Origin: Eledone cirrhosa | Taxonomy: Eukaryota | Assembly: GCA_964016885.1 (NCBI GenBank) | Contig: OZ024740.1 | Coordinates: 300,018,001-300,082,000, forward strand | Reading direction: 5' to 3' | DNA length: 64,000 nt | In this document: in pieces, positions 1-64,000 of the stretch | How positions within the stretch are numbered: position 1 is the stretch's first letter | Layout: each line of letters begins with the position of its first letter | Made by a program: the position numbers and the translations under genes | The notes under the pieces: model-generated | Database searches by the model: none | Seen by the model: the letters and a program-made list of their open reading frames with translations, nothing else | What the model was told of the DNA's origin: nothing

Positions 1-58
1 TATATATATATATATATATGCATATATATATATATGTGTGTGCATGTGTTTGTGTGAT

Positions 59-106
<48 letters not shown>

Positions 107-200
107 TTTATATATATGTATATATATGTGTGTGTATATATGTGTATGTATTATGAGTGCATATATATATATAGACGTATAACGAATAAAATAAAAGAAA

Positions 201-267
<67 letters not shown>

Positions 268-270
268 TAG
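1..270. repeat. (TA)n/(TG)n microsatellite, representative of dozens in the window (longest ~48075-48490)
   Basis: Directly visible; source of the [13 protein letters not shown] pseudo-ORFs. Confidence 0.95.
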
Positions 271-676
271 GTTGCGTACATAAATATACCAAACTCTTTC
301 AGTGATTAGACGAACATTTCATAATGGTAGACACTCATGATAATTCCTTTATTTACCATCGGTGTTAAAAAGAAAAGAAAATTTCAAAGACTACTTGGAA
401 ACAGCAATAAATTAATCAACTTTGCCGCACTCTATCACTTAATACACATGTCTAAAATATAATCTATCGACATCAGGTAAATGCAATATAGACGTTTCCA
501 GACCCATAACTGAATCCGTACATGTTGATTTAAGCGCCTATTGTACCTGTCTGTCCTAAGCTAATAATTTACTCGTGGGAATCGCTTCTATATCTCTTTA
601 GTTTCAAACTCTTCTTTGTTTCTGCTGCTACTGCTGCTGCTGCTGCTGCTACTACTACTACTACTACTACTACTAC

Positions 677-718
<42 letters not shown>

Positions 719-719
719 T

Positions 720-1548
720 TTCTTTATTAACCACAAGGGTTTACATAAAGTAGACATTAAGGACAGTGCAGGACAATACAGGACGGTACAAATGGGCATT
801 TCTGCGTGTAAAAAACAAAAACAGAAGATGTAACAAAAAAATAACAATGAAAAATTCCCCAATAGGGGGGAGAATTCGGAGGGACATTTGTGGAGAAAGC
901 CCAGTAAAAGGCCACAGTGACCCTGACCACCAAGGCAAGTGCCCTCTCCCAGTTTTCCACCTTTAATTTACAGATATATACTCAGAGTAGGCCCATTCAC
1001 TCGGGCCATTCTTGCTTTTCTCACCCATCTTTCAACAAAATGCTGGGAAGAGAGCACTTCCCTCTCTACTCTGATTTTCCTTTTCAAATGAAATTTGAAA
1101 AAGTCAATCAGAGCATCACCGAAGAGGTAAGTGCTCGTCTTCAGCCCTTTCGAACGTGTCCACCATACTATCTCTTTCGCCATGGCCACCAGACAGATAA
1201 AAACTGCCTGCCCTTCCCAGCTAAAGGAGGAGGGCGGGGCAATCCTCACGATGGACTCAGATGATAGCCGGATCCGTCCTACACGCGACAGCAGGTGTTC
1301 GACATAAACCCACAAGTCATCAATTTTCGGACACTGGACGAGTGCGTGCAGGACAGTATCGTCGCCCTGCGCGCATCTCGTACATGCCCGGCTGACGGCA
1401 CCTCCATGCCTGTAGAGTTTATCCAGAACTGGCAAGGCTCCTCGGTAGCACTTCCAGGCCAGAGATTTCTGTAAGTTGTCCATAGACCCTGGCCCGAAAG
1501 TTCTTCCGAAGAGATTGGTTAGTTGATTTTCGTCGACGCTTCCCAAGG
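720..1548 (-). mobile_element. 5'-truncated L1/Tx1-like LINE 3' end (zf-RVT-type C-terminal domain, 3' UTR, simple-repeat tail)
   Basis: ORF 968-1546 has W..YRGALPV...CTRC...DTVLHALVQC...W (CCHC motif downstream of RT in L1/Tx1 ORF2) and AKEIVWWTR; it is followed by a T-rich 3' UTR and a (TAT)n/(TAG)n/(CAG)n tract at ~622-718. Confidence 0.7.
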
Positions 1549-2221
1549 ATCTCCAGTTGATGTTAACTCTGTTTCCCAGGACTTCATAGTTTTGCCCAAC
1601 AACTGTCTGATGTTATCTGCCACCTTGAAGATCTCCAGGCTTTTGGTGATCCAAGAATGAGGCACCATGTCAAATGCCTTTTTGTAGTCTATATATCCCA
1701 TGGCAAGACTAGTGTGTCTCCTCTTGCAATTCCTCATTACCATCTTATCAATAAGTAACTGGTCCTTTGTACCATGTGACTTCTTTCGGCATCCTTTCTG
1801 TTCGTCCGGTAACAAGTTGTTTGTGTGGAGGTGATGGTAGATTTCCTCAGACATAATGCTTGTCAACAGTTTCCACATTACGGACAGACATGTGATAGGT
1901 CTATAGTTGGTAACATCATTACCCTTGATTCGGTCTTTCATTATCAGAACTGTGGTACCTTTTGTCAACCACTCTGGTACCTCACCTGACAACAAGCAGT
2001 CATTGAACATGGTTGTCAGTTTCGGGTGGAGGGATGTTATGTTTTTAATCCAATACCCCTGCACACCATCTGGGCCAGGTGATTTCCAGTTGGTTAGTTT
2101 TTTGGCCTGCCCCTTAAGAGTTTCAACTGTGATACTCAAATCAGTTTGTTGGTGTACCTGTTCACTGATCTCCTTCTGTACTGTCTCAATCCACACTGCC
2201 TGGTCATTATGTTTGACATCC
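1549..2221 (-). pseudogene. R4/Dong-type non-LTR retrotransposon RT fragment (second, divergent family)
   Basis: ORF 1519-2196: NWKSPGPDGVQGYWIK, NYRPITCLSVMWKLLT, EQKGCRK, KDQLLIDK, IDYKKAFDMVPHSW; truncated at both ends. Confidence 0.85.
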
Positions 2222-2226
2222 TTTTT

Positions 2227-2417
2227 GGTAGTATCGGTAGAGGGTCGGACGCCATGCTTTCCAGCATAGTTACGTCCCTTTACGATCTGAGTTCAAATCC
2301 CGCCGAGGTTGACTTTGCCTTTCATCCTTACGGGGTCGATAAAGTAAAGTACCAGTAAGGCCCTGGATAATTGCTGGCCTTGTGCCTAAAGAAGAAACAA
2401 TTATTATTATTATTATT
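2227..2417 (+). mobile_element. tRNA-derived SINE with (TTA)n tail
   Basis: A-box-like tggtagtatcgg, B-box gagttcaaatccc, body gcctttcatccttacggggtcgataaa..agtaccagt, (TTA)n tail; many copies in the window. Confidence 0.85.
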
Positions 2418-5400
2418 ACAGTTGCATTTATCTTGCTTTATGTTCATACGAGTTATCACCAAGTCACAACCAGTGACCTCAAGAGACAACAAGGTCCGCC
2501 ATGTTCAAGATAGAACATACATACTCACACATGCATCTTTAGTGTTTAGACTTGTGATGTACTTATATTGACAGAATCTTCCTTAGTATATGGGCAGTTC
2601 CCATTAGTACTATCTTTTGTATTTCTCCTATACGCGGGTTTCCTGGGATTTGCGATCAGTAATCAATAGACCCCTTAGGTATCATTCCCAGAGCGCCTAC
2701 AACCACTGGTATTGTTTTAGTTCTCAATTTCCACATTTTTCCAATTTCTATCTCCTGGTCCTTATACTTGCTCAATTTTTCAAATGTTTTTATAGATACA
2801 TTCTTGTCTATTGGAACAGACATATCAATTAGCAGGCATACCCTCTTTTTAAAGTCCTTCAATATTATATCAGGTCTATTTGCATCTATTTTTCGGTCTG
2901 TTTGGATGCTAAAGTTCCACAGGATTGATATGTGATCTTTTTGAAGTATGGGAGGTGGTTGATGCTCCCACCAATTCTTTTGATGGGGCAGGTCAAAATG
3001 CTTACACATTATCCAATGTATGTATTGTGCAGCTCTGTCATGCCTGTTTAGGTATTCGGTTAGAGCTATAGGACTGCACATTGAAATTATATGGTCAATG
3101 GTCTCTGGTTGTTTTTTGCATACACGGCATAATGGGCTGCATCCATTTTTTATTATGTTGGCTTGGTAATTTTTTATTGGGAGACACTGATCTTCTGCCG
3201 ATATAATCAGTCCTTCAGTCTCCGATTTCAGTCCAGAGGATGCCAACCACTGATGGGTTAAAGTTTTGTCAACATCAGGATTGTTAGCTCGCTCTGGGTA
3301 TTTTCCATACAGAGGCTTTTCTTGCCATTTCTTAGCCAGTTTCTGTAGCAGTTCTTTCTTTGCAGTTACTTTTACCTGCTTTGCTTTTTCTGTGTTTTCC
3401 ATTTCAGCAGTAAATGGGACTTCTGAAATTTGTAGTCCATTACTGTATCTTTGTGCATCTTTTGTAATGGAATATGATCTTTTGATGCTTTCGTGTTTCA
3501 AAACGAGTTTGATCATCCAATTATGTGATTCCCTTAGATATGTAGATAATCCAATTGTTGCAGTTTTCAACGCAATGTCTAACTGGATTAACCCACGTCC
3601 TCCTTCTTTCCTAGGGAGATATATTCTATCTATATCTGCTTTAGGGTGATGCATTCTGTGCATGGTTAAGAATTTTCGAATTTTTGTATCGAGCCTACGG
3701 ATCTCTGTGCTTGACCAGTTGATGACATTGTAACTGTAGGTTACTACTGGTATGGTAAGCGTGTTTATGGCATCGATCCTTGCATTCAATTCCGTTTTTA
3801 AGATTGCTCTCACTCTGCGGTAACATTCCTTCCTTATCCTTTCCCTCATTGTCGAGTGCTTGATTCCGTCTCCTTCACAAACACCTAGATATTTGTAAGT
3901 TTTTTCTTGATCAAGTTCTCTTATCACGTTCCCCCGATCAAGATTAATGTCTGAACTCTTCAGCAGCTTTCCTCTGGTGAACGTTGCTTTGGCGCATTTA
4001 TCTAGTCCAAACTCCATTTTAATGTCATCACTGAACTGCTTCACAGTGGATAATAGCCCTTGCAATTGTTCATCATTTTTTTGCAAATAGTTTCAGGTCA
4101 TCCATGTAGAACAGGTGATTAATGGTTTTGTCATAGACTTTATATCCATGTTTTGTTTCATTGAGCATTTTACTTAATGGTATAAGTGCGATGCAGAATA
4201 AAAGCGGTGATAAAGAGTCACCCTGAAAAATTCCACACTTAATATTAACCTCTTCAGCTTCCAGTGATTTTGTTTCACTATTCAAAAGGAGTGTCGTTTT
4301 CCATGTCTTCATACTGAATGACAAAAACCTCCTGACAACGGGGGATATTTTGAAAATCTCTAAACATTTTTCAATCCAACTGTGTGGCAAACTATCAAAT
4401 GCTTATTTATAATCTATCCAAGCAATCGATAGATTTTTGTGTCTATTATGACAATCTTCCAGTATCATATTGTTAACCAGAAGCTGATCCTTACAGCCAT
4501 ATGAGCCTCGTTTACACCCTTTCTGCTCAATGGGAAATAGGTCATTTGTTATCAGGTGGTCATATGTGTATTCAGTTATGACTGATGTTAAAATTTTATA
4601 CATTGTGGTCAAGCAAGTTATCGGTCTGTAATTTTTGGGATTGTTTGTCTCATCATTCTTCGGAAGCAGGAATGTAATGCCGTTAACTAGCCATGATGGT
4701 ATCTTTTCTGGCTCCTTAACTATTTCATTGTAAAGTTGGGCTAACAGCTCATGAGACTCTGTGAAGGCATTTATCCAAAAGTTTTGTATTTTGTCTTTTC
4801 CTGGGGATTTCCATTTGCTGGTTTTTCTTAGAGCCAAGCGCAACTGTTCAACTGTTATATTTTCCCATGTTTGTTCCTCAAGGTGAGCTGTATCTTTCAT
4901 TTGTCTGTCTATCCATGGGACATGTATGTTATGAACTTTTTCTTCGGCCCAGATCTTTTCCCAGAATTCTTGCACTTCCTCCTTGGGTGGTATTGATTTA
5001 GCAGTTATTGTTGACTTACCAATTTTTCTGTAGAAGTTTCTTTGGTTGTTTTTGAACATATTATTGTCCTTATAGAATCTAGATCGTTTTTCAAAGCGCC
5101 TTATACGAGCAGCTTTGGCCGACACTTTTTGCTTGATTATTTCTATCAGCATGTCTATGTCACATGTTGATTTTATACTGTACTTCTTTTTCAATTTTCT
5201 AAGTTTAGTTTGTTTAACATGTTCACCTACTTTATAGTTTGTTAAAATTTCTATGTCAGATCGGAGAAGGTTTATTTGGCGATTGATGTTCTCTTGCCAA
5301 GTAGATTTCTTGTGGGAATTCCTTTGTTTTTTCATCTTCACTCCACATAAGTGAGTGGTGACTCTAGTCGATGCATAATAGAGATGATTTAAATCAGTAA

Positions 5401-6305
5401 TGTTTAGTTTGTTTGTGATGATAATGTTTTTGAGAATTATGTTAGTCTTGTGTATTATCTTTTGGTTCTGTTTTGAGTTCTGGATCTTAGGGAGGGTGTC
5501 TCGTTGCCCCATGTCAGATTCTTTCATTTTCATCCATTCGATCATAATTTCATCCTTCAAGTTGGCAAGTTCATTCTCATTCATTTCTTTATCATTTACG
5601 ATCTCATTATTTTCATTTGGAGTTTCATCCTGAGCATGCACTCCCTCCACTTTTTCGATCCTTTCTTTAATTTTTTCTGTTGCCAGTGATTCCGCCCCAA
5701 CCCTGGGATTCGAAGTGTTACAGTTTACCTCGTTTTCACTGACACATGTTTCATTTTCCCCTCGCTGACTTTGTGCTAATAGCTTGATCTGATCAATTTC
5801 TATATTAGTTAGTAACTTTTTTCTTACAATATTTCTTCGTATATTGGCTAGTTTGTTGCTGTCAATATAGCCTCTTTTTTCGGGATGTTTCTTTTTCCAG
5901 TTGATATATGTCTGTTCTGTATTCGATGTATTTGATGGGTAGTACATGGCAGTGTAGAAAGCCTCAAGGACTTCTTTATTATCTTCCCTTGACCATTTTT
6001 CTCTATTTTTCTTTGGATTTCTTGGTGGTGAGCATGGAGGGCCAACAGTAGGAGTATTCCGGTTATGGGAGGTCTCCAGCTCCGAAGTGATGGGAAGGTT
6101 TGAACCATTAGCTAATTTTTCGACCCCAGTCTGGTTCCTCTCTGAGGGACGCGGCCCTTTTTTACCCGGGTGACGGCCGATCCGGTATGAGATTTTACCG
6201 CCATCCCGGTATTTCTTGGTCGCGGGGTTTTGATTTTGTTGTTTTTTTAAATTGTTATTATCATGAGTGGTTCCTTAATGTGAGCATTGCGTGGCTTAAG
6301 AATGA
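2418..6305 (-). mobile_element. Near full-length R4/Dong-clade non-LTR retrotransposon (RT + CCHC + restriction-like endonuclease), inactivated
   Basis: One ORF from ~6260 to 2563, split by a nonsense codon at ~4403 (IDYK*AFDSLPHSW) and frameshifts at ~4080 and ~2656; motifs KWKSPGKD, YRPITCL, GIFQGDSLSPLLF, HLFYMDDLKL, GGRGL, CRVC..ETIDHIISMC, RHD, RPDII..LIDMSVP..K..KY; the 3' end abuts (TAA)n. Confidence 0.93.
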
Positions 6306-6365
6306 AATTATTAATAATTGTCTCCACTCCAGGCACAAGGCCAGCAATCACCCAGTGCATTACAA
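6306..6365 (-). mobile_element. SINE 3' fragment
   Basis: Reverse complement of the SINE tail (gtaatgcactgggtgattgctggccttgtgcc...acaattatt). Confidence 0.65.
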
Positions 6366-7184
6366 TAATATAATATACTTTTTATTGTGGTTGGCTGTTA
6401 TTGTTGTTGGCTATGTCGGTGGTGGTGCCGGGGCTTTTTATATTGTTGGTGAGGAAGGGGTGAGCCAGCAGTCCCATAATTGTTGATGTGGCCAGGTCAC
6501 TAAGTCAATCTATTTATATCTTTTGCTAGCCTCTCCCTTGTCTAGTGATACCGCCACCTTCCCCTTTCTCTCTCAAGTTAACAGGGGAATAGTGGTGGTA
6601 GCATTGAAGGAGTGGTGGCGGCGGGGAGATGTGGGAGACAGTAGCGACGGTATCGATACTGAGACAGTGGTGGTGGTGATGTCGATACCGAGGCAGTGGT
6701 GGCGGTGATGTGATCGTATTACTGTAGCGATGGTGTTGTAGCGGTGGCAGCAATGAGGGAGTGGTGGCAGCGGTGATGGGATAGTGGTGGTAATGATGGC
6801 AGTAGTGAGTGGTGGTAGTGAAATTGCCGTTATCTGGCTGTTGTGTTTAGTGTACACAGAGAGGTGATGGGGTAGGTGTTGTATCTAGTTTCTGGTGTTG
6901 TTTGGCTGTTCTATATAGCGTAGACAGAGGAGGGGGTGGTCTTCTTCCATTTATAGCCATTTTCTTTTTTGAATATACAATGTACAATACAAAGTTGAAT
7001 ATTTGAATATTTGAGCCTTATAACAATATATTTTGGGTCCGAATTTTTTTGGGGCTCAAGCCGGATGCTTTACGTAGCATTTGTACTAAGAGTTGTTATT
7101 TCACAAATGATTTAAATATGTTAAAAATTCAAAACTTACGGGAGCGATTTCATGACCTTCTACCACCTCGTGCGTCTTCTTCCC

Positions 7185-7266
<82 letters not shown>

Positions 7267-7290
7267 ATATGGTTAAAAGTGTTCCATGTA

Positions 7291-7357
7291 TTTTATTATG
7301 CGCATTTCAAAAACAAATATCATCATGGGATGATATTTGCGTTCTCATCAGATAAAA
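7291..7357 (-). ncRNA. Type I minimal hammerhead ribozyme in the Naiad-like PLE terminal repeat
   Basis: Minus strand: ttttat-CTGATGA-gaacgcaaatatcatc(ccat)gatgatatttgtttt-t-GAAA-tgcgca-TA-ataaaa; stems I and II pair, stem III is palindromic. Confidence 0.85.
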
Positions 7358-10300
7358 TAGGGAGACATGATATGAAGCTTAAAAAGCCCTTGCTAGCAGT
7401 GAAGTGTTAAATCAATATACGAAAAATAAAATAAGATGGATATATGAGATTGGAAAAAAAAAAGACAGGAAGGGGGAAAGAAAAGGTAAGGAAGAGGAAG
7501 AAAGAATATAGATAGAAGAAAAAAAAATAATAAGGAAAGGATGACCGAGGAGGAATATAAGAAGGAAGGATGAGAGAGGAGATAATGAGTGAGAGAGAGA
7601 GAGATAACCTTTAATACTGAGAAACACTGTCTCACAGATAAAAATTATAGAAAAACCGTTGTAAGATAATACATAATTTAAAAAAATTAGAAATTAAAAG
7701 TTAATGAGGTTTATCAATGGTGATGCTAATGATTAAAGAAAAAGGAATTAAGAATACTAATTATTGAAGGGTTTAATAAGATGTGCGAAAAGGAATTTAT
7801 TAAAATGCATTATTAAAATAAAATATATTAAGAAGATAAGGTGAATGAAGATAAGGTTAATTGAATTATGAACTTAGAGGAATTAATTAGAGTCGAAGTT
7901 TGTTTCTATATATTGTAATAGGAAAAAGTAAATAATAGATTTAATACGAGCATGGAAGGAGAGAACAAAGAAGAAAAAATTCATGGAAGAAAAAATATAT
8001 AACGTCAAAAAAATATGTTTACAAAATTTTTCTAATGGTAATATTAAAAATAAAAATTTGTATGGCCGAGAATATAAGGAAAATGCTATAGTGAGTTATA
8101 AGATGAATTAAGAAGGAATTGAGAAGTAAAAGTTGCAGATTAAAGATTAGAAATTAAAAAAGAAGAAAATTAGGGGACCGCTAACGACATAATATGAGTA
8201 ATATTGTATAATATACTGAAATAAGGTAGAATGATGCTTATATTTGTAAAAAATATAAAAGCGTTTGAAAAAAAAAAGATTTTAAACTAATTAGGTAGTA
8301 AGATATTAGCTGTATACTTTATGGAAAGTTCTATGGGATTTATGCAAACAGAACGAAAATAAGTCCGTACGTCTATTTATTATAGAATTACAATTAGAGA
8401 TAATGCTAAATTTCTCCGCTAAACAGAGATTACATGTTCTGGATAGGAAAGAATTAAGGTAAGGACAGGCATTGCAAACGTGTGTCCAAGAATGTTGTAG
8501 TTAATATTTTTGTCCTTTAAGGACCATATGAGTTCTGAGAGTGGTGTGTTTGTTCTTTTAAGTTGGTATTTAAAAGAAGAATTGTGATTATAAAATCCTG
8601 CCTTAAAGGAAGTGGAAGTGGAACCAAAATAGGTAAAAGAATTAGTACCAGTTATAACCTTACATTCATGCACTAAATTTTTATCAAGACATTAGTTACT
8701 AAGAGGACATTTAGTTCTAACAGGGCAATTGCAATTACGATTACTGAAATTACCAGAGTTATTAGCAAGTGACCCAGTATTATTTATAGAAGGAGTTGAA
8801 TTGGAGAAGTTACTTATGATAGGTGCTAACATTTCCTGATTTAGATTGGTATTATGAACATTCGACAAAGTTACGTTTGACGTCGTATTTAAAATTACAG
8901 AATCTAGCCTAGAGTTCAGATTGACGTCCGGCTTACTATTGTTATTATTATGACGCTCAGTGTTGGATGGGTATGATTTATTACTTAATATTTTAGTATT
9001 ATGTTTTGAGATAATGTTAGCGATGGTGGAATAAGAGAATTTAATTGTTTGCTTATTAAAGATCTTAATATAAATATGAGGGAAGCATTTATCTAAGGCC
9101 CTAAAAAATAGTTTAGGAATATTACTAATAATAGATAGAGGAAAAGGAGCGTTGTACCATATCATATTTTTATATCTAGGTCTTTTCTTTATACTATTGG
9201 AATGCTTATAACTAACTATATTACTATAAGTTCCTCCATGATTGGTTTCTTTACTGTATTTAATTTTGTCAGGATAACCGGCCCTGGAAAGCGCATTGTT
9301 GTAATAATTGGCTTTAGTGTCAAAGATAAGTTTATTAGAAGATAGATTTGAGATTCCTTTTTCAACATTACTGTCTATAGCATTTTTAACGTTAATAGGG
9401 TGGTTAGATTTAAAATTAACATAATTTAGATTATCATTGTCTTTATGGTAAGGCTAATATAGGCCGGCGTCAAAATTAAAGATATATCCAGGAAATTAGC
9501 TAGTTTGACGTTTTTTTCAAATTCAATTTTTAGGTTATGGTGCTTAAATAGATCAAGTATATTATTTTTAATAATATTAAGGTTAACTAAGTTACAGTTT
9601 AAGACAGTAAAAAGAGAATCGTCACGATAAATTCCACCGCGAAGTTGAGGAATTTTCCGATTTAAAGAGTTCAAAATAAGGATTCCAACCAAGTCCGTCA
9701 ATTGCGCTGAATCCGACGAACCCATTGTGATATCAAAATTGTTGGAAGTATCAGCTCTAGTCCAATATTCGTTGTTGAATTCCAGGATAGTTGTTACTTG
9801 CGGTGAGAATGATGTACAATTCATCTGTCGTGATGTCAGAATATTTAAATGCAAAAGAGAGAGCGTTGTTGAGGAGTGAAGGCGAAATGGTAGAATAGTA
9901 ACTGGCAATGTCAAACTGAATACATTTTTGTTTGTTTTTATTATTCAGGTCATTGAACCAGTCGATTACATCAGATGTACCAATCCTTAAATTAGCACTC
10001 AACAGTTTATAGGACTGGAGTATAAATAATATAAAATAATTGCTCTATTTCTAACTTAAATTTATGGATTGGTACATCTGATGTAATTGACCGGTTCAAT
10101 GACCTGAATAATAAAAACAAAAGTATTAAAAGTTATCTCTCTCTCACGCATTTTCTCCTCCTCTCTCATCCTTCCTTCTTATACTACTGCTCCGTCATCC
10201 TTTCCTTATTATTATATATTTTTTCTTCTATCTATATTCTTTCTCCCTCTTCCTTACCTTTTCTTTCCCCATTCCTTTCCTTTTTTTCCAATCTCATATA

Positions 10301-10383
10301 TCCATCTTATTTTATTTTTCATATGTTGATTTAACACTTCACTCTTCGCAAGTGTTTTTTAAGCTTCATATCATGTCAGCCTT

Positions 10384-10450
10384 TTTTATCTGATGAGAAC
10401 GCAAATATCATCCCATGATGATATTTGTTTTTGAAATGCGCATAATAAAA
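10384..10450 (+). ncRNA. Type I minimal hammerhead ribozyme (inverted repeat copy)
   Basis: Same motif as 7291-7357 on the + strand; CTGATGA at 10390, GAAA at 10433. Confidence 0.85.
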
Positions 10451-10625
10451 TACATGGAGCTCTTTTCACCATCTTTTGATTTTATATTATTTATACTCCA
10501 GTCCTATAAACTATTGAGTGCTACTTATCCGGTATTTGCATTGCTTTATTGTGCTGCAATAAAACTCACCTCCTACATATATATAATATTATATATATCA
10601 TATTATAATAATAATAATAATAATA

Positions 10626-10669
<44 letters not shown>

Positions 10670-10671
<2 letters not shown>

Positions 10672-10815
10672 CCTTTATGATCTGAGTTCAAATCCCGCCG
10701 AGGTTAACTTTGCCTTTCATCCTTACAGGGTCTATAAAAGAAAGTACCAGTAATACACTGGAATAATTGCTGGCCTTGTGCCAAAAGTAGAAACAATTAT
10801 TATTATTATTATTAT
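10670..10815 (+). mobile_element. 5'-truncated tRNA-derived SINE
   Basis: gagttcaaatcccgccgaggttaactttgcctttcatcc... followed by (TTA)n. Confidence 0.8.
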
Positions 10816-11072
10816 TAATATATATATATATATATATACAATATAAATAAATACACAGATACATGCGAATACATACATATACATGCATATACACACATAT
10901 ATCCCTGAATTTGTGTGGTGCCAACCTTAACCGTTGTTGTTCTATGATTAAAGGGACAAAATAATCTGAATGAATTAGATTGACTCTATATCAGAGCTAT
11001 ATATTACATTATAAAGAAAGAAGAAACATTAGACATAAACAAAAAAATATAAATACCCAATATTCCTCTACA

Positions 11073-11164
11073 TTCTCGACTGCACAGTTTCGTGGCTACT
11101 TTGAAAAAATACTACATCATAGAGATGCAGTATTTCTGTGAGGTTTGCCAACTTATCAAGAGAA
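11073..11164 (-). ncRNA. Hammerhead ribozyme, U3-A8 core variant
   Basis: Reverse complement of the motif at 11389-11480. Confidence 0.75.
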
Positions 11165-11388
11165 ATTTAAAGTTTCAAAATACGTCTGCAAGACGCGAGA
11201 CAGAACCCGTAAAGGCATAGGGGGAACTTATCACGTGATTGAGCGGTCAAGAAACAGAGTTAAGCCTCTTACAACCAAGAGAAAAATACCACAATGGCGG
11301 AGGGGTATTAATATCTAGGCTACAGACGAGGTGGCTAAGGAGGGCTAGAAGTGTAAATAGTGTAAGCTTTACAGCAGTAAATGAGGTA

Positions 11389-11480
11389 TTCTCTTGATAA
11401 GTTGGCAAACCTCACAGAAATACTGCATCTCTATGATGTAGTATTTTTGCAAAGTAGCCACGAAACTGTGCAGTCGAGAA
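11389..11480 (+). ncRNA. Hammerhead ribozyme, U3-A8 core variant with extended stem II
   Basis: ttctc-TTGATAA-gttggc...aaatactgcatc(tctat)gatgtagtattt...gccac-GAAA-ctgtgcag-TC-gagaa; perfect 5-bp stem I, GUC triplet. Confidence 0.78.
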
Positions 11481-11976
11481 GTAGAGGATATTGGGTATTT
11501 AAAGTGTTTTTATTTATGTCTAATGTTTCTTCATTTTTATAATGTATTATATAGCTCTGATATAGAGTCAATCTAATTCATTCAGATTATTTTGTCCCTA
11601 TTAATCATAGAGCAACAACGGTTATGTTTGGCACTATACACATTCAGGGATATATGTGTGTATATGCATGTATATGTATGTATTCGCATGTATCTGTGTA
11701 TTTCTTTATATTGTTTATAACTCCTTACGTTAGAGTAACCACGGAAGAATAGTGATTGCTGTCAAGCTTACACTATTTACACTTCTAGCCCTCCTTAGCC
11801 ACCTCGTCTGTAGCCTAGATATTAATACCCCCTCCACCATTGTGGTATTTTTTTCTTGGTTGTAAGAGGCTTAACTCTGTTTCTTCATCGCTGTATCACG
11901 TGATAGGTTCCCCCTCCGCCTTCGGGGTTCTCTCTCTCGCATCATGCAGACATATTTTGAAACTGTAAATGAGGTA

Positions 11977-12069
11977 TCCTCTTGATAAGTTGGCAAACCT
12001 CACAGAAATACTGCATCTCTATGATGTAGTGTTTTTTGCAAAGCAGCCACGAAACTGTGCAGTCGAGAA
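11977..12069 (+). ncRNA. Hammerhead ribozyme, U3-A8 core variant (tandem copy)
   Basis: tcctc-TTGATAA...GAAA-ctgtgcag-TC-gagaa. Confidence 0.75.
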
Positions 12070-12136
12070 AGTAGAGGAATATTGGGTATATATATTTTTT
12101 GTATTTATGTCTAATGTTTCTTCTTTCTTTATAATG

Positions 12137-12220
<84 letters not shown>

Positions 12221-12795
12221 TGCAGCTTCATTTTATTCTTTATTTGTATCTGTACCCAGACGTGCCCGGAATAATTAATACTTAAAATAAATATAACCAG
12301 GTATATTCTAATTTGAATGAATTGCATTAGGACAAAATATGATGACAATTTATTGTTTCGAGAATATTGCTTCTCATAGAATTGTTGTACATAAGCAAGA
12401 TATGCTGTAAGTTTATCTTTAAAAAATGTACAGAATATATGTTACGAAATATATAACCAAAATATAAACGCTTTTTTTATTTTTTTAAGCAGGTTATTTT
12501 CCTTGCAAAATGCTGTTCTACAGGAAATAATTACTCCAAATGAACGAATTCCCCAACTAGCAATTTTCATCTATGTGAATCTCAATAATTGTAGTCATGC
12601 AATATTTTTATGTTTTGTGCCTAAAGCTAAACATAAAGCGGTAAGTATAATTAGTTACAACAGTGACAGTTTTTCCCCTCTTACATAACAGGCACAATGA
12701 GTTGGGATGTATAACTGAACGAAACAAAAGTAGCTCTATATGTCACTGTTATAACACATTTTATATATCCCTTTTCAAATAAATATATGCCTCTA

Positions 12796-12892
<97 letters not shown>

Positions 12893-14307
12893 TTGTGTAT
12901 ATATATATATATACTCGAATTTTCTCTTCTCTACAGCGTAGAGTAGATAGCAGACACTGAAGAAATATATTGTTCTATTTCTATTGCATTTCAAGACAGA
13001 ATTCTGAGGCGCCCAATATCTCTTTTGCATCTTTCGCGTTTCCACATTTGCAAAAGCGGTGTTTACGGATAAATAACACTATTCACACGTTGTTAGTAGC
13101 GTCCCCTCCTCTTGGCAACGATTTATATCAGGAGCCAAGTGGTCTGAGAAATGTCGGCAATCAAATGTAGCATTTCCCTTTAAAATTAACTTTTACATTT
13201 ATGAAATTAGGATAATATCTTTTCCCTAAACATTATTTTGTTCTTTTCTTGTTATTTTCGATTCCGTGAAAAGGCAGTCACTAAATTCCTTCTCACCTGT
13301 ATAATTGAAAATGTTGTCATTATAGATTCAGAGAAGAAATCCAATTCTTTACTTCATGCGAAATCATTGTATCATTTTTCAAGATTGCTATCGCTATTGT
13401 TTCTTCTGCTAATTGAAAAGTAACGTTTTATCATTTCTTACTTCAAATGGCATATTCTGATGTCCTTTTTGGTTTATATTTCAACAAGTTTATATTAAAA
13501 AAAGTGGCTCATATTCCACTTAAATAGTTTTATCATAAAAGCAAAATTATCTGCACGTTTTATAGCAGGCAGACATTTACTTTGAAACAAATGGAAAGTT
13601 CATAAGATATGAAAATAAGTCTCTATTTAGCTTTTTTAACTCTGTCATTAATGTGATGAGACATAACTGAAGAACAGTGGATGATAGTAAAATAAGTTGT
13701 TTGCATTAGTTTGAGTTCTTTACCCTTTCTGATTTTAGTGGAAAACACATCATAAATAGATGGAAGTCTGGAAAACTTTACCTACTTCATTTACAAAGCG
13801 TTACTCTATAATCTGTGTAAACAAATATATCGATATAAAAAAAGAACACTTGCATATCCCATGTGCAAGTATTTGTTTTTGTTTCCTTAATCAATGTTTC
13901 ATCTGCTACAACATTTGAAATATTTTTACCGTTTCTCATAAAACCACAAATTAAATTTTACATTAGTTTGGGAGGGAATTCATACTAATAGACAAAAAGA
14001 AAAAGTATTCATATAAAACTAGATGCCTTTTAAACGGAAAAAATGAAACGAAATTTCATTTCCCACTCTTAGTACGACTGTTAGTTAAATATAAGTATGT
14101 ATACGTACATACATATATGTATACAGACGTACAGTAGTATGTATATATATATATATATACATACATGCACACATATATATATATGTACGTATGGATTCAC
14201 CGAACATTTATTATAATGCTCGGTGTGTTTGTAAACAAACATCCCGTATTAAGCCGTAGTGTCTAGCAACCATCGTTGCGCGTTTGTTCAACACTGACAA
14301 AGGAACG

Positions 14308-14344
14308 CTGTACTAGTTTCAAACTTATTAGCTATCGTCAGCAA
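14308..14344 (-). ncRNA. Type I minimal hammerhead ribozyme (437-bp family)
   Basis: Minus strand: ttg-CTGACGA-tagct(aata)agttt-GAAA-ctag-TA-cag. Confidence 0.75.
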
Positions 14345-14575
14345 CCTATACCTTCCTGCCAGTATGATTGAACGTCTGAAAGTAGATACTTTCCTTATGC
14401 ATATTATCGCCTGAGCAGCCTAATTTGCATATCGAGTGGTTAAATCGGCCGGATGCACCGAAAACGATAAACGGAAAAATGAAACGAAATTTCATTTCCC
14501 ACTCTTAGTACGGCTGTTACTTAAATATAAGTATGTATACGTACATACATATATATATATACAGACGTACAGTAG

Positions 14576-14610
<35 letters not shown>

Positions 14611-14613
<3 letters not shown>

Positions 14614-15220
14614 AGGTCACCACTTGGTGCTACTGGTAACATGTATCCCAGTACAACCTGTTTCATGGTCGGGTCGTTGGCGACTAAACTGGCAACCCCA
14701 CCAAGGTTTCTTGGTGAGGAGGGTGACTTTGGACATCCTGCAGGACTAAAAACAAAACCTGTCAAAGGGCAAAGGAGCTCTTAAGAGTCAATGGCCATCC
14801 AAAATCACTGGGAGAGATGACCCCTTAGCCTTTGTCAAGGCAGAATTCTAGGAGAAGGAAAACTCTGATATAACACCTGCAACCCTGATGGTATCCAATG
14901 ATGTTGACTTGTTCTTCTTTTTGGTAAATATCATCTTGGTTAAGAGAGTGGGACTGGCTTTGTGCAGTGCCTTTGCTCACTATAAAAGCTTCACGGCACA
15001 GGCATTGCTTTATATCTGGAGATCTCTCTGCACTTGCCGTCACATGGTACCATGGGCCCAGCACTATGTGTCAATAATTGTCACAAGTGTAGTGTTTGTA
15101 CCAGAGTTTTCAAGTCGCTGGCTGGACTAAAAAGTCACACTCGTTCAGCGCATCGGTAGGGGTTCTCCTACATGGATATATAGTAGTGGCCGTACTCGAA
15201 AACGAGTTGGCAGCCACCAT
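14611..15220 (+). mobile_element. Bipartite RTE-derived non-autonomous retroelement (~610 bp), copy 1
   Basis: The 5' part resembles an RTE 5' UTR (ggagaaggaaaactctga); the 3' part encodes a C2H2 remnant CSVCTRVFKSLAGLKSHTRSAHR* typical of the RTE ORF2 C-terminus; near-identical copies at 19078-19597 and 30022-30632; sits in a (TA)n tract. Confidence 0.75.
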
Positions 15221-15379
15221 ATATATATATACGTACATGCACACATATATATATGTACGTATTGTATGTACGTATACATACTTATATTTAAGTAACAGCC
15301 GTACTAAGAGTGGGAAATGAAATTTCGTTTCATTTTTTCCGTTTATCGTTTTCGGTTTCGGCCGGTTAACCCACTCGAT

Positions 15380-15387
15380 ATGCAAAT
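15380..15387 (+). promoter_or_regulatory. Octamer motif ATGCAAAT conserved in the 437-bp family
   Basis: Also at 14423-14430 (-), 16447, 16879, 38621 and 49068; 88-89 nt upstream of the hammerhead core wherever a core follows; function inferred only. Confidence 0.45.
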
Positions 15388-15464
15388 TAGGCTGCTCAGG
15401 CGTTAATATGCATAAGGTAAGTATATACTTTCAGACGTTCAATCATCTGGAAGGAAGGTATACT

Positions 15465-15501
15465 CTGCTGACGATAGCTAATAAGCTTGAAACTAGTACA
15501 G
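15465..15501 (+). ncRNA. Type I minimal hammerhead ribozyme (437-bp family)
   Basis: ctg-CTGACGA-tagct(aata)agctt-GAAA-ctag-TA-cag. Confidence 0.82.
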
Positions 15502-15794
15502 CGTTCCGTTGTCAGTGTTGAACAAACGAGCAACGATGGTTGCTAGACACTACGGCTTAATACGGGATGTTTGTTTACAAACACACCGAACATTATAATA
15601 AATGTTCGGTGAATCCATACGTACATATATATATGTGTGCATGTATATATATATATATACATACTACTGTACGTCTGTATACATATATGTATGTACGTAT
15701 ACATACTTATATTAGATGCCTTTTAATATAATAAAACATTAGCACTATTTTTACGATTGAGATAGTCGACACTCTTATTGTTTTCATTATAAGA

Positions 15795-15965
15795 GACAGC
15801 TGTAGGTGGTGGATTGGCAGTAACGTTAGAGCTTCAAACAACAAGGTTTGTGGCATATAGACACGGCCCTTTACTCTCTGAGTTAAAATCCCTTCGAGGT
15901 TAGCTGTGCCTTTCATCATTACGAGGTCGATAGAATGTAACGCACACAGGTCGATTTAATCGACT
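15795..15965 (+). mobile_element. Diverged tRNA-derived SINE
   Basis: gagttaaaatcccttcgaggttagctgtgcctttcatcattacgaggtcgata. Confidence 0.6.
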
Positions 15966-16161
15966 CTCCCCAAAACAAAATAAATTGTTGCCCTTGGAAC
16001 AATGAGAGACAGCTGTAAGTACAACAGCTCTACGTGATTATGAATAAAGTCTAATAATGAGGATTATGGAAGATTTAAAGGAAAATGCGAAACACACGGA
16101 ACAGGTCGATACACAACAAAAAATAAGAAAACCCTAAATAGATGTAAACGAATCATCATCG

Positions 16162-16246
<85 letters not shown>

Positions 16247-16248
<2 letters not shown>

Positions 16249-16940
16249 GGAAAAAATGAAACAAAATCTCATTTCTCACTCTTAATACGGCTGTTACTTA
16301 AATATAAGTATGTATACGTACATACATATATGTATACAGACGTACAGTAGTATGTATATATATATAGATACATACCCATATATATATATATGTACGTATG
16401 GATTTACCGAGCAATTCGGTGCGCCCGGCCGATTAACTCACCCGATATGCAAATTAGGCTGCTCAGCCGTTAATATGCATAAGGAAAGTATATACTTTCA
16501 GACGTTCAATCATCTGGAAGGAAGGTATACAGTGCTGAGAATTATTAATAAGCTTGAAACTAGTACATCGTTCCTTTGTCAGTGTTGAACAAAAGGGCAA
16601 TGATGGTTGCTAAACACTGTACGGCTTAATTCGGGATGTTTGTTTACAGACAAACCGAGCATTATAATAAATGCTCGGTAAATCTGTAGGTACATATATA
16701 TATGTGTGTATGTATGTATGTATATATATACATACTACTGTACGTCTGTATACATATATGTATGTACGTATACATACTTATATTTATGTAACAGCCTTAC
16801 TAAGAGTGAGAAATGGAATTTCGTTTCATTTTTTCCATTTATCGTTTTCGGTGCGCCCCGCCGATTAACTCACTCCATATGCAAATTAGGCTGCTCAGCC
16901 GTTAATATGCATAATTAGGCTGCTCAGCCGTTAATATGCA
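16247..16940. repeat. 437-bp family locus: short inverted piece (16247-16412) plus ~1.2 direct units; degenerate hammerhead at 16532-16568
   Basis: atgcaaattaggctgctcagcc at 16447 and 16879 (432-bp period); core mutated to CTGAGAA. Confidence 0.8.
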
Positions 16941-17435
16941 TCTGAAGCCAACTATCATGTTTTCGTCGATATCATATTGCTAATATAAGGATGTCTTATA
17001 TTGTAACAGAATCTCAACGACACCGAGGACAAGTATATTCATTTAACTGGCTACAATACTTGCCCTATATTTAATTCACCCAAACCTAAACATCAAACAC
17101 AATTTGGATACTGGCAAGATCTCAACTACTCAGAATGTAAAAGAACGCTATAAAATAAATCGCGCAGTTTGCCGTAAAAGTTTTGGCGATGCGCCTAATT
17201 CAATGACAAAAAAATTACGGAAAATGTAAATACAGTATGACATAAAATGATTGGGACCGTATATAATTTAATGACGAAATATTTTTGAGTGAAATAACTT
17301 TAGTAAAGCTATCACACAACGTAGAATATTAGAGATGTTTTAAATTAACTAGAATCATGGATTTGATAGGCTATATGAGCGTTTGAAATATTCGAAAATG
17401 ACACCAGCTATTTCATAAAGAGGAAAACGTGGCTC

Positions 17436-17492
<57 letters not shown>

Positions 17493-17609
17493 CAATTCGG
17501 GACCCTGACGGCAGAGTTCCCGCCGTGTTAACATTTTAACAGCTACTACTTCAAGTATCGAGTATTCTGGTGAGTAATGGTCTAACTGGTTGTTACTGCC
17601 TCCATATAA

Positions 17610-17699
<90 letters not shown>

Positions 17700-17887
17700 G
17701 GTTTGTTGGTTCACCACTGGATAGAACTGGTCATTCTGTATAGTCAATCTCGATGTCATATTATGGAGAGCACTCAACATAATGCAACTCACCTGTCTTC
17801 GTTTGTGTTGTTGGTGGTGCGAGTACGGAGTTAATTATTATAAAATAACAGGAGGCTGGACTGGTGTAATTCCTTAAAAGTTTTATT

Positions 17888-17945
17888 ATACTATGATCAT
17901 TTCAATGACCGGGTTCAGTATGAATCCGGTGACATCATCAGGTAT
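17888..17945 (-). ncRNA. Type I minimal hammerhead ribozyme
   Basis: Minus strand: atac-CTGATGA-tgtcaccggattca(tac)tgaacccggtcatt-GAAA-tgatca-TA-gtat. Confidence 0.8.
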
Positions 17946-18070
17946 TCGAAATATAACAAAGGACTTCAAGGCGGCTGACCGGGATAGAAGCTGCTAAAAT
18001 TTCGGTAGCCCTCATGTCTGCTTTTCAGCCCCATGAAATTTGTTTATTATATTTCTTTGTTATATTTCGA

Positions 18071-18128
18071 ATACCTGATGATGTCACAGGATTCATACTG
18101 AACCCGGTCATTGAAATGATCATAGTAT
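18071..18128 (+). ncRNA. Type I minimal hammerhead ribozyme
   Basis: atac-CTGATGA-...-GAAA-tgatca-TA-gtat; palindromic stem III. Confidence 0.8.
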
Positions 18129-18185
18129 AATAAACCTTTTAAATAATTACACTAGTCCAGCCTTCTGTTATTTTATAATATATAT

Positions 18186-18474
18186 ATTGTTATACTTGGG
18201 GAGTGTCATATTTGTGTAATATTGCCAGCATTAATAACAGAACACACTCACTGTTTGGTTGGTTTTCGCTTTTCGCTTCTGTGTCTTTTATATCGGTAAT
18301 CTAATTTATTCGGTCCTCAATGTTGCCATTGACTGACCATCGGTCAAAACTAATACAGATACAATATAGACACAAACACATATATACAGTTTATAAAAGG
18401 TCTTTCGTTGCACATCTGCAACATCGTCAGTGGTGCTATTGTTTCCTCCCGTTACATTGTATTTTCTACGCCAT

Positions 18475-18480
<6 letters not shown>
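18186..18480 (-). mobile_element. Solo terminal-repeat fragment of the PLE family at 49519-54310, with hammerhead-like core (18393-18434)
   Basis: Closely matches 49519-49800 and the reverse complement of 54030-54310. Confidence 0.8.
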
Positions 18481-18525
<45 letters not shown>

Positions 18526-18570
18526 GTGACGAAACATAAGTCAATTGCATGAACTCATAATCCTTTATTT

Positions 18571-18626
18571 ACTGCTATATATATTTCGATGATAGCCATT
18601 AAATGGCTATGACCTCATCAGGCAGT
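18571..18626 (-). ncRNA. Type I minimal hammerhead ribozyme (separate family)
   Basis: Minus strand: actgc-CTGATGA-ggtcatagccat(tta)atggctatcatc-GAAA-tatata-TA-gcagt; perfect 5-bp stem I. Confidence 0.83.
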
Positions 18627-18691
18627 TAGTCAGTTCTTAAATATGCCAGCTTTGTGTGTATAGTGTTGATGGTACCATAGCCTTGGGACAC

Positions 18692-18779
<88 letters not shown>

Positions 18780-18781
<2 letters not shown>

Positions 18782-19079
18782 TAAAATAACAGATTAAAGT
18801 TTAAGCAAAGAATCGCTACTTTCACCCTTAACGGGATCTTCTGAAACTAACAAAGTCAATCTGTAAATGCAGACTGGATATTTCAAAAAACGTTGCAACC
18901 GGAGGAAGCCAGGAAGACGATACTTTGGTTCGTGAAAACGTTCGCTGGCTAAGAACGGGACAAAAACGAATATTATACGTCATTAATAGGATCGGTGAAA
19001 AACAATTACGCGCAAAGTATCGTCTTCCTGTCTTCCTCCGGTTGCAACGTTTTTTGAAATATCCAGTTCTGCATTTACA
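18780..19079. repeat. Dispersed repeat with internal inverted arms (~18862-18927 / 19014-19079); related copy at 39085-39205
   Basis: tgtaaatgcaga..gacgatactttg pairs with caaagtatcgtc..tctgcatttaca; 18780-18897 matches the reverse complement of 39087-39204. Confidence 0.7.
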
Positions 19080-19597
19080 TGTATCCCAGTACAACCTGTC
19101 TCATGGTCGGGTCGTTGGCGACTAAACTGGCAACCCCACCAAGGTTTCTTGGTGAGGAGGGTGACTTTGGACATCCTGCAGGACTAAAAACAAAACCTGT
19201 CAAAGGGCAAAGGAGCTCTTAAGAGTCAATGGCCAGCCAAAATCAGCGGGAGAGATGACCCCTTAGCCTTTGTCAAGGCAGAATTCTAGGAGAAGGAAAA
19301 CTCTGATATAACACCTGCAACCCTGATGGTATCCAATGATGTGTTGACTTGTTTTTCTTTTTGGTAAATATCATCTTGGTTAAGAGAGTGGGACTGGCTT
19401 TGTGCAGTGCCTTTGCTCACTATAAAAGCTTCACGGCACAGGCATTGCTTTATATCTGGAGATCTCTCTGCACTTGTCGTTACATGGTGCCATGGGCCCA
19501 GCACTATGTGTCAATAATTGTCACAAGTGTAGTGTTTGTACCAGAGTTTTCAAGTCGCTGGCTGGACTAAAAAGTCACACTCGTTCAGCGCATCGGT
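19078..19597 (+). mobile_element. Bipartite RTE-derived element, copy 2 (truncated at both ends)
   Basis: Near-identical to 14640-15157. Confidence 0.8.
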
Positions 19598-20039
19598 ATA
19601 CTCATTTATGTAACTACAAGCAATCATGTGCCTTCTCACTTAAACGTCTTATCGTCCTCTTAACTTTATAGGTGATGAGTTCGCTTGTGAATTCAAACTT
19701 ATTTTTCTATGCAAAATCATATTAAAAATTGTATTAACTGCAAGTTTTATTCTTTTCGTTTCTTTTATTTTTGGACGGCGAAGAGTAAGATTCAAGATTT
19801 TCATTTTGCATCTAAATTTTATATTTATCGATTACATATAAGTTTATACACATAGATGCAGATGTTAATGGTTTCTGATGTTGTCTTTGTTAGATCAATA
19901 TAATTTATTGAAAGAAAAAATATATATCATGTAAATATTCATATTATTAGATAATCTTATTTTCAAATCTGTAATGGTTAAGCCCCGTTGTTTAACTACA
20001 GATTTGGGTTACACAACAACGCTAAATATATACTTATAA

Positions 20040-20348
20040 AGATAATACGGACATGTGGTGAGAGTGTCTCAGAAAGAATCGCTGGACAGATCTTACGGGC
20101 AAAGCCAACCGGTAGGAGACCCAGGGGTAGATCTCGAGCAAGATGATTGGATAATATCCATAAACCCTGGCTGGTTTCGCTTTGTTATCATGCCGGATCC
20201 ATTGGAAACGGTTGCTTCTGATAGAACCTGCAGGAAGGAGTGTTTGAGGACACTGACCCCAAACTCCACGAAGAAGAAGAAGAAGAAGAAGAAGAAGAAG
20301 AAGAAGAAGAAGAAGAAGAAGAAGAAGAAGAAGAAGAAGAAGAAAAAG
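20040..20348 (+). mobile_element. Short RTE-related retroelement with (GAA)n tail
   Basis: 3' motif gaaggagtgtttg...ccc...gaagaa shared with 21578-21625 and 63949-64000. Confidence 0.45.
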
Positions 20349-21359
20349 AACTTGATACACTCGGGTTGATACAGAAAATAGTTTAAATACCTCGCTACTA
20401 GTGGTTGTGAGCGTGAGAGAGAGCGAGAGAGAGAGAGGGAGGGAGGGAGAGAGAGAGAGATAGAGAGGGGGAGAGGGAAAGAGAGAGAGAGAGAGAGAAG
20501 TATAGTGAAAAAACGAGAGAGATTTTACAAATTTTTCATGAACTATAATGTGCTACCTAATGAACTGCAATATCTTACTACCAAACGATTAATCACAAAA
20601 ATGAAGCAAGTCTTTATGCGGTAGCACGATCTTTTAAAAATAGCATGAAATTCTTTTTAAGATCAAACAAATTGCCGTATTACATATAGAAAGGGTCACT
20701 AGAGAGTTTAGTCATTGATAAACAAAAGTAGAGGATAGTGATGACTGGAATGCTTTTATTCAAGTCATTTCTCGTATCTGACAACAACAAAAGCCAGGCG
20801 GAGATGAGGTTAATAATAACTGCATCAGATTGCCTGCCACACTTAGAAGAACGCCAAGCATTGACAATCACCACAGTACATAGGATTATGGGAAAACTTC
20901 CATTAAAATTTAAAATGCGAAAACAGCTTTTCTGATGATTGCCTTTAACTAGAATGAAACTTTGACATTCCAAATGTTTTGTACGAGCTAAAATTAAATT
21001 GTGTTTGTTAATTGTTATAGAATATCATTAAGGCTTTGTAGAGTTAGCTGGCGAGTAATGATATAACCCAATATTTTCGTAAGTTAATCTATTTCTGACA
21101 CCCAAAATGTGACAAAACGGTCAGACGTTAAGCCAAACGTAATGTTTCTATACTGAGTAGCTAATAATTAATTATAATTAGCTTCAAATCTGAATTATTT
21201 GTCAGCTAATTAATATTTATTGTATAAAAGAAAGAAAACTCTAAAGACAACCTTTCGTTACTTTTCAAATTTACATTTAGTGTGGACTCAAGCTGCTACA
21301 GATAAATAGGGACATCATAAAACTTTACTACCACATGCAAACGTGATTAGTCAAAGAGC

Positions 21360-21619
21360 AGAACAAAACGATATTTACTTTCGCAAGTCTTTCATTGATT
21401 TGGACTGGTGGAAATTATGGTGGTTAGAATGTCTCAAGCACGAATCCCTAGACAGATTTTACCAACCGGCAATTGTCCCAGATATAGAGCCCGAGTAAGA
21501 TGGTTGGGTAACATACACGAGCTTGGCTGGTATCGCTTGGGGCTTCAGCCGGATAAGTTGGAACGGTTTCTGCTAACGGGAAGGAGTGTTTGGTGACTCT
21601 GCCCCCACGGCTCTATCGG

Positions 21620-21698
<79 letters not shown>

Positions 21699-21700
21699 GG
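21360..21700 (+). mobile_element. Degraded RTE LINE 3' end with (TAA)n(GAA)n tail
   Basis: Translation VVRMSQARIPRQIL...R.RVRW resembles the RTE ORF2 C-terminal GHV.RM...R.P/RPR.RW region. Confidence 0.55.
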
Positions 21701-23559
21701 GAGGGGTGAGGATGATGAGAAGTTGGAGGAGGAGGAAAACGTGTAATTTCAGGACACTCAAACGAGTGGCATTCGTTCAAGTGTTAACTATTTATATAGC
21801 AGCAAAACAACCTCCAGTTTTGCGGCACTACACAACTGAGGCTGAGAGGTGGAGTATTAATAGTTGCTATGGACTGAAAAACGTACTGGATCTGTAGAGA
21901 AATACCGTTATTTGTGTTGGAGTAGTCTTGAATCGTGGTATAGTCGTTAGGACCGATTTTCAGCAATGGTAAATGCTTGCACTTGTATTGCAGCAGTTAT
22001 TAGCTTCAGGGTTATAGTTGCATGCTTTCATGTGAAAATGGAATATAGTATACAGGGACGTGGACCAATTAAAGAAAATATCGTTAAAATTGCAGGATAT
22101 GTTTCCGGAATATGTTGATCGACTGCAGATTTACCAAAACACAGGGCACGTATTTGTCATATCTTTGATTAGATATATTAAGGCAGCCTGCAATAGAATG
22201 TTTTACTCTGACACACGTATATCACCCTTCTTTCACATTATACTCTGACATGCGCATTATTCATATATATGCTGAACCCACTATCTCAAGTATGTCCTAC
22301 CTATGTGTACATTGACTTCAACATCATTAGAATGAGACATGAATATCCTTAAATTCAATTGTTATCTATTTCAAATCATCAACCTCATACAGTTATACGT
22401 ACTTTCTGCGAAAGCATCACAGAATTAACGCTCTGCAGATTGCCACAAGGGTTAGGTAACACAGTCTATGATTCTTTCAAGACCGAATACATGTGAAATA
22501 AAACTAAGCCTACATATTCTTCAATGAGAGATTATAGTGTCAAATCTTCGTGGCTTGTTGCAACCGCAGAATTCCTAAGCTCTGGACAGTTAATGATGTT
22601 GTTTAAAGCTTAACAAAGAACCGTAAAAAAATACTGTTTACTTATTTGAAATAGTGTTGCTGCATCCAGAAACGTCTCAGAGCACATAGAAATGATTCCA
22701 CAAAACACTTTAGAATTTGGCTCCCAAACACCAAATTTCCTTTCACTGTGAAGTCTACCAGTCGTTCACTGATTTGCAATTCCGCATTCTAAAATCCTCC
22801 TAGTCTAGACATTGTTTGGATCTCAACTGTTGTTGTTTGCCCTAAATGTGTTAACTGCAGAATGTTGAATACAAATTCGAATCATATCACTATAACAATC
22901 GGACGTTTGCGGTTGTACCATTGGCAGTGGAGACTCCTGTTGTCCTCGGCCTTAGGGCTACGTCCCTACTCACCACCATAGGTGCTGAGCGGGCCAGCCG
23001 CAGGTGTGAGCCCCGCGAGTGGAGTCGCTTTTCCAGCGCGTCTCCATTGCCGTCCTTGGGGGAAACGCCTTCTCCATTCTGTCCGCCGGGGCTGTGGGGA
23101 GACAAGCCGATTATATTACAAATTCTGTTGAATAGTCCTATATATTGTGTAGTCACCTACTTTTATATAGCTGTCATAGTTGTTGTCAGAATGAGCCTTT
23201 CTATCGAGTCTGTACCATCCTGATAGACTCACACTGTCATTGATCACCAATTAATTAAAAGCAAATCAATATCTGATAATACATTTATGGGTCTCATATA
23301 AATTCCTGTCTTTTCAGTGTGATAAAATGTGTTACGCAGCAACCTGAATATATACTACAACTCTATAATTTGTTGCAGCTTCTCTCACCAATTCGTAAAC
23401 TTTTACGGGATTGAAGTATCATACAAACCCCACTAAAATAACACAACACCCTATATATTACTAAACAATAAAGGACCGATCATTAGATTACGTAGGTCTC
23501 TCTCTATATATATGTATATATATATATATATATACGCACACACACACACACATATATAT

Positions 23560-23615
<56 letters not shown>

Positions 23616-23742
23616 TATATATATATATTATATATATATACACACACATATATATATATTTGCTCTACGGTTCTTGTATATTTGATATATATTTATCCTT
23701 ATCGAGTCCTCTTTGGATTTTAGTCTTCAAATTTATTATTAT

Positions 23743-23786
<44 letters not shown>

Positions 23787-24707
23787 CTATGGGTAATATA
23801 CGTGTTGGTCGCCATTACTACAACTGTTATCAAAAATATTTCATCAATTCTGAGAAAGGTATGAAAAGTATGACAACAAATATTTGCTGCAAAAACGTAA
23901 AAGCAAATATATGATGGATATGATATCTCAAATATATGATATATTAATAAACAATAGGATCCGAGGAAACTAATGTTGGATATTCACCGACGAAGTATAT
24001 TGACTCAAACATTTTTCTGCTTACACGAAATTAATTAATACTTTTGAATTTTTCATGATCTTTCTATGTCATGAATATAATAGCATACGATGTCACGTCG
24101 GATATGGAGTCGCAGCTGATAAGAAAGCTATTAATATTATATTCTCTACTAATAATTACTTCATCAACTTATGTTGTGTCCTGTGTAATCTTCTAAATAA
24201 ATAGTTTACTATTATGAATTATTGTGGTAGAGAAACTTATTTCCATACGTTTATGTGTATTCACTATTACATAAAACACACTAGGCTACAAATTGCATTA
24301 CCAATACGTTTTGAAGCTATGTAGATATTGCGAAACTAATAAATCGTGAAATATACACTAGATATGTTTATATATTTTAAGTTCCAATACTTCCCACTCA
24401 CTCTTTCATATACACGCATACATTTTATAACAACACCCAAGATCCCGTGATTAACTATTTGAGACATATATTTGGAAAGTGGCAATTTGATTATATGCTC
24501 TAATACCATCCAGCCTACTCCCCTTTATCATACTCTATTGACTAGATATATCCACACTCTAATCAACGATATGTCAACAACAGTCTATAGTTATCTACCT
24601 ATATGAATGTGTGTATGTGCGTGCGTGTGCCTGTATGTGCACTTATATAGAGATGTATTGGCCAACACCGATGCCCTATGTCTCTATTTATTTGTGGACA
24701 ATAGAAC

Positions 24708-24769
<62 letters not shown>

Positions 24770-24908
24770 TTAAGTATATTTACTTTTGTCTCTCTCACCG
24801 GGGCAGAAAAATAATGACAAAATAAAAGCAGTAATACCAATGGAATTTTGAAATTAGATAGGTTGATAGGTGTATTGTACAATGTAATGATAATTCACTG
24901 TAATTCAC

Positions 24909-24998
<90 letters not shown>

Positions 24999-25087
24999 GA
25001 ATTTTCAATTTCTGCTTGACCGGCAACTGCTCTGTATAATCAGTTCCTGATTATTTACTAGAATTCTATAAGAACCAAACATCCATG

Positions 25088-25181
25088 ATTTCAGCAAACA
25101 GGAGGAGGAGTTGGCTTTGATAAGCATCAATAAATGCGAAACAAGGCCTTGTCAGCTTTATCTCCCCCTGTTTGCTGAAAT
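25088..25181 (+). ncRNA. Hammerhead ribozyme, U3-A8 core variant with long extended stem I
   Basis: atttcagcaaacagg..ggct-TTGATAA-gcat(caataa)atgc-GAAA-caaggccttg-TC-agct..cctgtttgctgaaat; GUC triplet, palindromic stem III. Confidence 0.85.
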
Positions 25182-25345
25182 TAAAGTAAGTGAGTCTGTC
25201 ACTACTCTAAAACAATAGCATAAGGTCTTCGAAATGCTTTTAATTAAGCATACAGTGTATTGCAAAATACATTATATATACATTCATATATATATATATA
25301 CATATATATATATATGTGTGTGTGTGTGTGTCTGTGTGTATATAT

Positions 25346-25385
25346 TACTATACCTCCCGTCATTTTGACGGGTACTACTTTAGTA
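25346..25385 (+). mobile_element. Helitron-like 3' terminus
   Basis: Hairpin cccgtca-tt-tgacggg followed ~9 nt later by a CTAG-like end (ttag|t); a similar end lies at 60630-60660. Confidence 0.45.
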
Positions 25386-25871
25386 TATATAAAAATTATT
25401 TCGCTTTAGAATATTTGATAAATCCATCTACCATCTTTCTTTCTATTGAATTAGAAGTAAAACTCTCAACATAGGGCTTCAAACACTCTTTGTTTCTTCG
25501 TTTTTCATTCTTTCTATCATATTTGCTTATTGCATTGATTAATTTAGTATCGTCCGTCTATACATATTTATTCCTCAAGATGGTTGTTTTCTTGAAATAT
25601 AATACTGGTATATGATATACACACAGGAATGCGAATGTATATAAATATGTATGCATAATTCAACGTGCGTTTATCTGTATGTGTTTCCGTATGTTTACAT
25701 AGTTTCACAGACGAACAGGTGATTAAGCAAAGTGAACGAGCGAAAAACGAAGGAAAGTATATAATGAGACAAAGAGATAAAGATAGGGAGAAATCGAGAG
25801 ATAATATAAATAAATAGATTCATTTTAGGAGCGAGAAAAATTAAAATGTAAAAGCGATGTGCCTAGAGAGA

Positions 25872-25926
<55 letters not shown>

Positions 25927-26670
25927 GAGAGAGAGAGAGCGAGAGAGAGAGAGAGAGATAGATAGTCTGTATGTAAAGAGGAGAGGGAGATAGATGGTAT
26001 TTGTGCGACAGAGAGATAGAGAGAGTTAAGAGAGAGTAGTGTTAACAGGTAAAGGGAAGGCTGGACAGATACAATACGAGGAATATATAGTCCGATTAAA
26101 ATATCACCAGAGAGAGTAGCTAAGCAACTAATTATTTTTAGAACTGAAGAGAAATGAAATTCTTTAGGTAAAACATTCTAAGGAATATAAACGTCCATTT
26201 TGCTTTCTACAGAGATTCTTTTTATAAGTAGTGTCTATTGTATTGGGAATGTTTACACAATTATACCTATCTATTAAAAAGGCGATGTTTTGTTAAAGAA
26301 TGAATGACAGTACAATAAAGAAGGTAAACGTGTGTATTTGAAATAGAAATACATCTAAATAGTGTCTGAATATATTACATAAAGAATGCATCTCTGTAGA
26401 CTAATATAAAGACGGATATTTACATATGAATTTAAAATAATTCGAGTAACTGTCCACTATGAACGTTTTGAGGAGAATTTTACGTAAGTCTAGTATGAGA
26501 TCATGAAAAATAATTTATTTTAGATCAGGAATCTTTACTATTCTTCAGATTTGCATTGTTGCTTGGCGAAATCACGGAGAAGTTAAGGTTTGCTACTAAT
26601 TGCCCCGTGCCCCCTTTTCTCTCTCAGTTCACATCGCATCGAAACAACTCTGTTTTTCGTCAATTCGGGA

Positions 26671-26719
<49 letters not shown>

Positions 26720-26754
26720 GTCTCCCCCTCTCTCATACGCTCTCTCTTTTTCTC

Positions 26755-26810
<56 letters not shown>

Positions 26811-27651
26811 AACGAACAATCAGTGGTGCATTTGGACTCAGTTTATTGCGTGTTACAATTGTTTCGCCGGCATGTAGATCGATACATGATCACTGTATGT
26901 GTCTGGCTGATTCTACGGCTGCAGGTTCCTTCGGACACGGGTAGTTCGTTCGGAGCAAAACTAGGGTGTTATCGTAAAAAAACGCCTTCAAAAAACATCT
27001 TCCACTCTTGTCATGCCATTGGCTGTTGTTATTCTACGTCATCTTAAGTTCTGGTCACTATTTACTGCTACACGGGTCATCAGCCATTTTCCGTCCGACA
27101 CACTTCAATGGAGTCGTGCTGGGTTCGGTATCTCACACGTCTGTTTACACTCCATAGTATGTACCCGCACATACACACACACATATATACACACACACGG
27201 GCAGGCACAGACACATGCGTCATACACATATATACGCATACATGCGTATGTATTAAGTATTGGTGCTCTGAGATAAATATGTATACATGATTGTACGTAT
27301 AGTATAATTGGTAATATACTATATGTTTAATTAAAAACAATTTGACGATGACTCTTTATGAGTTTAAAAGAAGTGACTATGTCACTTACTTATTATCAGC
27401 AAAAGCAAAGAATAGTGATCGATTGTCCTGTTTCTCGCTCGTTAGGGTTTATGAAGACCACTAATAGCGAATGATCTTTAAAATGTTTTTCATTAAACAT
27501 ACAGTATATTGCCAGATATACTATACATACATTCATGTATACATCGCTATTTCATACTAATACTAATACCTAATTTTTGCTGCACCGGCAACCTCTTTGT
27601 TTAATCAGTTCTTAAATATTAATGGAATTCTATAAGAATCCAGCTTCTGTA

Positions 27652-27744
27652 ATTCTCGGCGGAAGCAAAGGAGTGAGTAGTCTTGAGAAACGCTAACGTG
27701 AGTAAAATGTCTTTCAATCTATCTTCTTTGCTTTTGCCGGGAAT
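27652..27744 (+). ncRNA. Degenerate homolog of the 25088-25181 hammerhead
   Basis: Homologous flanks (ccggcaac...gaattctataagaa / aagtaagtga..cactact); long stem kept with different sequence; TTGAGAA core, GAAA lost. Confidence 0.5.
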
Positions 27745-28063
27745 AAGTAAGTGATTTAATCAAATCACTACTTTAAAACTCATAGCGAATGATCTTCAAA
27801 ATGTTTTTAATTAAACATACGGTATATTGCCAATTATACTATACATACTATACATCAATATATATATATATATATAGTATAAAGAACGAGGAATGAGTAA
27901 TGCATCAGACTACAATTTATTAACCTATTACATATGTTTCTCCGTCGAGCAGCTCGAGGCAGGATCTGTTACAGATCGAGTGCTCAACCGGCATACCGCC
28001 TACGGACGCATTTCCCTACAACCCTACATCAACTATGTATATATATATATATATATATATACC

Positions 28064-28196
<133 letters not shown>

Positions 28197-30021
28197 GCTG
28201 AATTGGTTATATATATATAAAGAATTAATTCATCGTTGTGGATGGAGGGAATTGTTTGGAAGATTAGTCTTGTTTCATTTCTGTATACACCTGCGATTTA
28301 GCTGGTAGCAACTTGCATCTAAAGTTTCTTTTCCTCTGGCTGACGTGGTGAAGTACGAATTGTTGGCTTAGGCGACGTTTGTATTTCGACACAAATATCT
28401 GTTGGGTTGTGTTGATTTGGTGGAAGACATTCCATGTGCATATACATGACCTAACTGGCGTACAAAATTATCATATTAGTGAATATCTAATGTTGCTCCC
28501 TTTAATGTTTCTCCAACTTTGATGTGTTGAAATGCTAAACTCACATCAAAACAATTTAACTTACATTGAGAAAATTACATGTTGATACAATTTTTCCAGC
28601 CGCATTAGTTTCATTCAGTGAAATATTATTCCTTTACATAATATGAAATATCATATTCACTGTCTTCAGATTCAGTGAAAGGTCTCCGAAGTATAATGTC
28701 ATTTAGCATAGGGAAATGATTACAAAATATGTATAAATATTCGTACCGTAATTTTATTTCCAATATTTTTGGTAATAATAAAATTGTGGTCCATCAGCTC
28801 TAAATTTCATGTGATTTGTTCTACCATAATTAAGTGCATCTAGAGCCTATTTACTAGAAGCAATTATAGTGAGCTAATGGAAAATTCAGGGGAATTCAAA
28901 CCTTTATTGCAATTTCAGCTATCTGGGAATTTAATATCATTATATGTTAGTCGTACAATATTTTTATACCCTTCAACAATTTTCATAATAATTGATGCAG
29001 AAGTGAAACTTATAATCTTCTTCTTAATACATTATACCGATGCCTACAGAATAATCTAATATTTTTTCGAGAAGGGACAATGTTACGTATACTTTTGACG
29101 CATAATTTCCATAATTAAAAATAAGACCGCCAGGGAAAATAAATTAATCGGAAATATAAACAATGTGGATAATTAAGTTATAGAGGGATTTACTGAATGC
29201 TATACGAAATAAATATTTTTCTTTATTGAAATTCCCTTCTAATTGGGAGTAATAAAACTATAAACTAACGGCAACGGTTAAGGACTTCAGGAGAAAATGG
29301 GAAACAATTTACTGAAATGATGAATGAATTTCTACCGATTAAGATTATGATATTGTGTCGAAATATTAGTAAGATATACGAAACGGTCTTTCGAAAAAGT
29401 ATGCAACCTTTGGCAGGGAAATCAATAGGCAGTGTTTAGAAAGAAACAGGTATAAAAGATTCGTGTGGGCAGACTAGTCTCCACGAGGGCATCTTCATTT
29501 TCGGAGAAAATAGCTTGGTATATGAGCGAAACGTCTTTCGTTGAGAAGGAACATTGAATCAGCTGAGATGAACGGGATGTAGCTTCATGATGATGCAGTT
29601 TTCACTTTGCGAGGTCAACAGATTCAGCTTCTCTTGACAGACTGCAAAAGGAAGACGTCGGAAGGGGTTCTGATAGTATTCGTCTGAAGATGTTTTCATT
29701 TATGGTTCCTATGTATGATGCACCAGTCACTGAAGAATAAGAAAACACTCAGGATCACCTTGATTTTCCACCAGAACTAACAGGCCTGGACTTTGCCGCT
29801 TATGACGGATACTTCCACGGAAATGATTGAGTTTAGTTTCCAGAATGTACACTTTTATCCTTATTTCATCTGCATTTATTACCATAAGCAGGAGCTCAGT
29901 ATTCTTGTAGGTTGTATCGAGCGAAATGAATGTATGACGAGTAAATAGTACAGCACCTCACACGCTGGGTGTCTGACGCCGTTGACGCATCCAGCAAGCT
30001 CAAGCCATAACTGATTGTATA

Positions 30022-30632
30022 CATGGTGGCTGCCAACTCGTTTTCGAGTACGGCCACTACTTTATATCCATGTAGGATAACCCCTACCGATGCGCTGAAC
30101 GAGTGTGACTTTTCAGTCTGGCCAGCGACTTGAAAACTTTGGTACAAACACTACACTTGTGACAATTATTGACACATAGTGCTGGGCCCATGGTACCATG
30201 TGACGACAAGTGCAGAGAGATCTCCAGATATAAAGCAATGCCTGTGCCGTGAAGCTTTTATAGTGAGCAAAGGCACTGCACAAAGCCATTCCCACTCTCT
30301 TAACCAAGATGATATTTACCAAAAAGAAGAACAAGTCAACATCATTGTATATCATCAGGGTTGCAGGTGTTATATCAGAGTTTTCCTTCTCCTAGAATTC
30401 TGCCTTGACAAAGGCTAAGGGGTCATCTCTCCCAGTGATTTTGGATGGCCATTGACTCTTAAGAGTTCCTTTGCCCTTTGACAGGTTTTGTTTTTAGTCC
30501 TGCAGGATGTCCAAAGTCACCCTCCTCACCAAGAAACCTTGGTGGGGTTGCCAGTTTAGTCGCCAACGACCCGACCATGGGACAGGTTGTACTGGGATAC
30601 ATGTTACCAGTAGCACCAACTGGTGACCTGAC
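30022..30632 (-). mobile_element. Bipartite RTE-derived element, copy 3 (complete)
   Basis: Reverse complement of 14611-15220. Confidence 0.8.
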
Positions 30633-30690
30633 ATACATACATACGTACATACATACATACCCCCCCCCATATATATATATATATATAAGA

Positions 30691-30815
30691 AGTTCCACAA
30701 CAGTTCACCATACTGAGAACAAATATTTCACCTTATGCGGATCCTAGACCAAGCTGAGGATCCGCAGATGGTGAAACATTTGTTATCGGTATGGAGAACT
30801 AAGTGTTGTGGAACT
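30691..30815. repeat. ~125-bp imperfect palindrome
   Basis: agttccacaaca...tgcggatcct pairs with aggatccgca...tgttgtggaact. Confidence 0.75.
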
Positions 30816-32309
30816 AAATCTACCAAACTCGTATCATGGACTGAGTGCTCTAATACTACGGATATAAGCCTCCAGTGTTCTACTATTATATATCTATATA
30901 TATGTGTGTGTGCCTCTGTGTGTCTGGGTTTATGTGTATATATATATATATGTGTTCTCTGTAATATGGAACTTTTCCAAATTTTAGATTACAACAAAAT
31001 TCTTCTTAACAGTAAAATTGAAAAAACTATTTTTTGTCGACATAATTCGGCGACTAAATTTAAGAACTTTAGACCAGCTTTATTCCAACTTATCTATTCC
31101 ATAACCCGGTTTGTACCACTTGGATCTATTATGATATTACATTATCAACATCATCATCATTATAATTATAATTATAATTATAATTGTCATCATCTATCAA
31201 AGTACAACATCACAACCTCTTATATTTACATTCTTATTTTATATATCTCTATTTTTCACTCTTTATCTTCCTATTTCTCTCCCTAAATTTATTTAATCTG
31301 TCATTTTATTTTATCATATAATATAACTTAAAACTAATTAATTATCTTATTTATTAAAATAACCAATACACACATAAATATATGTAACATTATCATATTT
31401 TCACCATTTTTTCATATATTTCTTATATATCTATTTTTATTTTTATTTACATTTATTCATGTATTAACGTTTATTCATTTATTTGTCCCTCTATTCTTCT
31501 CTCTATCCTGCGTTATTTTTACTTATGTTTGTCTCTCCTCTATCTGCCATCATATTCTATATATCTTCCTCTCTTTATATTTCTATCTATAATAATTTCT
31601 CCTTTTCTTCTTCTTTCTCTTTTTCTTTTTCCTTCTTCCTCTTTCTCCTTCCTTTCCTTTCTTTCTTTACTGTATCTATCTCCCTTTCTTCCTCCTTTTC
31701 TCTATATTTTTATTATTAATATTATTATTGATGATGTATTTTAAATTTGTAATTTTGCTGGTTACATATATATTCTTTTAACAATTTCTGAAGATCTAAT
31801 AGAGTTAACATCGTATTTAAAATTAAGTGGCAGTGCTTTTAGTGTTCAGCAATTTTTAGACAACTCTATGAGTGAAACAATTGTTAGACTGAAAATAAAT
31901 CCCCTTTTTTGTACTGTTGACCATGTTATTCTCCACGTTTTCACTTGCATATATATATAACGAAGGAAATGTGGTAAGGAACCAGGTGGACCATAACGCA
32001 CCAAAGTACTCAATACTTAGGGTAGTAGAGTAATTCTTTTTTTCTCTCTCAGTACTTTTTATAGTTTTACCCTTCATTGTTCTACTTACCGTTTCGACTC
32101 CCCCCCCCCCCCCCAGTATCCTCTTTGACCTCACGCCCAGCTGTAGCCGGCACTACCAACGCATGAATGGGTCTACTCCACCTCCTCTCCCTTTTTCTCC
32201 TACCGGCAGGTTTAGCTACCCCTTCCACATCAATTTGCCATCACAGATTTACTACTAACTTGTGATATGACCAATCCTGGTGATTATATCTTTGACCATA
32301 TATGGAATT

Positions 32310-32403
32310 ACCCCTTGATAAGCTCGGCTATTTAAATACCAGAATAAATTTCCATTCAGTCCAGAATTAGCCGTCGAAACGGCTTGAGCTCAGCCGTCGG
32401 GGT
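32310..32403 (+). ncRNA. Hammerhead ribozyme, U3-A8 core variant with stable stem III
   Basis: acccc-TTGATAA-gctcggcta...tagccgtc-GAAA-cggct(tgagctc)agccg-TC-ggggt. Confidence 0.85.
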
Positions 32404-32453
32404 CTTACTTGTTCCTATATATATATATATATATGTTTATATACGTATGTTTA

Positions 32454-32585
<132 letters not shown>

Positions 32586-34229
32586 CGGAGAGTACCTCTA
32601 CATTTATAATAATGTTTATTTAAACTATATCATATATCATGAAGGTGACGGTGATGTATTTTAAATGGCTGCAGTTTACTAATCGTATAGCTCAAAATTG
32701 TTATGGTTACACTTGATGCATTGTAATACGAATGTAGCTATATTTGTCATACTTAAATGTTAATTACAAACATTACAAATGCATTAATTTGTAAAATTGA
32801 TGCTTTCTTCAGAAGGTTTAATATTTTCAGTAATTAGTCTTATTTTTTAAACATGGTGCCGAAATTCCTGCAAACATAAATTAATAAATATGATGAATAT
32901 AAATAACAAAAAATGTGAAACAAAATATTCTAAATCTAAAAGACAATACTGAATTAATAACTAAAACGTAAGATAATGAAAAAAATAAACATCTAAAATG
33001 AAAAAGAATGAATGAAATAAAAGAGACAAAAGACTATGTTGTGAAAGAATGGAAGAAAAATGAAAATCATTTAGGGAATTAATTATATGGCATACATAAT
33101 AAACAATTGTTGTTTGTTATGTATAATTATCGTGAAATTTACACACGAACAAAAATTGATGAGTAATCCAACATTGTTTTTTATAGTATCTTTGAAACAT
33201 TTTATTCTTTTCAAGTTGTGTTAATTCAACATAAAAACATCAACAATTGCGAAAAACTGTGTTACACATCAGTAATTCTTTTTCTCCCGACATAATGGAA
33301 AATTAAATTGAAATTTTCTTCCTTGACGATGTACCAAGAGTTCACAGAACCTTCTCATAGATTTTGCATCGTATCCCTCACATGTCTAATATGTAATTCA
33401 ATTCCATAAATTTTAATCATTACGCTGAATTTTAAAATTTATTTTCTGCTAATAATTACACACTATTCTTATATACAAACTCACTAATTTTCTGATTGAA
33501 AAAGAACATGTTTTCACTCTACGAGACAACTATTGGTGTTAAGGGAAGGACATATTTGAAACTAATATATAATTGCGTGAGTAATTAACGCAACAGATTC
33601 CAATATTTTACATTAATAAATGGACGCAATACCATATTACTTTTATATAGTTCAAATAATCATGCACAAATTTCTAATGCAATTTTAGGCATACATTTTT
33701 GTTGCATTATCGTTTCAGGTGTGCTTTATTTGAGGAATAATTTCTTTGTCTCGTTTGATACTTATGCATTTTGTCTGTTTGATATGGACATGTCTAATGC
33801 GTACTGTATTATTTTATTAGATTATTGTCTTACGTATTCTTCATGTTGTGCTATGCTTCATAGTATGCTGTGACGATTGTGATGTTTATATACTTATTGT
33901 CTGTGTATTATACCAATTGGTCGCAATTTTGAAGAATATGTTGTGCACGCTGGTGGTTATTTAAGAAGATTACTATGTTATAATACTGAATGGCGTTGGT
34001 TAATGTATGTTGTGAGTTGTGCAATATATGTTCTTTCTGATTTTTGCTCTTGAATCGAATGTAATTTGCGCTGGCTGCAGGCTGTACAATTTAAACTAAG
34101 TGTAGAGATGACCTCTATTCATGATTCTGTTTATCATAGACAGAACTGCAATTATATTATTGTAACTATATTTACTTTAATATTACTCATACTGTACCAC
34201 AAAATATTAACACATACGTAGTTTTTCGA

Positions 34230-37050
34230 AGTCTTTCTGATAATAGATTGGTCAGGAGTGATCGTGATAAGTATCAGGTATTGATATTCTCGTTCCTATC
34301 CTTGGTAATATATTTGGTTTGATAAGCATGGCACAAGTCTTTGTAGTGACATTTTTCTGTACTGTTTTTTTTTGTATATATGTTTTTAACATTAACCTCT
34401 TCCTGTGTAAGTGTCCGCGTATTGCCAAGTAGGTGGGTCTGTTGTGTCTTTGTATGTATTCTGACTTTGAAAGAACTATGCAGCATGTTTCATTATTTCG
34501 GTTTGAAATTAGCTATGCTCATATATTAGACATTAGAACGTGCTTCCGATGACGTGAAGTATTTTGACCCTGTTATAGTGGAAACTCAATGGGATCCATA
34601 TTAAGTGATAATACTATTTTTCGACCCACACTCTTATTTTTAAAATTCTTGATAAATTATTGCGTCGCATGCCATTATTACCAACCTAATATATCGGGTG
34701 TATATATCGGGTCGTCAATAATGGCATATCCTAGTGACATTGTTGATTAGAAGCAACAGAAATGAAGTAGCATACATTGACATTAATATGTTTGTGAGAT
34801 TCTAAATATGCTTCTGATCAATCACGTCACCGGGATATTTTAGAGTGTTTAGAGATTTTCTAATACGTTTATACAAAGATACAAAATAAATAAACTGCTG
34901 CCAGCATTCAGAAAATAGATAGAAATGGGAATTACGTATCAGCCACAATCCTATGAGAGGAACCTATTCGGAAAACAACAGATTACAAGAGGAAGCAACA
35001 TAAGAACAGGCAATGTAAATGTTAATAAATCTGCAAAAGGAAAGTAATGTATTTAACAACCACTGATACAGCCATATTATGGCCACAAGCGAAATGATTT
35101 ATGAGCTCCAATGTCATCACAATGTGCATATTTGAAACAACTTTGAAAATTGTGAGTTTTGGGATTTCAGGTTTTTGAAAATTCCACAGTTTCATTGGAT
35201 CCGTCTACGTAACCTTATGTCTCTGAAGCGTTTTTGTACAATACATATCTATAAAATGTTCCGGAAGCTTTCTACAATTATTGTTCCCGTGAATGCATAT
35301 CAAAGGATCAGCTATATCTAGATCAATGAAAGTATATAAATAAAGGTATTTTCTTTCGTCCTATAAAAAATATATATAAAGTGTATACTTTTATAATGCA
35401 TATTTTACAACAATTTTATAACAATTTTATAAAAAATATATATAAAGTGTACACTTTTATAATGCATATTTTACAACAATTTTCAGCTACATGCCGGGCA
35501 AGATCAAAGTGACATCCTGAAGATCAGCTAAACTAATACATATACGATTATGTAAACCTGATCTGTATAACGAATGTATTGCAGTTTGTTAGATGTATGT
35601 AATATGAAAGAAAATTGGTAGTATGTTACTGATGACCAAATCAAATGTTATAATGCACTCGAAATATAAGATACAGTGTGATAACTGATAATTGAAGAGA
35701 ATGAGGAAATCCTTGTTACAATATTTAGAGTTTTACGGAGAAGATCTGCTCCTTTGTTATAGAATTAAGTATGGTTTAGTAGAAACCTACTTCTATGTTA
35801 TGGATAACTGTTACGAAACGTATTTCCTATTGTACCAAACATGTCTTCATAATGGAGACTGTATTCTCAGAACCATTTCAAACCTACCTAAAGTTAAAAC
35901 TAACAAAAACTAACGAAGGTTATTCTTTTTTTCGTTCTAAAGTTGTATATATGCATGAGCATCATACTGATGTAAAGATTAAAAACAGATGCTAATGGAT
36001 ATAACATCTAACCTTACGTCATCTGGCAATACATATTTTTAAATATAGAATTTTGTAAATGAAAGAGAAACATATTATTCTTCAAGATGAGGTTCAGAGG
36101 AGTACTATTTTGAAATAATTCGTTTGTAGTCAGTATTGTGTGATGGTTTCTAAAGTGTATATCTATTTCTTAGGTTAGAGCCTTTAATATTATATTAAAG
36201 TGATGATATTTGATTAGTGTCATGTTATAGTTTTTCTCGAATCAGTTTTTCTTCATTTTGTCTCTATTGTTTGGTGATGATATATGTATTTCAGTTCTTT
36301 TTCATTTGCTTCTTTGGATAATCGTTTTCTGCTTCTTGCTGCTGAATTTTATTGATAGATTAGGAGATTGTTTCGTCTGTTAGATTATTTAGTTAATATA
36401 TCATGTTTCTCTAGATTGTAAAGTCTGTATATAGGTTAGTCTCTGTCAAGTTAATAATTGTTGTGCTGTCGGTTTTGCTGGCTAATCTCTATTTTCCGTT
36501 TTGATCATTTTATCTTTTCTCAACATTAATATTTTGTTGATTTTTGTACAGACACAATATGATATATGTTTGGTGTCACAAAAAATATTTAAATTATTGT
36601 TTTTTCTTTACTTTAATGTTTACATTGATTCAACATTTAGGACAATCTACTGTAAGAATCTTTATTTTTTACTGATGTCGGTTTATTGTATCAGATAACA
36701 CTGTAGGTGTGAGCGTTGTCATGCAGCTATTGTTATCTATGTTATTATTTGTTCATCTGATATTTACCATGGACATTTTTTAAAGTAAGTTTACTCCGCT
36801 ATCAGAAATTTATAATCGCCTCATTTTTTTTGAATAAGCATATTTGTTATATATTTATATTGCAGTTTTTCATTGCATCATTCCAGTAATGGCTATATAT
36901 CTCCACTTACCACCTAACATTGCTTGGATTGGGATGGTGATTTCCTTCTATATATATTTCGAAACAGGTGTGGCTACGCGTGCTTCCATTTCGGCTTTTT
37001 TTCTGTTGTAGAATTCATGTTTATGCAATCTTACTTAAACGTTCATCTTA
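34230..37050 (-). pseudogene. Possible very decayed Penelope-like coding remnants (two patches, ~34230-34500 and ~36000-37050)
   Basis: Strong strand A/T skew and weak motifs (SFKVRIH; SKTDSTTIIN-like); not firmly alignable by eye. Confidence 0.3.
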
Positions 37051-37124
37051 AATATTTTCTTTGTTATAGATGGCTTTATTTTACATTATAAACTATGAAT
37101 TTATATTGTTAATTAAATACCATA

Positions 37125-37167
37125 CGGCGTGTTTTTGATTCTCTGTACATCTCCCCCCCCCCCTCTC

Positions 37168-37258
<91 letters not shown>

Positions 37259-37295
37259 GGGGGGGGGGGATGTACAGAAAATCAAAAACACGCCG
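37125..37295. repeat. Palindrome with nested C/(CT)n/(AT)n/(AG)n/G centre
   Basis: cggcgtgtttttgattctctgtacatc pairs with gatgtacagaaaatcaaaaacacgccg, and the microsatellites between them are also self-complementary. Confidence 0.85.
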
Positions 37296-37987
37296 AGATT
37301 GCATTCGTTAGCTTGGCTGCAACCAGAACTTCGATGATGCTGTACTAAACTTTGTATTATTATCTCCTAGATTTAACGATTAATTGATTAATTTAATTAG
37401 ACAGTGCTATTGATTGATTCATTGTTTATGTTTGTTTGATAACTTCTAGTTGAGTGCTTAATTCGGTTTGTGTAAAGGAATTTTATTCCTTTATTCCAAA
37501 TTTGAATTAAACGCCAAGACCGGGGGTTACCTCCCTTCGGGAAAACCATGTGCCTTTTAACAGTGCTTACTGGAAGCATTTACACCAGGGTGGACGAGAA
37601 CGAAAAACATGTTGACGAAGTAAATTCCGTGTTCTATCTTCCAAAACCATTAACTTGAAGACAACTGCAAGTGGATTTTGTCGATTTGGGATTTACAGAA
37701 ACCTAGCGGAGATATTATATATTATATGTGATGTATATTATATGGTATATATCATGTGTTGTGTATGATGTCGACGCCACGGACCAGGTTAGCCAAATTT
37801 TATCCTGAGTTCAGTTTTTTTCGTCGCTATGGTCACTGCGACCCGTATATCGGTCGCTGTCGTCAATTAGCAAAGCTGTCTAAACTGCTATAACTCTAGG
37901 GTAATATACCTTAGTGAGTGCTTAGCTGCCAACCGAGTTTGCATTCGTTAGCTTGGCTGCAATCAGAGCTTCCATGATGCTGTACTA

Positions 37988-38019
<32 letters not shown>

Positions 38020-38035
<16 letters not shown>

Positions 38036-38200
38036 GAGAATATCTGCCTGTCTGTCTGACTCCCTAAAACTCAAGAACCAGCCAACAGCTTTTTTTCAAA
38101 CTTTACACGTGTAATACTTAGGGTCGTGTAAGTTTTAGAGCATACAAGATTTCAAATGTTCAATAGCCCTAAGGACCGCTTTAGGCGCCGGTTAGCGATC
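38020..38200 (+). mobile_element. Non-autonomous Helitron-like 5' end
   Basis: tatatataaaa...(tctg)n microsatellite...aaactttacac layout typical of invertebrate Helitron-N/HINE elements. Confidence 0.45.
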
Positions 38201-38296
38201 TCTCTGTCTTTTTTAGTCTGTCTTCTTAGATAGATACATAGCTATAGAATCGCTCCCGTATAATAGCTGTCTGGATTATGACATTATGACACTATC

Positions 38297-38350
<54 letters not shown>

Positions 38351-38374
38351 TGCTACTGTATGTATATATGTATA

Positions 38375-38459
<85 letters not shown>

Positions 38460-38466
<7 letters not shown>

Positions 38467-38911
38467 TGCTACTCTACGTCTGTATACATATATGCATGTA
38501 CGTATACATACATACTTACATTTAAGTAAGTGCCATACAACGAGTGAGAAATGAAATTTCGTTTTCATATGTTTTCAACTTATCGTTTTCTGTATGCCTG
38601 ACCGATTTAACTCACTCAATATGCAAATTAGGCTGCTCAGCAGTTAATTTTACTAAGGAAAGTATATACTTTCGAACGTTCAACTATCTGGCAGATGGCT
38701 AAACGGTGCTGATGATAGCTAACAAGCTTGAAACTAGTTCATCGTTCCTGTGTCAGTGTTGAACAAAAAGGTGACGTGGTTGCCTTAACACCGTATGGCA
38801 TAAATTCAGGCTGTTCAGTTTGTTTACAAACGAACAAAGCGGCGTTATAATAAGCGTCCGCTAAACTGATGCGTGCATATATGTATGTGTACCTGTATGT
38901 ATATATGTATA

Positions 38912-38942
<31 letters not shown>

Positions 38943-39060
38943 GCATGCTACTGTACGTATGTATACATATATGTATGTACGTATACATACATACTTACAT
39001 TTAAGTAAGTGCCATACAAAGAGTGAGAAATGAAATTTCGTTTTCATATTTTTTCAACTT
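38460..39060 (+). repeat. 437-bp family locus (~1.25 units; period lengthened to ~480 bp by microsatellite)
   Basis: gagtgagaaatgaaatttcg at 38542 and 39021; octamer at 38621. Confidence 0.8.
38702..38746 (+). ncRNA. Type I minimal hammerhead ribozyme (437-bp family)
   Basis: aacggtg-CTGATGA-tagct(aaca)agctt-GAAA-ctag-TT-catcgtt; 7-bp stem I. Confidence 0.82.
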
Positions 39061-39203
39061 ATATATATATATATATATATATAGTGTGTAACGTTTTTTG
39101 AAATATTTACTTCTGCGTTCACAGATTGATTTTTTTAGTTTCAAAAGATCCCGTTAAGGGTGAAAGCAGCGATTCTTCGCTTAAACTTTAATCTGTTATT
39201 TTA

Positions 39204-39239
<36 letters not shown>

Positions 39240-39448
39240 CGTTTCAGAATTTGTTTAGCAAGATTCTTTATATGAAAACGTCTGTTGAAAGCGATATTAT
39301 TATACTTTGGGAGGGTCATGTTGTCAATAAGAAACACACGCACCAGGTGCTTTTAACTTCAATTTATTATAATAAATTTATAAATTTAGGAATTCATAAA
39401 TTTCCGGTTGGTTGGTTGGTTCCACAACCAGATGATTGTTTATATATT

Positions 39449-39491
39449 GTCAAAGTTCTTTCGTCACACATTCTGTGACCTCTTCAGTGAC
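39449..39491 (-). ncRNA. Minimal hammerhead motif in the inverted PLE repeat
   Basis: Reverse complement of 44266-44308. Confidence 0.65.
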
Positions 39492-42400
39492 TGGGGATTC
39501 TTTTCTTTGTTTTTGGTGCCTCTCCTTTGTTCTGTCCTACGCCATCTTGTTTTTTGTGTGTGTTGTGTGCTTAGTTTGCGCATGTGTTACATCCGGGTGT
39601 CCGTGTGTGTTTATATTCGTTTATTTATTTGTTTATTTGCATGTTACTGGTTGGTTGTTTGTTCTATGTGCGTGTGTGTTTTCATTTTGTCCTTACTTGT
39701 AAGTTGTGATGTTGCTGTTCTATTCATGTATTCTATTTAATTTTGGTTGGAGTTCATTTATGTTTATTGCCTCTGTGATTTGTCTAAACATTGCGTCTTT
39801 TCTGTGTGCAGATTCTATATTTATTTCTATGTTCTCTAATTTACCCTTATGTTCTATTTTAGCATGTTGGTAGAGTACAGATAATTCTTTACTAACTTGA
39901 AGGTCTCGCCAGTGTTCATTTATCCGTTCCCCTATACTACGAGCTGTCTCACCTATGTACACTATATTTTTATCTCTACATTGTCCTTCAGTACATCTTA
40001 TGCTATATACTACATTTCTAGTTTTACAGTTAATATGGAGGCTTAATTTACAGATTATACATTTCTTATCCCTACAGGGAGGTCTTTGAAAAGGGTATGC
40101 ATTGCTAATAAGTGTTTTTATGGAGGTACCTGGTCTTTCTACTATCTTAATATTGAGTTTATGTTTATCTAGGGCCCTTCTAAATTTGTAAGCTAATTCA
40201 CCTCTAGGGGTTGTATCGATGAACATTACACTCTGGTATTTATTGCTATCATACCATGAGTTTATTCTATTAGCCTTATTCCTTGTTCTTTCTATTCTAT
40301 TCCAAAATTTTGTCTTATACAAGGGACAGGTCCCATTTGTGTCATTATTTACCGTTTATTCCCATTTGGTTCTGGCTCCTCTATATACTCTGATTTTATC
40401 TCTCTGATTCTAAACAGAGAACTGCATACGGTGGATGAAGTGTTGTATGTGTCTCTCTATTCTTTGGGGTTGCACATGCGGGACACGTTTCTCCTCACTC
40501 ATACCAAATCCGCAATCAGTATGTTGATTTTGGTATTGTCCGAAACAGCTGAGTTTCGGTGGATTAGATATTTGGAAGTCATGGGTTTGGCATAATGGGA
40601 ATGGAGGATTTGTTATTTGTTATTAATGGTATCTAACCAGAGCTCTGTGTATAGTAGAGGAAATCCATGGTTGGGGTGTTTGCTTGGGTAGTCTATATAA
40701 CTCAAGAAAAACATAAGCGTAACCTAATACAAGAAATATCTAAGATCACCACACCAAGATAAAAAATAATATTTATAAGCCTTATATGTCCTGAAGAAAA
40801 GTACATTGTTCTAGAAGGTGACAAGCACTTTAACAAGAAACTAAAGTAGCTCAAACAGATAAAACTAAATCAAGATACTTTAGAGAATATCCATAGATAT
40901 CGCGACAAAATTTTCGGTATAAATATGGCCGACATCTCATTAACAGATGAATTCAACAACAACAACACAAATATATACGGCAATACTACGGTCGACTCTG
41001 ATGAATTATCAGTATTACAACTACCACCTAAGTATGCCACATTTAATAAGGTAAATATGATTAAATGCTTGTCAGAAATAGAAAAATCATTTACAAAATT
41101 ACGTTGGAGCCTCAAAGACACAAACAAAAACAAAAGTAACAACATACGCACACAAACACACATATACAACACACAACCCAACAACAACAGACACACAGAC
41201 ACAAACAACAATAACAACAACACACACATCAAAAATAATAACATACTCCGAAACAACAACAACAGACACGCAGACACAAACAACAATAACAACACACACA
41301 ACAATAATAACATACACGGAGAGAACAACAACACACATCCACAACAGCACACATCAACAACAAAAACAACAACACACACACATTCAATGCCTCTCACCAC
41401 CACCACAATCTTAACAAACACACAGACACAGAAAACAGGTAAAGACAGTAGCATAGAAATAAGGGAAGGTAATAGGATTGAAAGGAGAAGGGAGACTATG
41501 GACAGAGAAAATAACCAGGACGAACACACAGACACACAAAATAGAGTATAATAACAATGAGCCAGAGGAAAGAGAGAGGAGTAATAATGAGAGACATAGA
41601 AACAACCATGAGGCTGTTGGTGGAAATAGAAATAGAAACAACACAACTAACAATAACAATAGCACTAGTACACATAAAGCAGCAGCCTGGAACTCTACTT
41701 TTTATAATCCCTCCGATAAGTCGTTCGACCTGCGACGAGTCCACGCCATGACTTTAGATTTTAACAAACGCACGCAATTGCCGTCGCAGGTCGATGAACA
41801 AACAGAAGCACAATTTAGTATAGCTAGATCTAAACTTAGAAATATTATAGAACAATATAGCAAGAAGCATAATAGAATGGAGGCCCAGCAACTGGGAGAA
41901 AAATCTGCAAATGGCTTGCGTAAGCTCATGCAGCGCTCGCGTAATGGAGAGATAGCATGCTTTCCAACAGACAAGCCTGGCAGAATGTCGGTTGACAGTC
42001 TGCCAAACTACATCCAGGAAATGCAACCCCACATCACTAACACAAGAGAAGTAACACCACAAGAGCATGAGGATAGAGAAAAAGCCCTCAATGCCCATAT
42101 GATGATGTGGACAAATATAATGCAGCCCAAATAAAGGACTGCCAACAACTTCCAGGCCTGGAACAATGACGTGCCAGCGTTGTATGGGCTTCGAAAAGAC
42201 CATAAAACGAGCAGTGACCCTGTCACAGGACCACCAACACGGGCAGTCTGTAGAGCTAACATTGCTAATAACTACAGACTGTCCTACTTCCTCTCCCTGA
42301 TCGTACGCCACATCAATGAAATGTCCCCAGATGTATGTGACAGCACGGAGGACCTCCTCAGCAGAATCGGCGAGAGTAACCGATCTAGGGACCTAACAAA

Positions 42401-44265
42401 GTGCATAATGGTAGTATGGATGTTGTGTCCCTGTATCCATCTATTGACGTGGATTTTGCAGTGGAGAAATGCGTAGAAATGATCAGTGAGAGAAATGTTG
42501 AATTCCGTGGGATTGATACCAGTGAGCTGGGACTCCTACTTAAACTTACCTATAGCAATAATTATCTAGATACATATGAGCTTAGCAACCTGTGCCCTAC
42601 AAGACCAGCGAGAGGCAGACCACCTACCATTACCTCAATGGCTAGGAAAACCCACACAGATAGATGGAACGGGTGGACCAGAGACATACGGACCCCCGAA
42701 AACCACGATGAACTAAAGTAAATGATTGCACATGCGGTGGGGGCCAGCAAAAAATTAACCCTTAAGGAACATATGTTGAGATTTAATGGAAAAACATAAG
42801 CCCAAGAGTAGGGAGCAGCCATTGCAGGGGACTTAGCTAACCTATTTATGGTATGGTGGGACAGTAGACTTAAACTTAAACTTAAACTTAAAGATAAATT
42901 AGATGACCGCTCAACCCTGATAATGTACTCTCGCTACGTTGATGATATAAACATCGTAGTAAAAATACCCCCACTAGAGAACAGTCAGGAATTAAAGAAA
43001 AACACAATGGAAAGCATCCAGCAAAGAGCTAACTCCATCCACCAGAGTATTAGAGTTACTATAGACTACCCGAGCAAACACCCCAACCATCGATTACCTA
43101 TACTAGACACAGAGCTCTGGTTAGATACCATTAATAACAAAAAACAAATCCTCCATTCCCATTATGCCAAACTCATGACTTCCAAATATCTGATCCACCG
43201 AAAGTCAGCTGTTTCGGACCATACCAAAATCAACATACTGATTGCGGATTTGGTACGAGTGATGAGAAACGTGTCCTGCATGTGCAACCCCAAATAACTA
43301 GAGAGATACATACAACACTTCATCCACCGTATGCAGTTCTCTGGTTACAACCAGAGAGATAAAATCAGAGTATATAGAGGAGCCAGAACCAAATGGGAAA
43401 AAATGGTAAATAATTACACAAATGGGACCTGCCCTAGTATAGGAGCAAATTTTGGTATAGAATAGAAAGAACTAGGAATAAGGCTAATAGAATAAACTCA
43501 TGGTATGATAGCAATAAATACCAGAGTGTAATGTTCATCAATACAACCCCTAGAGGTGAATTAGCTTACAAATTTAGAAGGGCCCTAGATAAATATAAAC
43601 TCAATATTAAGATAGTAGAAAGACCAGGTACCTCCATAAAAACACTTATTAGCAATACATACACTTTTCAAAAACCTCCCTGTATAGATAAGAAATGTAT
43701 AATCTGTAAATTAAGCCCCTATATTAACTGTAAAACTAGAAATGTAGTATATAGCATCAGATGTACTGAAGGACAATGTAGAGATAAAAATATACTGTAC
43801 ATAGGTGAGACAGCTCGTAGTATAGGGGTACGGATAAATGAACACTGGCGACACCTTCAAGATAGTAAAGAATCATCTGTACTCTACCAACATGCTAAAA
43901 TAGAACATAAGGGTAAATTAGAGAACATAGAAATAAAAATAGAATCTGCACACAGAAAAGACGCAATGTTTAGACAAATCACAGTTGCAATAAACATAAA
44001 TGAACTCGAACCAAAATTAAATAGAAAACATGAATTGGACAGCAACATCACAACTTACAAGTAAGGACAAAATGAAAACACACACGCACATAGAACAAAC
44101 AACCAACCAGTAACATGCAAATAAACAAATAAATAAACGAATATAAACACACACGGACACCCGGATGTAACACATGCGCAAACTAAGCACACAACACACA
44201 CACAAAAACAAGATGGCATAGGACAGAACAAAGGAGAGGCACAAAAACAAAGAAAATAATCCCCA

Positions 44266-44308
44266 GTCACTGAAGAGGTCACAGAATGTGTGACGAAAGA
44301 ACTTTGAC
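44266..44308 (+). ncRNA. Minimal hammerhead motif in the PLE 3' terminal repeat
   Basis: gtca-CTGAAGA-ggtcaca(gaatg)tgtgac-GAAA-gaac-TT-tgac; very short stem III. Confidence 0.68.
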
Positions 44309-44577
44309 AATATATAAACAGTCATCTGGTTGTGGAACGAACCAACCAACCAACCGGAAATTTATAAATTCCTGAATTTATAAATTTATTATAATAAATT
44401 GAAGTGAAAGCTACTGGTGCGTGTGTTTCTTATTGGCAACATGTCCCTCCCAAAATATAACAATGTATATATGTATATATAATCATATCTTCGTGTACAG
44501 ATATTATTGCATACACAATAACAAAATATGAACAAATTTTTTATTTCACGAGGCTCGACAGCAGCAAAAACAACATC

Positions 44578-44993
44578 AAAAAAGAGAGGGAACGCAATTA
44601 CATGCTTTTGAAAAATCTTAATGGAAAATTATTTGCCTATTCATCCGAGGCGACTTCACTTTATATTAGGACTTCTGCATCAATTGTTGAACATACGACG
44701 AAACTGTTTCAGAAAGGAGGGATAAACATGCCAATCTACGTTTCGAATGCCAAGCAACGCCAACGCCGGGTCATTCTGGTAGTATATATATATACTAGCA
44801 GAATGGCCCGGCGTTGCTCGGAATTCTAAACATAGATTGGCATGTTTATCCCTCCTTTCTGTAACAGTTTCGTCGTATGTTCAACAATTGATGCAGAAGT
44901 CCTAATAAAAAGTGAAGTCGCCTCGGATAAATAGGCAAATAATTTTCCATTAAGATTTTTCAAAAGCATGTAATTGCGTTCCCTCTCTTTTTT
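44578..44993. mobile_element. Two Helitron-like 3' ends, tail to tail, forming a ~200-bp-arm inverted repeat
   Basis: Arms 44578-44782 and 44795-44993; the minus arm ends ccgagcaacgccggg-ccattctg-CTAG (GC hairpin + CTAG); (TA)6 spacer. Confidence 0.7.
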
Positions 44994-45034
44994 GTATCTG
45001 CTTACAAAAAAAAATGATACATAGAGAATATTTT

Positions 45035-45117
<83 letters not shown>

Positions 45118-45118
45118 G

Positions 45119-45174
<56 letters not shown>

Positions 45175-45339
45175 ATTCGGTCCTCAATGTTTAGTGTGTT
45201 CTGTTATTAATTATGCCAATATTATTACAACAACATGACCCTCCCCAAGTATAACTATATCACAGTAAAAGTTTGTAGCGCTGATTCTTTGTAGACCAAA
45301 CGCACATTTTTATTTCTAGCAGTATAGTTGGCCTGTCTC

Positions 45340-45523
45340 TGGCAGTATCGGTTGGGGGTCGGACACCAATCTTTGCAGCAAAGAGTTAAGCCCTTTATGG
45401 TCTGATTTCAAATCCCGCCGAGGTTAACTTTGCCTTTCATCCTTATGGGCTCGATAAAATAAAGTACCAGTAATACACTAAGGGATATTTGCTGACGTTG
45501 TGCCAAAAGTAGAAACAATTATT
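45340..45523 (+). mobile_element. tRNA-derived SINE (diverged)
   Basis: tggcagtatcgg...ttcaaatcccgccgaggttaactttgcctttcatcc. Confidence 0.75.
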
Positions 45524-45709
45524 ACGTTTTGTTCCGAAAGCCTGTTTTGAAGCTATGGGGATAAGTATCATATTGCGTTTAGTAAGATGAAATATTCTAC
45601 TTTTGGTTGAGTGGTTTTGCCATTCTATTTGTCACTCATCAATCTCGGAATGTTACCTTCTACTCATGTTCTTTAGCTTGCTATCCGACTTTTCTTTGCC
45701 TATGCATCT

Positions 45710-45749
<40 letters not shown>

Positions 45750-45878
45750 TAAGCGCCGAAACTTCTATGATCTCAGTTTACAGCTGATGAAGGACTTCTT
45801 CTCTTTTGTTTCGTCCATACTATTATCTTCAACCTTATTTAGAGTAGCCACACAGCCCATTTCGTTCCTTATAATTCT

Positions 45879-45960
<82 letters not shown>

Positions 45961-48074
45961 GCACACACGCACGCACACACACACATATATATATATATTC
46001 ATATATTCATATATGTCAACGCATGTTCTTGTATAGGTTTGTCTCAGTAACATTGTCTGATCCGTGTACGTTTAAATTGGGTTCTTTTCGAAACTAGTTT
46101 GCCATTGAATGATTTCCGGATAACATGATCGATATTATTGTATATTGATCAAAATTATTCCTAAACGTTTATTAGATAAACTTCAACAAACAGATCCATT
46201 CTAAGCTATGATATTATCACCAATCAACGTAAATTCGTTGAACGTTAGATATAACATTATTACCAAAACTGTATGACACTGTTTTGTATACGTTTTTGAA
46301 AGAATGTTAATGTAGATTAGCGTGCCACATCACATTACTTTTAGTTGTATTCAATATGAAAGTGCATTTGATTGATTCATCTCAGCATAAATTAACTGCG
46401 ATAAGTACAAACCTTACTGCTAAAAAATGCATAAATGCATAATAAAACGATTTAAATCAATACGGAGAATATGGCATTTCTAATATTGTTTCCTAAAAAA
46501 TATATATTGTAATAATTTGATTTCATATGTAGGGTATGATAACATAGCATTGTATTACCATTACTTTCATATATCAACATTTATATTAGTTATTACGTGG
46601 AAAAATGCATGTATTGTATGTCGTGCGGCTACTAAGCGTAATGCTATTCTTCCGTTTGAACTTCTATTTCTTGTCATATCCATTTAATTGAAAAATAGAC
46701 AAGATTATAATTCAATAAATTAAGAAATCTCGGAGGACAGATCTGAGTAAGTGATTATTACAATCGCTGGTCTGTGAAATATTGTTGGTGCAAAGGAATT
46801 TTAAGTAAATAAAATATGTGTAGACGTGGCTGGTGTGGTTTCTATTTCCGAGGAGCATTCAGCTAAGGTTATGAGAGCTAAACTTTACGCACAATATATG
46901 TGTTGGGTGATGGTGTAATAATAAAATGGTAACATAAAGATGCATGAAAGTTTAAACATAAAATTCTTTACATTTTATAAACAGAAATTATGCATTTTAT
47001 AGATTGTATGTCATTTATGCATTTCAAATTCATATTCGATGGAATAAAGAAATGCATTAAAAGAGAACCACGTCGCAACTAACAACGACTACATCTGTGT
47101 CACCGCTGAATTAACAAACATATGTAATCATTGAAATGAAAAGTATTTTTTAAAACATTGAATATAAATGTGTAAACGAATTCAAATCAGAAGAAAAACA
47201 CACTGTTACTTTATCAAAAATATATGAATCTATTTCATTTAGAAATTAACATTAACATGAGAATAAAAGAGTAAACGTTTACCTATGTGTATTAGATACA
47301 GCCGGTTATTTTATCAGAAATATATAAATATATTTCATTTAGAAATTAAAATTAGCCCGACAATAAAACCATAAACAGTGACCTAACTGTTACAGACGGT
47401 TATGCATTTAGACCTGTCGGAATGTACCTCTTACTTTTGCTGCACGTTACTAAGATTTCATATATTTGCTACTTTATTGCATACATTGTCATATGTTTGA
47501 CACTGTAATATATATATATATTTTTTGAGAAATTACCTTATACTTGATATAGAACCTGCTTTATATTTTAATGAATGGAAATTTGAAAGAGGGTACTGGG
47601 CGTGATTGATTCATCACTGAACAGATAACACATTGATAACTCAACAATCAGTAAGACCACTACATTCACTATACGCTTCCTGTAAATTGGATTAAGCATT
47701 GAATTGAAATTTTATCGGAAACACAGTTTGCAAAAGTAACTGATAGCAATTATTCCACATATTGACATGTTTATTTCAAAAAGACGTTGCGCTATGTTGA
47801 AGGAGAGATTTATGCGGTAATCTTAGCACTCTGAAGAATATTAGATACATAACGATCATGAAATGTCTTTGATCAGAGTTTCAAGACGCAAAGCCATCTC
47901 GTATTTGATTTTGATTATCTATTGATTTACGTTACTTCAAAACAAATATTGAAGATGTTAAACCACTAAATGATTTCATCAAGTCATCATATGTACAAAC
48001 ATAATATATATATTATATTATATTATATATTTGACTTCATGAAATCATTTGGTGGTTTAATATATGTTTTAATG

Positions 48075-48135
<61 letters not shown>

Positions 48136-48170
48136 ACACACACACATAGACATATATATATACATATATG

Positions 48171-48456
<286 letters not shown>

Positions 48457-48489
48457 CATACATACATAGATACATGTATATATATATAT

Positions 48490-48618
48490 ATGGAAAAAAT
48501 GAAGTTTCATTTCTCACTCTTAGTACTGCTGATACTAAAATATGAGTATATATACGTACATACTTACATACTTATATGTATACAGACGTGCACTAATATG
48601 TATATACATACATACATG

Positions 48619-48657
<39 letters not shown>

Positions 48658-48816
48658 GTATGACAGCTAATAAGCTAGAAACTAGTTCATCGTCCCTTTG
48701 TCAGTGTTGACCAAAGGGCAACGATGTTTGCCGAACACTGTACAGCTAATAATTCGAGCTGTTTGTTTACAAACAAACCGAGCATTATAATAAATGTTCG
48801 GTAAACCCATACGTAC

Positions 48817-48894
<78 letters not shown>

Positions 48895-49312
48895 ATGTAT
48901 GTATGTGCATGTATGTATGTATATACATACTAGTGCACGTCTGGATAATATATGTATGTACGTATACATACTTATATTTAAGTATCAGCCGTACCAAGAG
49001 TGAGAAATGAAATTTCATTTTTTCCATTTATCGTTTTCGGTACACCCGGCCGACTAACTCACTCGATATGCAAATTAGGTTGCTCAACCATTAATATGCA
49101 TAAGGAAAGTACATACTTTCAAACGTTCAATCGACTTACAGGAAGGTATACGGTGCTGATGACAGCTAATAAGCTAGAAACTAGATCAACGTTCCTTTGT
49201 CAGTGTTGACCAAAAGGGCAACGATGGTTGCCGAACACTGTACGGCTAATAATTCGGGATGGTTGTTTACAAACATATCGAGCATTATAATAAATGTTCG
49301 GTCAACCCATAC

Positions 49313-49355
<43 letters not shown>

Positions 49356-49419
49356 AGTGTATGTATGCATATACATACGAGCGTACGTCTGTATACATAT
49401 ATGTAAGTACGTATACATA

Positions 49420-49425
<6 letters not shown>
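48490..49425. repeat. 437-bp family locus: inverted piece (48490-48660) plus ~1.6 direct units with a truncated (48661-48692) and a mutated (49151-49191) hammerhead
   Basis: tgacagctaataagctagaaactag occurs twice, 499 bp apart; octamer at 49068. Confidence 0.8.
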
Positions 49426-49504
<79 letters not shown>

Positions 49505-49710
49505 ATACAAACAAATATTGTTATACTTGGGGAGGGTCATATTTGTGTAATATTGCCAGAATTAATAACAGAATACACTCACTGTTTGGTTGGTTTTCGC
49601 TTCTGTGTCTTTTATATCGGTTAATTTAATTTATTCGGTCCTCAATGTTGCCATTGACTGACCAACGGTCAAAAATTCAGATACAATATAGTCACAAACA
49701 CATATAGTCT

Positions 49711-49752
49711 ATCAAAGTTCTTTCGTTGCACATCTGCAACATCGTCAGTGTT
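49711..49752 (-). ncRNA. Hammerhead-like motif in the PLE terminal repeat
   Basis: Minus strand: aaca-CTGACGA-tgttgca(gatg)tgcaac-GAAA-gaac-TT-tgat; weak stem I. Confidence 0.55.
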
Positions 49753-52700
49753 GCTATTATGTTTCCCCCCTTTGCAATGTATGCTTACGCTATCTTTATT
49801 TAGTCTGTTTATTTATTTATTTATTTGTTTATTTCTTTTGTCTCTTCTGCGCATGCGTTTGCGTATAGTGTTTTGTTTGATGTGAGTTCTTGTTTGGGTG
49901 ACTGTATATTGGTTAATGTATTCTATCTTAGTTTACTAGTGTGTGTTTATATGTGTTTGCTGTTATTGTGCTTGTGTATGTATTTATCTATTTATTTATT
50001 TATCTATCTATCTATTTAGACTTCTCTTAGGTCAGTGTTGTTTGTTTGGGTGTTGTTGTTATTCCATTCATTTTTTTCTGTTTAGCCTTGGCCTTCAAAG
50101 TTCTATTTCGCTGGCCTCTCTGATTTGCCTATCTGCTGGGTCATTTCTATGTTTAGATATTATTCTAACTTCTATGTTGTCTATGTTATCGTTGTGTTGT
50201 TGTCTGGCACATTCGTATAGTACTGAACCGTTTATTCGTCCTTTTAGTTCCCCCTAGTGTTGGTCTATCTTTTCACCTATGCTACGAGCTGTCTCGCCTA
50301 CGTATGTTGTTGTCATGTTTCTGCAAGTAGCCTCTGTATATCTTATGCTATAGACTTCGTTTCTAGTTTTACAGTTTATCCGGTGGTTTACTCTACATAT
50401 GATACATTTCCTATTAGTACAGTGGCTTTTCTTAAAAGGGTAGGTTTTGCTGATCAGGGATTTTATGGTGTTCCCTGGCTTTTCTACCACCTTAATATTT
50501 AATTGGGTCTTCTCAGGGCCTTTCTACACTGGTTAGCTAATTTCCCTCCAGGGGTAGCGTCCACAAACATGACACTCTGGTATCTCTGGTTGTCGTACCA
50601 TGAGATGGCTTTCCCTATCTTATGTCTAGTCCTATCTAAGCTATTCCATGATTTGCTCCTGTATACTGGGCAAATTCCTTTCATGTCCAGTTCTATGAGG
50701 GTCTTATACTTTTCCATGGCTCCTTCGTATACTCTGACTCTGTCTCTTTGGTTGTAGCCAGAGAACGGCATGCGGTTGATGAAGTGTTGGATGCGTCTTT
50801 CCATTTATGTTGGGTCGCACATGCGGGACACGTTCTTCATCACTCGTACCAAGTCTGCGATCAGAATATTAAACTTAGCACTACTGGACATTGCTGAGTT
50901 TTTGAGTATCAGGTATTTGGAGGCTATGTGTTTAGCATAGTGTGAGTGGAGAATTTGTGCTCTCTCGTCTATAGCGTTAATCCAGAGTTCCGTGTCTAAT
51001 ACAGGTAGTCTATTGTTAGGGTGTCTGGAAGGGTAGTCGATAGTTACAGTTATACTCTGGTGTATGGAATTAGCTATCTGTTGGATGCTTTCCATTGTGC
51101 TACGTTCTAAATCAAACTTGTTAGTGCTCTCTTGTGGGGATGTCATTATTATATTGATGTCGTCTACGTAACGAGAGTACATGATGAGGTCTATGGAGCT
51201 CTCATCAAGGAGATCATTGACTCTCCTTTCCCACCATACCATAAACAGGTTGGCAACGTCACCAGCTATGCAGACGCCAATGGCTGCTCCCTCATTTTTG
51301 GTGTAGATCTTCTCGTTGAACTTGAATATGTGGCCCTTTAGGGTAGTTTTGGTACTAGCCCTATTGCATGTGCGACCATTTTTCTTAACTGATAATTGTT
51401 TTGGGGGTCCGTATACCTTTGGTCCACCCAATCCACCTTCCCATGGGAGTCCTTTTTGCCATTGAGGTTATGGTGGAGGGTCTACTTCTTATGGGTCTAC
51501 TGGGGCAGAAACGGCTAAGGTCATGGCTGTCTAGGTTGTCAGTGTCGTACGTAAGTCTAAGTAGGAGGCCCAGTTCGTCTGTGTCGACGTCGCAGAACTC
51601 CACCTCACTCTCAATGACCATCTCCACACATTTTTACACAGCTAAATCAATGTTAATGTATGGGTACAGTGATACCCCATCTATACTGCCTTTTATGCAG
51701 TTGGATCGGTTCCTGTTTTTGTTGCACTCACTGATTCTGCTGAGGAGGTCCTCTGTACTGTCATATACATCTGAGGACATCTTGATTATGGGGCGTATAA
51801 CTATTGAGAAGAAGTAGGAGATCCTGTAGTTGCTAACTATATTTGCCCCGCATACAGGTCTTGTTTGTGGTACTGTTGTCGCGTCGTCGACTGTCTTGTG
51901 GTCTTTGCGGAGCCCATACAAGTGTAGTATGCCATTGTTGAACGCCTGGAAGTTGTTGCCAGTGCGTCTGCTTGGCTTTAGGATGTCGGTCCGCATCATC
52001 ATGTGAGCGTTGAGGATTTTCTCTCTCCCATGATGTATTTGCTGTGCAATTTCGCTCGTGTTGGTGATGTGGGGTTGTTAGCCTTGATGTAGTTCGGCAT
52101 GCTGTCTATTGAGATCCTACCAGACTTATCCGTGGGTATACATACTACCTTACCATCCCTCGTGCGCTGCTTGAGGCTAACCAAGCCTTCTACAGGTTTC
52201 CTCCCAAGTTGTTGGACCTCTGGTCTGCTCTGTCTCTTAGTATACCGGTCTACTATTTGTCTAATCTTATTTCTAGCTATGGTGAACTGTGCCTCTGTCT
52301 CGTCATCTATTTGTTGTGGTATGCAAACTCTTTTATTAAAGGGTAACCTCGTAGGATAGATATTACCCATCTTATATCTTTTGTCAGCTGGGTTGAAGAA
52401 AAGTTTCTCTAAGGGGTTGTCATTATATCTATCGTCATAGTTGTGTGTGTTGCTATTATTGTTATTATGGTTGTTGTTGTTGTTCCTATGATTAGCATTA
52501 TTATTATTGTTATGATTGCTAGATGTATTGTTGCTGTGATTGTTCGATGTATTGTTGTTGTTTTCTCCACCGTTATTGTTGTTGTTACTGTTATTTCTAC
52601 CATTGTGGTTGTTACTTTTATTATGTTTCTTGATTTTGTTGTGTCTATCATTAATGTTGCTACATATATTATTTTTATTATTACCACTGTGGTTGTTGTT

Positions 52701-52958
52701 GTTGTTATTCGTATTGTTACCCTTATTACTACTGTGGTTGCTGCTGCTGTGTCTGTAGTTAATGTTTCTATTATTATTATTATTATTATTGTGGTTGTTG
52801 TTGTTCTGTCTATCGTTAGTATTATTACCCTTATTACTATTTCTCACTCTCCTGCTATTGTTATTGTTATGACTATTACTATTATAGCTGTTATTTCTAT
52901 ACTCAGAGTTATTGTTTATATTACTACTACCGTTATTATTGTTGTTGTTGGAGGGGAT

Positions 52959-53120
52959 TGGCAGTATCGGTAGAGAGTCGGACGCCATGCTTTACAATCT
53001 GAGTTCAAATCCCGGCGAGGTTCACTTTGCCTTTCATCCTTACGAGGTCGATGAAATAGAGTACCAGTAATGTACTGGGTTATTTGCTGGCTTTGTGCCA
53101 AAAGTATAAACAGTTATTAT
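52959..53120 (+). mobile_element. tRNA-derived SINE nested in the PLE ORF
   Basis: tggcagtatcggtagag...gagttcaaatcccggcgagg...gcctttcatcc; lies within the Asn-rich coding tract. Confidence 0.85.
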
Positions 53121-54080
53121 TGTTGTTGTTGTCCGTATAGTTGTTGTTGTTGTTTACTTTTGCATTCCAACGTATTTTTGTGAAACACTTTCCAGCTCCG
53201 TTTTACACTCAATAGGGTTAATCTTTTTGTAGATGGCAAATTTTGGTGGTAGCTGCAGGATTTGTTGTTCTTGTTCACTGATTAAAGTGTTCCCATAAAT
53301 ATTTACTGTGTGGTCATTGGTAAATTCTTCCGGTAGTTCTACATCAGTCATACGGATATTGTTGATGTTATCTGGGTATTTTTGTGAATATTCCATTTTT
53401 CTTTCTTCTAGTTTTTTCTTATTCATCCATTCTAATTTCTTATTGAAATGCCTATTGTATTCGTTTCGGGCGTATTTCGTTTCACGTCGGATGACGCTCA
53501 TGAAGTCATCCCTCTCGTTTGGTGTGGTGAGATTTCGGACTTCCTTACCGTTAATGCGTTTCTGTCTGTAAAGTTCGTTAACTTTTGTGTATGTTGTTCT
53601 TTTCATATTAACTGTTATTGTGTGTTTTAGTCGTTCAGCTTGTGTTTTGTTCAATAATAAATTATTTACTTGTTTTGATATGTTTGTTGAGTATATTTTG
53701 GAGGAAACACAGTGTTTTAAGAAGCGGATTTGGTCTGTTGTTATTGTAGTTTTTTATAAACAGAAAAAAATGAATGGAATAACAACAACACCCAAACAAA
53801 CAACACTAACCTAAGAGAAGTATAAATAGATAGATAGATAAATAAATAAATAGATAAATACATACACAAGCACAATAACAACAAACACACACTAGTAAAC
53901 TAAGATAGAATACATTAACCAATACACAGTCACCCAAACAAGAACCCACATCAAACAAAACACTATACGCAAACGCATGCGCAGAGAAGACAAAAAAAAA
54001 ACAAATAAATAAATAAATAAATAAACAGACTAAATAAAGATGGCGTAAGCATACATTGCAACGGGAGGAAACATAATAGC

Positions 54081-54122
54081 ACCACTGACGATGTTGCAGA
54101 TGTGCAACGAAATAACTTTGAT
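54081..54122 (+). ncRNA. Hammerhead-like motif (inverted repeat copy, mutated stem III)
   Basis: acca-CTGACGA-tgttgcagatgtgcaac-GAAA-taac-TT-tgat. Confidence 0.45.
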
Positions 54123-55020
54123 AGACTATATGTGTTTGTGTCTATATTGTATCTGTATTTTTGACCGTTGGTCAGTCAATGGCAATATTGAGGACCGAAT
54201 AAATTAAATTAACCGATATAAAAGACACAGAAGCGAAAACCAACCAAACAGTGAGTATGTTCTGTTATTAATTCTGGCAATATTACACACATATGACCCT
54301 CCCCAAGTATAAACAAATATATATATATATAGAGAGAGAGGGGAGAGAGAGTGAGAAAGAATGAGAAAGAGTGAGAGAGGGTGAGGAGGATGGAATTTGT
54401 GAATATGAAAAAAAATCATATATTTTTACTATAAACATTAAGGAATGAATTAACTACACATTAATCAGTTGTAATATTTATATTTTGATTACATTTATTT
54501 CATTTTTCTTTCATAAAATTAATCTCTAATCTTTCGTCAGTGTACAAAATAGTGTGCTTCATTTAATTGTTTTAGAAAAATTGTTAAAACTTCTGAAGGT
54601 GAAACGTATTATATATTATATCGCTATTAATTAAGATTTTACTCTCTATATAACAATTAGAAATAAAATAATGCATTCAGTTTGATGATTTTTGTTTTCT
54701 TTTATTACTTTTAAACATATATATTTGCGTATAACATAGAGACAATACACTAAGTGAATCAATTCTGCGTACTCTTCTTTAAACCACAACAAACATAAAT
54801 ACACCCGAGGGTGTGTAATTGCCAGAGATAGTATGATTGTATGAATCTCTGAGTCTGAATAAACAAATATATATGCGCACATGTAGATAGATAGTCATAT
54901 ATGTAAATATATTGGCATAATTATATACATACCTATACATAGACAAACATTTACACATATATATGGATATAAAAATATATCAAACGTATTCATTGTATAT
55001 ATGTCCGCACACACACATAG

Positions 55021-55095
<75 letters not shown>

Positions 55096-55151
55096 CACAT
55101 TTAAAACAAAAATATATATATATATATAAACAAACACACACACACTCACAC

Positions 55152-55189
<38 letters not shown>

Positions 55190-55762
55190 TTGTTTGTTTA
55201 TGTGAATGTAAGTAATGTAAGAGGCGGCTAAATACATAGTGAGGAATGTATATGTTTATATGCATGTATAGTAAATATTTATACGAAATATAGCCATTAG
55301 ACATAAACACTCATTACAATACATATTTTTATATCGAGTCACAGCCGTTAAATTTGTTTTCTGAATATTAATTATAATCTCGATAAAATAAAGTAACTGT
55401 GAGGTGTTCAAATTAATTATAGAGAGTGGAATAATGATTCAAAACAAAGTAATAATTATTACTAAAATGTTTTTCTCGTTTGCCACACAGGCAACAAACC
55501 ACCAAATCTTAAACACACACAAAAACAAAATGTTTCTAATGCTATGTTGTAACTAGCAATTAAAAATTATAATGGGTTTTTATCTATGCAGGTATATTTA
55601 TGTATTTATATACACATGTATGTTTGTATATGTGCCACAGTATGTATATACACACAAATGCACACACACTCACACGTGTGTATTTATATATATATATTTA
55701 TTATTATTATTGTTCTTTGAGTCTCACTGATTGATGTTATTTAATTATTATTATTACTATTA

Positions 55763-55960
55763 TTGGCAGTATCGGTAGAGGGTCGGACGCCATGCTTTCC
55801 AGCACAGTTACGTCCTTTTACGATCTGAGTTCAAAATCCGCCGAGGTTGACTTTGCCTTTCATCCTTGCGGGGTCGATAAAATAAAGTACCAGTAATGAA
55901 CTGGATAATTGCTGGCCTTGTGCCTAAAGTAGAAACAATTATTATTATTATTATAATTAT
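55763..55960 (+). mobile_element. tRNA-derived SINE, full length
   Basis: Closely matches 2227-2417. Confidence 0.85.
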
Positions 55961-56022
55961 TACAATATATATATATATATATATATGGTTGTGTGTGGGT
56001 GTATATATAGTTTAAAGTTGTG

Positions 56023-56054
<32 letters not shown>

Positions 56055-56065
56055 GGAAAAGGTAT

Positions 56066-56111
56066 GACCCCCGACGGCAGAGCTCAAGCCGTTTCGACGG
56101 CTATTTCTGGA
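56066..56111 (-). ncRNA. 3' half of the 32310-type hammerhead
   Basis: Minus strand ccagaaatagccgtcGAAAcggcttgagctctgccgTCgggggtc matches 32361-32404. Confidence 0.65.
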
Positions 56112-56437
56112 TATATGTATATTTATCTATATAACAATATATAAATACTAAACACGTATTTATGTATCCCTCCCTGTATATGTGTATATACTGCCAACAC
56201 TCCTTTTTCTTTCTATTTCTTCTTTAATTTCTTATTCTATTTTCAAATGAAGGACTAGTATTCGAAACCTTAAGACACACAATATTTACTACATCATACG
56301 TAAATCTAATATATCATTTCCTTGTACCGTGTCGTTTGCTTTGGTATTTCTGTTTGACTTTTGCATACACACACATGCGCACACACACATATATACATAT
56401 ATAAATATACACACACACTCATACATGCACACACATG

Positions 56438-56486
<49 letters not shown>

Positions 56487-56899
56487 TACCTTCCTCCTCC
56501 TCCACCTCCTCCGCTTCCTACTACTACTACCTTCACTACCGTGGTTGGTATTACTGCTGATGCTACTACCATTCTTACAATTACTGACCAAACATTTTAC
56601 TAAAGCAGAAGTGTAGATTTGAGGTGAAAGTATATCGCTCTTTCATTCATAAACTGCAATTGGCCGCAATTTCTTTAACATCTTTAAGACCTCCGAACGA
56701 TTCAAACAATGAACGCTTACACAATTGACAACGATAATTTAGTTTATTCACAGCCTTGTCAATGGGAAGGTGGTTTCTCAAAAATATACCCAAAATTAAG
56801 AGAAATAGATAGGACTCTCCTAATGCTATCAATTATTCTGAAAATATAACTGAAAAGTAGGAATGTTGAGGGAGGCTACAAGTCAGAACAATTTACCAT

Positions 56900-57068
56900 G
56901 GTGGTGGACCCATGCTTTACATCATAGAGTTACGGCCCATTACTGTCTGAGTTCATATCCTGCCGAGGTTAACTTTGCCTTTCATCCTTACAGGGTCGAT
57001 AAAATAAAGTACCAGTAATGCTCTGGGATAATTGCTTGCCTTATCCCAAAAGAAGAAACAATTATTAC
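56900..57068 (+). mobile_element. tRNA-derived SINE
   Basis: gagttcatatcctgccgaggttaactttgcctttcatccttacagggtcgataaaataaagtaccagt. Confidence 0.8.
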
Positions 57069-57074
57069 AACATA

Positions 57075-57700
57075 TCCAACATTTCTTGAATTTGATTCAT
57101 CCACTGGCATTCCATCACGTGCTAAAACGTTGCAGAGAGACTTAAAATACTTCACTTGCTTAAGCGTAGATCTACTCACATTCAAATCGCATTTCACAGG
57201 AGTTTCGCAGCAAGGATTTTCATTTTTCTTTGCAACTTTCGGCTTAAACCTCTTCAGTGCATTCGGTAGTTCACCCGCCACTGTGGTAAGTAGCACTATC
57301 TCGTCTGCAAATATCAACTCTCCTATTGTACATCTGCCATTTTGAACACCACCCTGGTTTCGCATGGCAATCCGATTCATGAATATTATGAACAGGAAGG
57401 GGGTGCAATATGCAGTCCTAGTGGTGTTTATACGCCCATATTGGATGGATTCGGCATGGAACCATTTATACGAATACAATTTTGTATAAATGGTGATACG
57501 GTGAACCCATTGAATATGAATCTAAAACTTGAGTGTCTACCAAAACAAAAAAGCACCCTCATAAAATTTACCCTACATTACATTCCTTCTATATTTTGTT
57601 GTATAACATGTTTAAAAAACATACGTGCCAGAGGAAATACAAAGTATTCAGTCTGGCCGTTTTTATGACCTCGTTAAGACCATCTTAGAAATTCCTTCGC
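57075..57700 (-). pseudogene. Decayed RTE-type RT fragment
   Basis: PFLFIIFMNRI...ELIFADEIVLL...LKQVKYFKSL (FADD and FKYLG equivalents). Confidence 0.65.
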
Positions 57701-58598
57701 GGAGATAGTGTATTGAGCGGCATGAGAATTATGGACATCAGAAGACGAGAGCAATTATTTTGTGTACCTAAATCATTGCTGGTAACTAACTCAATGCATT
57801 AACAATTCATGAGAAATACGCTTTTTTGCGACAATTGAAAATTAAAGTAGATTTTGAAGTAGATTTTTAGCAGAATCTAAATATGCCGGAGAATTAAATG
57901 AAACGCAAAGGCATATTACTAAATATGTGTTTATACGATTTCTTCCTCGGTGGAGGAAGACAGAAATGGTATTGGTACATTTTAGTATACGCTTATGGAA
58001 CACAGTACCACACTGCAAATAATCACCTGAACGTAGTGTTTATTGCAATTAATATTAATTTCTTGATAATGTGAAGAATTAAAGATGGGCAAACCCAAAA
58101 AGGACCGAACACCGCCTTTATTGAACAATATAAAATTGTATAGTTTGAGCTGTCTGCAATTGTCCGCTGTATTAAATTTAATTGGATTTAAGTTTTGCCA
58201 GATAAAATCTTCCATATATAATTATATGATCAAACATACACGGCTTACTATCGGTAATCATTTATTGAAAGAGCAAACGGTAGTAATATATATGTATATA
58301 TATATATGAATCGATGCATCGTTCCATTGCATGGCGTATTGTATTTACATTAAATATGATGTTGCTGTGAATAGTTACAGACGGGGTTTCACGCATTTTC
58401 CCAAAGGCCAATAACATCGGTCAAATATTTATCTCTTTATCTGATTAGAAAGAACTTGTATGGGGACATTCAGTTTTAATTGATAGTGTATTCAGTTTAA
58501 TTCAGGTAAATAGACATTGTTGGATATAACTGCAGACTTCCTGAAACAAGCCGTGTATATACATATATACATACACACACGTGCACGCAAACACACGC

Positions 58599-58638
<40 letters not shown>

Positions 58639-58704
58639 ATGTATGTGTGTGTATGTATGTGTGTGTGTGTGTGTATGTATGTATATACATATATATATAT
58701 ATAT

Positions 58705-59718
58705 ATATGAATAAATTTAGTCCTTCATCAGTGATCTTCCAGCCTTCATTGGTATTTCGTCGCTTTAAAGACCATATACCTCCGGTTGGTGCGAGCAACG
58801 GCTAAAGAAAGTCTTTGGGACACGTGAATAAGAGGAACGAACGAGACAGTAAACAATCAAAGATGGTAATGCAACGAAAAGTGAGGAAGAAGGAGTCAAG
58901 TCCCTGAAATCGATGAACATAAGTTCTGTGAAATCGTAGACGAGAGAGAATAAAGACCATCCGACCTTGTCAAAGTGTGCGTGAGGAAAAGAATTTCGCA
59001 CAGGTCAAACGGGAGGAAGAAGGAGAGTGAGTAGCAGAGAATGAGTGAGTGAAAGTGTGAGGAAGAGGCTAACAGAGAGAGAGTGACTGTTAGATGGGGT
59101 AAAACGAAGTAAGAGATACAGAGAAAAGGGGAAGCAGTAAGAAAGAAACAGACGGGTCAGAGCAGAGGAAATTATATATGAATATGAAAACATGGCGTGT
59201 TGCGTGGTTGCAAATGGGTTACATATGAATAAATTTAGTCCTTCATCAGTGTTCTTCCAACCTTCATTTGTATTTCATCGCTTTAAAGACCATATACCTC
59301 CGGTTGGTGCGAGCAACGGCTAAAGAAAGTCGTTGGGACACGTAAATAAGGGGAACGAGCGAGACAGTAAACAATTAAAGATAGTAATGCAACGAAAAGT
59401 GAGGAAGAAGGAGTCAAGTCCCTGAAATCGATGAACATAAGGTCTATGAAATCGTAGACGAGAGAGAATAAAGACCATCAAACTTGGTCGAAATGTGAGT
59501 AAGGAAAGAAATTCGCACAGGTCAAATGGGAGGAAGAAGGAGTCAAGTCCCTAAAATCGATGAACATAAGTTCTGTGAAATCGTAGACGAGAGAGAATAA
59601 AGACCATCCGACCTTGTCAAAGTGTGCGTGAGGAAAAGAATTTCGCACAGGTCAAACGGGAGGAAGTAGGAGAGGGAGTAGCAGAGAGTGAGTGAGTGAA
59701 AGTGTGAGGAAGAGGCTA
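58705..59718. repeat. Tandem duplication of a ~520-bp unit with an internal ~135-bp sub-duplication
   Basis: atatgaataaatttagtccttcatcagtg at 58705 and 59223; gaggaagaaggagtcaagtccct at 58883, 59401 and 59530. Confidence 0.85.
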
Positions 59719-60200
59719 TATATATATAAGATGATATCGTTCGTGCTTTTCACCGCATGCGGGCCGAAATGTTTTAAATCGGTACTCCACATTTGCGGGT
59801 GGATATGTATATTGGAAGACATAATATTTATGATTTTAAAAGCCAAAGCACCGTCTTCTCACATAATTCATTGGATAGAGCCTGTATTCCATCATCTTGC
59901 GTTAGAAGAGGCCTTGAATTACGCACCTCCTCCTGTAGTTAGCCATACGTTACAATATTCGATAGCATTTTATTATTAATTCTAGCAACATAACTAGCCC
60001 ATCTTAATTGAGAGTGCATCAATAAGCGGATTTAACTACCAGGTGACATCACACATCATGGGAAGATTGTTGCCCGGCAATCTATTGAAGGATGGAAACT
60101 GGCAGATTACAGCAGATTATGTATAAAATAAATTATGAACATGTGGCTCTGGCATTCAACATTATTACATCCCCATATATATATATTTTTTATATATATG

Positions 60201-60234
<34 letters not shown>

Positions 60235-61249
60235 GATGTGTGTGTGGGTGTGTGTATATGTATATATCTATATGTGTATGTGGGGGGGGGGGAGTGTATG
60301 TTTGCATATGTGTGTGTAACTATATTCACCCATTGGCCTTAGAATATCTATTTACTGGTACAGTAGACTGCTAATTTATAAATGTAAAATATATTTGGAA
60401 ATAGACCAGTTATGTGCGTATATTTCTCAATCTCAGCAACAATCATTCTACTAAAAGCCTGTTTATTAGCCCTGGTGATGAATTCTGCGTTTTTGTTCTT
60501 TGCGTTTTGCCTGGTACGTATATTTCCACGTCTTTTTAAGACTAATACCTGATAAGTAGGCCATTGTATATTCAACTACAAAATATCATGCACAATATTT
60601 CATCATATAGTAATATGTAGTCAGAGTGATCCGTTCCTAGCTGACGGGTACTGTGGTAGTATATATTTACCCTTATCAATGCAAATTTACATACATATCT
60701 ATACATAAATATATACATTATATAAGAGGTCATAATAAATCCTACATTAGATTACATGAAACGGTTACGCAATACTGCTTATAAATGAATTAACTCTTAT
60801 CTGCTATTACACCGTGTAACAAAAAAAAATGTTTTCTCTGTTCCTGGCTTGTATTCACTTTTATGTATTGCTTAGGTCCAAAATAAATAAAAAAAAGTGC
60901 TATTAAACAGTTAAAGTTTGAGTTTGTAAATATTCTAAGCTATTCACTAGAATTATTTGTATGCTGGATTTTACGTTGTATGTAAGTTTAATTTGCCTTT
61001 GTTAAATGATTTTTTTTATATATGTTTCAGGTTAAATTAAAATTATAAAATAAAGAGTAATACCTAAAGAAAATTATGAAAGTGTAATAAAAGGTGGATT
61101 AAAGAGATTTATTGATACTGGATTTTCGCACCCTCAATAACGGGTAAGTTGTGTTTTAAGCATTCCTCTCCAGGATGAAGCAGTGGAAGTTGGTCAAGGA
61201 GGAAGTGCAGATGACAAGTCAGAGAAGTCGACACGAACATTTCTAAGGC

Positions 61250-62228
61250 TTTTACACTCTTAGGGATGGCCTCTACTTCTGTCATGACGTGCCTGGACTG
61301 TTTGACGTTATTGGGTGCCGTTTGCGCCCAATGAGTGGCGGCTATTTATAGACAGCTCCACCACAAGTTTGAAGGTTGTCCTCCTCCACAATGGAAACAA
61401 GTTCCCGTCACTGTCCCTAGCTCATTCAGTCTGCCTGAAGGAAGTTTACTACAGTGTGAAAGTCCTCTTGGAAGCTCTGCAATACAACCAGTACAATTGG
61501 GAATTACTTGGAGACTTCAAGCTGGTGGCTTTCCTGCATGGACTCCAAGGAGGCTTTATCAAATTCAAATGCTTCCTCTGCCTTTGGGACAGCAGAGCCA
61601 CCTCTGACCACTACAAAAGAAAGAACTGGGAGCAGCGAACAGAACTTGTAGTTGGGACCCGGAACGTCATGTGGGAGCCACTGGTTGATTCCAGGATTGT
61701 GCTCATGCCGCCACTGCACATTAAGTTGGGGTTGATGAAGCAGTTTGTGAAGGCTCTCAATCAAGAATCAGCCGCTTTTAAGTACCTTCAAATTCAAGGG
61801 TGGAACTTTTATTGGACCTCAGATAAAGAAGGTGTTTGAGTCTACCGAGTTCTCCAATAAGCTCAACATGATTGAGAGAACAGCATAGAACTGTTTCAAG
61901 GCAGTTGTTAAGGTCTTCATGGGCAACTACAGAGCTGAAAACTACCAGCAACTGGTGCAGGATCTGATAAAAGCTTTTAGCGCCATGGGATGCAGGATGT
62001 CGCTTAAACTCGATATGCTGGATGCTCACATGGAATAAATTCAAGGACAATATGGGCTCCTACTCAGAAGAACAAGGCGAACGATTCCACCAAGATGTGA
62101 AAGAGATAGAGCGGAGGTACCAGGCCCACTACAATGAAAAACATGATGGGGGACTATATCTGAGGGCTAGTGCGGGAATGCGACCTGGACTACAACCACA
62201 AATCCAGGAAATCCAGTCATTTCTGACG
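61250..62228 (+). pseudogene. Chapaev3-type transposase C-terminal part, frameshifted
   Basis: WRLFIDSS..SLKVVLLHNGN, GDFK....L.GLQGG..K..CFLCLWDSR, PPLHIKLGLMKQFVKAL, GCRMSLK, SEEQGERFHQD. Confidence 0.85.
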
Positions 62229-62439
62229 TGTATAAGTTGCTTTATAAGTGTTATTTGTTTTTAATAGTTTGCTTTTGATAAGGTTGTGTAATAAAATAAA
62301 TATATACTCTGTTGATTTAATTATATGTACTGATAAAATATTTTTAAATGTGTTTTTTCTTGAAAAATATGAAAATTTCGAAATATCAAACTCCCGACCA
62401 CAAACCCAATCTTCTGATTAAATAATAATGTTTTTTTTT

Positions 62440-62621
62440 AAATAATTGTTTCTACTTTAGGCACAAGGCCAGCAATTATCCAGTTCATTACTGGTACTTT
62501 ATTTTATCGACCCCGTAAGGATGAAAGGCAAAGTTAACCTCGGCGGGATTTGAACTCAGATCGTAAAGGGACGTAACTATGCTGGAAAGCATGGCGTCCA
62601 ACCCTCTACCGATACTGCCAA
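62440..62621 (-). mobile_element. tRNA-derived SINE nested in the transposon
   Basis: Reverse complement of the SINE consensus. Confidence 0.85.
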
Positions 62622-64000
62622 TCCACCGCCCTTTTTTATAAATAATAATGGGATATAACAAATAACAAACCACGAACTGACACTTTGAACCGGGGAACAA
62701 AAAAAATATGTTACACGGTGTTATCGTAAGTAAACATTTCGGAAACTTAGGTAAGCAACTTAAATATATATCAGGCGATAATTAAGAATATCTGAATTAA
62801 TGTTTTTTAATGGTGGATAGTTTATGTTACTTTATCATGTATCTTATTCTTTTGTACGATTTACTGGAGTCCACATTACATGCAAACTGGGTTATTCTAC
62901 ACAATGAGACAAATACAGAGTTATTACAGTGAAGAAAAAAGGGGTTTAGTTTATATAGATGTTTATCTGTGAATTGATTCAACACGAAAAAAGCATATTT
63001 TACAACTGGAATACGCTGAGGTTACACACTGTTCAAGCAATTACACTTGAAATAAAATCGACAAATCTAGGAATACTAAAATGAATACGAAAACGAATGT
63101 ATAGAATACAAAATAAAATACATATAGAAACAAAGAGACATACAAATACAAACACCGACAAATGTATACGTACGTATTAATATAAACTTATTTACAAAAC
63201 AGGCATATACGTGGAAATGGTGTAGATTCACATAATCTGGCAAGAATATCGTAAACGATTAAAAAAATACATAATTACAGAAAATGAATAAGCAGAGAAT
63301 TTCGTTGTAAGTGTGATATAACTAATAGTAAAATGGTGATAATAATAATTTTAAAAAAATGATATGGAAACGATCAGGCGGTATATTGCAGAATCGTTAA
63401 AGCGGCGGTATTCATCCAGGCTCTCAGCTCCCTGACTCCAAATCCTTCTGAGGTCAAATTTGCCTTTCATGTGTTCAAATTCAACATTCGAAATACTAGT
63501 CCTGTACTGTAATTGTTTTTTTCTTCTGCCCACCCCTCACTCTCTCTCTCTCTATCATTCTCTCTCTCGCTCTCTCTTTCTGTACCTATCTATCCATCTA
63601 TCTATCTTCATACATGGAGTAGAATGTGTTCTGTCAACATAACATGCAAATGACATATATGTATCTACATAATTAAGGTAACTTCGACTAAATATTGAAT
63701 TAAGGGACGATGACATAAAACCAAGTAAGCCGATTTCGTAGATTGAAAAACTGAAACACATTTTTCACTAAATAATAGGTTTTATTTGCGTATACCTTTA
63801 CGGTATGTACATGCGATCGTGTGTATGTGTGGTTATCCGTGTGTGTGTATCTGCATGTGTATTTCTACACACTCGCGTGTATGTCGACGCTTGTCACTAG
63901 TTTTATCCGTGCGGGGATCGAACCGGAAGAGTTGGAGACGGTGAGTTTGAAGGAGTGTTTGAAGCCTCTAACCCTACCAGATTCTCAGGAAGAAGAAGAA

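Follow-up and report, generated by a model that had tools for sequence, protein, structure and literature searches.

Non-LTR retrozymes of metazoans are non-coding tandem units of low GC content, each with one type I hammerhead, which are dispersed through the genome as monomers to multimers and co-exist with Penelope-like elements (PLEs), according to the available text of PMC7229834 and of a 2026 preprint (bioRxiv 10.64898/2026.07.22.740005). The circles studied in invertebrates measure 170-400 nt, and the range given in the preprint is 51-972 bp; in the same preprint, only one of nine Xenopus retrozyme dimers cleaved in vitro. Hammerheads in which the core pair 3-8 is U-A are found in about 1,300 matches in Schistosoma mansoni, tied to Cercyon PLEs, where they have a stem I of 4-5 bp, a palindromic stem III suited to dimers, and occur in opposite-strand pairs 100-700 bp apart (PMC4209133). 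Natural U3-A8 covariants, whose activity in vitro had been proven earlier, are also reported in PMC3088659; the core variant is already published.

PLEs of the Hydra clade (PMC8557442) and the anole Poseidon element PAc (PMC11167929) form partial tandems with a 5'-truncated inverted copy, have (TA)n targets, two reverse transcriptase (RT) start sites and a 'tail' at one end only, usually 30-40 bp long; the preference for (TA)n is documented for the Hydra clade in PMC8557442. In vitro, PAc uses two internal RT start sites and extends both strands, hammerhead mutants are without effect on insertion, and uncut RNA is the main substrate (PMC11167929). The sole in vitro study of a PLE found the ribozyme dispensable, and a circular template made by the hammerhead had been proposed for PLEs in 2014 (PMC4209133); for retrozymes, copying from an RNA circle was put forward in 2020 (PMC7229834).

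The locus described here lies in a stretch of 64,000 nucleotides (the window; contig OZ024740.1 of Eledone cirrhosa, positions 300,018,001 to 300,082,000), and is read as a two-armed insertion of a ~590-nt repeat, likely a non-LTR retrozyme, whose predicted self-cleaved, circular monomer was likely copied by a Hydra-clade PLE protein into a (TA)n tract. A probability of roughly 0.7 is assigned to this reading. The unit shares with the three systems the features listed above, and departs from each of them. It is longer than the studied invertebrate circles, albeit inside the range of the preprint, and differs from metazoan retrozymes in its U3-A8 core and in the long extension of stem II; no description of its strict two-end inverted architecture was found for retrozymes in the available text of PMC7229834 and of the 2026 preprint. 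Unlike the Cercyon hammerheads, as far as these are described in PMC4209133, it is devoid of an ORF, forms multimers of its own, has a 10-nt palindrome as stem III and no unpaired base between A9 and G10.1. Unlike the Hydra-clade and Poseidon PLEs, as presented in the available text of the sources cited for them, it encodes no protein, its tail measures 166 nt, and the presence of one end of each kind, together with the origin of both arms from a single template, could be counted.

Three U3-A8 type I hammerhead motifs are found at the locus, two on the + strand and one on a diverging arm on the - strand, with UUGAUAA cores beginning at 11394 (+), 11982 (+) and 11159 (-), and a 3-8 pair which is U-A, not C-G. 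Each core is followed by stem II (G-C, U-A, a bulge, GGC/GCC), a hairpin of 13-15 bp, GAAA, ACUGUGCAGU, C17 and stem I. Cuts are predicted after 11475, 12064 and 11078 (-). Hammerheads 1 (11389-11480, +), supported by motif scan and covariation, and 3 (11073-11164, -), identified by motif scan, have a stem I of 5 bp. Hammerhead 2 (11977-12069, +; motif scan) carries tcctc instead of ttctc, which produces a C.A mismatch in stem I (3 bp, mismatch, 1 bp). An earlier reading of the sequence only had reported the three motifs here, with the two + strand cuts and a third copy head to head on the - strand; its ttctc, given for all three copies, fails for copy 2.

The cores of the two + strand hammerheads are spaced by 588 nt, and the predicted cuts delimit a monomer of 589 nt (11476-12064, +), predicted to form a circle; its first nucleotide, 11476, was taken as position 1 of the unit. 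The monomer is non-coding, all three sense frames being full of stops. Self-BLAST and mapping onto the unit resolved the locus into a forward arm (11377-12145, +), made of unit positions 490-589, 1-589 and 1-78, and an inverted arm (10833-11376, -), which runs from 11376 to 10833 through positions 282-589 and 1-244. At 11376|11377 the arms are joined 5'-to-5', and each of the outer ends enters (TA)n: the short end (+78) a (TA)40 tract at 12139-12219, the long end (+244) a tract at 10818-10838, beside a SINE-like repeat (10671-10799) whose TTA tail it adjoins. The stretch between the two end sites (+78 = 11553, +244 = 11719) constitutes the 166-nt 'tail' (11554-11719, +), which contains two conserved hairpins and is read through in the forward arm. 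The mapping of the two arms ruled out a plain dimer as the layout of the array. It agrees, together with the stops in the frames, with the retrozyme-like, non-coding unit in tandem-plus-inversion layout that had been proposed from sequence. The insertion is of PLE type, with a partial tandem, an inverted 5'-truncated copy, a tail at one end and a microsatellite target.

The overlapping segments of this copy differ at 10/177, 18/297 and 13/242 sites (5.4-6.1%), so that the insertion is old enough for decay, visible as the stem I mismatch in hammerhead 2 and as G.U pairs in stem III. Ten variants are common to all overlapping segments, while 36 are confined to one segment and represent later changes. 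A scan with Rfam at gathering thresholds gave no match anywhere in the window. The observation is real, and the copy is a decayed one from a large lineage of probable non-LTR retrozymes, of which both the class and the core variant were already known.

The size of the lineage was evaluated on the whole genome, 3.0 Gb of DNA in which microsatellites abound. It contains an exact 26-mer of the motif 73 times and the reversed control not once (0); with a looser U3-A8 pattern the count is 7,931, compared with 99 for the control; the motif is therefore not due to chance, and the genome copy number, suggested earlier as a check, turns out to be high. Ninety-six of 100 among the matches listed for the looser pattern fall in the ~590-nt lineage, as judged by eye, and most belong to a young sister subfamily of 591 nt, about 71% identical to the unit of the window and colinear with it through intermediates. 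Searching with the unit itself returned 1,968 candidates, and the 40 that were scored are 85-91% identical to it and spread over many contigs; for a 23-mer typical of none but the exact sequence, taken from the older subfamilies, 348 matches were counted (control 0). The family is dispersed, multi-copy and below 50% GC, and its genomic multimers, sampled through DNA search, carry up to five hammerheads per arm in relatives of the window copy. With some 7,900 motif matches, it could supply Eledone cirrhosa with a considerable amount of circular RNA. No publication on the ~590-nt family was listed in searches of the openly accessible literature on octopus retrozymes and cephalopod hammerheads.

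Conservation of the ribozyme was evaluated on 39 aligned motifs, drawn from all subfamilies. All 39 keep U3-A8, and the set displays the hammerhead core (N3UGAN-N8A with the 3-8 pair, GAA, A15.1-U16.1, H17) and three stems, each 91-97% paired, with 93.7% of stem cells pairing overall. Two-sided changes occur in stem I (U-A/U-G/C-G), in stem II (U-A/C-G) and in the palindrome of stem III. In comparison with 500 shuffles, three of five covariation measures beat all of them and two did not, the counts being inflated by relatedness. Stem III is a perfect palindrome in 138/164 non-redundant motifs, with three main forms (96, 31 and 10 motifs) related by paired differences; the form in the window copy retains self-pairing via G.U. 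In folding calculations these words form homodimers of -12 to -17 kcal/mol and no stable monomer hairpin, which fits a hammerhead acting as a dimer, as in PLEs and amphibian retrozymes. Self-cleavage is predicted from covariation and folding.

The monomer is a structured molecule, with a z score for the circular fold of -4.5 for the window copy and -7.7 for the young subfamily, as might be expected of a viroid-like RNA that replicates from RNA to RNA and integrates only occasionally. This possibility is extremely improbable: a viroid-like or HDV-like replicon has a rod-like fold and ribozymes in both polarities, whereas here the monomer is about 61% paired and branched, a scan of its minus strand found no hammerhead core, and integration is massive and follows the rules of PLEs.

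Alternatively, the copies might be 5'-truncated remains of a coding PLE, and the unit its normal pseudo-LTR. The end signature and the type of hammerhead are those of PLE termini, and another U3-A8 motif of the window, at 32315, is precisely of this kind, forming part of a coding element's 3' region. Seventy loci were inspected, 30 picked by the unit and 40 by the hammerhead alone (out of roughly 60 places), with 4-5 kb of upstream sequence. None of them has a coding element joined to the unit, and in particular no ORF with RT and GIY-YIG lies between repeats: the copies extending upstream continue into a preceding unit, or stop at the inversion or in the flank, never reaching an ORF, and none is found inside arms having up to five junctions. 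Hydra-type fragments occur near several loci; in the seven checked, (TA)n or unrelated DNA intervenes. A pseudo-LTR is thus largely refuted for this lineage and very improbable, and the association with PLE ORFs, which would have told against the sequence-only reading, is absent from the loci examined.

The same collection was used to map the ends of the insertions, relative to the cut. In the 70 older-subfamily loci 114 ends were mapped, 57 of which lie at +78, 49 at +244 and 8 elsewhere; insertions end in (TA)n. Two-armed insertions nearly always pair a short with a long end: 29/30 do so in the older subfamilies, the window locus included (15 more have an unclassifiable end), as do all 33 classifiable ones among 71 loci of the young subfamily (2 more being unclassifiable). 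Overall, one end of each kind is present in 62/63 classifiable two-armed insertions (p=7e-18 against 50%), the exception being one older locus with two short ends. Such a layout is the one known from PLEs, and it agrees with the two internal start sites and the extension of both strands seen in PAc. In the consensus fold, the 166-nt tail delimited by the two sites forms conserved hairpins with paired changes. No publication on the one-of-each rule was listed in searches of the openly accessible literature on Penelope twin priming and inversion, and, from 2021 onwards, on Penelope-like circular RNA and rolling reverse transcription.

The sequences of the arms bear on the nature of the template. 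The two arms of an insertion, compared in 40 young loci, differ from each other at 55/13,416 sites (0.41%), as opposed to 2.1% between loci, and 71/74 minority variants fixed in one arm are present in the opposite arm too, only 3/74 being absent there. Among 24 full units, the mean number of changes is 1.7 within loci (23 pairs) and 11.6 between loci (253 pairs). One locus, L101, contains six full units on two arms, all with its private variants. In a position-ordered sample, the number of arms declines with the number of junctions as 32, 18, 4, 2, 1, and arms reach five laps. The window copy, with its 10 shared and 36 single-segment variants, conforms to this picture. A circular monomer is inferred because of this array structure, that is, because of the laps and the shared variants, which a circle copied processively would explain most simply. 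Every hammerhead of the family already carries the junction from 589 to 1 in the genome; reads across it, which had been suggested as a check, therefore do not show a circle.

Two other origins of the multimers were considered. The unit could be a non-autonomous passenger of PLEs, copied from an uncut linear multimer, or from a linear monomer if synthesis jumps between templates; the hammerhead would then only trim the ends, and a circle would be superfluous. The anole PLE, which in vitro uses mainly uncut RNA, sets a precedent for this, genomic multimers exist which could be read through, and both the end rule and the variants shared by the arms are compatible with it. Units copied in this way cannot exceed the number in their source, yet 5' truncation is usual, so that the number must be regenerated; moreover, the private variants in all six full units of L101 need a single-monomer bottleneck, and through about 30% divergence the period remains that of the cut-to-cut monomer. 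A linear template is, on balance, unlikely. In the second alternative, a route proposed in the available text of the 2026 preprint, reverse transcription gives only the first 1-1.5 units, and the multimers are a later product of unequal crossover or slippage between partial repeats, as in minisatellites. Partial tandem repeats do permit an expansion of exact period, but in young arrays, on both arms, the differences amount to 0-2 changes, the fall-off of arm lengths is geometric, and a coding element of 3.5 kb, described below, has the multi-unit plus inverted form too. This makes expansion after insertion distinctly improbable, and a circular monomer, copied for a variable number of laps, is retained as the likely template.

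Clusters of sense-strand A>G changes, mostly after U, are common to all units of two loci (L101:1199-5775 and L113:1382-2501). Counting variants present in all segments of a locus, A>G exceeds T>C by 10 to 2 in the first 46 loci. The excess failed to replicate in 25 further loci (0 A>G, 4 T>C; pooled 8 vs 6, p=0.12), a set picked by likeness to L101 and containing few variants. The signal comes mostly from L101 and L113, and a reading as RNA editing remains only a lead; some templates may carry A-to-I edits later fixed in the genome.

The earlier proposal that a U3-A8 core recurs in dissimilar families was borne out by the two other motifs in the window, which belong to separate high-copy families. 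The motif at 25117 (25050-25270) is a single copy of a separate, young, retrozyme-like U3-A8 family with a tandem unit of ~319 nt, for which 2,017 candidates were found, 98-100% identical, with ends near +16 and +132. The motif at 32315 (32200-32410) lies towards the 3' end of an abundant, coding Hydra-type PLE, whose U3-A8 hammerhead it represents. Many copies of this young PLE family are 95-97% identical in protein and have open frames of about 784 aa. It includes the loci L145, L195 and L196, the last two with a tandem array having a period of 3,531 bp, multi-unit and with an inverted arm. Their element contains RWR, DKT and CxCX5C motifs, a C-terminal GIY-YIG-like segment and a U3-A8 hammerhead; its inverted arm stops at +97, the opposite arm at +17. 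Its motifs match those of the Hydra clade; Pfam gave no name to the Hydra fragment, and named the PLE fragments of the window weakly.

The U3-A8 Hydra element and the ~590-nt unit have in common the type of core, the base of stem II, the target and the end rule. Comparison of the unit with two sampled Hydra families, found by protein, revealed no DNA homology beyond chance or simple repeats. Because of this, a Hydra-clade PLE protein is only a candidate driver of the unit; Neptune-type PLEs occur in the window as well. The U3-A8 core is common in this genome. The suggestion that a rare core marks a lineage-wide U3-A8 clade was overstated: the core is published, no DNA homology beyond chance was found between the unit and the U3-A8 Hydra element, and the 437-bp family, with CUGACGA, and the other PLE termini in the window have canonical cores.

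Fixed ends, one end of each kind, template variants common to both arms, arms of several laps, covarying stems and the lack of an attached ORF can be read from the genomic sequences, and frame the cycle proposed here. Cleavage, the circle, the ligase and the identity of the driver are the parts of it that we infer. A transcript spanning two hammerheads would fold as a dimer through the palindromic stem III, and the monomer would be cut out and closed into a circle by a host ligase. The PLE protein would nick both strands of a (TA)n tract, and one 3' end would prime at +78, the other at +244, on one RNA; each copy would circle the RNA for a random distance, and the two cDNA ends would finally be joined 5'-to-5'.

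In a broader form, to which even odds are given, the unit would be a natural minimal PLE substrate: an RNA circle made by the ribozyme, to which a protein dimer binds, with synthesis primed at two fixed sites by the two strands of one (TA)n cut and running repeatedly round the circle in both arms. If this is true, a single mechanism accounts for the partial tandems, the inversions and the one-sided tails of PLEs. The model of a circle with two primers can be tested directly, since the 590-nt template with its two mapped start sites, the (TA)n target and a candidate protein that is intact are found together in one genome.

Several other repeats were observed in the window. At 7289-10450, the - strand carries a Hydra-type PLE in decay, whose inverted termini have canonical CUGAUGA hammerheads (7289-7359, -, and 10384-10450, +); one of its ends is short, the other lies about 130 nt past the cut, and in its stem II hairpin it is similar to the 589-nt unit. 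Two degenerate PLEs with RT, C-terminal GIY-YIG fragments and inverted termini occupy 39400-44350 and 49500-54330, canonical hammerheads being located at 39453-39487 and 44270-44304. Within 17836-18180, canonical hammerheads form an inverted pair (17892-17941, -, and 18075-18124, +); one more, on its own at 18571-18626 (-), matches Hydra-type termini. The 437-bp family, which has a minimal canonical CUGACGA hammerhead and a CUAG palindrome, is present at 14020-15700, 16240-16950, 38530-38870 and 48660-49320, one copy being interrupted by another repeat (14611-15218). A tandem repeat of ~518 bp, with an inner repeat of 129 bp and no hammerhead found, extends over 58709-59672, and ORF fragments of a non-LTR retrotransposon lie on the - strand at 968-6274. 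Outside the window, one SINE-like repeat is inserted at one site of the ~590-nt unit, with duplication of positions 111-125, in three loci (L034:4280-4466, L060:4418-4607, L068:4380-4569); it is absent from the other arm of L060, and the three cases may represent independent insertions at a preferred site.

Follow-up and report, generated by a model that had tools for sequence, protein, structure and literature searches.

How did a short non-coding unit carrying a hammerhead motif come to lie as an inverted pair within one direct repeat, and which machinery moved it? Here, we addressed this question in a 64,000-nucleotide stretch of the Eledone cirrhosa genome (GCA_964016885.1 OZ024740.1:300018001-300082000), referred to below as the window. 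Locus 1 (14020-15726) is a head-to-head pair of unit copies, with arms of 1.36 and 1.06 units lying within an exact 14-bp repeat. The sense strand of the unit is the one that reads the hammerhead, and unit coordinates (c1-c428) follow the consensus. The locus is composed of the following features, where sites A and B are two preferred 3' ends described below:

14020..14033, plus strand: target-site duplication, left copy; its last 3 letters also fit the unit
14031..14612, minus strand: main part of the left arm, with its 3' end (site B, tailed) at about 14031-14034
14295..14365, minus strand: type I hammerhead of the left arm, with an intact core; on the minus strand, cleavage is predicted after 14311
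14611..15217, no strand assigned: unrelated 607-bp high-copy repeat within the TA run of the left arm
15219..15262, minus strand: remainder (5' part) of the left arm; inversion point 15262/15263
15263..15713, plus strand: right arm of about 1.06 units, with its 3' end (site A, tail-less) at 15712-15713
15450..15520, plus strand: type I hammerhead of the right arm, with an intact core at 15468-15498 and cleavage predicted after 15498
15713..15726, plus strand: target-site duplication, right copy; 1 letter also fits the unit

The direct repeat which the first-pass annotation had placed at the borders is TAGATGCCTTTTAA; the window has exactly two copies of it (14020-14033 and 15713-15726). Since three letters on the left and one on the right are shared with the unit, the true duplication is 10-14 bp long, and 9 letters lie beyond any possible microhomology (p ~3e-6). 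Locus 1 is valuable because it was inserted into unique sequence, while elsewhere TA-type targets hide most target-site duplications (TSDs). The annotation had omitted the 607-bp repeat that splits the left arm. Further copies of this repeat are present in the window at 19077-19598 and 30026-30632 (98% identity), and since it interrupts the TA run of the left arm, it arrived later than the arm itself. It is flanked by (TA)n, has no long ORF and contains a C2H2-like stretch near its end; it may resemble an RTE-type LINE with an internal deletion.

Searching the window with the first unit, we recovered the family at all four loci that had been claimed. The other three are:

16243..16941, both strands: locus 2, unit copy in two arms; hammerhead broken
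38427..39061, plus strand: locus 3, divergent subfamily, 77% to the main consensus; single orientation
48486..49429, both strands: locus 4, another subfamily; hammerheads broken or truncated

At locus 2 the minus arm (16243-16416) ends at site B in (TA)n, the plus arm (16415-16941) has a non-canonical end, and the CUGANGA box of the hammerhead is lost. Locus 3 has a site B end in (TA)n and a hammerhead core at 38709-38739 with a GUU site. At locus 4 a minus arm (48486-48636, site B) and a plus arm (48662-49426, site A) both end in (TA)n; the cleavage triplet is mutated in one unit and the core is truncated in the other. Thus, an inverted arm is indeed found at three loci (1, 2 and 4, not 3), while the hammerhead that was said to be carried by each unit is confirmed in both arms of locus 1 and at locus 3 (GUU), not at loci 2 and 4. 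The periods measured between like sites are 436 and 425 nt (locus 1), 479 nt (locus 3) and 449 nt (locus 4); the annotation had given a unit size of 432-499 bp.

The consensus of the unit is 428 nt long (GC 0.374, i.e., 37%). It is non-coding, as the longest Met-to-stop frame on scanning the consensus is 53 aa, and no LTR-type structure was seen in it. In the 3.0-Gb assembly, we counted 10,815 exact matches to a 31-nt core pattern and 27,392 to a relaxed version of it, with 0 matches for the reversed controls of either. Sampled copies fall into at least four subfamilies; the main and the most distant consensus are 89% alike in c1-90, 87% in the ribozyme and 61% in c179-278, and variation in unit length sits within an internal TA-rich block. 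Most copies are dispersed insertions of 1-3 units, more than half of the sampled ones being two-armed, and their median divergence from the consensus is 4.2%. Tandem arms and arrays are found as well, so the family has the short tandem unit and low GC of an animal non-LTR retrozyme. Two or more successive units, each bearing a complete ribozyme, exist in the family (in insertion L018 and in a 55-kb array), while locus 1 has one complete ribozyme per arm. The unit is also present in assembled contigs of three sequencing runs (presence only), and both locus 1 junctions were recovered in contigs of one run, possibly from the same sample. A 533-nt contig from a second organism spans the whole unit with about 20 differences, and the family may thus be common to a relative.

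The hammerhead is of type I, with the order stem I, CUGAYGA, stem II (AGCU/AGCU), GAAA, stem III, GUA and stem I. Stem positions are paired in 95.4% of cells among 38 diverse copies, while slid controls give 34-44%. Position 32/68 of stem I is occupied by U-G, G-U, A-U and C-G and thus covaries. The rows are related, so the covariation amounts to a few events, and the pairing failed to exceed two of the five shuffle measures. For one natural unit the predicted fold has z = -9. The core is intact in 96 of 121 copies that were not selected on it, and the fold is retained across subfamilies that are only 77-89% alike. Among individual copies we found no extra conservation of the core (1.6% versus 2.0% for the rest); this is as expected if dead copies decay evenly and selection is confined to the source lineages. 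In Rfam, no hammerhead was found among the 150 of 202 matches listed, which were low-complexity, miRNA-type and below the gathering score. Two features of the motif are weak: stem III has only two pairs, within the palindrome ACUAGU, and a U.U stands at the base of stem II in 174 of 174 copies with a matched core. The former resembles the axolotl ribozyme HHR_Amex1 and the latter HHR_Amex2, both of which are inefficient in monomeric form and cleave well when dimeric (Cervera and de la Pena 2020, PMC7229834). For the ribozyme of the unit, we predict weak activity in the monomer and cutting in the dimer. We infer self-cleavage from the motif, keeping in mind that cleavage was found in just one of nine predicted Xenopus elements (Li, Clavereau, Pollet 2026, 10.64898/2026.07.22.740005).

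The unit thus belongs to a class that is already known, the animal non-LTR retrozymes, described as tandem units of 150-450 bp for which mobilisation by Penelope-like elements (PLEs) via circles has been proposed (PMC7229834). What sets it apart is an unusually clear footprint of mobilisation. We examined the insertion ends in two samples. Sample 1 consisted of the window and 106 non-redundant loci (29 chosen by similarity, the remainder taken from C1 as the first loci to match the core exactly), after removal of 8 loci that overlapped. Sample 2 consisted of 60 new loci selected on c178-207 and is independent of sample 1. In sample 1 the 3' ends of the unit cluster at two places, c370-379 (site A, 73 arms) and 428+0-9, just beyond the unit boundary (site B, 62 arms), while the 5' ends are scattered over the whole unit. 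The distance between A and B is 59 nt, or 61 in subfamily 3 by hand count. There were 54 inverted insertions in sample 1, of which 35 have two canonical ends, and all 35 combine one A with one B. The same holds for 22 of the 23 such insertions among the 32 inverted ones of sample 2, giving 57 of 58 for both samples joined (p=2e-16 against 50%), and for 8/8 in subfamily 3 by reading. One non-canonical end is seen in 19/54 and 9/32 inverted insertions of samples 1 and 2, respectively. The exception in sample 2, L299, was scored as B+B, though a short A-type piece lies further out; among insertions with short arms, which our filter missed, L105 may be A+A and L081 B+B. Single-arm copies are common.

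Canonical ends were followed by TA-type sequence in 64 of 82 cases of sample 2, and since they run into such sequence, most TSDs are hidden. At other non-TA sites, e.g., L023, L040, L103 and L106, candidate TSDs are 7-17 bp long. Insertions of the unit and of PLEs often lie tail to tail in one (TA)n tract (L199/L113, L211, L114 and 49429-49504 of the window), which indicates a shared target that is reused repeatedly. As a separate observation, 5' ends in sample 2 are over-represented at c201-220 (12 stops against an expectation of about 3 in 764 exposed bases); possible causes are pausing at a structure, a start site, or the way a 2-nt indel at c212 affects the alignment.

Three PLE-type elements are present in the window, each with its own hammerhead and inverted termini. 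The best candidate helper is the family of the following one:

39239..44464, plus strand: PLE2, coding Penelope-like element with RT, CxxC linker and GIY-YIG; frame-broken

The left end of PLE2 is tailed and the right one is tail-less. Its frames gave only sub-threshold RT and GIY-YIG matches against Pfam, and its terminus translates as the start of a frame by hand translation. The linker is of the CX4CxxC form of Neptune and Nematis PLEs, where it is thought to target microsatellites (Craig 2021, PMC8557442). The PLE2 ribozyme has 5,302 exact matches in the genome. Among 45 PLE2 loci, all 23 inverted pairs with canonical ends are A+B; the spacing between A and B (the tail) is 60 nt, compared with 59 in the unit, and the target is likewise (TA)n. 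In insertion L022 a tailed 3' fragment of PLE2 is joined head to head with an A arm of the unit, the one such chimera among the 125 free 5' ends that we examined. On average, copies of PLE2 are younger than those of the unit (median 2.6% from consensus versus 4.2%). When the unit was compared with the termini of the window's three PLE families (PLE1/2/3), no similarity exceeded that of shuffles. The assignment of PLE2 as candidate helper rests on the footprint and one chimera; alternative candidates are PLE families not seen here and the related PLE3. The latter (49500-54330) is a second Neptune-like PLE with inverted termini and hammerheads at 49758 and 54075; another PLE3 terminus lies near 18180-18470, and a terminal motif is common to PLE3 and PLE2. 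The third PLE-type element (7260-10600) has inverted hammerhead-bearing termini and a tail of roughly 100 nt by eye, and lies in (TTA)n, not in (TA)n.

The statistics of the ends, the target preference, the PLE2 footprint and the chimera support the proposal of the first-pass annotation that this is a non-autonomous hammerhead retro-RNA moved by PLE machinery. We consider it quite probable that the 428-nt non-coding retrozyme is inserted by a (TA)n-targeting PLE protein with RT and GIY-YIG domains, likely from a single RNA. The same proposal had described an inverted unit as being mobilised; there is no fixed inverted unit, and the arms are better read as separately primed copies. According to the model, the PLE protein would nick both target strands, 7-17 nt apart, and priming on one RNA would start from one nick at site A and from the other at B. 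Two active sites would hold this RNA, one at A and one at B, and each would use one of the nicked strands as its primer. Both cDNAs would extend toward the RNA 5' end, across the ribozyme site, and would stop at random (at about 0.4% per base), after which the two would be joined head to head. Failure of the second priming would leave a single-arm copy.

Several features of this model have counterparts in the PLE of the anole, whose protein is a predicted dimer, cuts and extends both strands, prefers AT-rich DNA and has two internal RNA start sites that define the tail (Frangieh 2024, PMC11167929). In the anole assay, however, the start sites did not differ between strands, which counts against the model. 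Foldback of a single cDNA was rejected as the source of the inversion, since the 5' ends of the two arms rarely match and the B arm extends past the A end. Classic L1-type twin priming fits just a few non-canonical cases (L014, L020 and L087).

What form would the template RNA take? In a set of 100 arms anchored downstream of c160, some of whose loci also belong to sample 1, c165 is reached in 95 passes, and 92 of these 95 continue past c150. No excess of 5' ends was found at the cleavage site (2 stops observed versus 4.1 expected), so the idea of a pile-up there is rejected. A cleaved linear monomer would halt the cDNAs at c160, and since no excess of such halts is seen, the template should be either a circle or an uncut multimer. 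We lean toward the circle, in which case the ribozyme would cut a dimer into monomers that are then circularised.

A homogeneous uncut multimer is nevertheless a serious possibility. Here the element would again be mobilised by a PLE, while the template would be a linear multimer transcribed from genomic tandem arrays, with no circle; the hammerhead would be a weak or protein-assisted passenger without a role in insertion. As a variant of our favoured explanation, it is weighed on the premise of PLE mobilisation. It is consistent with the anole PLE, which uses uncleaved, unprocessed RNA and whose ribozyme mutants insert normally (PMC11167929), with the weak features of the hammerhead, and with mosaic arms such as those of L099, L114 and L270. 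A possible source exists as well, namely the 55-kb array (C1:96983276-97039030; L313, L310, L287, L288, L311, L312 and L289), in which 123 unit starts were counted on the plus strand. However, the units of this old array differ by many private changes, whereas dispersed multi-unit arms have markers and rare variants in common; there is no sharp pile-up of 5' ends marking a transcript start, and the ribozyme fold has been kept across subfamilies. Like one two-armed insertion, the array still has both ends, A on an inverted arm that is short and B within (TA)n, and its 11.7-kb higher-order period points to later expansion.

The markers also bear on whether one RNA served both arms. Two indel markers agree between the arms of an insertion in 33/36 and 37/41 comparisons, and within arms, between tandem units, in 31/33 and 58/65; random draws would give 47% and 38% discordance. 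Rare variants are shared at 3.1% between arms and 5.5% within arms, i.e., 16-fold and 29-fold above the rate between loci (0.19%), and such sharing was seen in 8/64 and 11/59 loci, respectively. One template lineage per insertion is therefore the rule, with about one in ten being mosaic; the discordant tenth indicates mixed templates or later conversion in some insertions. Agreement between arms could also reflect conversion or lineages active at different times. The L022 chimera and the 7 discordant comparisons among 77 between arms would suit an alternative in which the two arms derive from different RNA molecules and the A/B rule follows from the order in which the strands are primed, and not from one RNA held at two sites. 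With 70 of the 77 comparisons in agreement and rare variants shared so far above background, we regard this alternative as unlikely.

It is very unlikely that the unit is the pseudo-LTR (pLTR) of an as yet unseen coding PLE, amplified by 5' truncation. Its ends and inversions do match PLE termini, and our examination covered 125 free 5' ends and three PLE families. However, in every arm of more than one unit the tail continues into the next unit and not into an ORF, whereas in coding PLEs it runs on into the ORF (PMC11167929; Arkhipova 2013, PMC3846280); also, the consensus lacks a long frame, and no common upstream flank or fixed 5' boundary is present. No recurrent sense-joined RT/GIY-YIG ORF was found at the 125 free 5' ends, where we saw the one head-to-head chimera as well as insertions next to other elements or within them. 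Within this scope, the unit was not found as a coding PLE's terminal repeat, which the annotation had named as a competing identity; it may well originate from such a pLTR. The other competing identity, a DNA transposon (MITE or foldback) or plain satellite spreading at the DNA level with a chance hammerhead-like motif, has largely been refuted already and appears highly improbable. In its favour, locus 1 looks like an extended inverted repeat flanked by a TSD, there are large tandem arrays, and an A-to-G strand bias among rare variants is not significant (A>G 91 versus T>C 77, p=0.54). Against it, the ends are asymmetric and 59 nt apart, the centres and TSD lengths vary, many copies are single-armed with random 5' ends, stem I covaries, and even the 55-kb array keeps its A and B ends. 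With a looser variant cut the counts were A>G 133 versus T>C 94 (p=0.04); scars of RNA editing are unsupported by the rare variants.

Returning to PLE mobilisation, the favoured reading can be carried one step further, tentatively and with rather more doubt than confidence. A dimeric PLE protein would grip an RNA circle made by the ribozyme at two sites 60 nt apart, rolling copying would proceed from both nicks at once, and the unit, lacking recognisable homology to its helper, would imitate the latter's start sites only in spacing and structure. If true, an obligatory rule of one tailed and one tail-less end would explain inverted, tailed PLE insertions generally.

The unit shares much with the metazoan non-LTR retrozymes, namely an AT-rich non-coding tandem unit, a type I hammerhead, thousands of copies and a TSD of more than 4 bp (10-14 bp at locus 1). 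The inverted arms and fixed end sites seen here are not reported for that group in the available text of PMC7229834, whereas of cleavage and circles, both demonstrated there, the former is predicted and the latter are possible in our unit. Animal retrozymes have been argued to be non-autonomous PLE derivatives on the basis of co-distribution and pLTR homology (10.64898/2026.07.22.740005). With these our family shares co-occurrence with PLEs and the forms of monomers, dimers and long arrays. However, while many Xenopus retrozymes have homology to pLTRs, our unit has none to the three local PLEs, and its link to PLEs consists of the insertion footprint and one chimera. No mollusc is among the classes named in the available text of that study.

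PLE copies themselves are often tailed on one end, include inverted 5'-truncated copies and are biased to (TA)n (PMC8557442). The likeness of the unit to the PLE pseudo-LTR (PMC11167929, PMC8557442, PMC3846280) extends to two RT start sites, a tail on one end, the head-to-head inverted 5'-truncated copy, partial tandems, a TSD of about 8-10 bp and a (TA)n bias linked to the CxxC linker. It differs in lacking an ORF and in a tail of 59-61 nt instead of 30-40, and the one-of-each rule, counted here (57/58; PLE2 23/23), is qualitative in the available texts of these three sources. Non-autonomous Chlamys PLEs, e.g., MRC1, are also non-coding, multicopy in head-to-tail order and dependent on PLE machinery, but they share 3' sequence with their autonomous partners and are mostly without hammerheads (PMC8557442), in which the unit differs. 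Among the full texts available to our literature search, none was found that gives an account of this family or of a counted one-of-each rule.

The mechanism of tandem, inverted and tailed PLE insertions has been called open (PMC11167929, PMC8557442), and PLE mobilisation of animal retrozymes via circles was proposed earlier without demonstration (PMC7229834; 10.64898/2026.07.22.740005). The present family supplies counted rules (one A and one B end, a single template lineage per insertion, and read-through of the cleavage site) and a named candidate helper with a matching footprint. Moreover, a 428-nt unit is small enough to serve as substrate in the published in vitro PLE assay.

Other elements were noticed in the window. 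Retroelement-like ORF fragments lie at 1519-6274 and 968-1612 and include two opposed RT-like frames and a zf-RVT piece, and a possible DNA-transposase fragment without a Pfam match lies at 61306-61839. Hammerhead-like motifs occur as an inverted pair at 17951/18065 and singly at 18631, within two short non-coding pieces (17697-18185 and 18525-18690) that end in (TA)n and are possibly other retrozyme or PLE termini. The first of these pieces has a weak similarity to the tail of subfamily 3, with a score above 100/100 shuffles in one of 16 comparisons.

Follow-up and report, generated by a model that had tools for sequence, protein, structure and literature searches.

A predicted compact snRNA-type promoter inside a hammerhead retrozyme family of Eledone cirrhosa

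The octamer ATGCAAAT is found some 36 nt past the start of the tandem hammerhead unit of a non-LTR retrozyme, a known kind of element, in the 3.0-Gb genome of Eledone cirrhosa. Together with a PSE-like core and a TATA-like box downstream, it probably forms a compact internal snRNA-type promoter read by Pol II (probability about 0.65), a reading that we draw from sequence comparison; on the same grounds, an internal promoter of one polymerase kind or the other is likely. We call the retrozyme family of the copy at 15380 family A, its relative family B, and three further hammerhead families C, D, and E. The window is the whole 64-kb stretch of DNA analysed, and the features of the family A copies within it are collected in Table 1. 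A first-pass annotation of the window had proposed an internal snRNA-type promoter, and the proposal stands in part: it gains from offsets common to five families and from a match to host promoters, but the test that it set for itself, an octamer more conserved than its flanks, came out negative.

Table 1. Parts of the family A copy at 15380 and family A insertions in the window (window positions; minus-sign offsets are relative to the predicted start)
Feature	Positions	Strand	Basis
Insertion with an inverted copy (octamer 14423-14430, minus strand) and a forward copy	14034..15712	.	Sequence comparison
T6 tract and unit junction; insertion ends run into (TA)n	15333..15346	+	
Extended octamer TATGCAAATTAG (octamer 15380-15387), predicted -72	15379..15390	+	Identical 12-mer at -77 in U6 locus L102
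PSE-like core, TCAGG in this copy, predicted -56	15396..15400	+	Likeness to host U1/U2/U4/U5 YCAGY
3' hairpin arm, pairs with the octamer in RNA	15403..15414	+	Circular-monomer folding, 7 of 8 octamer bases paired
TATA-like box GTATATAC, 41 nt past the octamer start, predicted -30	15421..15428	+	Same offset throughout the 42 listed insertions
Predicted start site, A at 15452	15451..15453	+	Inferred from host spacing
Minimal type I hammerhead, core CTGACGA 15468-15474, GAAA 15489-15492	15463..15503	+	Sequence
Second insertion: inverted piece, unit (octamer 16447, broken core), and truncated unit (octamer 16879)	16243..16941	.	
Longer-subfamily copy, octamer 38621	38493..39052	+	
Diverged copy, octamer 49068	48953..49429	+	

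Results

One layout in five hammerhead families

We conducted a census of hammerhead loci picked without regard to the octamer, which gave 176 hammerhead-like matches in 18 clusters. The octamer lies 55-115 nt upstream in 5 of the 18 clusters, against about 0.03 expected by chance, and is missing from that range in the other 13. With family A and its relative B left out, the chance is 0.002 per family and P(≥3 of 16) is 4e-6; families C, D, and E align neither to A nor to one another beyond 13-16 nt. A genome pattern requiring the octamer and excluding family A led to families B, C, D, and E, with 11,355 matches compared with 3 in the control, and 20 further stretches were taken from it.

The octamer had been thought to stand a fixed 88-89 nt from the ribozyme core. 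This distance is in fact 76-100 nt across families, and among 42 family A insertions it is 88 nt in 29, 80 nt in 12, and 89 nt in 1; what stays constant is the distance separating the octamer from the TATA/start region rather than from the ribozyme. Counting from the octamer start, families A-E share a YCA(G/C)Y core at +16, followed by a TATA-like box at +40-43 and, in most cases, by a Y|A step at +71-73, which reads C|AG or T|A in B, C, D, E, and the 88-nt types of A. The 80-nt subfamily of A, which has an 8-nt deletion, keeps the octamer-to-TATA spacing, with CAG shifted to +64 and G, not A, at +9. In family A the octamer starts 16 nt before the PSE-like core, which reads TCAGC in 38 of the 42 insertions, and the +16 core and +42 box have a Pol II-type spacing of 26 nt. 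The TATATAC box is non-canonical, with no shared variants at +41 to +46. At the predicted start, the 15380 copy has AAG, and 35 of the 42 insertions have CAG at the aligned column (C|AG being typical). Family D contains three consecutive 33-bp modules of octamer and YCAG, and its TATA box is ambiguous (+43 or +45).

We scored these units with a matrix made from 15 host Pol II snRNA promoters, which uses the PSE core and TATA only and ignores the octamer. Offset +16 ranks 1-8 of 756 in A, C, D, and E (1-6 in A) and 53 in B, giving a Fisher p of 3e-5 to 1e-4 for matrix windows chosen after inspecting the data. The search for a PSE using host snRNA upstream regions, which the first-pass annotation had suggested, found a YCAGY-like core at +16, but with PSE+TATA scores (2.5-8 in A, C, D, and E; -2 in B) well below those of host genes (12-19.5, in-sample).

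Two classes of host snRNA promoter

Host loci were taken as the best 15 of 42 for U1, 15 of 48 for U2, 15 of 48 for U6, 8 of 15 for U6atac, 10 of 43 for U5, and 10 of 42 for U4, and as the one of one each for MRP, 7SK, and RNase P. Their upstream regions (L071-L115, L178, L186-L188, and L239-L258) fall into two classes: an octamer at -77 with a TATA box (U6, U6atac, and MRP), and YCAGY with a TATA box, at Pol II spacing in U1, U2, U4, and U5 and at longer spacing in 7SK and RNase P.

In the first class, an extended octamer, TATG(C/G)(A/T)AAT(T/G)AG, lies at -76 to -78, outside the transcribed part, with TATA at -30. It occurs in 7 of the 15 U6 loci (three promoter types among the best 15 of 48), and MRP and the best U6atac locus have it too. 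Besides the identical 12-mer of Table 1, near-identical versions of the family A sequence occur at U6 L101 and L103-106/109, U6atac L178, and MRP L186. The view of the octamer as a distal element therefore fails for these host genes. Six members of a U6 array (L107, L108, and L110-L113) have a ~190-bp insertion between octamer and TATA box, which may silence them; their octamer is displaced (-270 in two of them). One further U6 locus has it at -275, and one of the 15 examined has no octamer. The other seven U6atac loci examined have no octamer + TATA promoter, and the U1, U2, U4, and U5 promoters have no proximal octamer save for a variant at -109 in U4 L250.

In the second class, YCAGY stands at -55 to -58 in 15 of the 15 U1/U2/U4/U5 promoters used, with an A/T-rich box near -30, and this position suggests that YCAGY is the PSE core of the host promoters; the human H1 PSE, according to the accessible text of PMC7949045, begins TCACC. 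All 15 of these Pol II promoters have AATTA 32-34 nt ahead of the YCAGY core, and a distal 12-mer near -260 is shared by 11 of 22 host promoters. The AATTA ahead of the core is absent in all five retrozyme families, and the best match to the distal element in A, B, and D units has 3 mismatches of 12.

The exact combination of octamer and Pol II-spaced PSE/TATA occurs in no host gene examined, and the predicted promoter is a member of no host promoter class examined. Family A likewise departs from the vertebrate-type layout, in which, as the available part of PMC7949045 defines it, the octamer belongs to a distal element with a Staf site. A tentative account, to which we give somewhat less than even odds, is a hybrid promoter, joining the proximal octamer of the U6 class to a Pol II-spaced PSE/TATA, that several retrozyme families could have built or captured.

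RNA pairing and the choice of polymerase

The octamer might instead be kept as RNA, being a hairpin or protein-binding site in the circular RNA that serves folding, stability, or recognition by the Penelope enzyme, with its promoter likeness secondary; we judge such a role unlikely. Whole units are strongly structured as circles (z -8.6 to -11.5), and in the circular folds of A (three subfamilies) and of B, seven of the eight octamer bases have a high pairing probability. The hairpin occurs in C too, with a compensatory change from TAG/CTA to GAG/CTC, and host U6-class promoters are without it. Pairing alone is nevertheless insufficient, because the partner arm varies between families while the octamer arm is constant, even though pairing tolerates compensatory change. 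Moreover, families D and E form the hairpin only weakly (z 0.4 to -0.5), and an RNA role explains neither the PSE, TATA, and start offsets that match host genes nor the occurrence of the identical 12-mer in U6 promoters, where it is not transcribed.

A U6-type Pol III promoter, ending at the U-rich tract and yielding the transposed RNA by rare read-through, is marginally less probable still. It would account for the proximal octamer, which among the host genes examined occurs only in those of Pol III (U6, U6atac, and MRP) and so speaks against Pol II, for the TATA-like box, and for the T4-T7 tracts that lie just upstream of the next promoter, at insertion ends; a schistosome satellite offers a precedent, as cited in the accessible part of PMC2220036. 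Pol II fits better on three counts. The core-to-TATA distance is 26 nt, as in host Pol II genes (YCAG to TATA ~26-27 nt, vs. 32-33 nt in 7SK and RNase P); the octamer-to-TATA distance, 40-43 nt, falls 4-7 nt short of that in each of the five host U6-class examples (46-48 nt); and the T4-T7 tracts form part of units that are copied in their entirety. Families B and D, in addition, have T4-T6 runs in the promoter region that must be copied, and some copies that lack T6 end at the same place. According to the portions available, a 5-bp spacer change inactivates U6 (PMC7949045), and in insects the PSE sequence also helps set the polymerase (PMC1761439).

Conservation within family A

When family A insertions are sampled through their ribozyme alone, 36 of 42 retain an intact octamer. 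The earlier remark that it stays intact while its neighbours vary is borne out weakly by this count, but 16 of 181 other 8-mer windows are kept as well or better. Private substitutions amount to 6/336 (1.8%) in the octamer vs. 123/6542 (1.9%) in other unshared columns, so that across these 42 insertions conservation of the octamer does not exceed that of its flanks; shared variants affect 0 of 8 octamer columns vs. 48 of 212 elsewhere (p ~0.13). Because inserted copies decay neutrally, the within-family test is a weak one, and we infer that selection is visible only as differences between source lineages. The equal decay rate could also mark the octamer as an inherited passenger of a young repeat, or as a chance word in AT-rich DNA (the window has 13 octamers vs. 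6.5 expected, and the 7 outside the family A repeat are the number that chance predicts), but the cross-family census has largely refuted this very improbable reading, given the recurrence in mutually unalignable families (P ~4e-6) and the independent downstream motifs at fixed offsets.

The L147 array has a single private octamer change, ATGCATAT, in eight of its nine units. Assembled contigs, which are unable to reveal transcript starts, contained only known subfamily variants and missed the known variants at 15371, 15377, and 15418. Their shared start at 15378 is accounted for by branching of the graph at a variant 30 nt further along.

Family A copies in the window

A scan of the window confirmed all six octamers of the first-pass annotation, intact at 14423 (minus strand), 15380, 16447, 16879, 38621, and 49068, and its counts of the spacing to the core C within the window (88 nt in four copies, 89 nt in one). 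The six represent at most four independent insertion events: 14423 and 15380 share one insertion, and 16447 and 16879 form one tandem. The hammerhead core is broken (CTGAGA) in the copy with octamer 16447 and absent in the one with octamer 16879. Direct repeats of 14 bp (14020-14033 and 15713-15726) flank the first insertion of Table 1, and a 29-bp duplication accompanies the truncated unit of the second. In the 15380 copy, helix I of the hammerhead is formed by 15463-15467/15499-15503, helix III has 2 bp, and the predicted cut falls after 15498.

Other repeats share the window. An unrelated repeat of ~640 bp, with copies 97% identical at 14610-15225, 19077-19598, and 30018-30659, is nested inside the (TA)n part of the first retrozyme insertion (at about 14610-15225). 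Hammerheads of other families at ~10390 (plus strand) and ~18620 (minus strand) have no octamer upstream, and the type at ~10390 is found also 3' of a Penelope-like ORF in L167. A 776-bp inverted repeat has arms 96% complementary and 3.1 kb apart (39550-40325/43432-44207), and a tandem repeat with a 129-bp period extends over 2.1 copies (59401-59672).

Family A as a non-LTR retrozyme

A 14-base ribozyme anchor has 31,064 exact matches in the genome, vs. 30 in the control, and 21,636 matches have the intact octamer ahead of the anchor, a gap due partly to 5'-truncated copies. From 400 kb sampled at random we obtained no more than 12 alignment pieces, an insufficient number, and we turned to ribozyme-anchored copies: the first 100 anchor places listed yielded 102 anchored copies in 51 clusters, with the octamer region reached in 42. 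Same-strand tandems number 16 among the clusters, minus-then-plus pairs 13, and single copies 27.

Units are 422-484 bp long, with a GC content of 0.36-0.39, and no complex ORF was found inside them in an ORF scan, making them non-coding. Short, low-GC, non-coding tandems with one type I hammerhead per unit are likewise what the accessible texts of PMC7229834 and bioRxiv 10.64898/2026.07.22.740005 describe for non-LTR retrozymes, although a typical length is there given as ~300 bp. The hammerhead has the CUGANGA and GAAA motifs, a UH cleavage site, and three helices with covariation, seen in helix I at one pair (85:121: TG 21, GT 16, AT 2, CG 1, and TT 2); an Rfam scan of the window gave no match at gathering score, for the hammerhead or otherwise. 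The lowest-energy monomer fold is not the hammerhead, as expected because motifs with a short helix III act as dimers (PMC7229834, available text).

Of 123 junction landmarks, 67 continue into another unit and 56 stop. The 3' end is fixed: 52 of the 56 ends lie 35-39 nt upstream of the octamer's position, and almost all run into (TA)n. The candidacy of the T6 tract as determinant of this end is weakened by T6-less copies that end at the same place. In the L171 array two unit types alternate, a pattern expected from a dimeric template or from duplication at a later stage. At L182:1380-1500, a promoterless U6atac copy is fused to an inverted piece of family D, a junction that suggests template switching during retrozyme copying.

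ORF pieces adjoin retrozyme copies at L119, L134, L153, L154, L167, L024, L148, L168, and L259; from their RT/endonuclease motifs we take them to be Penelope-like, and a Pfam scan of eight of the pieces (all but L259) gave no relevant match. We rejected these ORFs as the parent element: they are apparently nested insertions, and at the local loci examined they end in other sequences. No autonomous Penelope element ending in retrozyme units was found among the local loci examined.

Discussion

The predicted promoter is specified to the base and comes with a polymerase call. A POU-type factor bound at the octamer (-72) would assist the loading of SNAPc on the weak PSE core (-56) and of TBP on the TATA-like box (-30), with RNA starting near 15452, just ahead of the ribozyme. 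The polymerase would then read across the U-rich junction and on into the following unit, and a pair of hammerhead cleavages would free a monomer that retains the promoter. This monomer may circularise and be reverse-transcribed by a Penelope-type enzyme into (TA)n sites.

By analogy, family A probably works like newt satellite 2, which is likewise a type I hammerhead repeat in tandem and holds an snRNA-type promoter within it (in family A, one predicted from sequence). The newt promoter was reportedly tested experimentally by Coats, Zhang and Epstein in 1994, and is said to use an octamer and a PSE. In the accessible part of PMC2220036, it is cited as driving Pol II transcription. Family A differs in having its octamer 16 nt before a PSE-like core, a TATA-like box, and recurrence in five families. 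Newt satellite 2 is the sole snRNA-type retrozyme case that we found cited in the literature searched, and the papers listed by our search included nothing on an snRNA-type promoter in an invertebrate retrozyme. Transcription of animal retrozymes is barely addressed in the available texts of PMC7229834 and bioRxiv 10.64898/2026.07.22.740005: by word search, "promoter" refers in the former to T7 constructs only and is absent from the latter.

Two further systems invite comparison, each as described in the accessible portions of its source. Non-LTR retrozymes have been linked to Penelope-like elements (Cervera and de la Pena 2020, PMC7229834; Li, Clavereau and Pollet 2026), and the pseudo-LTR of Penelope/Chlamys elements resembles family A in placing promoter and start inside the repeat and in its tandem and inverted insertions, with some clades reported to target (TA)n (Craig et al. 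2021, PMC8557442). Their internal promoter, however, overlaps an intron and is not snRNA-type, and family A units have no attached ORF. The human H1 (RNase P) promoter also sets an octamer close to a PSE and TATA within 100 bp, and this compact promoter works with either polymerase, Pol II or Pol III; unlike family A, it is external to its gene, contains a Staf site, and carries the octamer at -97 to -90 (PMC7949045).

If the hybrid-promoter account is true, the genome would contain more than 30,000 self-cleaving transcription units responsive to POU factors and SNAPc, and snRNA-type promoters would be a recurring expression route for animal retrozymes, well beyond newts. The predicted promoter would also explain the continued activity of a non-coding 430-bp repeat, and with it tens of thousands of possible POU sites would have been added to the genome. 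As a by-product, the anatomy of the host U6 and U1 promoters has been mapped, which is useful for small-RNA expression in Eledone cirrhosa.

Follow-up and report, generated by a model that had tools for sequence, protein, structure and literature searches.

Is a hammerhead ribozyme whose core departs from the standard consensus the remnant of a decayed motif or a compensated variant of a working one, and how does it come to stand where it does? The question is raised by positions 25088-25181 (plus strand) of the 64,000-nt stretch of Eledone cirrhosa DNA analysed here as a whole (contig OZ024740.1, positions 300,018,001 to 300,082,000; hereafter the window). Read from the sequence, this segment has the layout of a type I hammerhead, its helices enclosing the core in the arrangement proper to that type, and all of the hammerhead elements that the initial annotation had described as being in register were found in place. 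The 5' strand of distal stem I (25088-25102) forms 15 perfect base pairs with 25167-25181 and is followed by a stretch (25104-25112) that comprises a middle helix (25104-25107/25162-25165) and the 5' side of the stem I internal loop, with a private G at 25108. The 5' strand of proximal stem I, GGCT (25113-25116), pairs with AGCT (25154-25157), one of the pairs being G-U, and leads into the catalytic core U3-U4-G5-A6-U7-A8-A9 (25117-25123, TTGATAA in the DNA). Stem II (25124-25137; GCAT-CAATAA-ATGC) has 4 bp and a 6-nt loop II, whose last A lies at 25133; then come G12-A13-A14 and the 12-nt stem III palindrome (25141-25152), which together occupy 25138-25152, include A15.1 and U16.1, and hold the predicted dimer interface. 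From the hammerhead numbering, cleavage is predicted 3' of C17 (25153). The remaining stretch, 25154-25181, holds the 3' halves of the stem I elements (proximal stem, internal loop, middle helix and distal stem), recognised by pairing and covariation. The literal CUGANGA consensus is not matched, the core being UUGAUAA; U3 (25117) and A8 (25122) form a Watson-Crick pair, and U4 G5 A6, A9, G12 A13 A14, A15.1-U16.1 and H17 are all kept in the window copy.

The hammerhead descriptor gave no match in 30 dinucleotide shuffles of the window, which, together with the covariation of the stems described below, bears out the earlier view that the fold is real. The hairpin has a folding z of -6.75, with 0/200 shuffles equally stable, a value for the entire hairpin, which folds best in a form other than the active one. 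An Rfam scan of the window returned nothing at gathering score: the best hammerhead match was Hammerhead_HH9 (RF02275), with 17.7 bits against a 52-bit cut-off. The miRNA and snoRNA matches, all far under cut-off, were rejected as artefacts of hairpins or microsatellites. HH9 resembles the window motif in its extended type I form, 4-bp stem II and 6-nt C..A loop, but the window motif, scoring far under 52 bits, is not a member. It was nevertheless the sole hammerhead model to match, at 17.7-29.6 bits and always below its cut-off, with best scores of 20.7 bits in 20 C3-G8 loci and 29.6 bits in 20 U3-A8 loci. Since Rfam misses C3-G8 and U3-A8 relatives alike, the core is not the reason why profile searches fail.

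The presence of the hammerhead in the window is explained by a mobile element that carries it, which the initial annotation had not noted. The motif lies in a lone, 5'-truncated insertion (25000-25296, plus strand, from its mapped ends) that comprises 297 nt of a ~319-bp non-coding repeat unit with 97-100% identical copies genome-wide. An (AT)n(AG)n microsatellite (24912-24999) stands at the 5' junction, and at the other side the AT-rich 'short' 3' end of the unit, placed by end mapping, runs into a genomic (TA)n tract (25280-25315, plus strand). A 271-base query gave 2241 first-look candidates in the genome, the best of the 40 that were scored reaching 97-100% identity, and a 31-base core has 361 exact genomic copies; the copies of the unit are dispersed over many contigs. 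Unit length was taken from the natural tandem L014, which holds three ORF-free head-to-tail units; locus L050 holds five, and natural dimers, trimers and one five-unit stretch are known. The unit is 34% GC, lacks an LTR and carries one type I hammerhead, and one natural 322-nt unit folded as a circle is 57% paired at -78.7 kcal/mol, a figure for a single unit without shuffle control. A degraded, ~70%-identical, two-armed relative lies nearby (27256-27868, with 27256-27403 on the minus and 27463-27868 on the plus strand); its core (27683-27689) is U3-A8, as is its family. The summed depth of contigs from public runs is ~10-40x higher at 25020-25060 and 25190-25270 than over the ribozyme, which hints at a large further set of relatives with the same flanks and either a different hammerhead or none.

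By its architecture, the repeat is a non-LTR retrozyme. The metazoan non-LTR retrozymes (PMC7229834; bioRxiv 10.64898/2026.07.22.740005) share with the unit an ORF-less tandem organisation in the 150-450 bp range, low GC, the absence of an LTR, and the company of Penelope-like elements (PLEs). The text consulted from the same papers does not mention the mix of U3-A8 and C3-G8 cores seen in the unit. PLE-like ORFs also co-occur in the window. These ORFs are labelled PLE-like from recognised motifs and from their architecture; Pfam gave only sub-threshold RVT_1 and GIY-YIG matches, for 2 of 5 proteins.

How the 3-8 pair behaves across the superfamily was tabulated genome-wide with one anchored pattern, which requires 20 intact bases so that the counts are lower bounds: at least 3547 cores are U3-A8, 1618 C3-G8, 79 C3-A8 and 67 U3-G8, against 10, 4, 5 and 11, respectively, with reversed-pattern controls. 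Paired cores thus make up 5165/5311 (97.3%), and the 146/5311 mismatched cores compare with 2305 expected if positions 3 and 8 were independent, bearing in mind that the copies do not count as separate events. About two thirds of the copies have U3-A8, which makes it the majority core, and C3-G8 is found in sister subfamilies. The mismatched cores are scattered across many subfamily types, which is the pattern expected of decay after insertion. The supposition that U3-A8 is uncommon therefore does not hold here, and natural cases had also been published (PMC3088659; ~1,300 Schistosoma matches in PMC4209133). The companion claim, that a CUGANGA search would miss such ribozymes, stands, and applies to 3547/5165 paired cores of the superfamily. 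When positions 3 and 8 were left free in a search for close copies, a check set beforehand, U3-A8 was found in 99 and U3-G8 in 1 of the 100 matches listed (289 in total), so that the refuting outcome named in the initial annotation, copies mostly without the paired U3/A8, did not occur. C3-G8 combined with the window's own stem III had 0 matches in the genome, C3-G8 being seen only with the looser anchored pattern.

Public-run contigs show paired changes in stems I, II and III. Following these up brought out the 70%-identical relative at 27256-27868 and a sister subfamily whose palindrome is another one; the sister subfamily has 1190 genomic matches and A8 in 99 of the 100 listed. Of the four public runs listed as carrying the sequence, none is of RNA, which speaks neither for nor against expression. 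The three main public runs represent one sample, which may be the assembly's own source, and a fourth run yielded two contigs with positions 3 and 8 unchanged, at a depth of 2-4 that is too thin for a claim about a second species. Positions outside the search pattern are likewise intact, with A15.1-U16.1 in 69/70 aligned rows and H17 never G in 70. Judging from the sequences, U3-A8 is a compensated core and not a product of decay, and the existence of sister C-G subfamilies together with the scarcity of mismatched cores suggests that the cutting site has been kept by selection. Two further variants were noted among U3-A8 members: a second U3-A8 lineage (L166-L190; window 27683-27720) opens its stem II with an A10.1-A11.1 mismatch, a further non-canonical trait, with 137 exact matches, and a young U3-A8 subfamily (e.g. 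G000:C1:3352618-3352695; L106, L117) carries an additional A after stem II, just ahead of G12.

To place these cores on a tree, 151 units were taken, of which 116 with full flanks were kept and thinned to 78 at 95.5% identity, and 8 were then dropped (four mis-registered, one junction chimera and three in which position 3 or 8 held a different letter), which left 70. The final alignment consists of 35 U-A and 35 C-G rows, so that 3-8 pairing in it is 100% by construction and no evidence is drawn from pairing there. With positions 3 and 8 masked, the tree of 70 units has 2 label changes, forced by starred branches, and a topology uniting all U3-A8 units in one clade is rejected (p-AU 6.7e-45); with the ribozyme left out, the tree has 3 label changes. 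As reconstructed from these units, the 3-8 pair has changed at least twice on the family tree, and thousands of copies boil down to 2-3 independent changes. The window subfamily falls inside C3-G8 lineages on the midpoint-rooted drawing of what is an unrooted tree, and ages give no order: within-group divergences overlap (0.04-0.24), which, together with confounding by locus picking and junction chimeras, means that the tree cannot be rooted by age. Two histories require 2 changes each: U-A may have given way to C-G and then returned, or it may have been gained twice independently. Alternatively, the young U-A core may have come by transfer of a short patch from the other U-A lineage, which is conceivable because the basal young U-A row departs from its C-G sisters at position 7 as well. 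As for the helices, 19/27 pairs have changed on both sides across the 70 rows, all helices included (7/12 counted pairs in distal stem I, 4/4 in proximal stem I and 4/4 in stem II). Paired cells amount to 91.2%, against 81.2% in shuffled and 34-45% in slid alignments, numbers in which the 3-8 pair is there by construction and related rows inflate the counts. The stem III palindrome has been rewritten yet kept, palindromic or nearly so, in the subfamilies seen.

Both the kind of element and the U3-A8 core are already known, and what is new, a modest addition, is the flipping of the 3-8 pair within a family. The first natural covariants from C3-G8 to U3-A8 were reported as 'several examples' across genomes (Perreault et al. 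2011, PMC3088659), likewise with a palindromic stem III permitting a dimer, and the available text of that paper does not describe switching within a family. About 1,300 Schistosoma matches to a U3-A8 descriptor were subsequently found in PLE motifs (Cervera and De la Pena 2014, PMC4209133). The same paper presents U3-A8 minimal hammerheads of Cercyon PLEs in Schistosoma mansoni, which resemble the window motif in their compensated core, Penelope context and proposed dimer action. The PLE minimal hammerhead is described there as having a helix II of 7-8 bp, an extra nucleotide at 9/10.1 and a minimal helix III (PMC4209133), whereas helix II of the window motif is 4 bp long and ends in a 6-nt loop; the motif has no extra nucleotide, a 12-nt palindrome and an extended helix I, and belongs to an ORF-less tandem unit. 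Among the papers that the literature searches listed, none dealt with a tandem retrozyme bearing U3-A8 or with 3-8 switching within one family, a limited negative that covers main texts.

If the hammerhead belongs to a mobile unit, how is that unit inserted? In 109 loci, 154/176 3' ends fall within a 60-nt AT-rich part of the unit and 0/176 at the cleavage site, and 5' ends are scattered, with 2/176 within 25152-25156. A cleavage-site signal in the insertion ends, considered on the basis of these counts, was rejected as indistinguishable from chance. Copies read through the cleavage junction, which suggests that the template is a circle or an uncut multimer. The 171 loci examined for head-to-head pairs hold 67 of them: 46 join a short and a tailed end, 4 two short and 2 two tailed ends, and 15 have an unclassified end, so that short plus tailed accounts for 46/52 pairs with both ends classifiable (p = 1e-8). 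Among the best 30 loci, which were picked as near-full matches, both orientations occur in 20/30 and a colinear piece of >330 nt in 27/30. The tail is ~25 nt long on a reference for end mapping that stops at the tail; in the tandem locus L014 it leads straight into (TA)n. PLE insertions are described as showing 5' truncation, partial tandems, an inverted 5' copy, a one-ended tail and (TA)n targets, and the unit matches them in truncation, tandems, inversion, one-ended tail and (TA)n targets, but its tail is ~25 nt compared with 30-40 bp (PMC8557442). Tail length aside, insertions of the unit show all of the listed hallmarks of PLE mobilisation.

A search for a partner element found PLE-like pieces beside the unit in some of 190 loci, none of them recurrent. 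In two loci (L034:583-2022 and L036:1-1653), PLE-like sequence is fused directly to the retrozyme 5' end, and these junctions are possible template-switch chimeras, the L036 junction being one case only. An account of L034 as a single two-armed event, with the PLE-like arm head to head with the unit, was discarded, as a tail on both arms does not fit. There are also single insertions in which one and the same mismatched 3-8 core recurs in the two arms or in multiple units (G000:C1:112636488-112636789; C3:283973339-283973690; C2:83743971-83745245), suggesting a single RNA molecule as the template of the two arms.

The window holds further hammerheads and elements. Two C3-G8 hammerheads, at 7351 (minus strand) and 10390 (plus strand), combine a long stem II with a palindromic stem III of 8 nt and sit in the inverted ends (7269-7618 and 10122-10472) of a PLE-like element whose broken reverse transcriptase and endonuclease ORFs lie at ~8695-9944 (minus strand). 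Another C3-G8 hammerhead at 18621 (minus strand) has an AT palindrome as stem III and adjoins a (TA)n tract. Two more PLE-like elements, 39296-44465 and 49498-54331, have inverted ends, each end bearing what looks by eye like a minimal-hammerhead motif (near 44270 and 54085). The former has one short and one tailed end, like insertions of the unit; the first and last letters of its tail resemble the retrozyme tail and offer a lead to the partner. Broken LINE-like reverse transcriptase ORFs in several frames occupy 1522-6274 (minus strand).

Whether the ribozyme would act alone or in pairs was approached by folding with nearest-neighbour energies, which contain no tertiary terms. In the best fold of the window monomer, 25113-25119 are paired to the first half of the palindrome (predicted off-helix with 25142-25148), and the active fold lies 8.8 kcal/mol above it (6.5 after an in-silico C3-G8 swap). 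In the young U-A lineage, U4-G5 is predicted to be sequestered in 49/52 monomers, with a median gap of 6.9 kcal/mol, and the gap of the C-G sister subfamily is only 1.2 kcal/mol. Two copies of a typical member of the family, folded without constraints, come out best as a strand-swapped double hammerhead. This state comes to within 1 kcal/mol of the two-copy optimum in 32/52 units of the young U-A lineage; it is not favoured in the other groups, where the same applies to 5/16, 2/18 and 2/11 units, 27 units being unparsed. It lies 2.0 kcal/mol above the best for two window copies and 3.7 kcal/mol above it in the natural tandem L019, where two off-folds are favoured. By sequence order, the off-helix is complete while the 3' strands of stems III and I are still to be transcribed. 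Its pair 3-15.4 is intact in 70/70 rows, two other off-helix pairs are often broken, and A at 15.4 occurs only together with U3 (9/9, one event on the tree).

A contact between loop II and stem I, which the initial annotation had suggested, is plausible in the family from its conserved nucleotides. In the conserved A-U Hoogsteen contact, a U adjoining residue 1.6 meets the A that ends loop II (PMC2553840). The last A of loop II (25133) is present in 70/70 rows and the stem-I loop U at window position 25108 in 68/70; U at 1.7 is found in 52/70, and an extra U in the window subfamily places A at 1.7. The window copy itself has G at 25108, where T stands in 27/27 readable close copies (2/29 were unreadable). 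As a lone unit that has lost the stem-I loop U at 25108, it is probably inert, a dead-end insertion; its activity is doubtful given the lone unit, the predicted misfolding of the monomer and the G at 25108.

For the family, we favour, at a probability of about 0.7, a type I hammerhead in a ~319-bp Penelope-ended repeat that likely cuts after C25153 only when two copies pair via their palindromic stems III. A lone monomer would fold into an 'off' state with U4-G5 sequestered, two copies would pair through stems III into an active, strand-swapped double hammerhead, this dimer would cut after C25153 (C17), and the unit would be inserted with Penelope-type ends, giving tandem and head-to-head copies at (TA)n. 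Dimer action through a palindromic stem III is a published model (PMC4209133; PMC3088659, Fig. S8 legend; PMC6765202). Several results stand against it: when all pairwise mutants of one type III hammerhead were scanned, only a G-C swap rescued 3-8, other double mutants remaining low (PMC9901934), 8/9 Xenopus retrozyme dimers were uncleaved in vitro (bioRxiv 10.64898/2026.07.22.740005), and the need for a dimer is questioned by coral (~0.8/min) and mussel (~0.1/min) retrozyme hammerheads that cleave as monomers (PMC7229834). Also against it are the folds of the other groups and of L019, in which the double hammerhead is not favoured, and the failure to identify a partner element in 190 loci. 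The coral and mussel cases equally favour a ribozyme in the same element that needs no partner to cut: its stem III of 4 bp, capped by 4 nt, and the contact of loop II with stem I would together overcome the off-fold. The conserved Hoogsteen nucleotides (loop II A in 70/70, U at 1.7 in 52/70) and the gap of just 1.2 kcal/mol in the C-G sister subfamily fit this account, but we consider it unlikely in view of the far larger gaps of the young U-A lineage (52 units) and the window copy, the early completion of the off-helix, the persistence of a palindromic or nearly palindromic stem III in the subfamilies seen, and the A that the extra U puts at 1.7 in the window subfamily.

It is also conceivable that the U3-A8 hammerhead is slow or silent, its fold being kept for another role, such as recognition by reverse transcriptase or RNA stability, and copying proceeding from uncut multimeric RNA. 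The low activity of swaps other than G-C (PMC9901934), the inactive Xenopus dimers (bioRxiv 10.64898/2026.07.22.740005), the low in vitro activity of PLE minimal hammerheads, the near absence of insertion ends at the cleavage site (0/176 3' and 2/176 5' ends) and the A10.1-A11.1 mismatch in the second U-A lineage all accord with such a role. Nevertheless, it is improbable, as a tertiary pair of the active site appears to have been compensated at least twice, as selection on catalysis predicts, positions left free in the search pattern (A15.1-U16.1, H17) are intact, and 3-8 covariants were active in vitro according to PMC3088659, citing Przybilski and Hammann 2007. Finally, the unit could be a pseudo-LTR of an autonomous Penelope-like element and its copies truncated ends of that element, given that tails, inversions and (TA)n targets are common to both, that PLE ends bear hammerheads, U3-A8 ones included (PMC4209133), and that Xenopus retrozymes are related to pLTRs (bioRxiv 10.64898/2026.07.22.740005). 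This we regard as very improbable: head-to-tail units are ORF-free, three in L014 and five in L050, copies share no coding flank among 30 loci and no recurrent PLE-like stretch in 105 and 190 loci, none of the window's three PLE-like elements has ends that match the unit, and the flanks of the 30, 105 and 190 loci contain no ORF with reverse transcriptase and GIY-YIG between pseudo-LTRs that belongs to the unit.

Why the pair should flip at all is a matter for speculation. The 3-8 pair might be a tuned switch, in a lineage that went from U-A to C-G and back to U-A, with U3 co-evolving with the palindrome to deepen the 'off' helix and so trading catalytic speed for a strict dimer dependence that protects the circular template. 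We hold this to be rather doubtful; if true, the superfamily would provide a ready series of natural variants from which to gauge the amount of cleavage that a retrozyme requires.

Penelope-linked hammerheads may or may not need to cut: their in vitro activity is often low or absent, and one paper allows that the hammerheads might merely parasitise PLEs. Repeated compensation in the active site, with no expanded mismatched subfamily seen, is evolutionary evidence that spread needed a working core. The superfamily offers closely related natural U-A and C-G ribozymes for side-by-side comparison, and retrozyme censuses based on CUGANGA would overlook about two thirds of it. Within-family flips of the 3-8 pair thus make the question of whether retrozyme hammerheads must cut testable on natural sequences.
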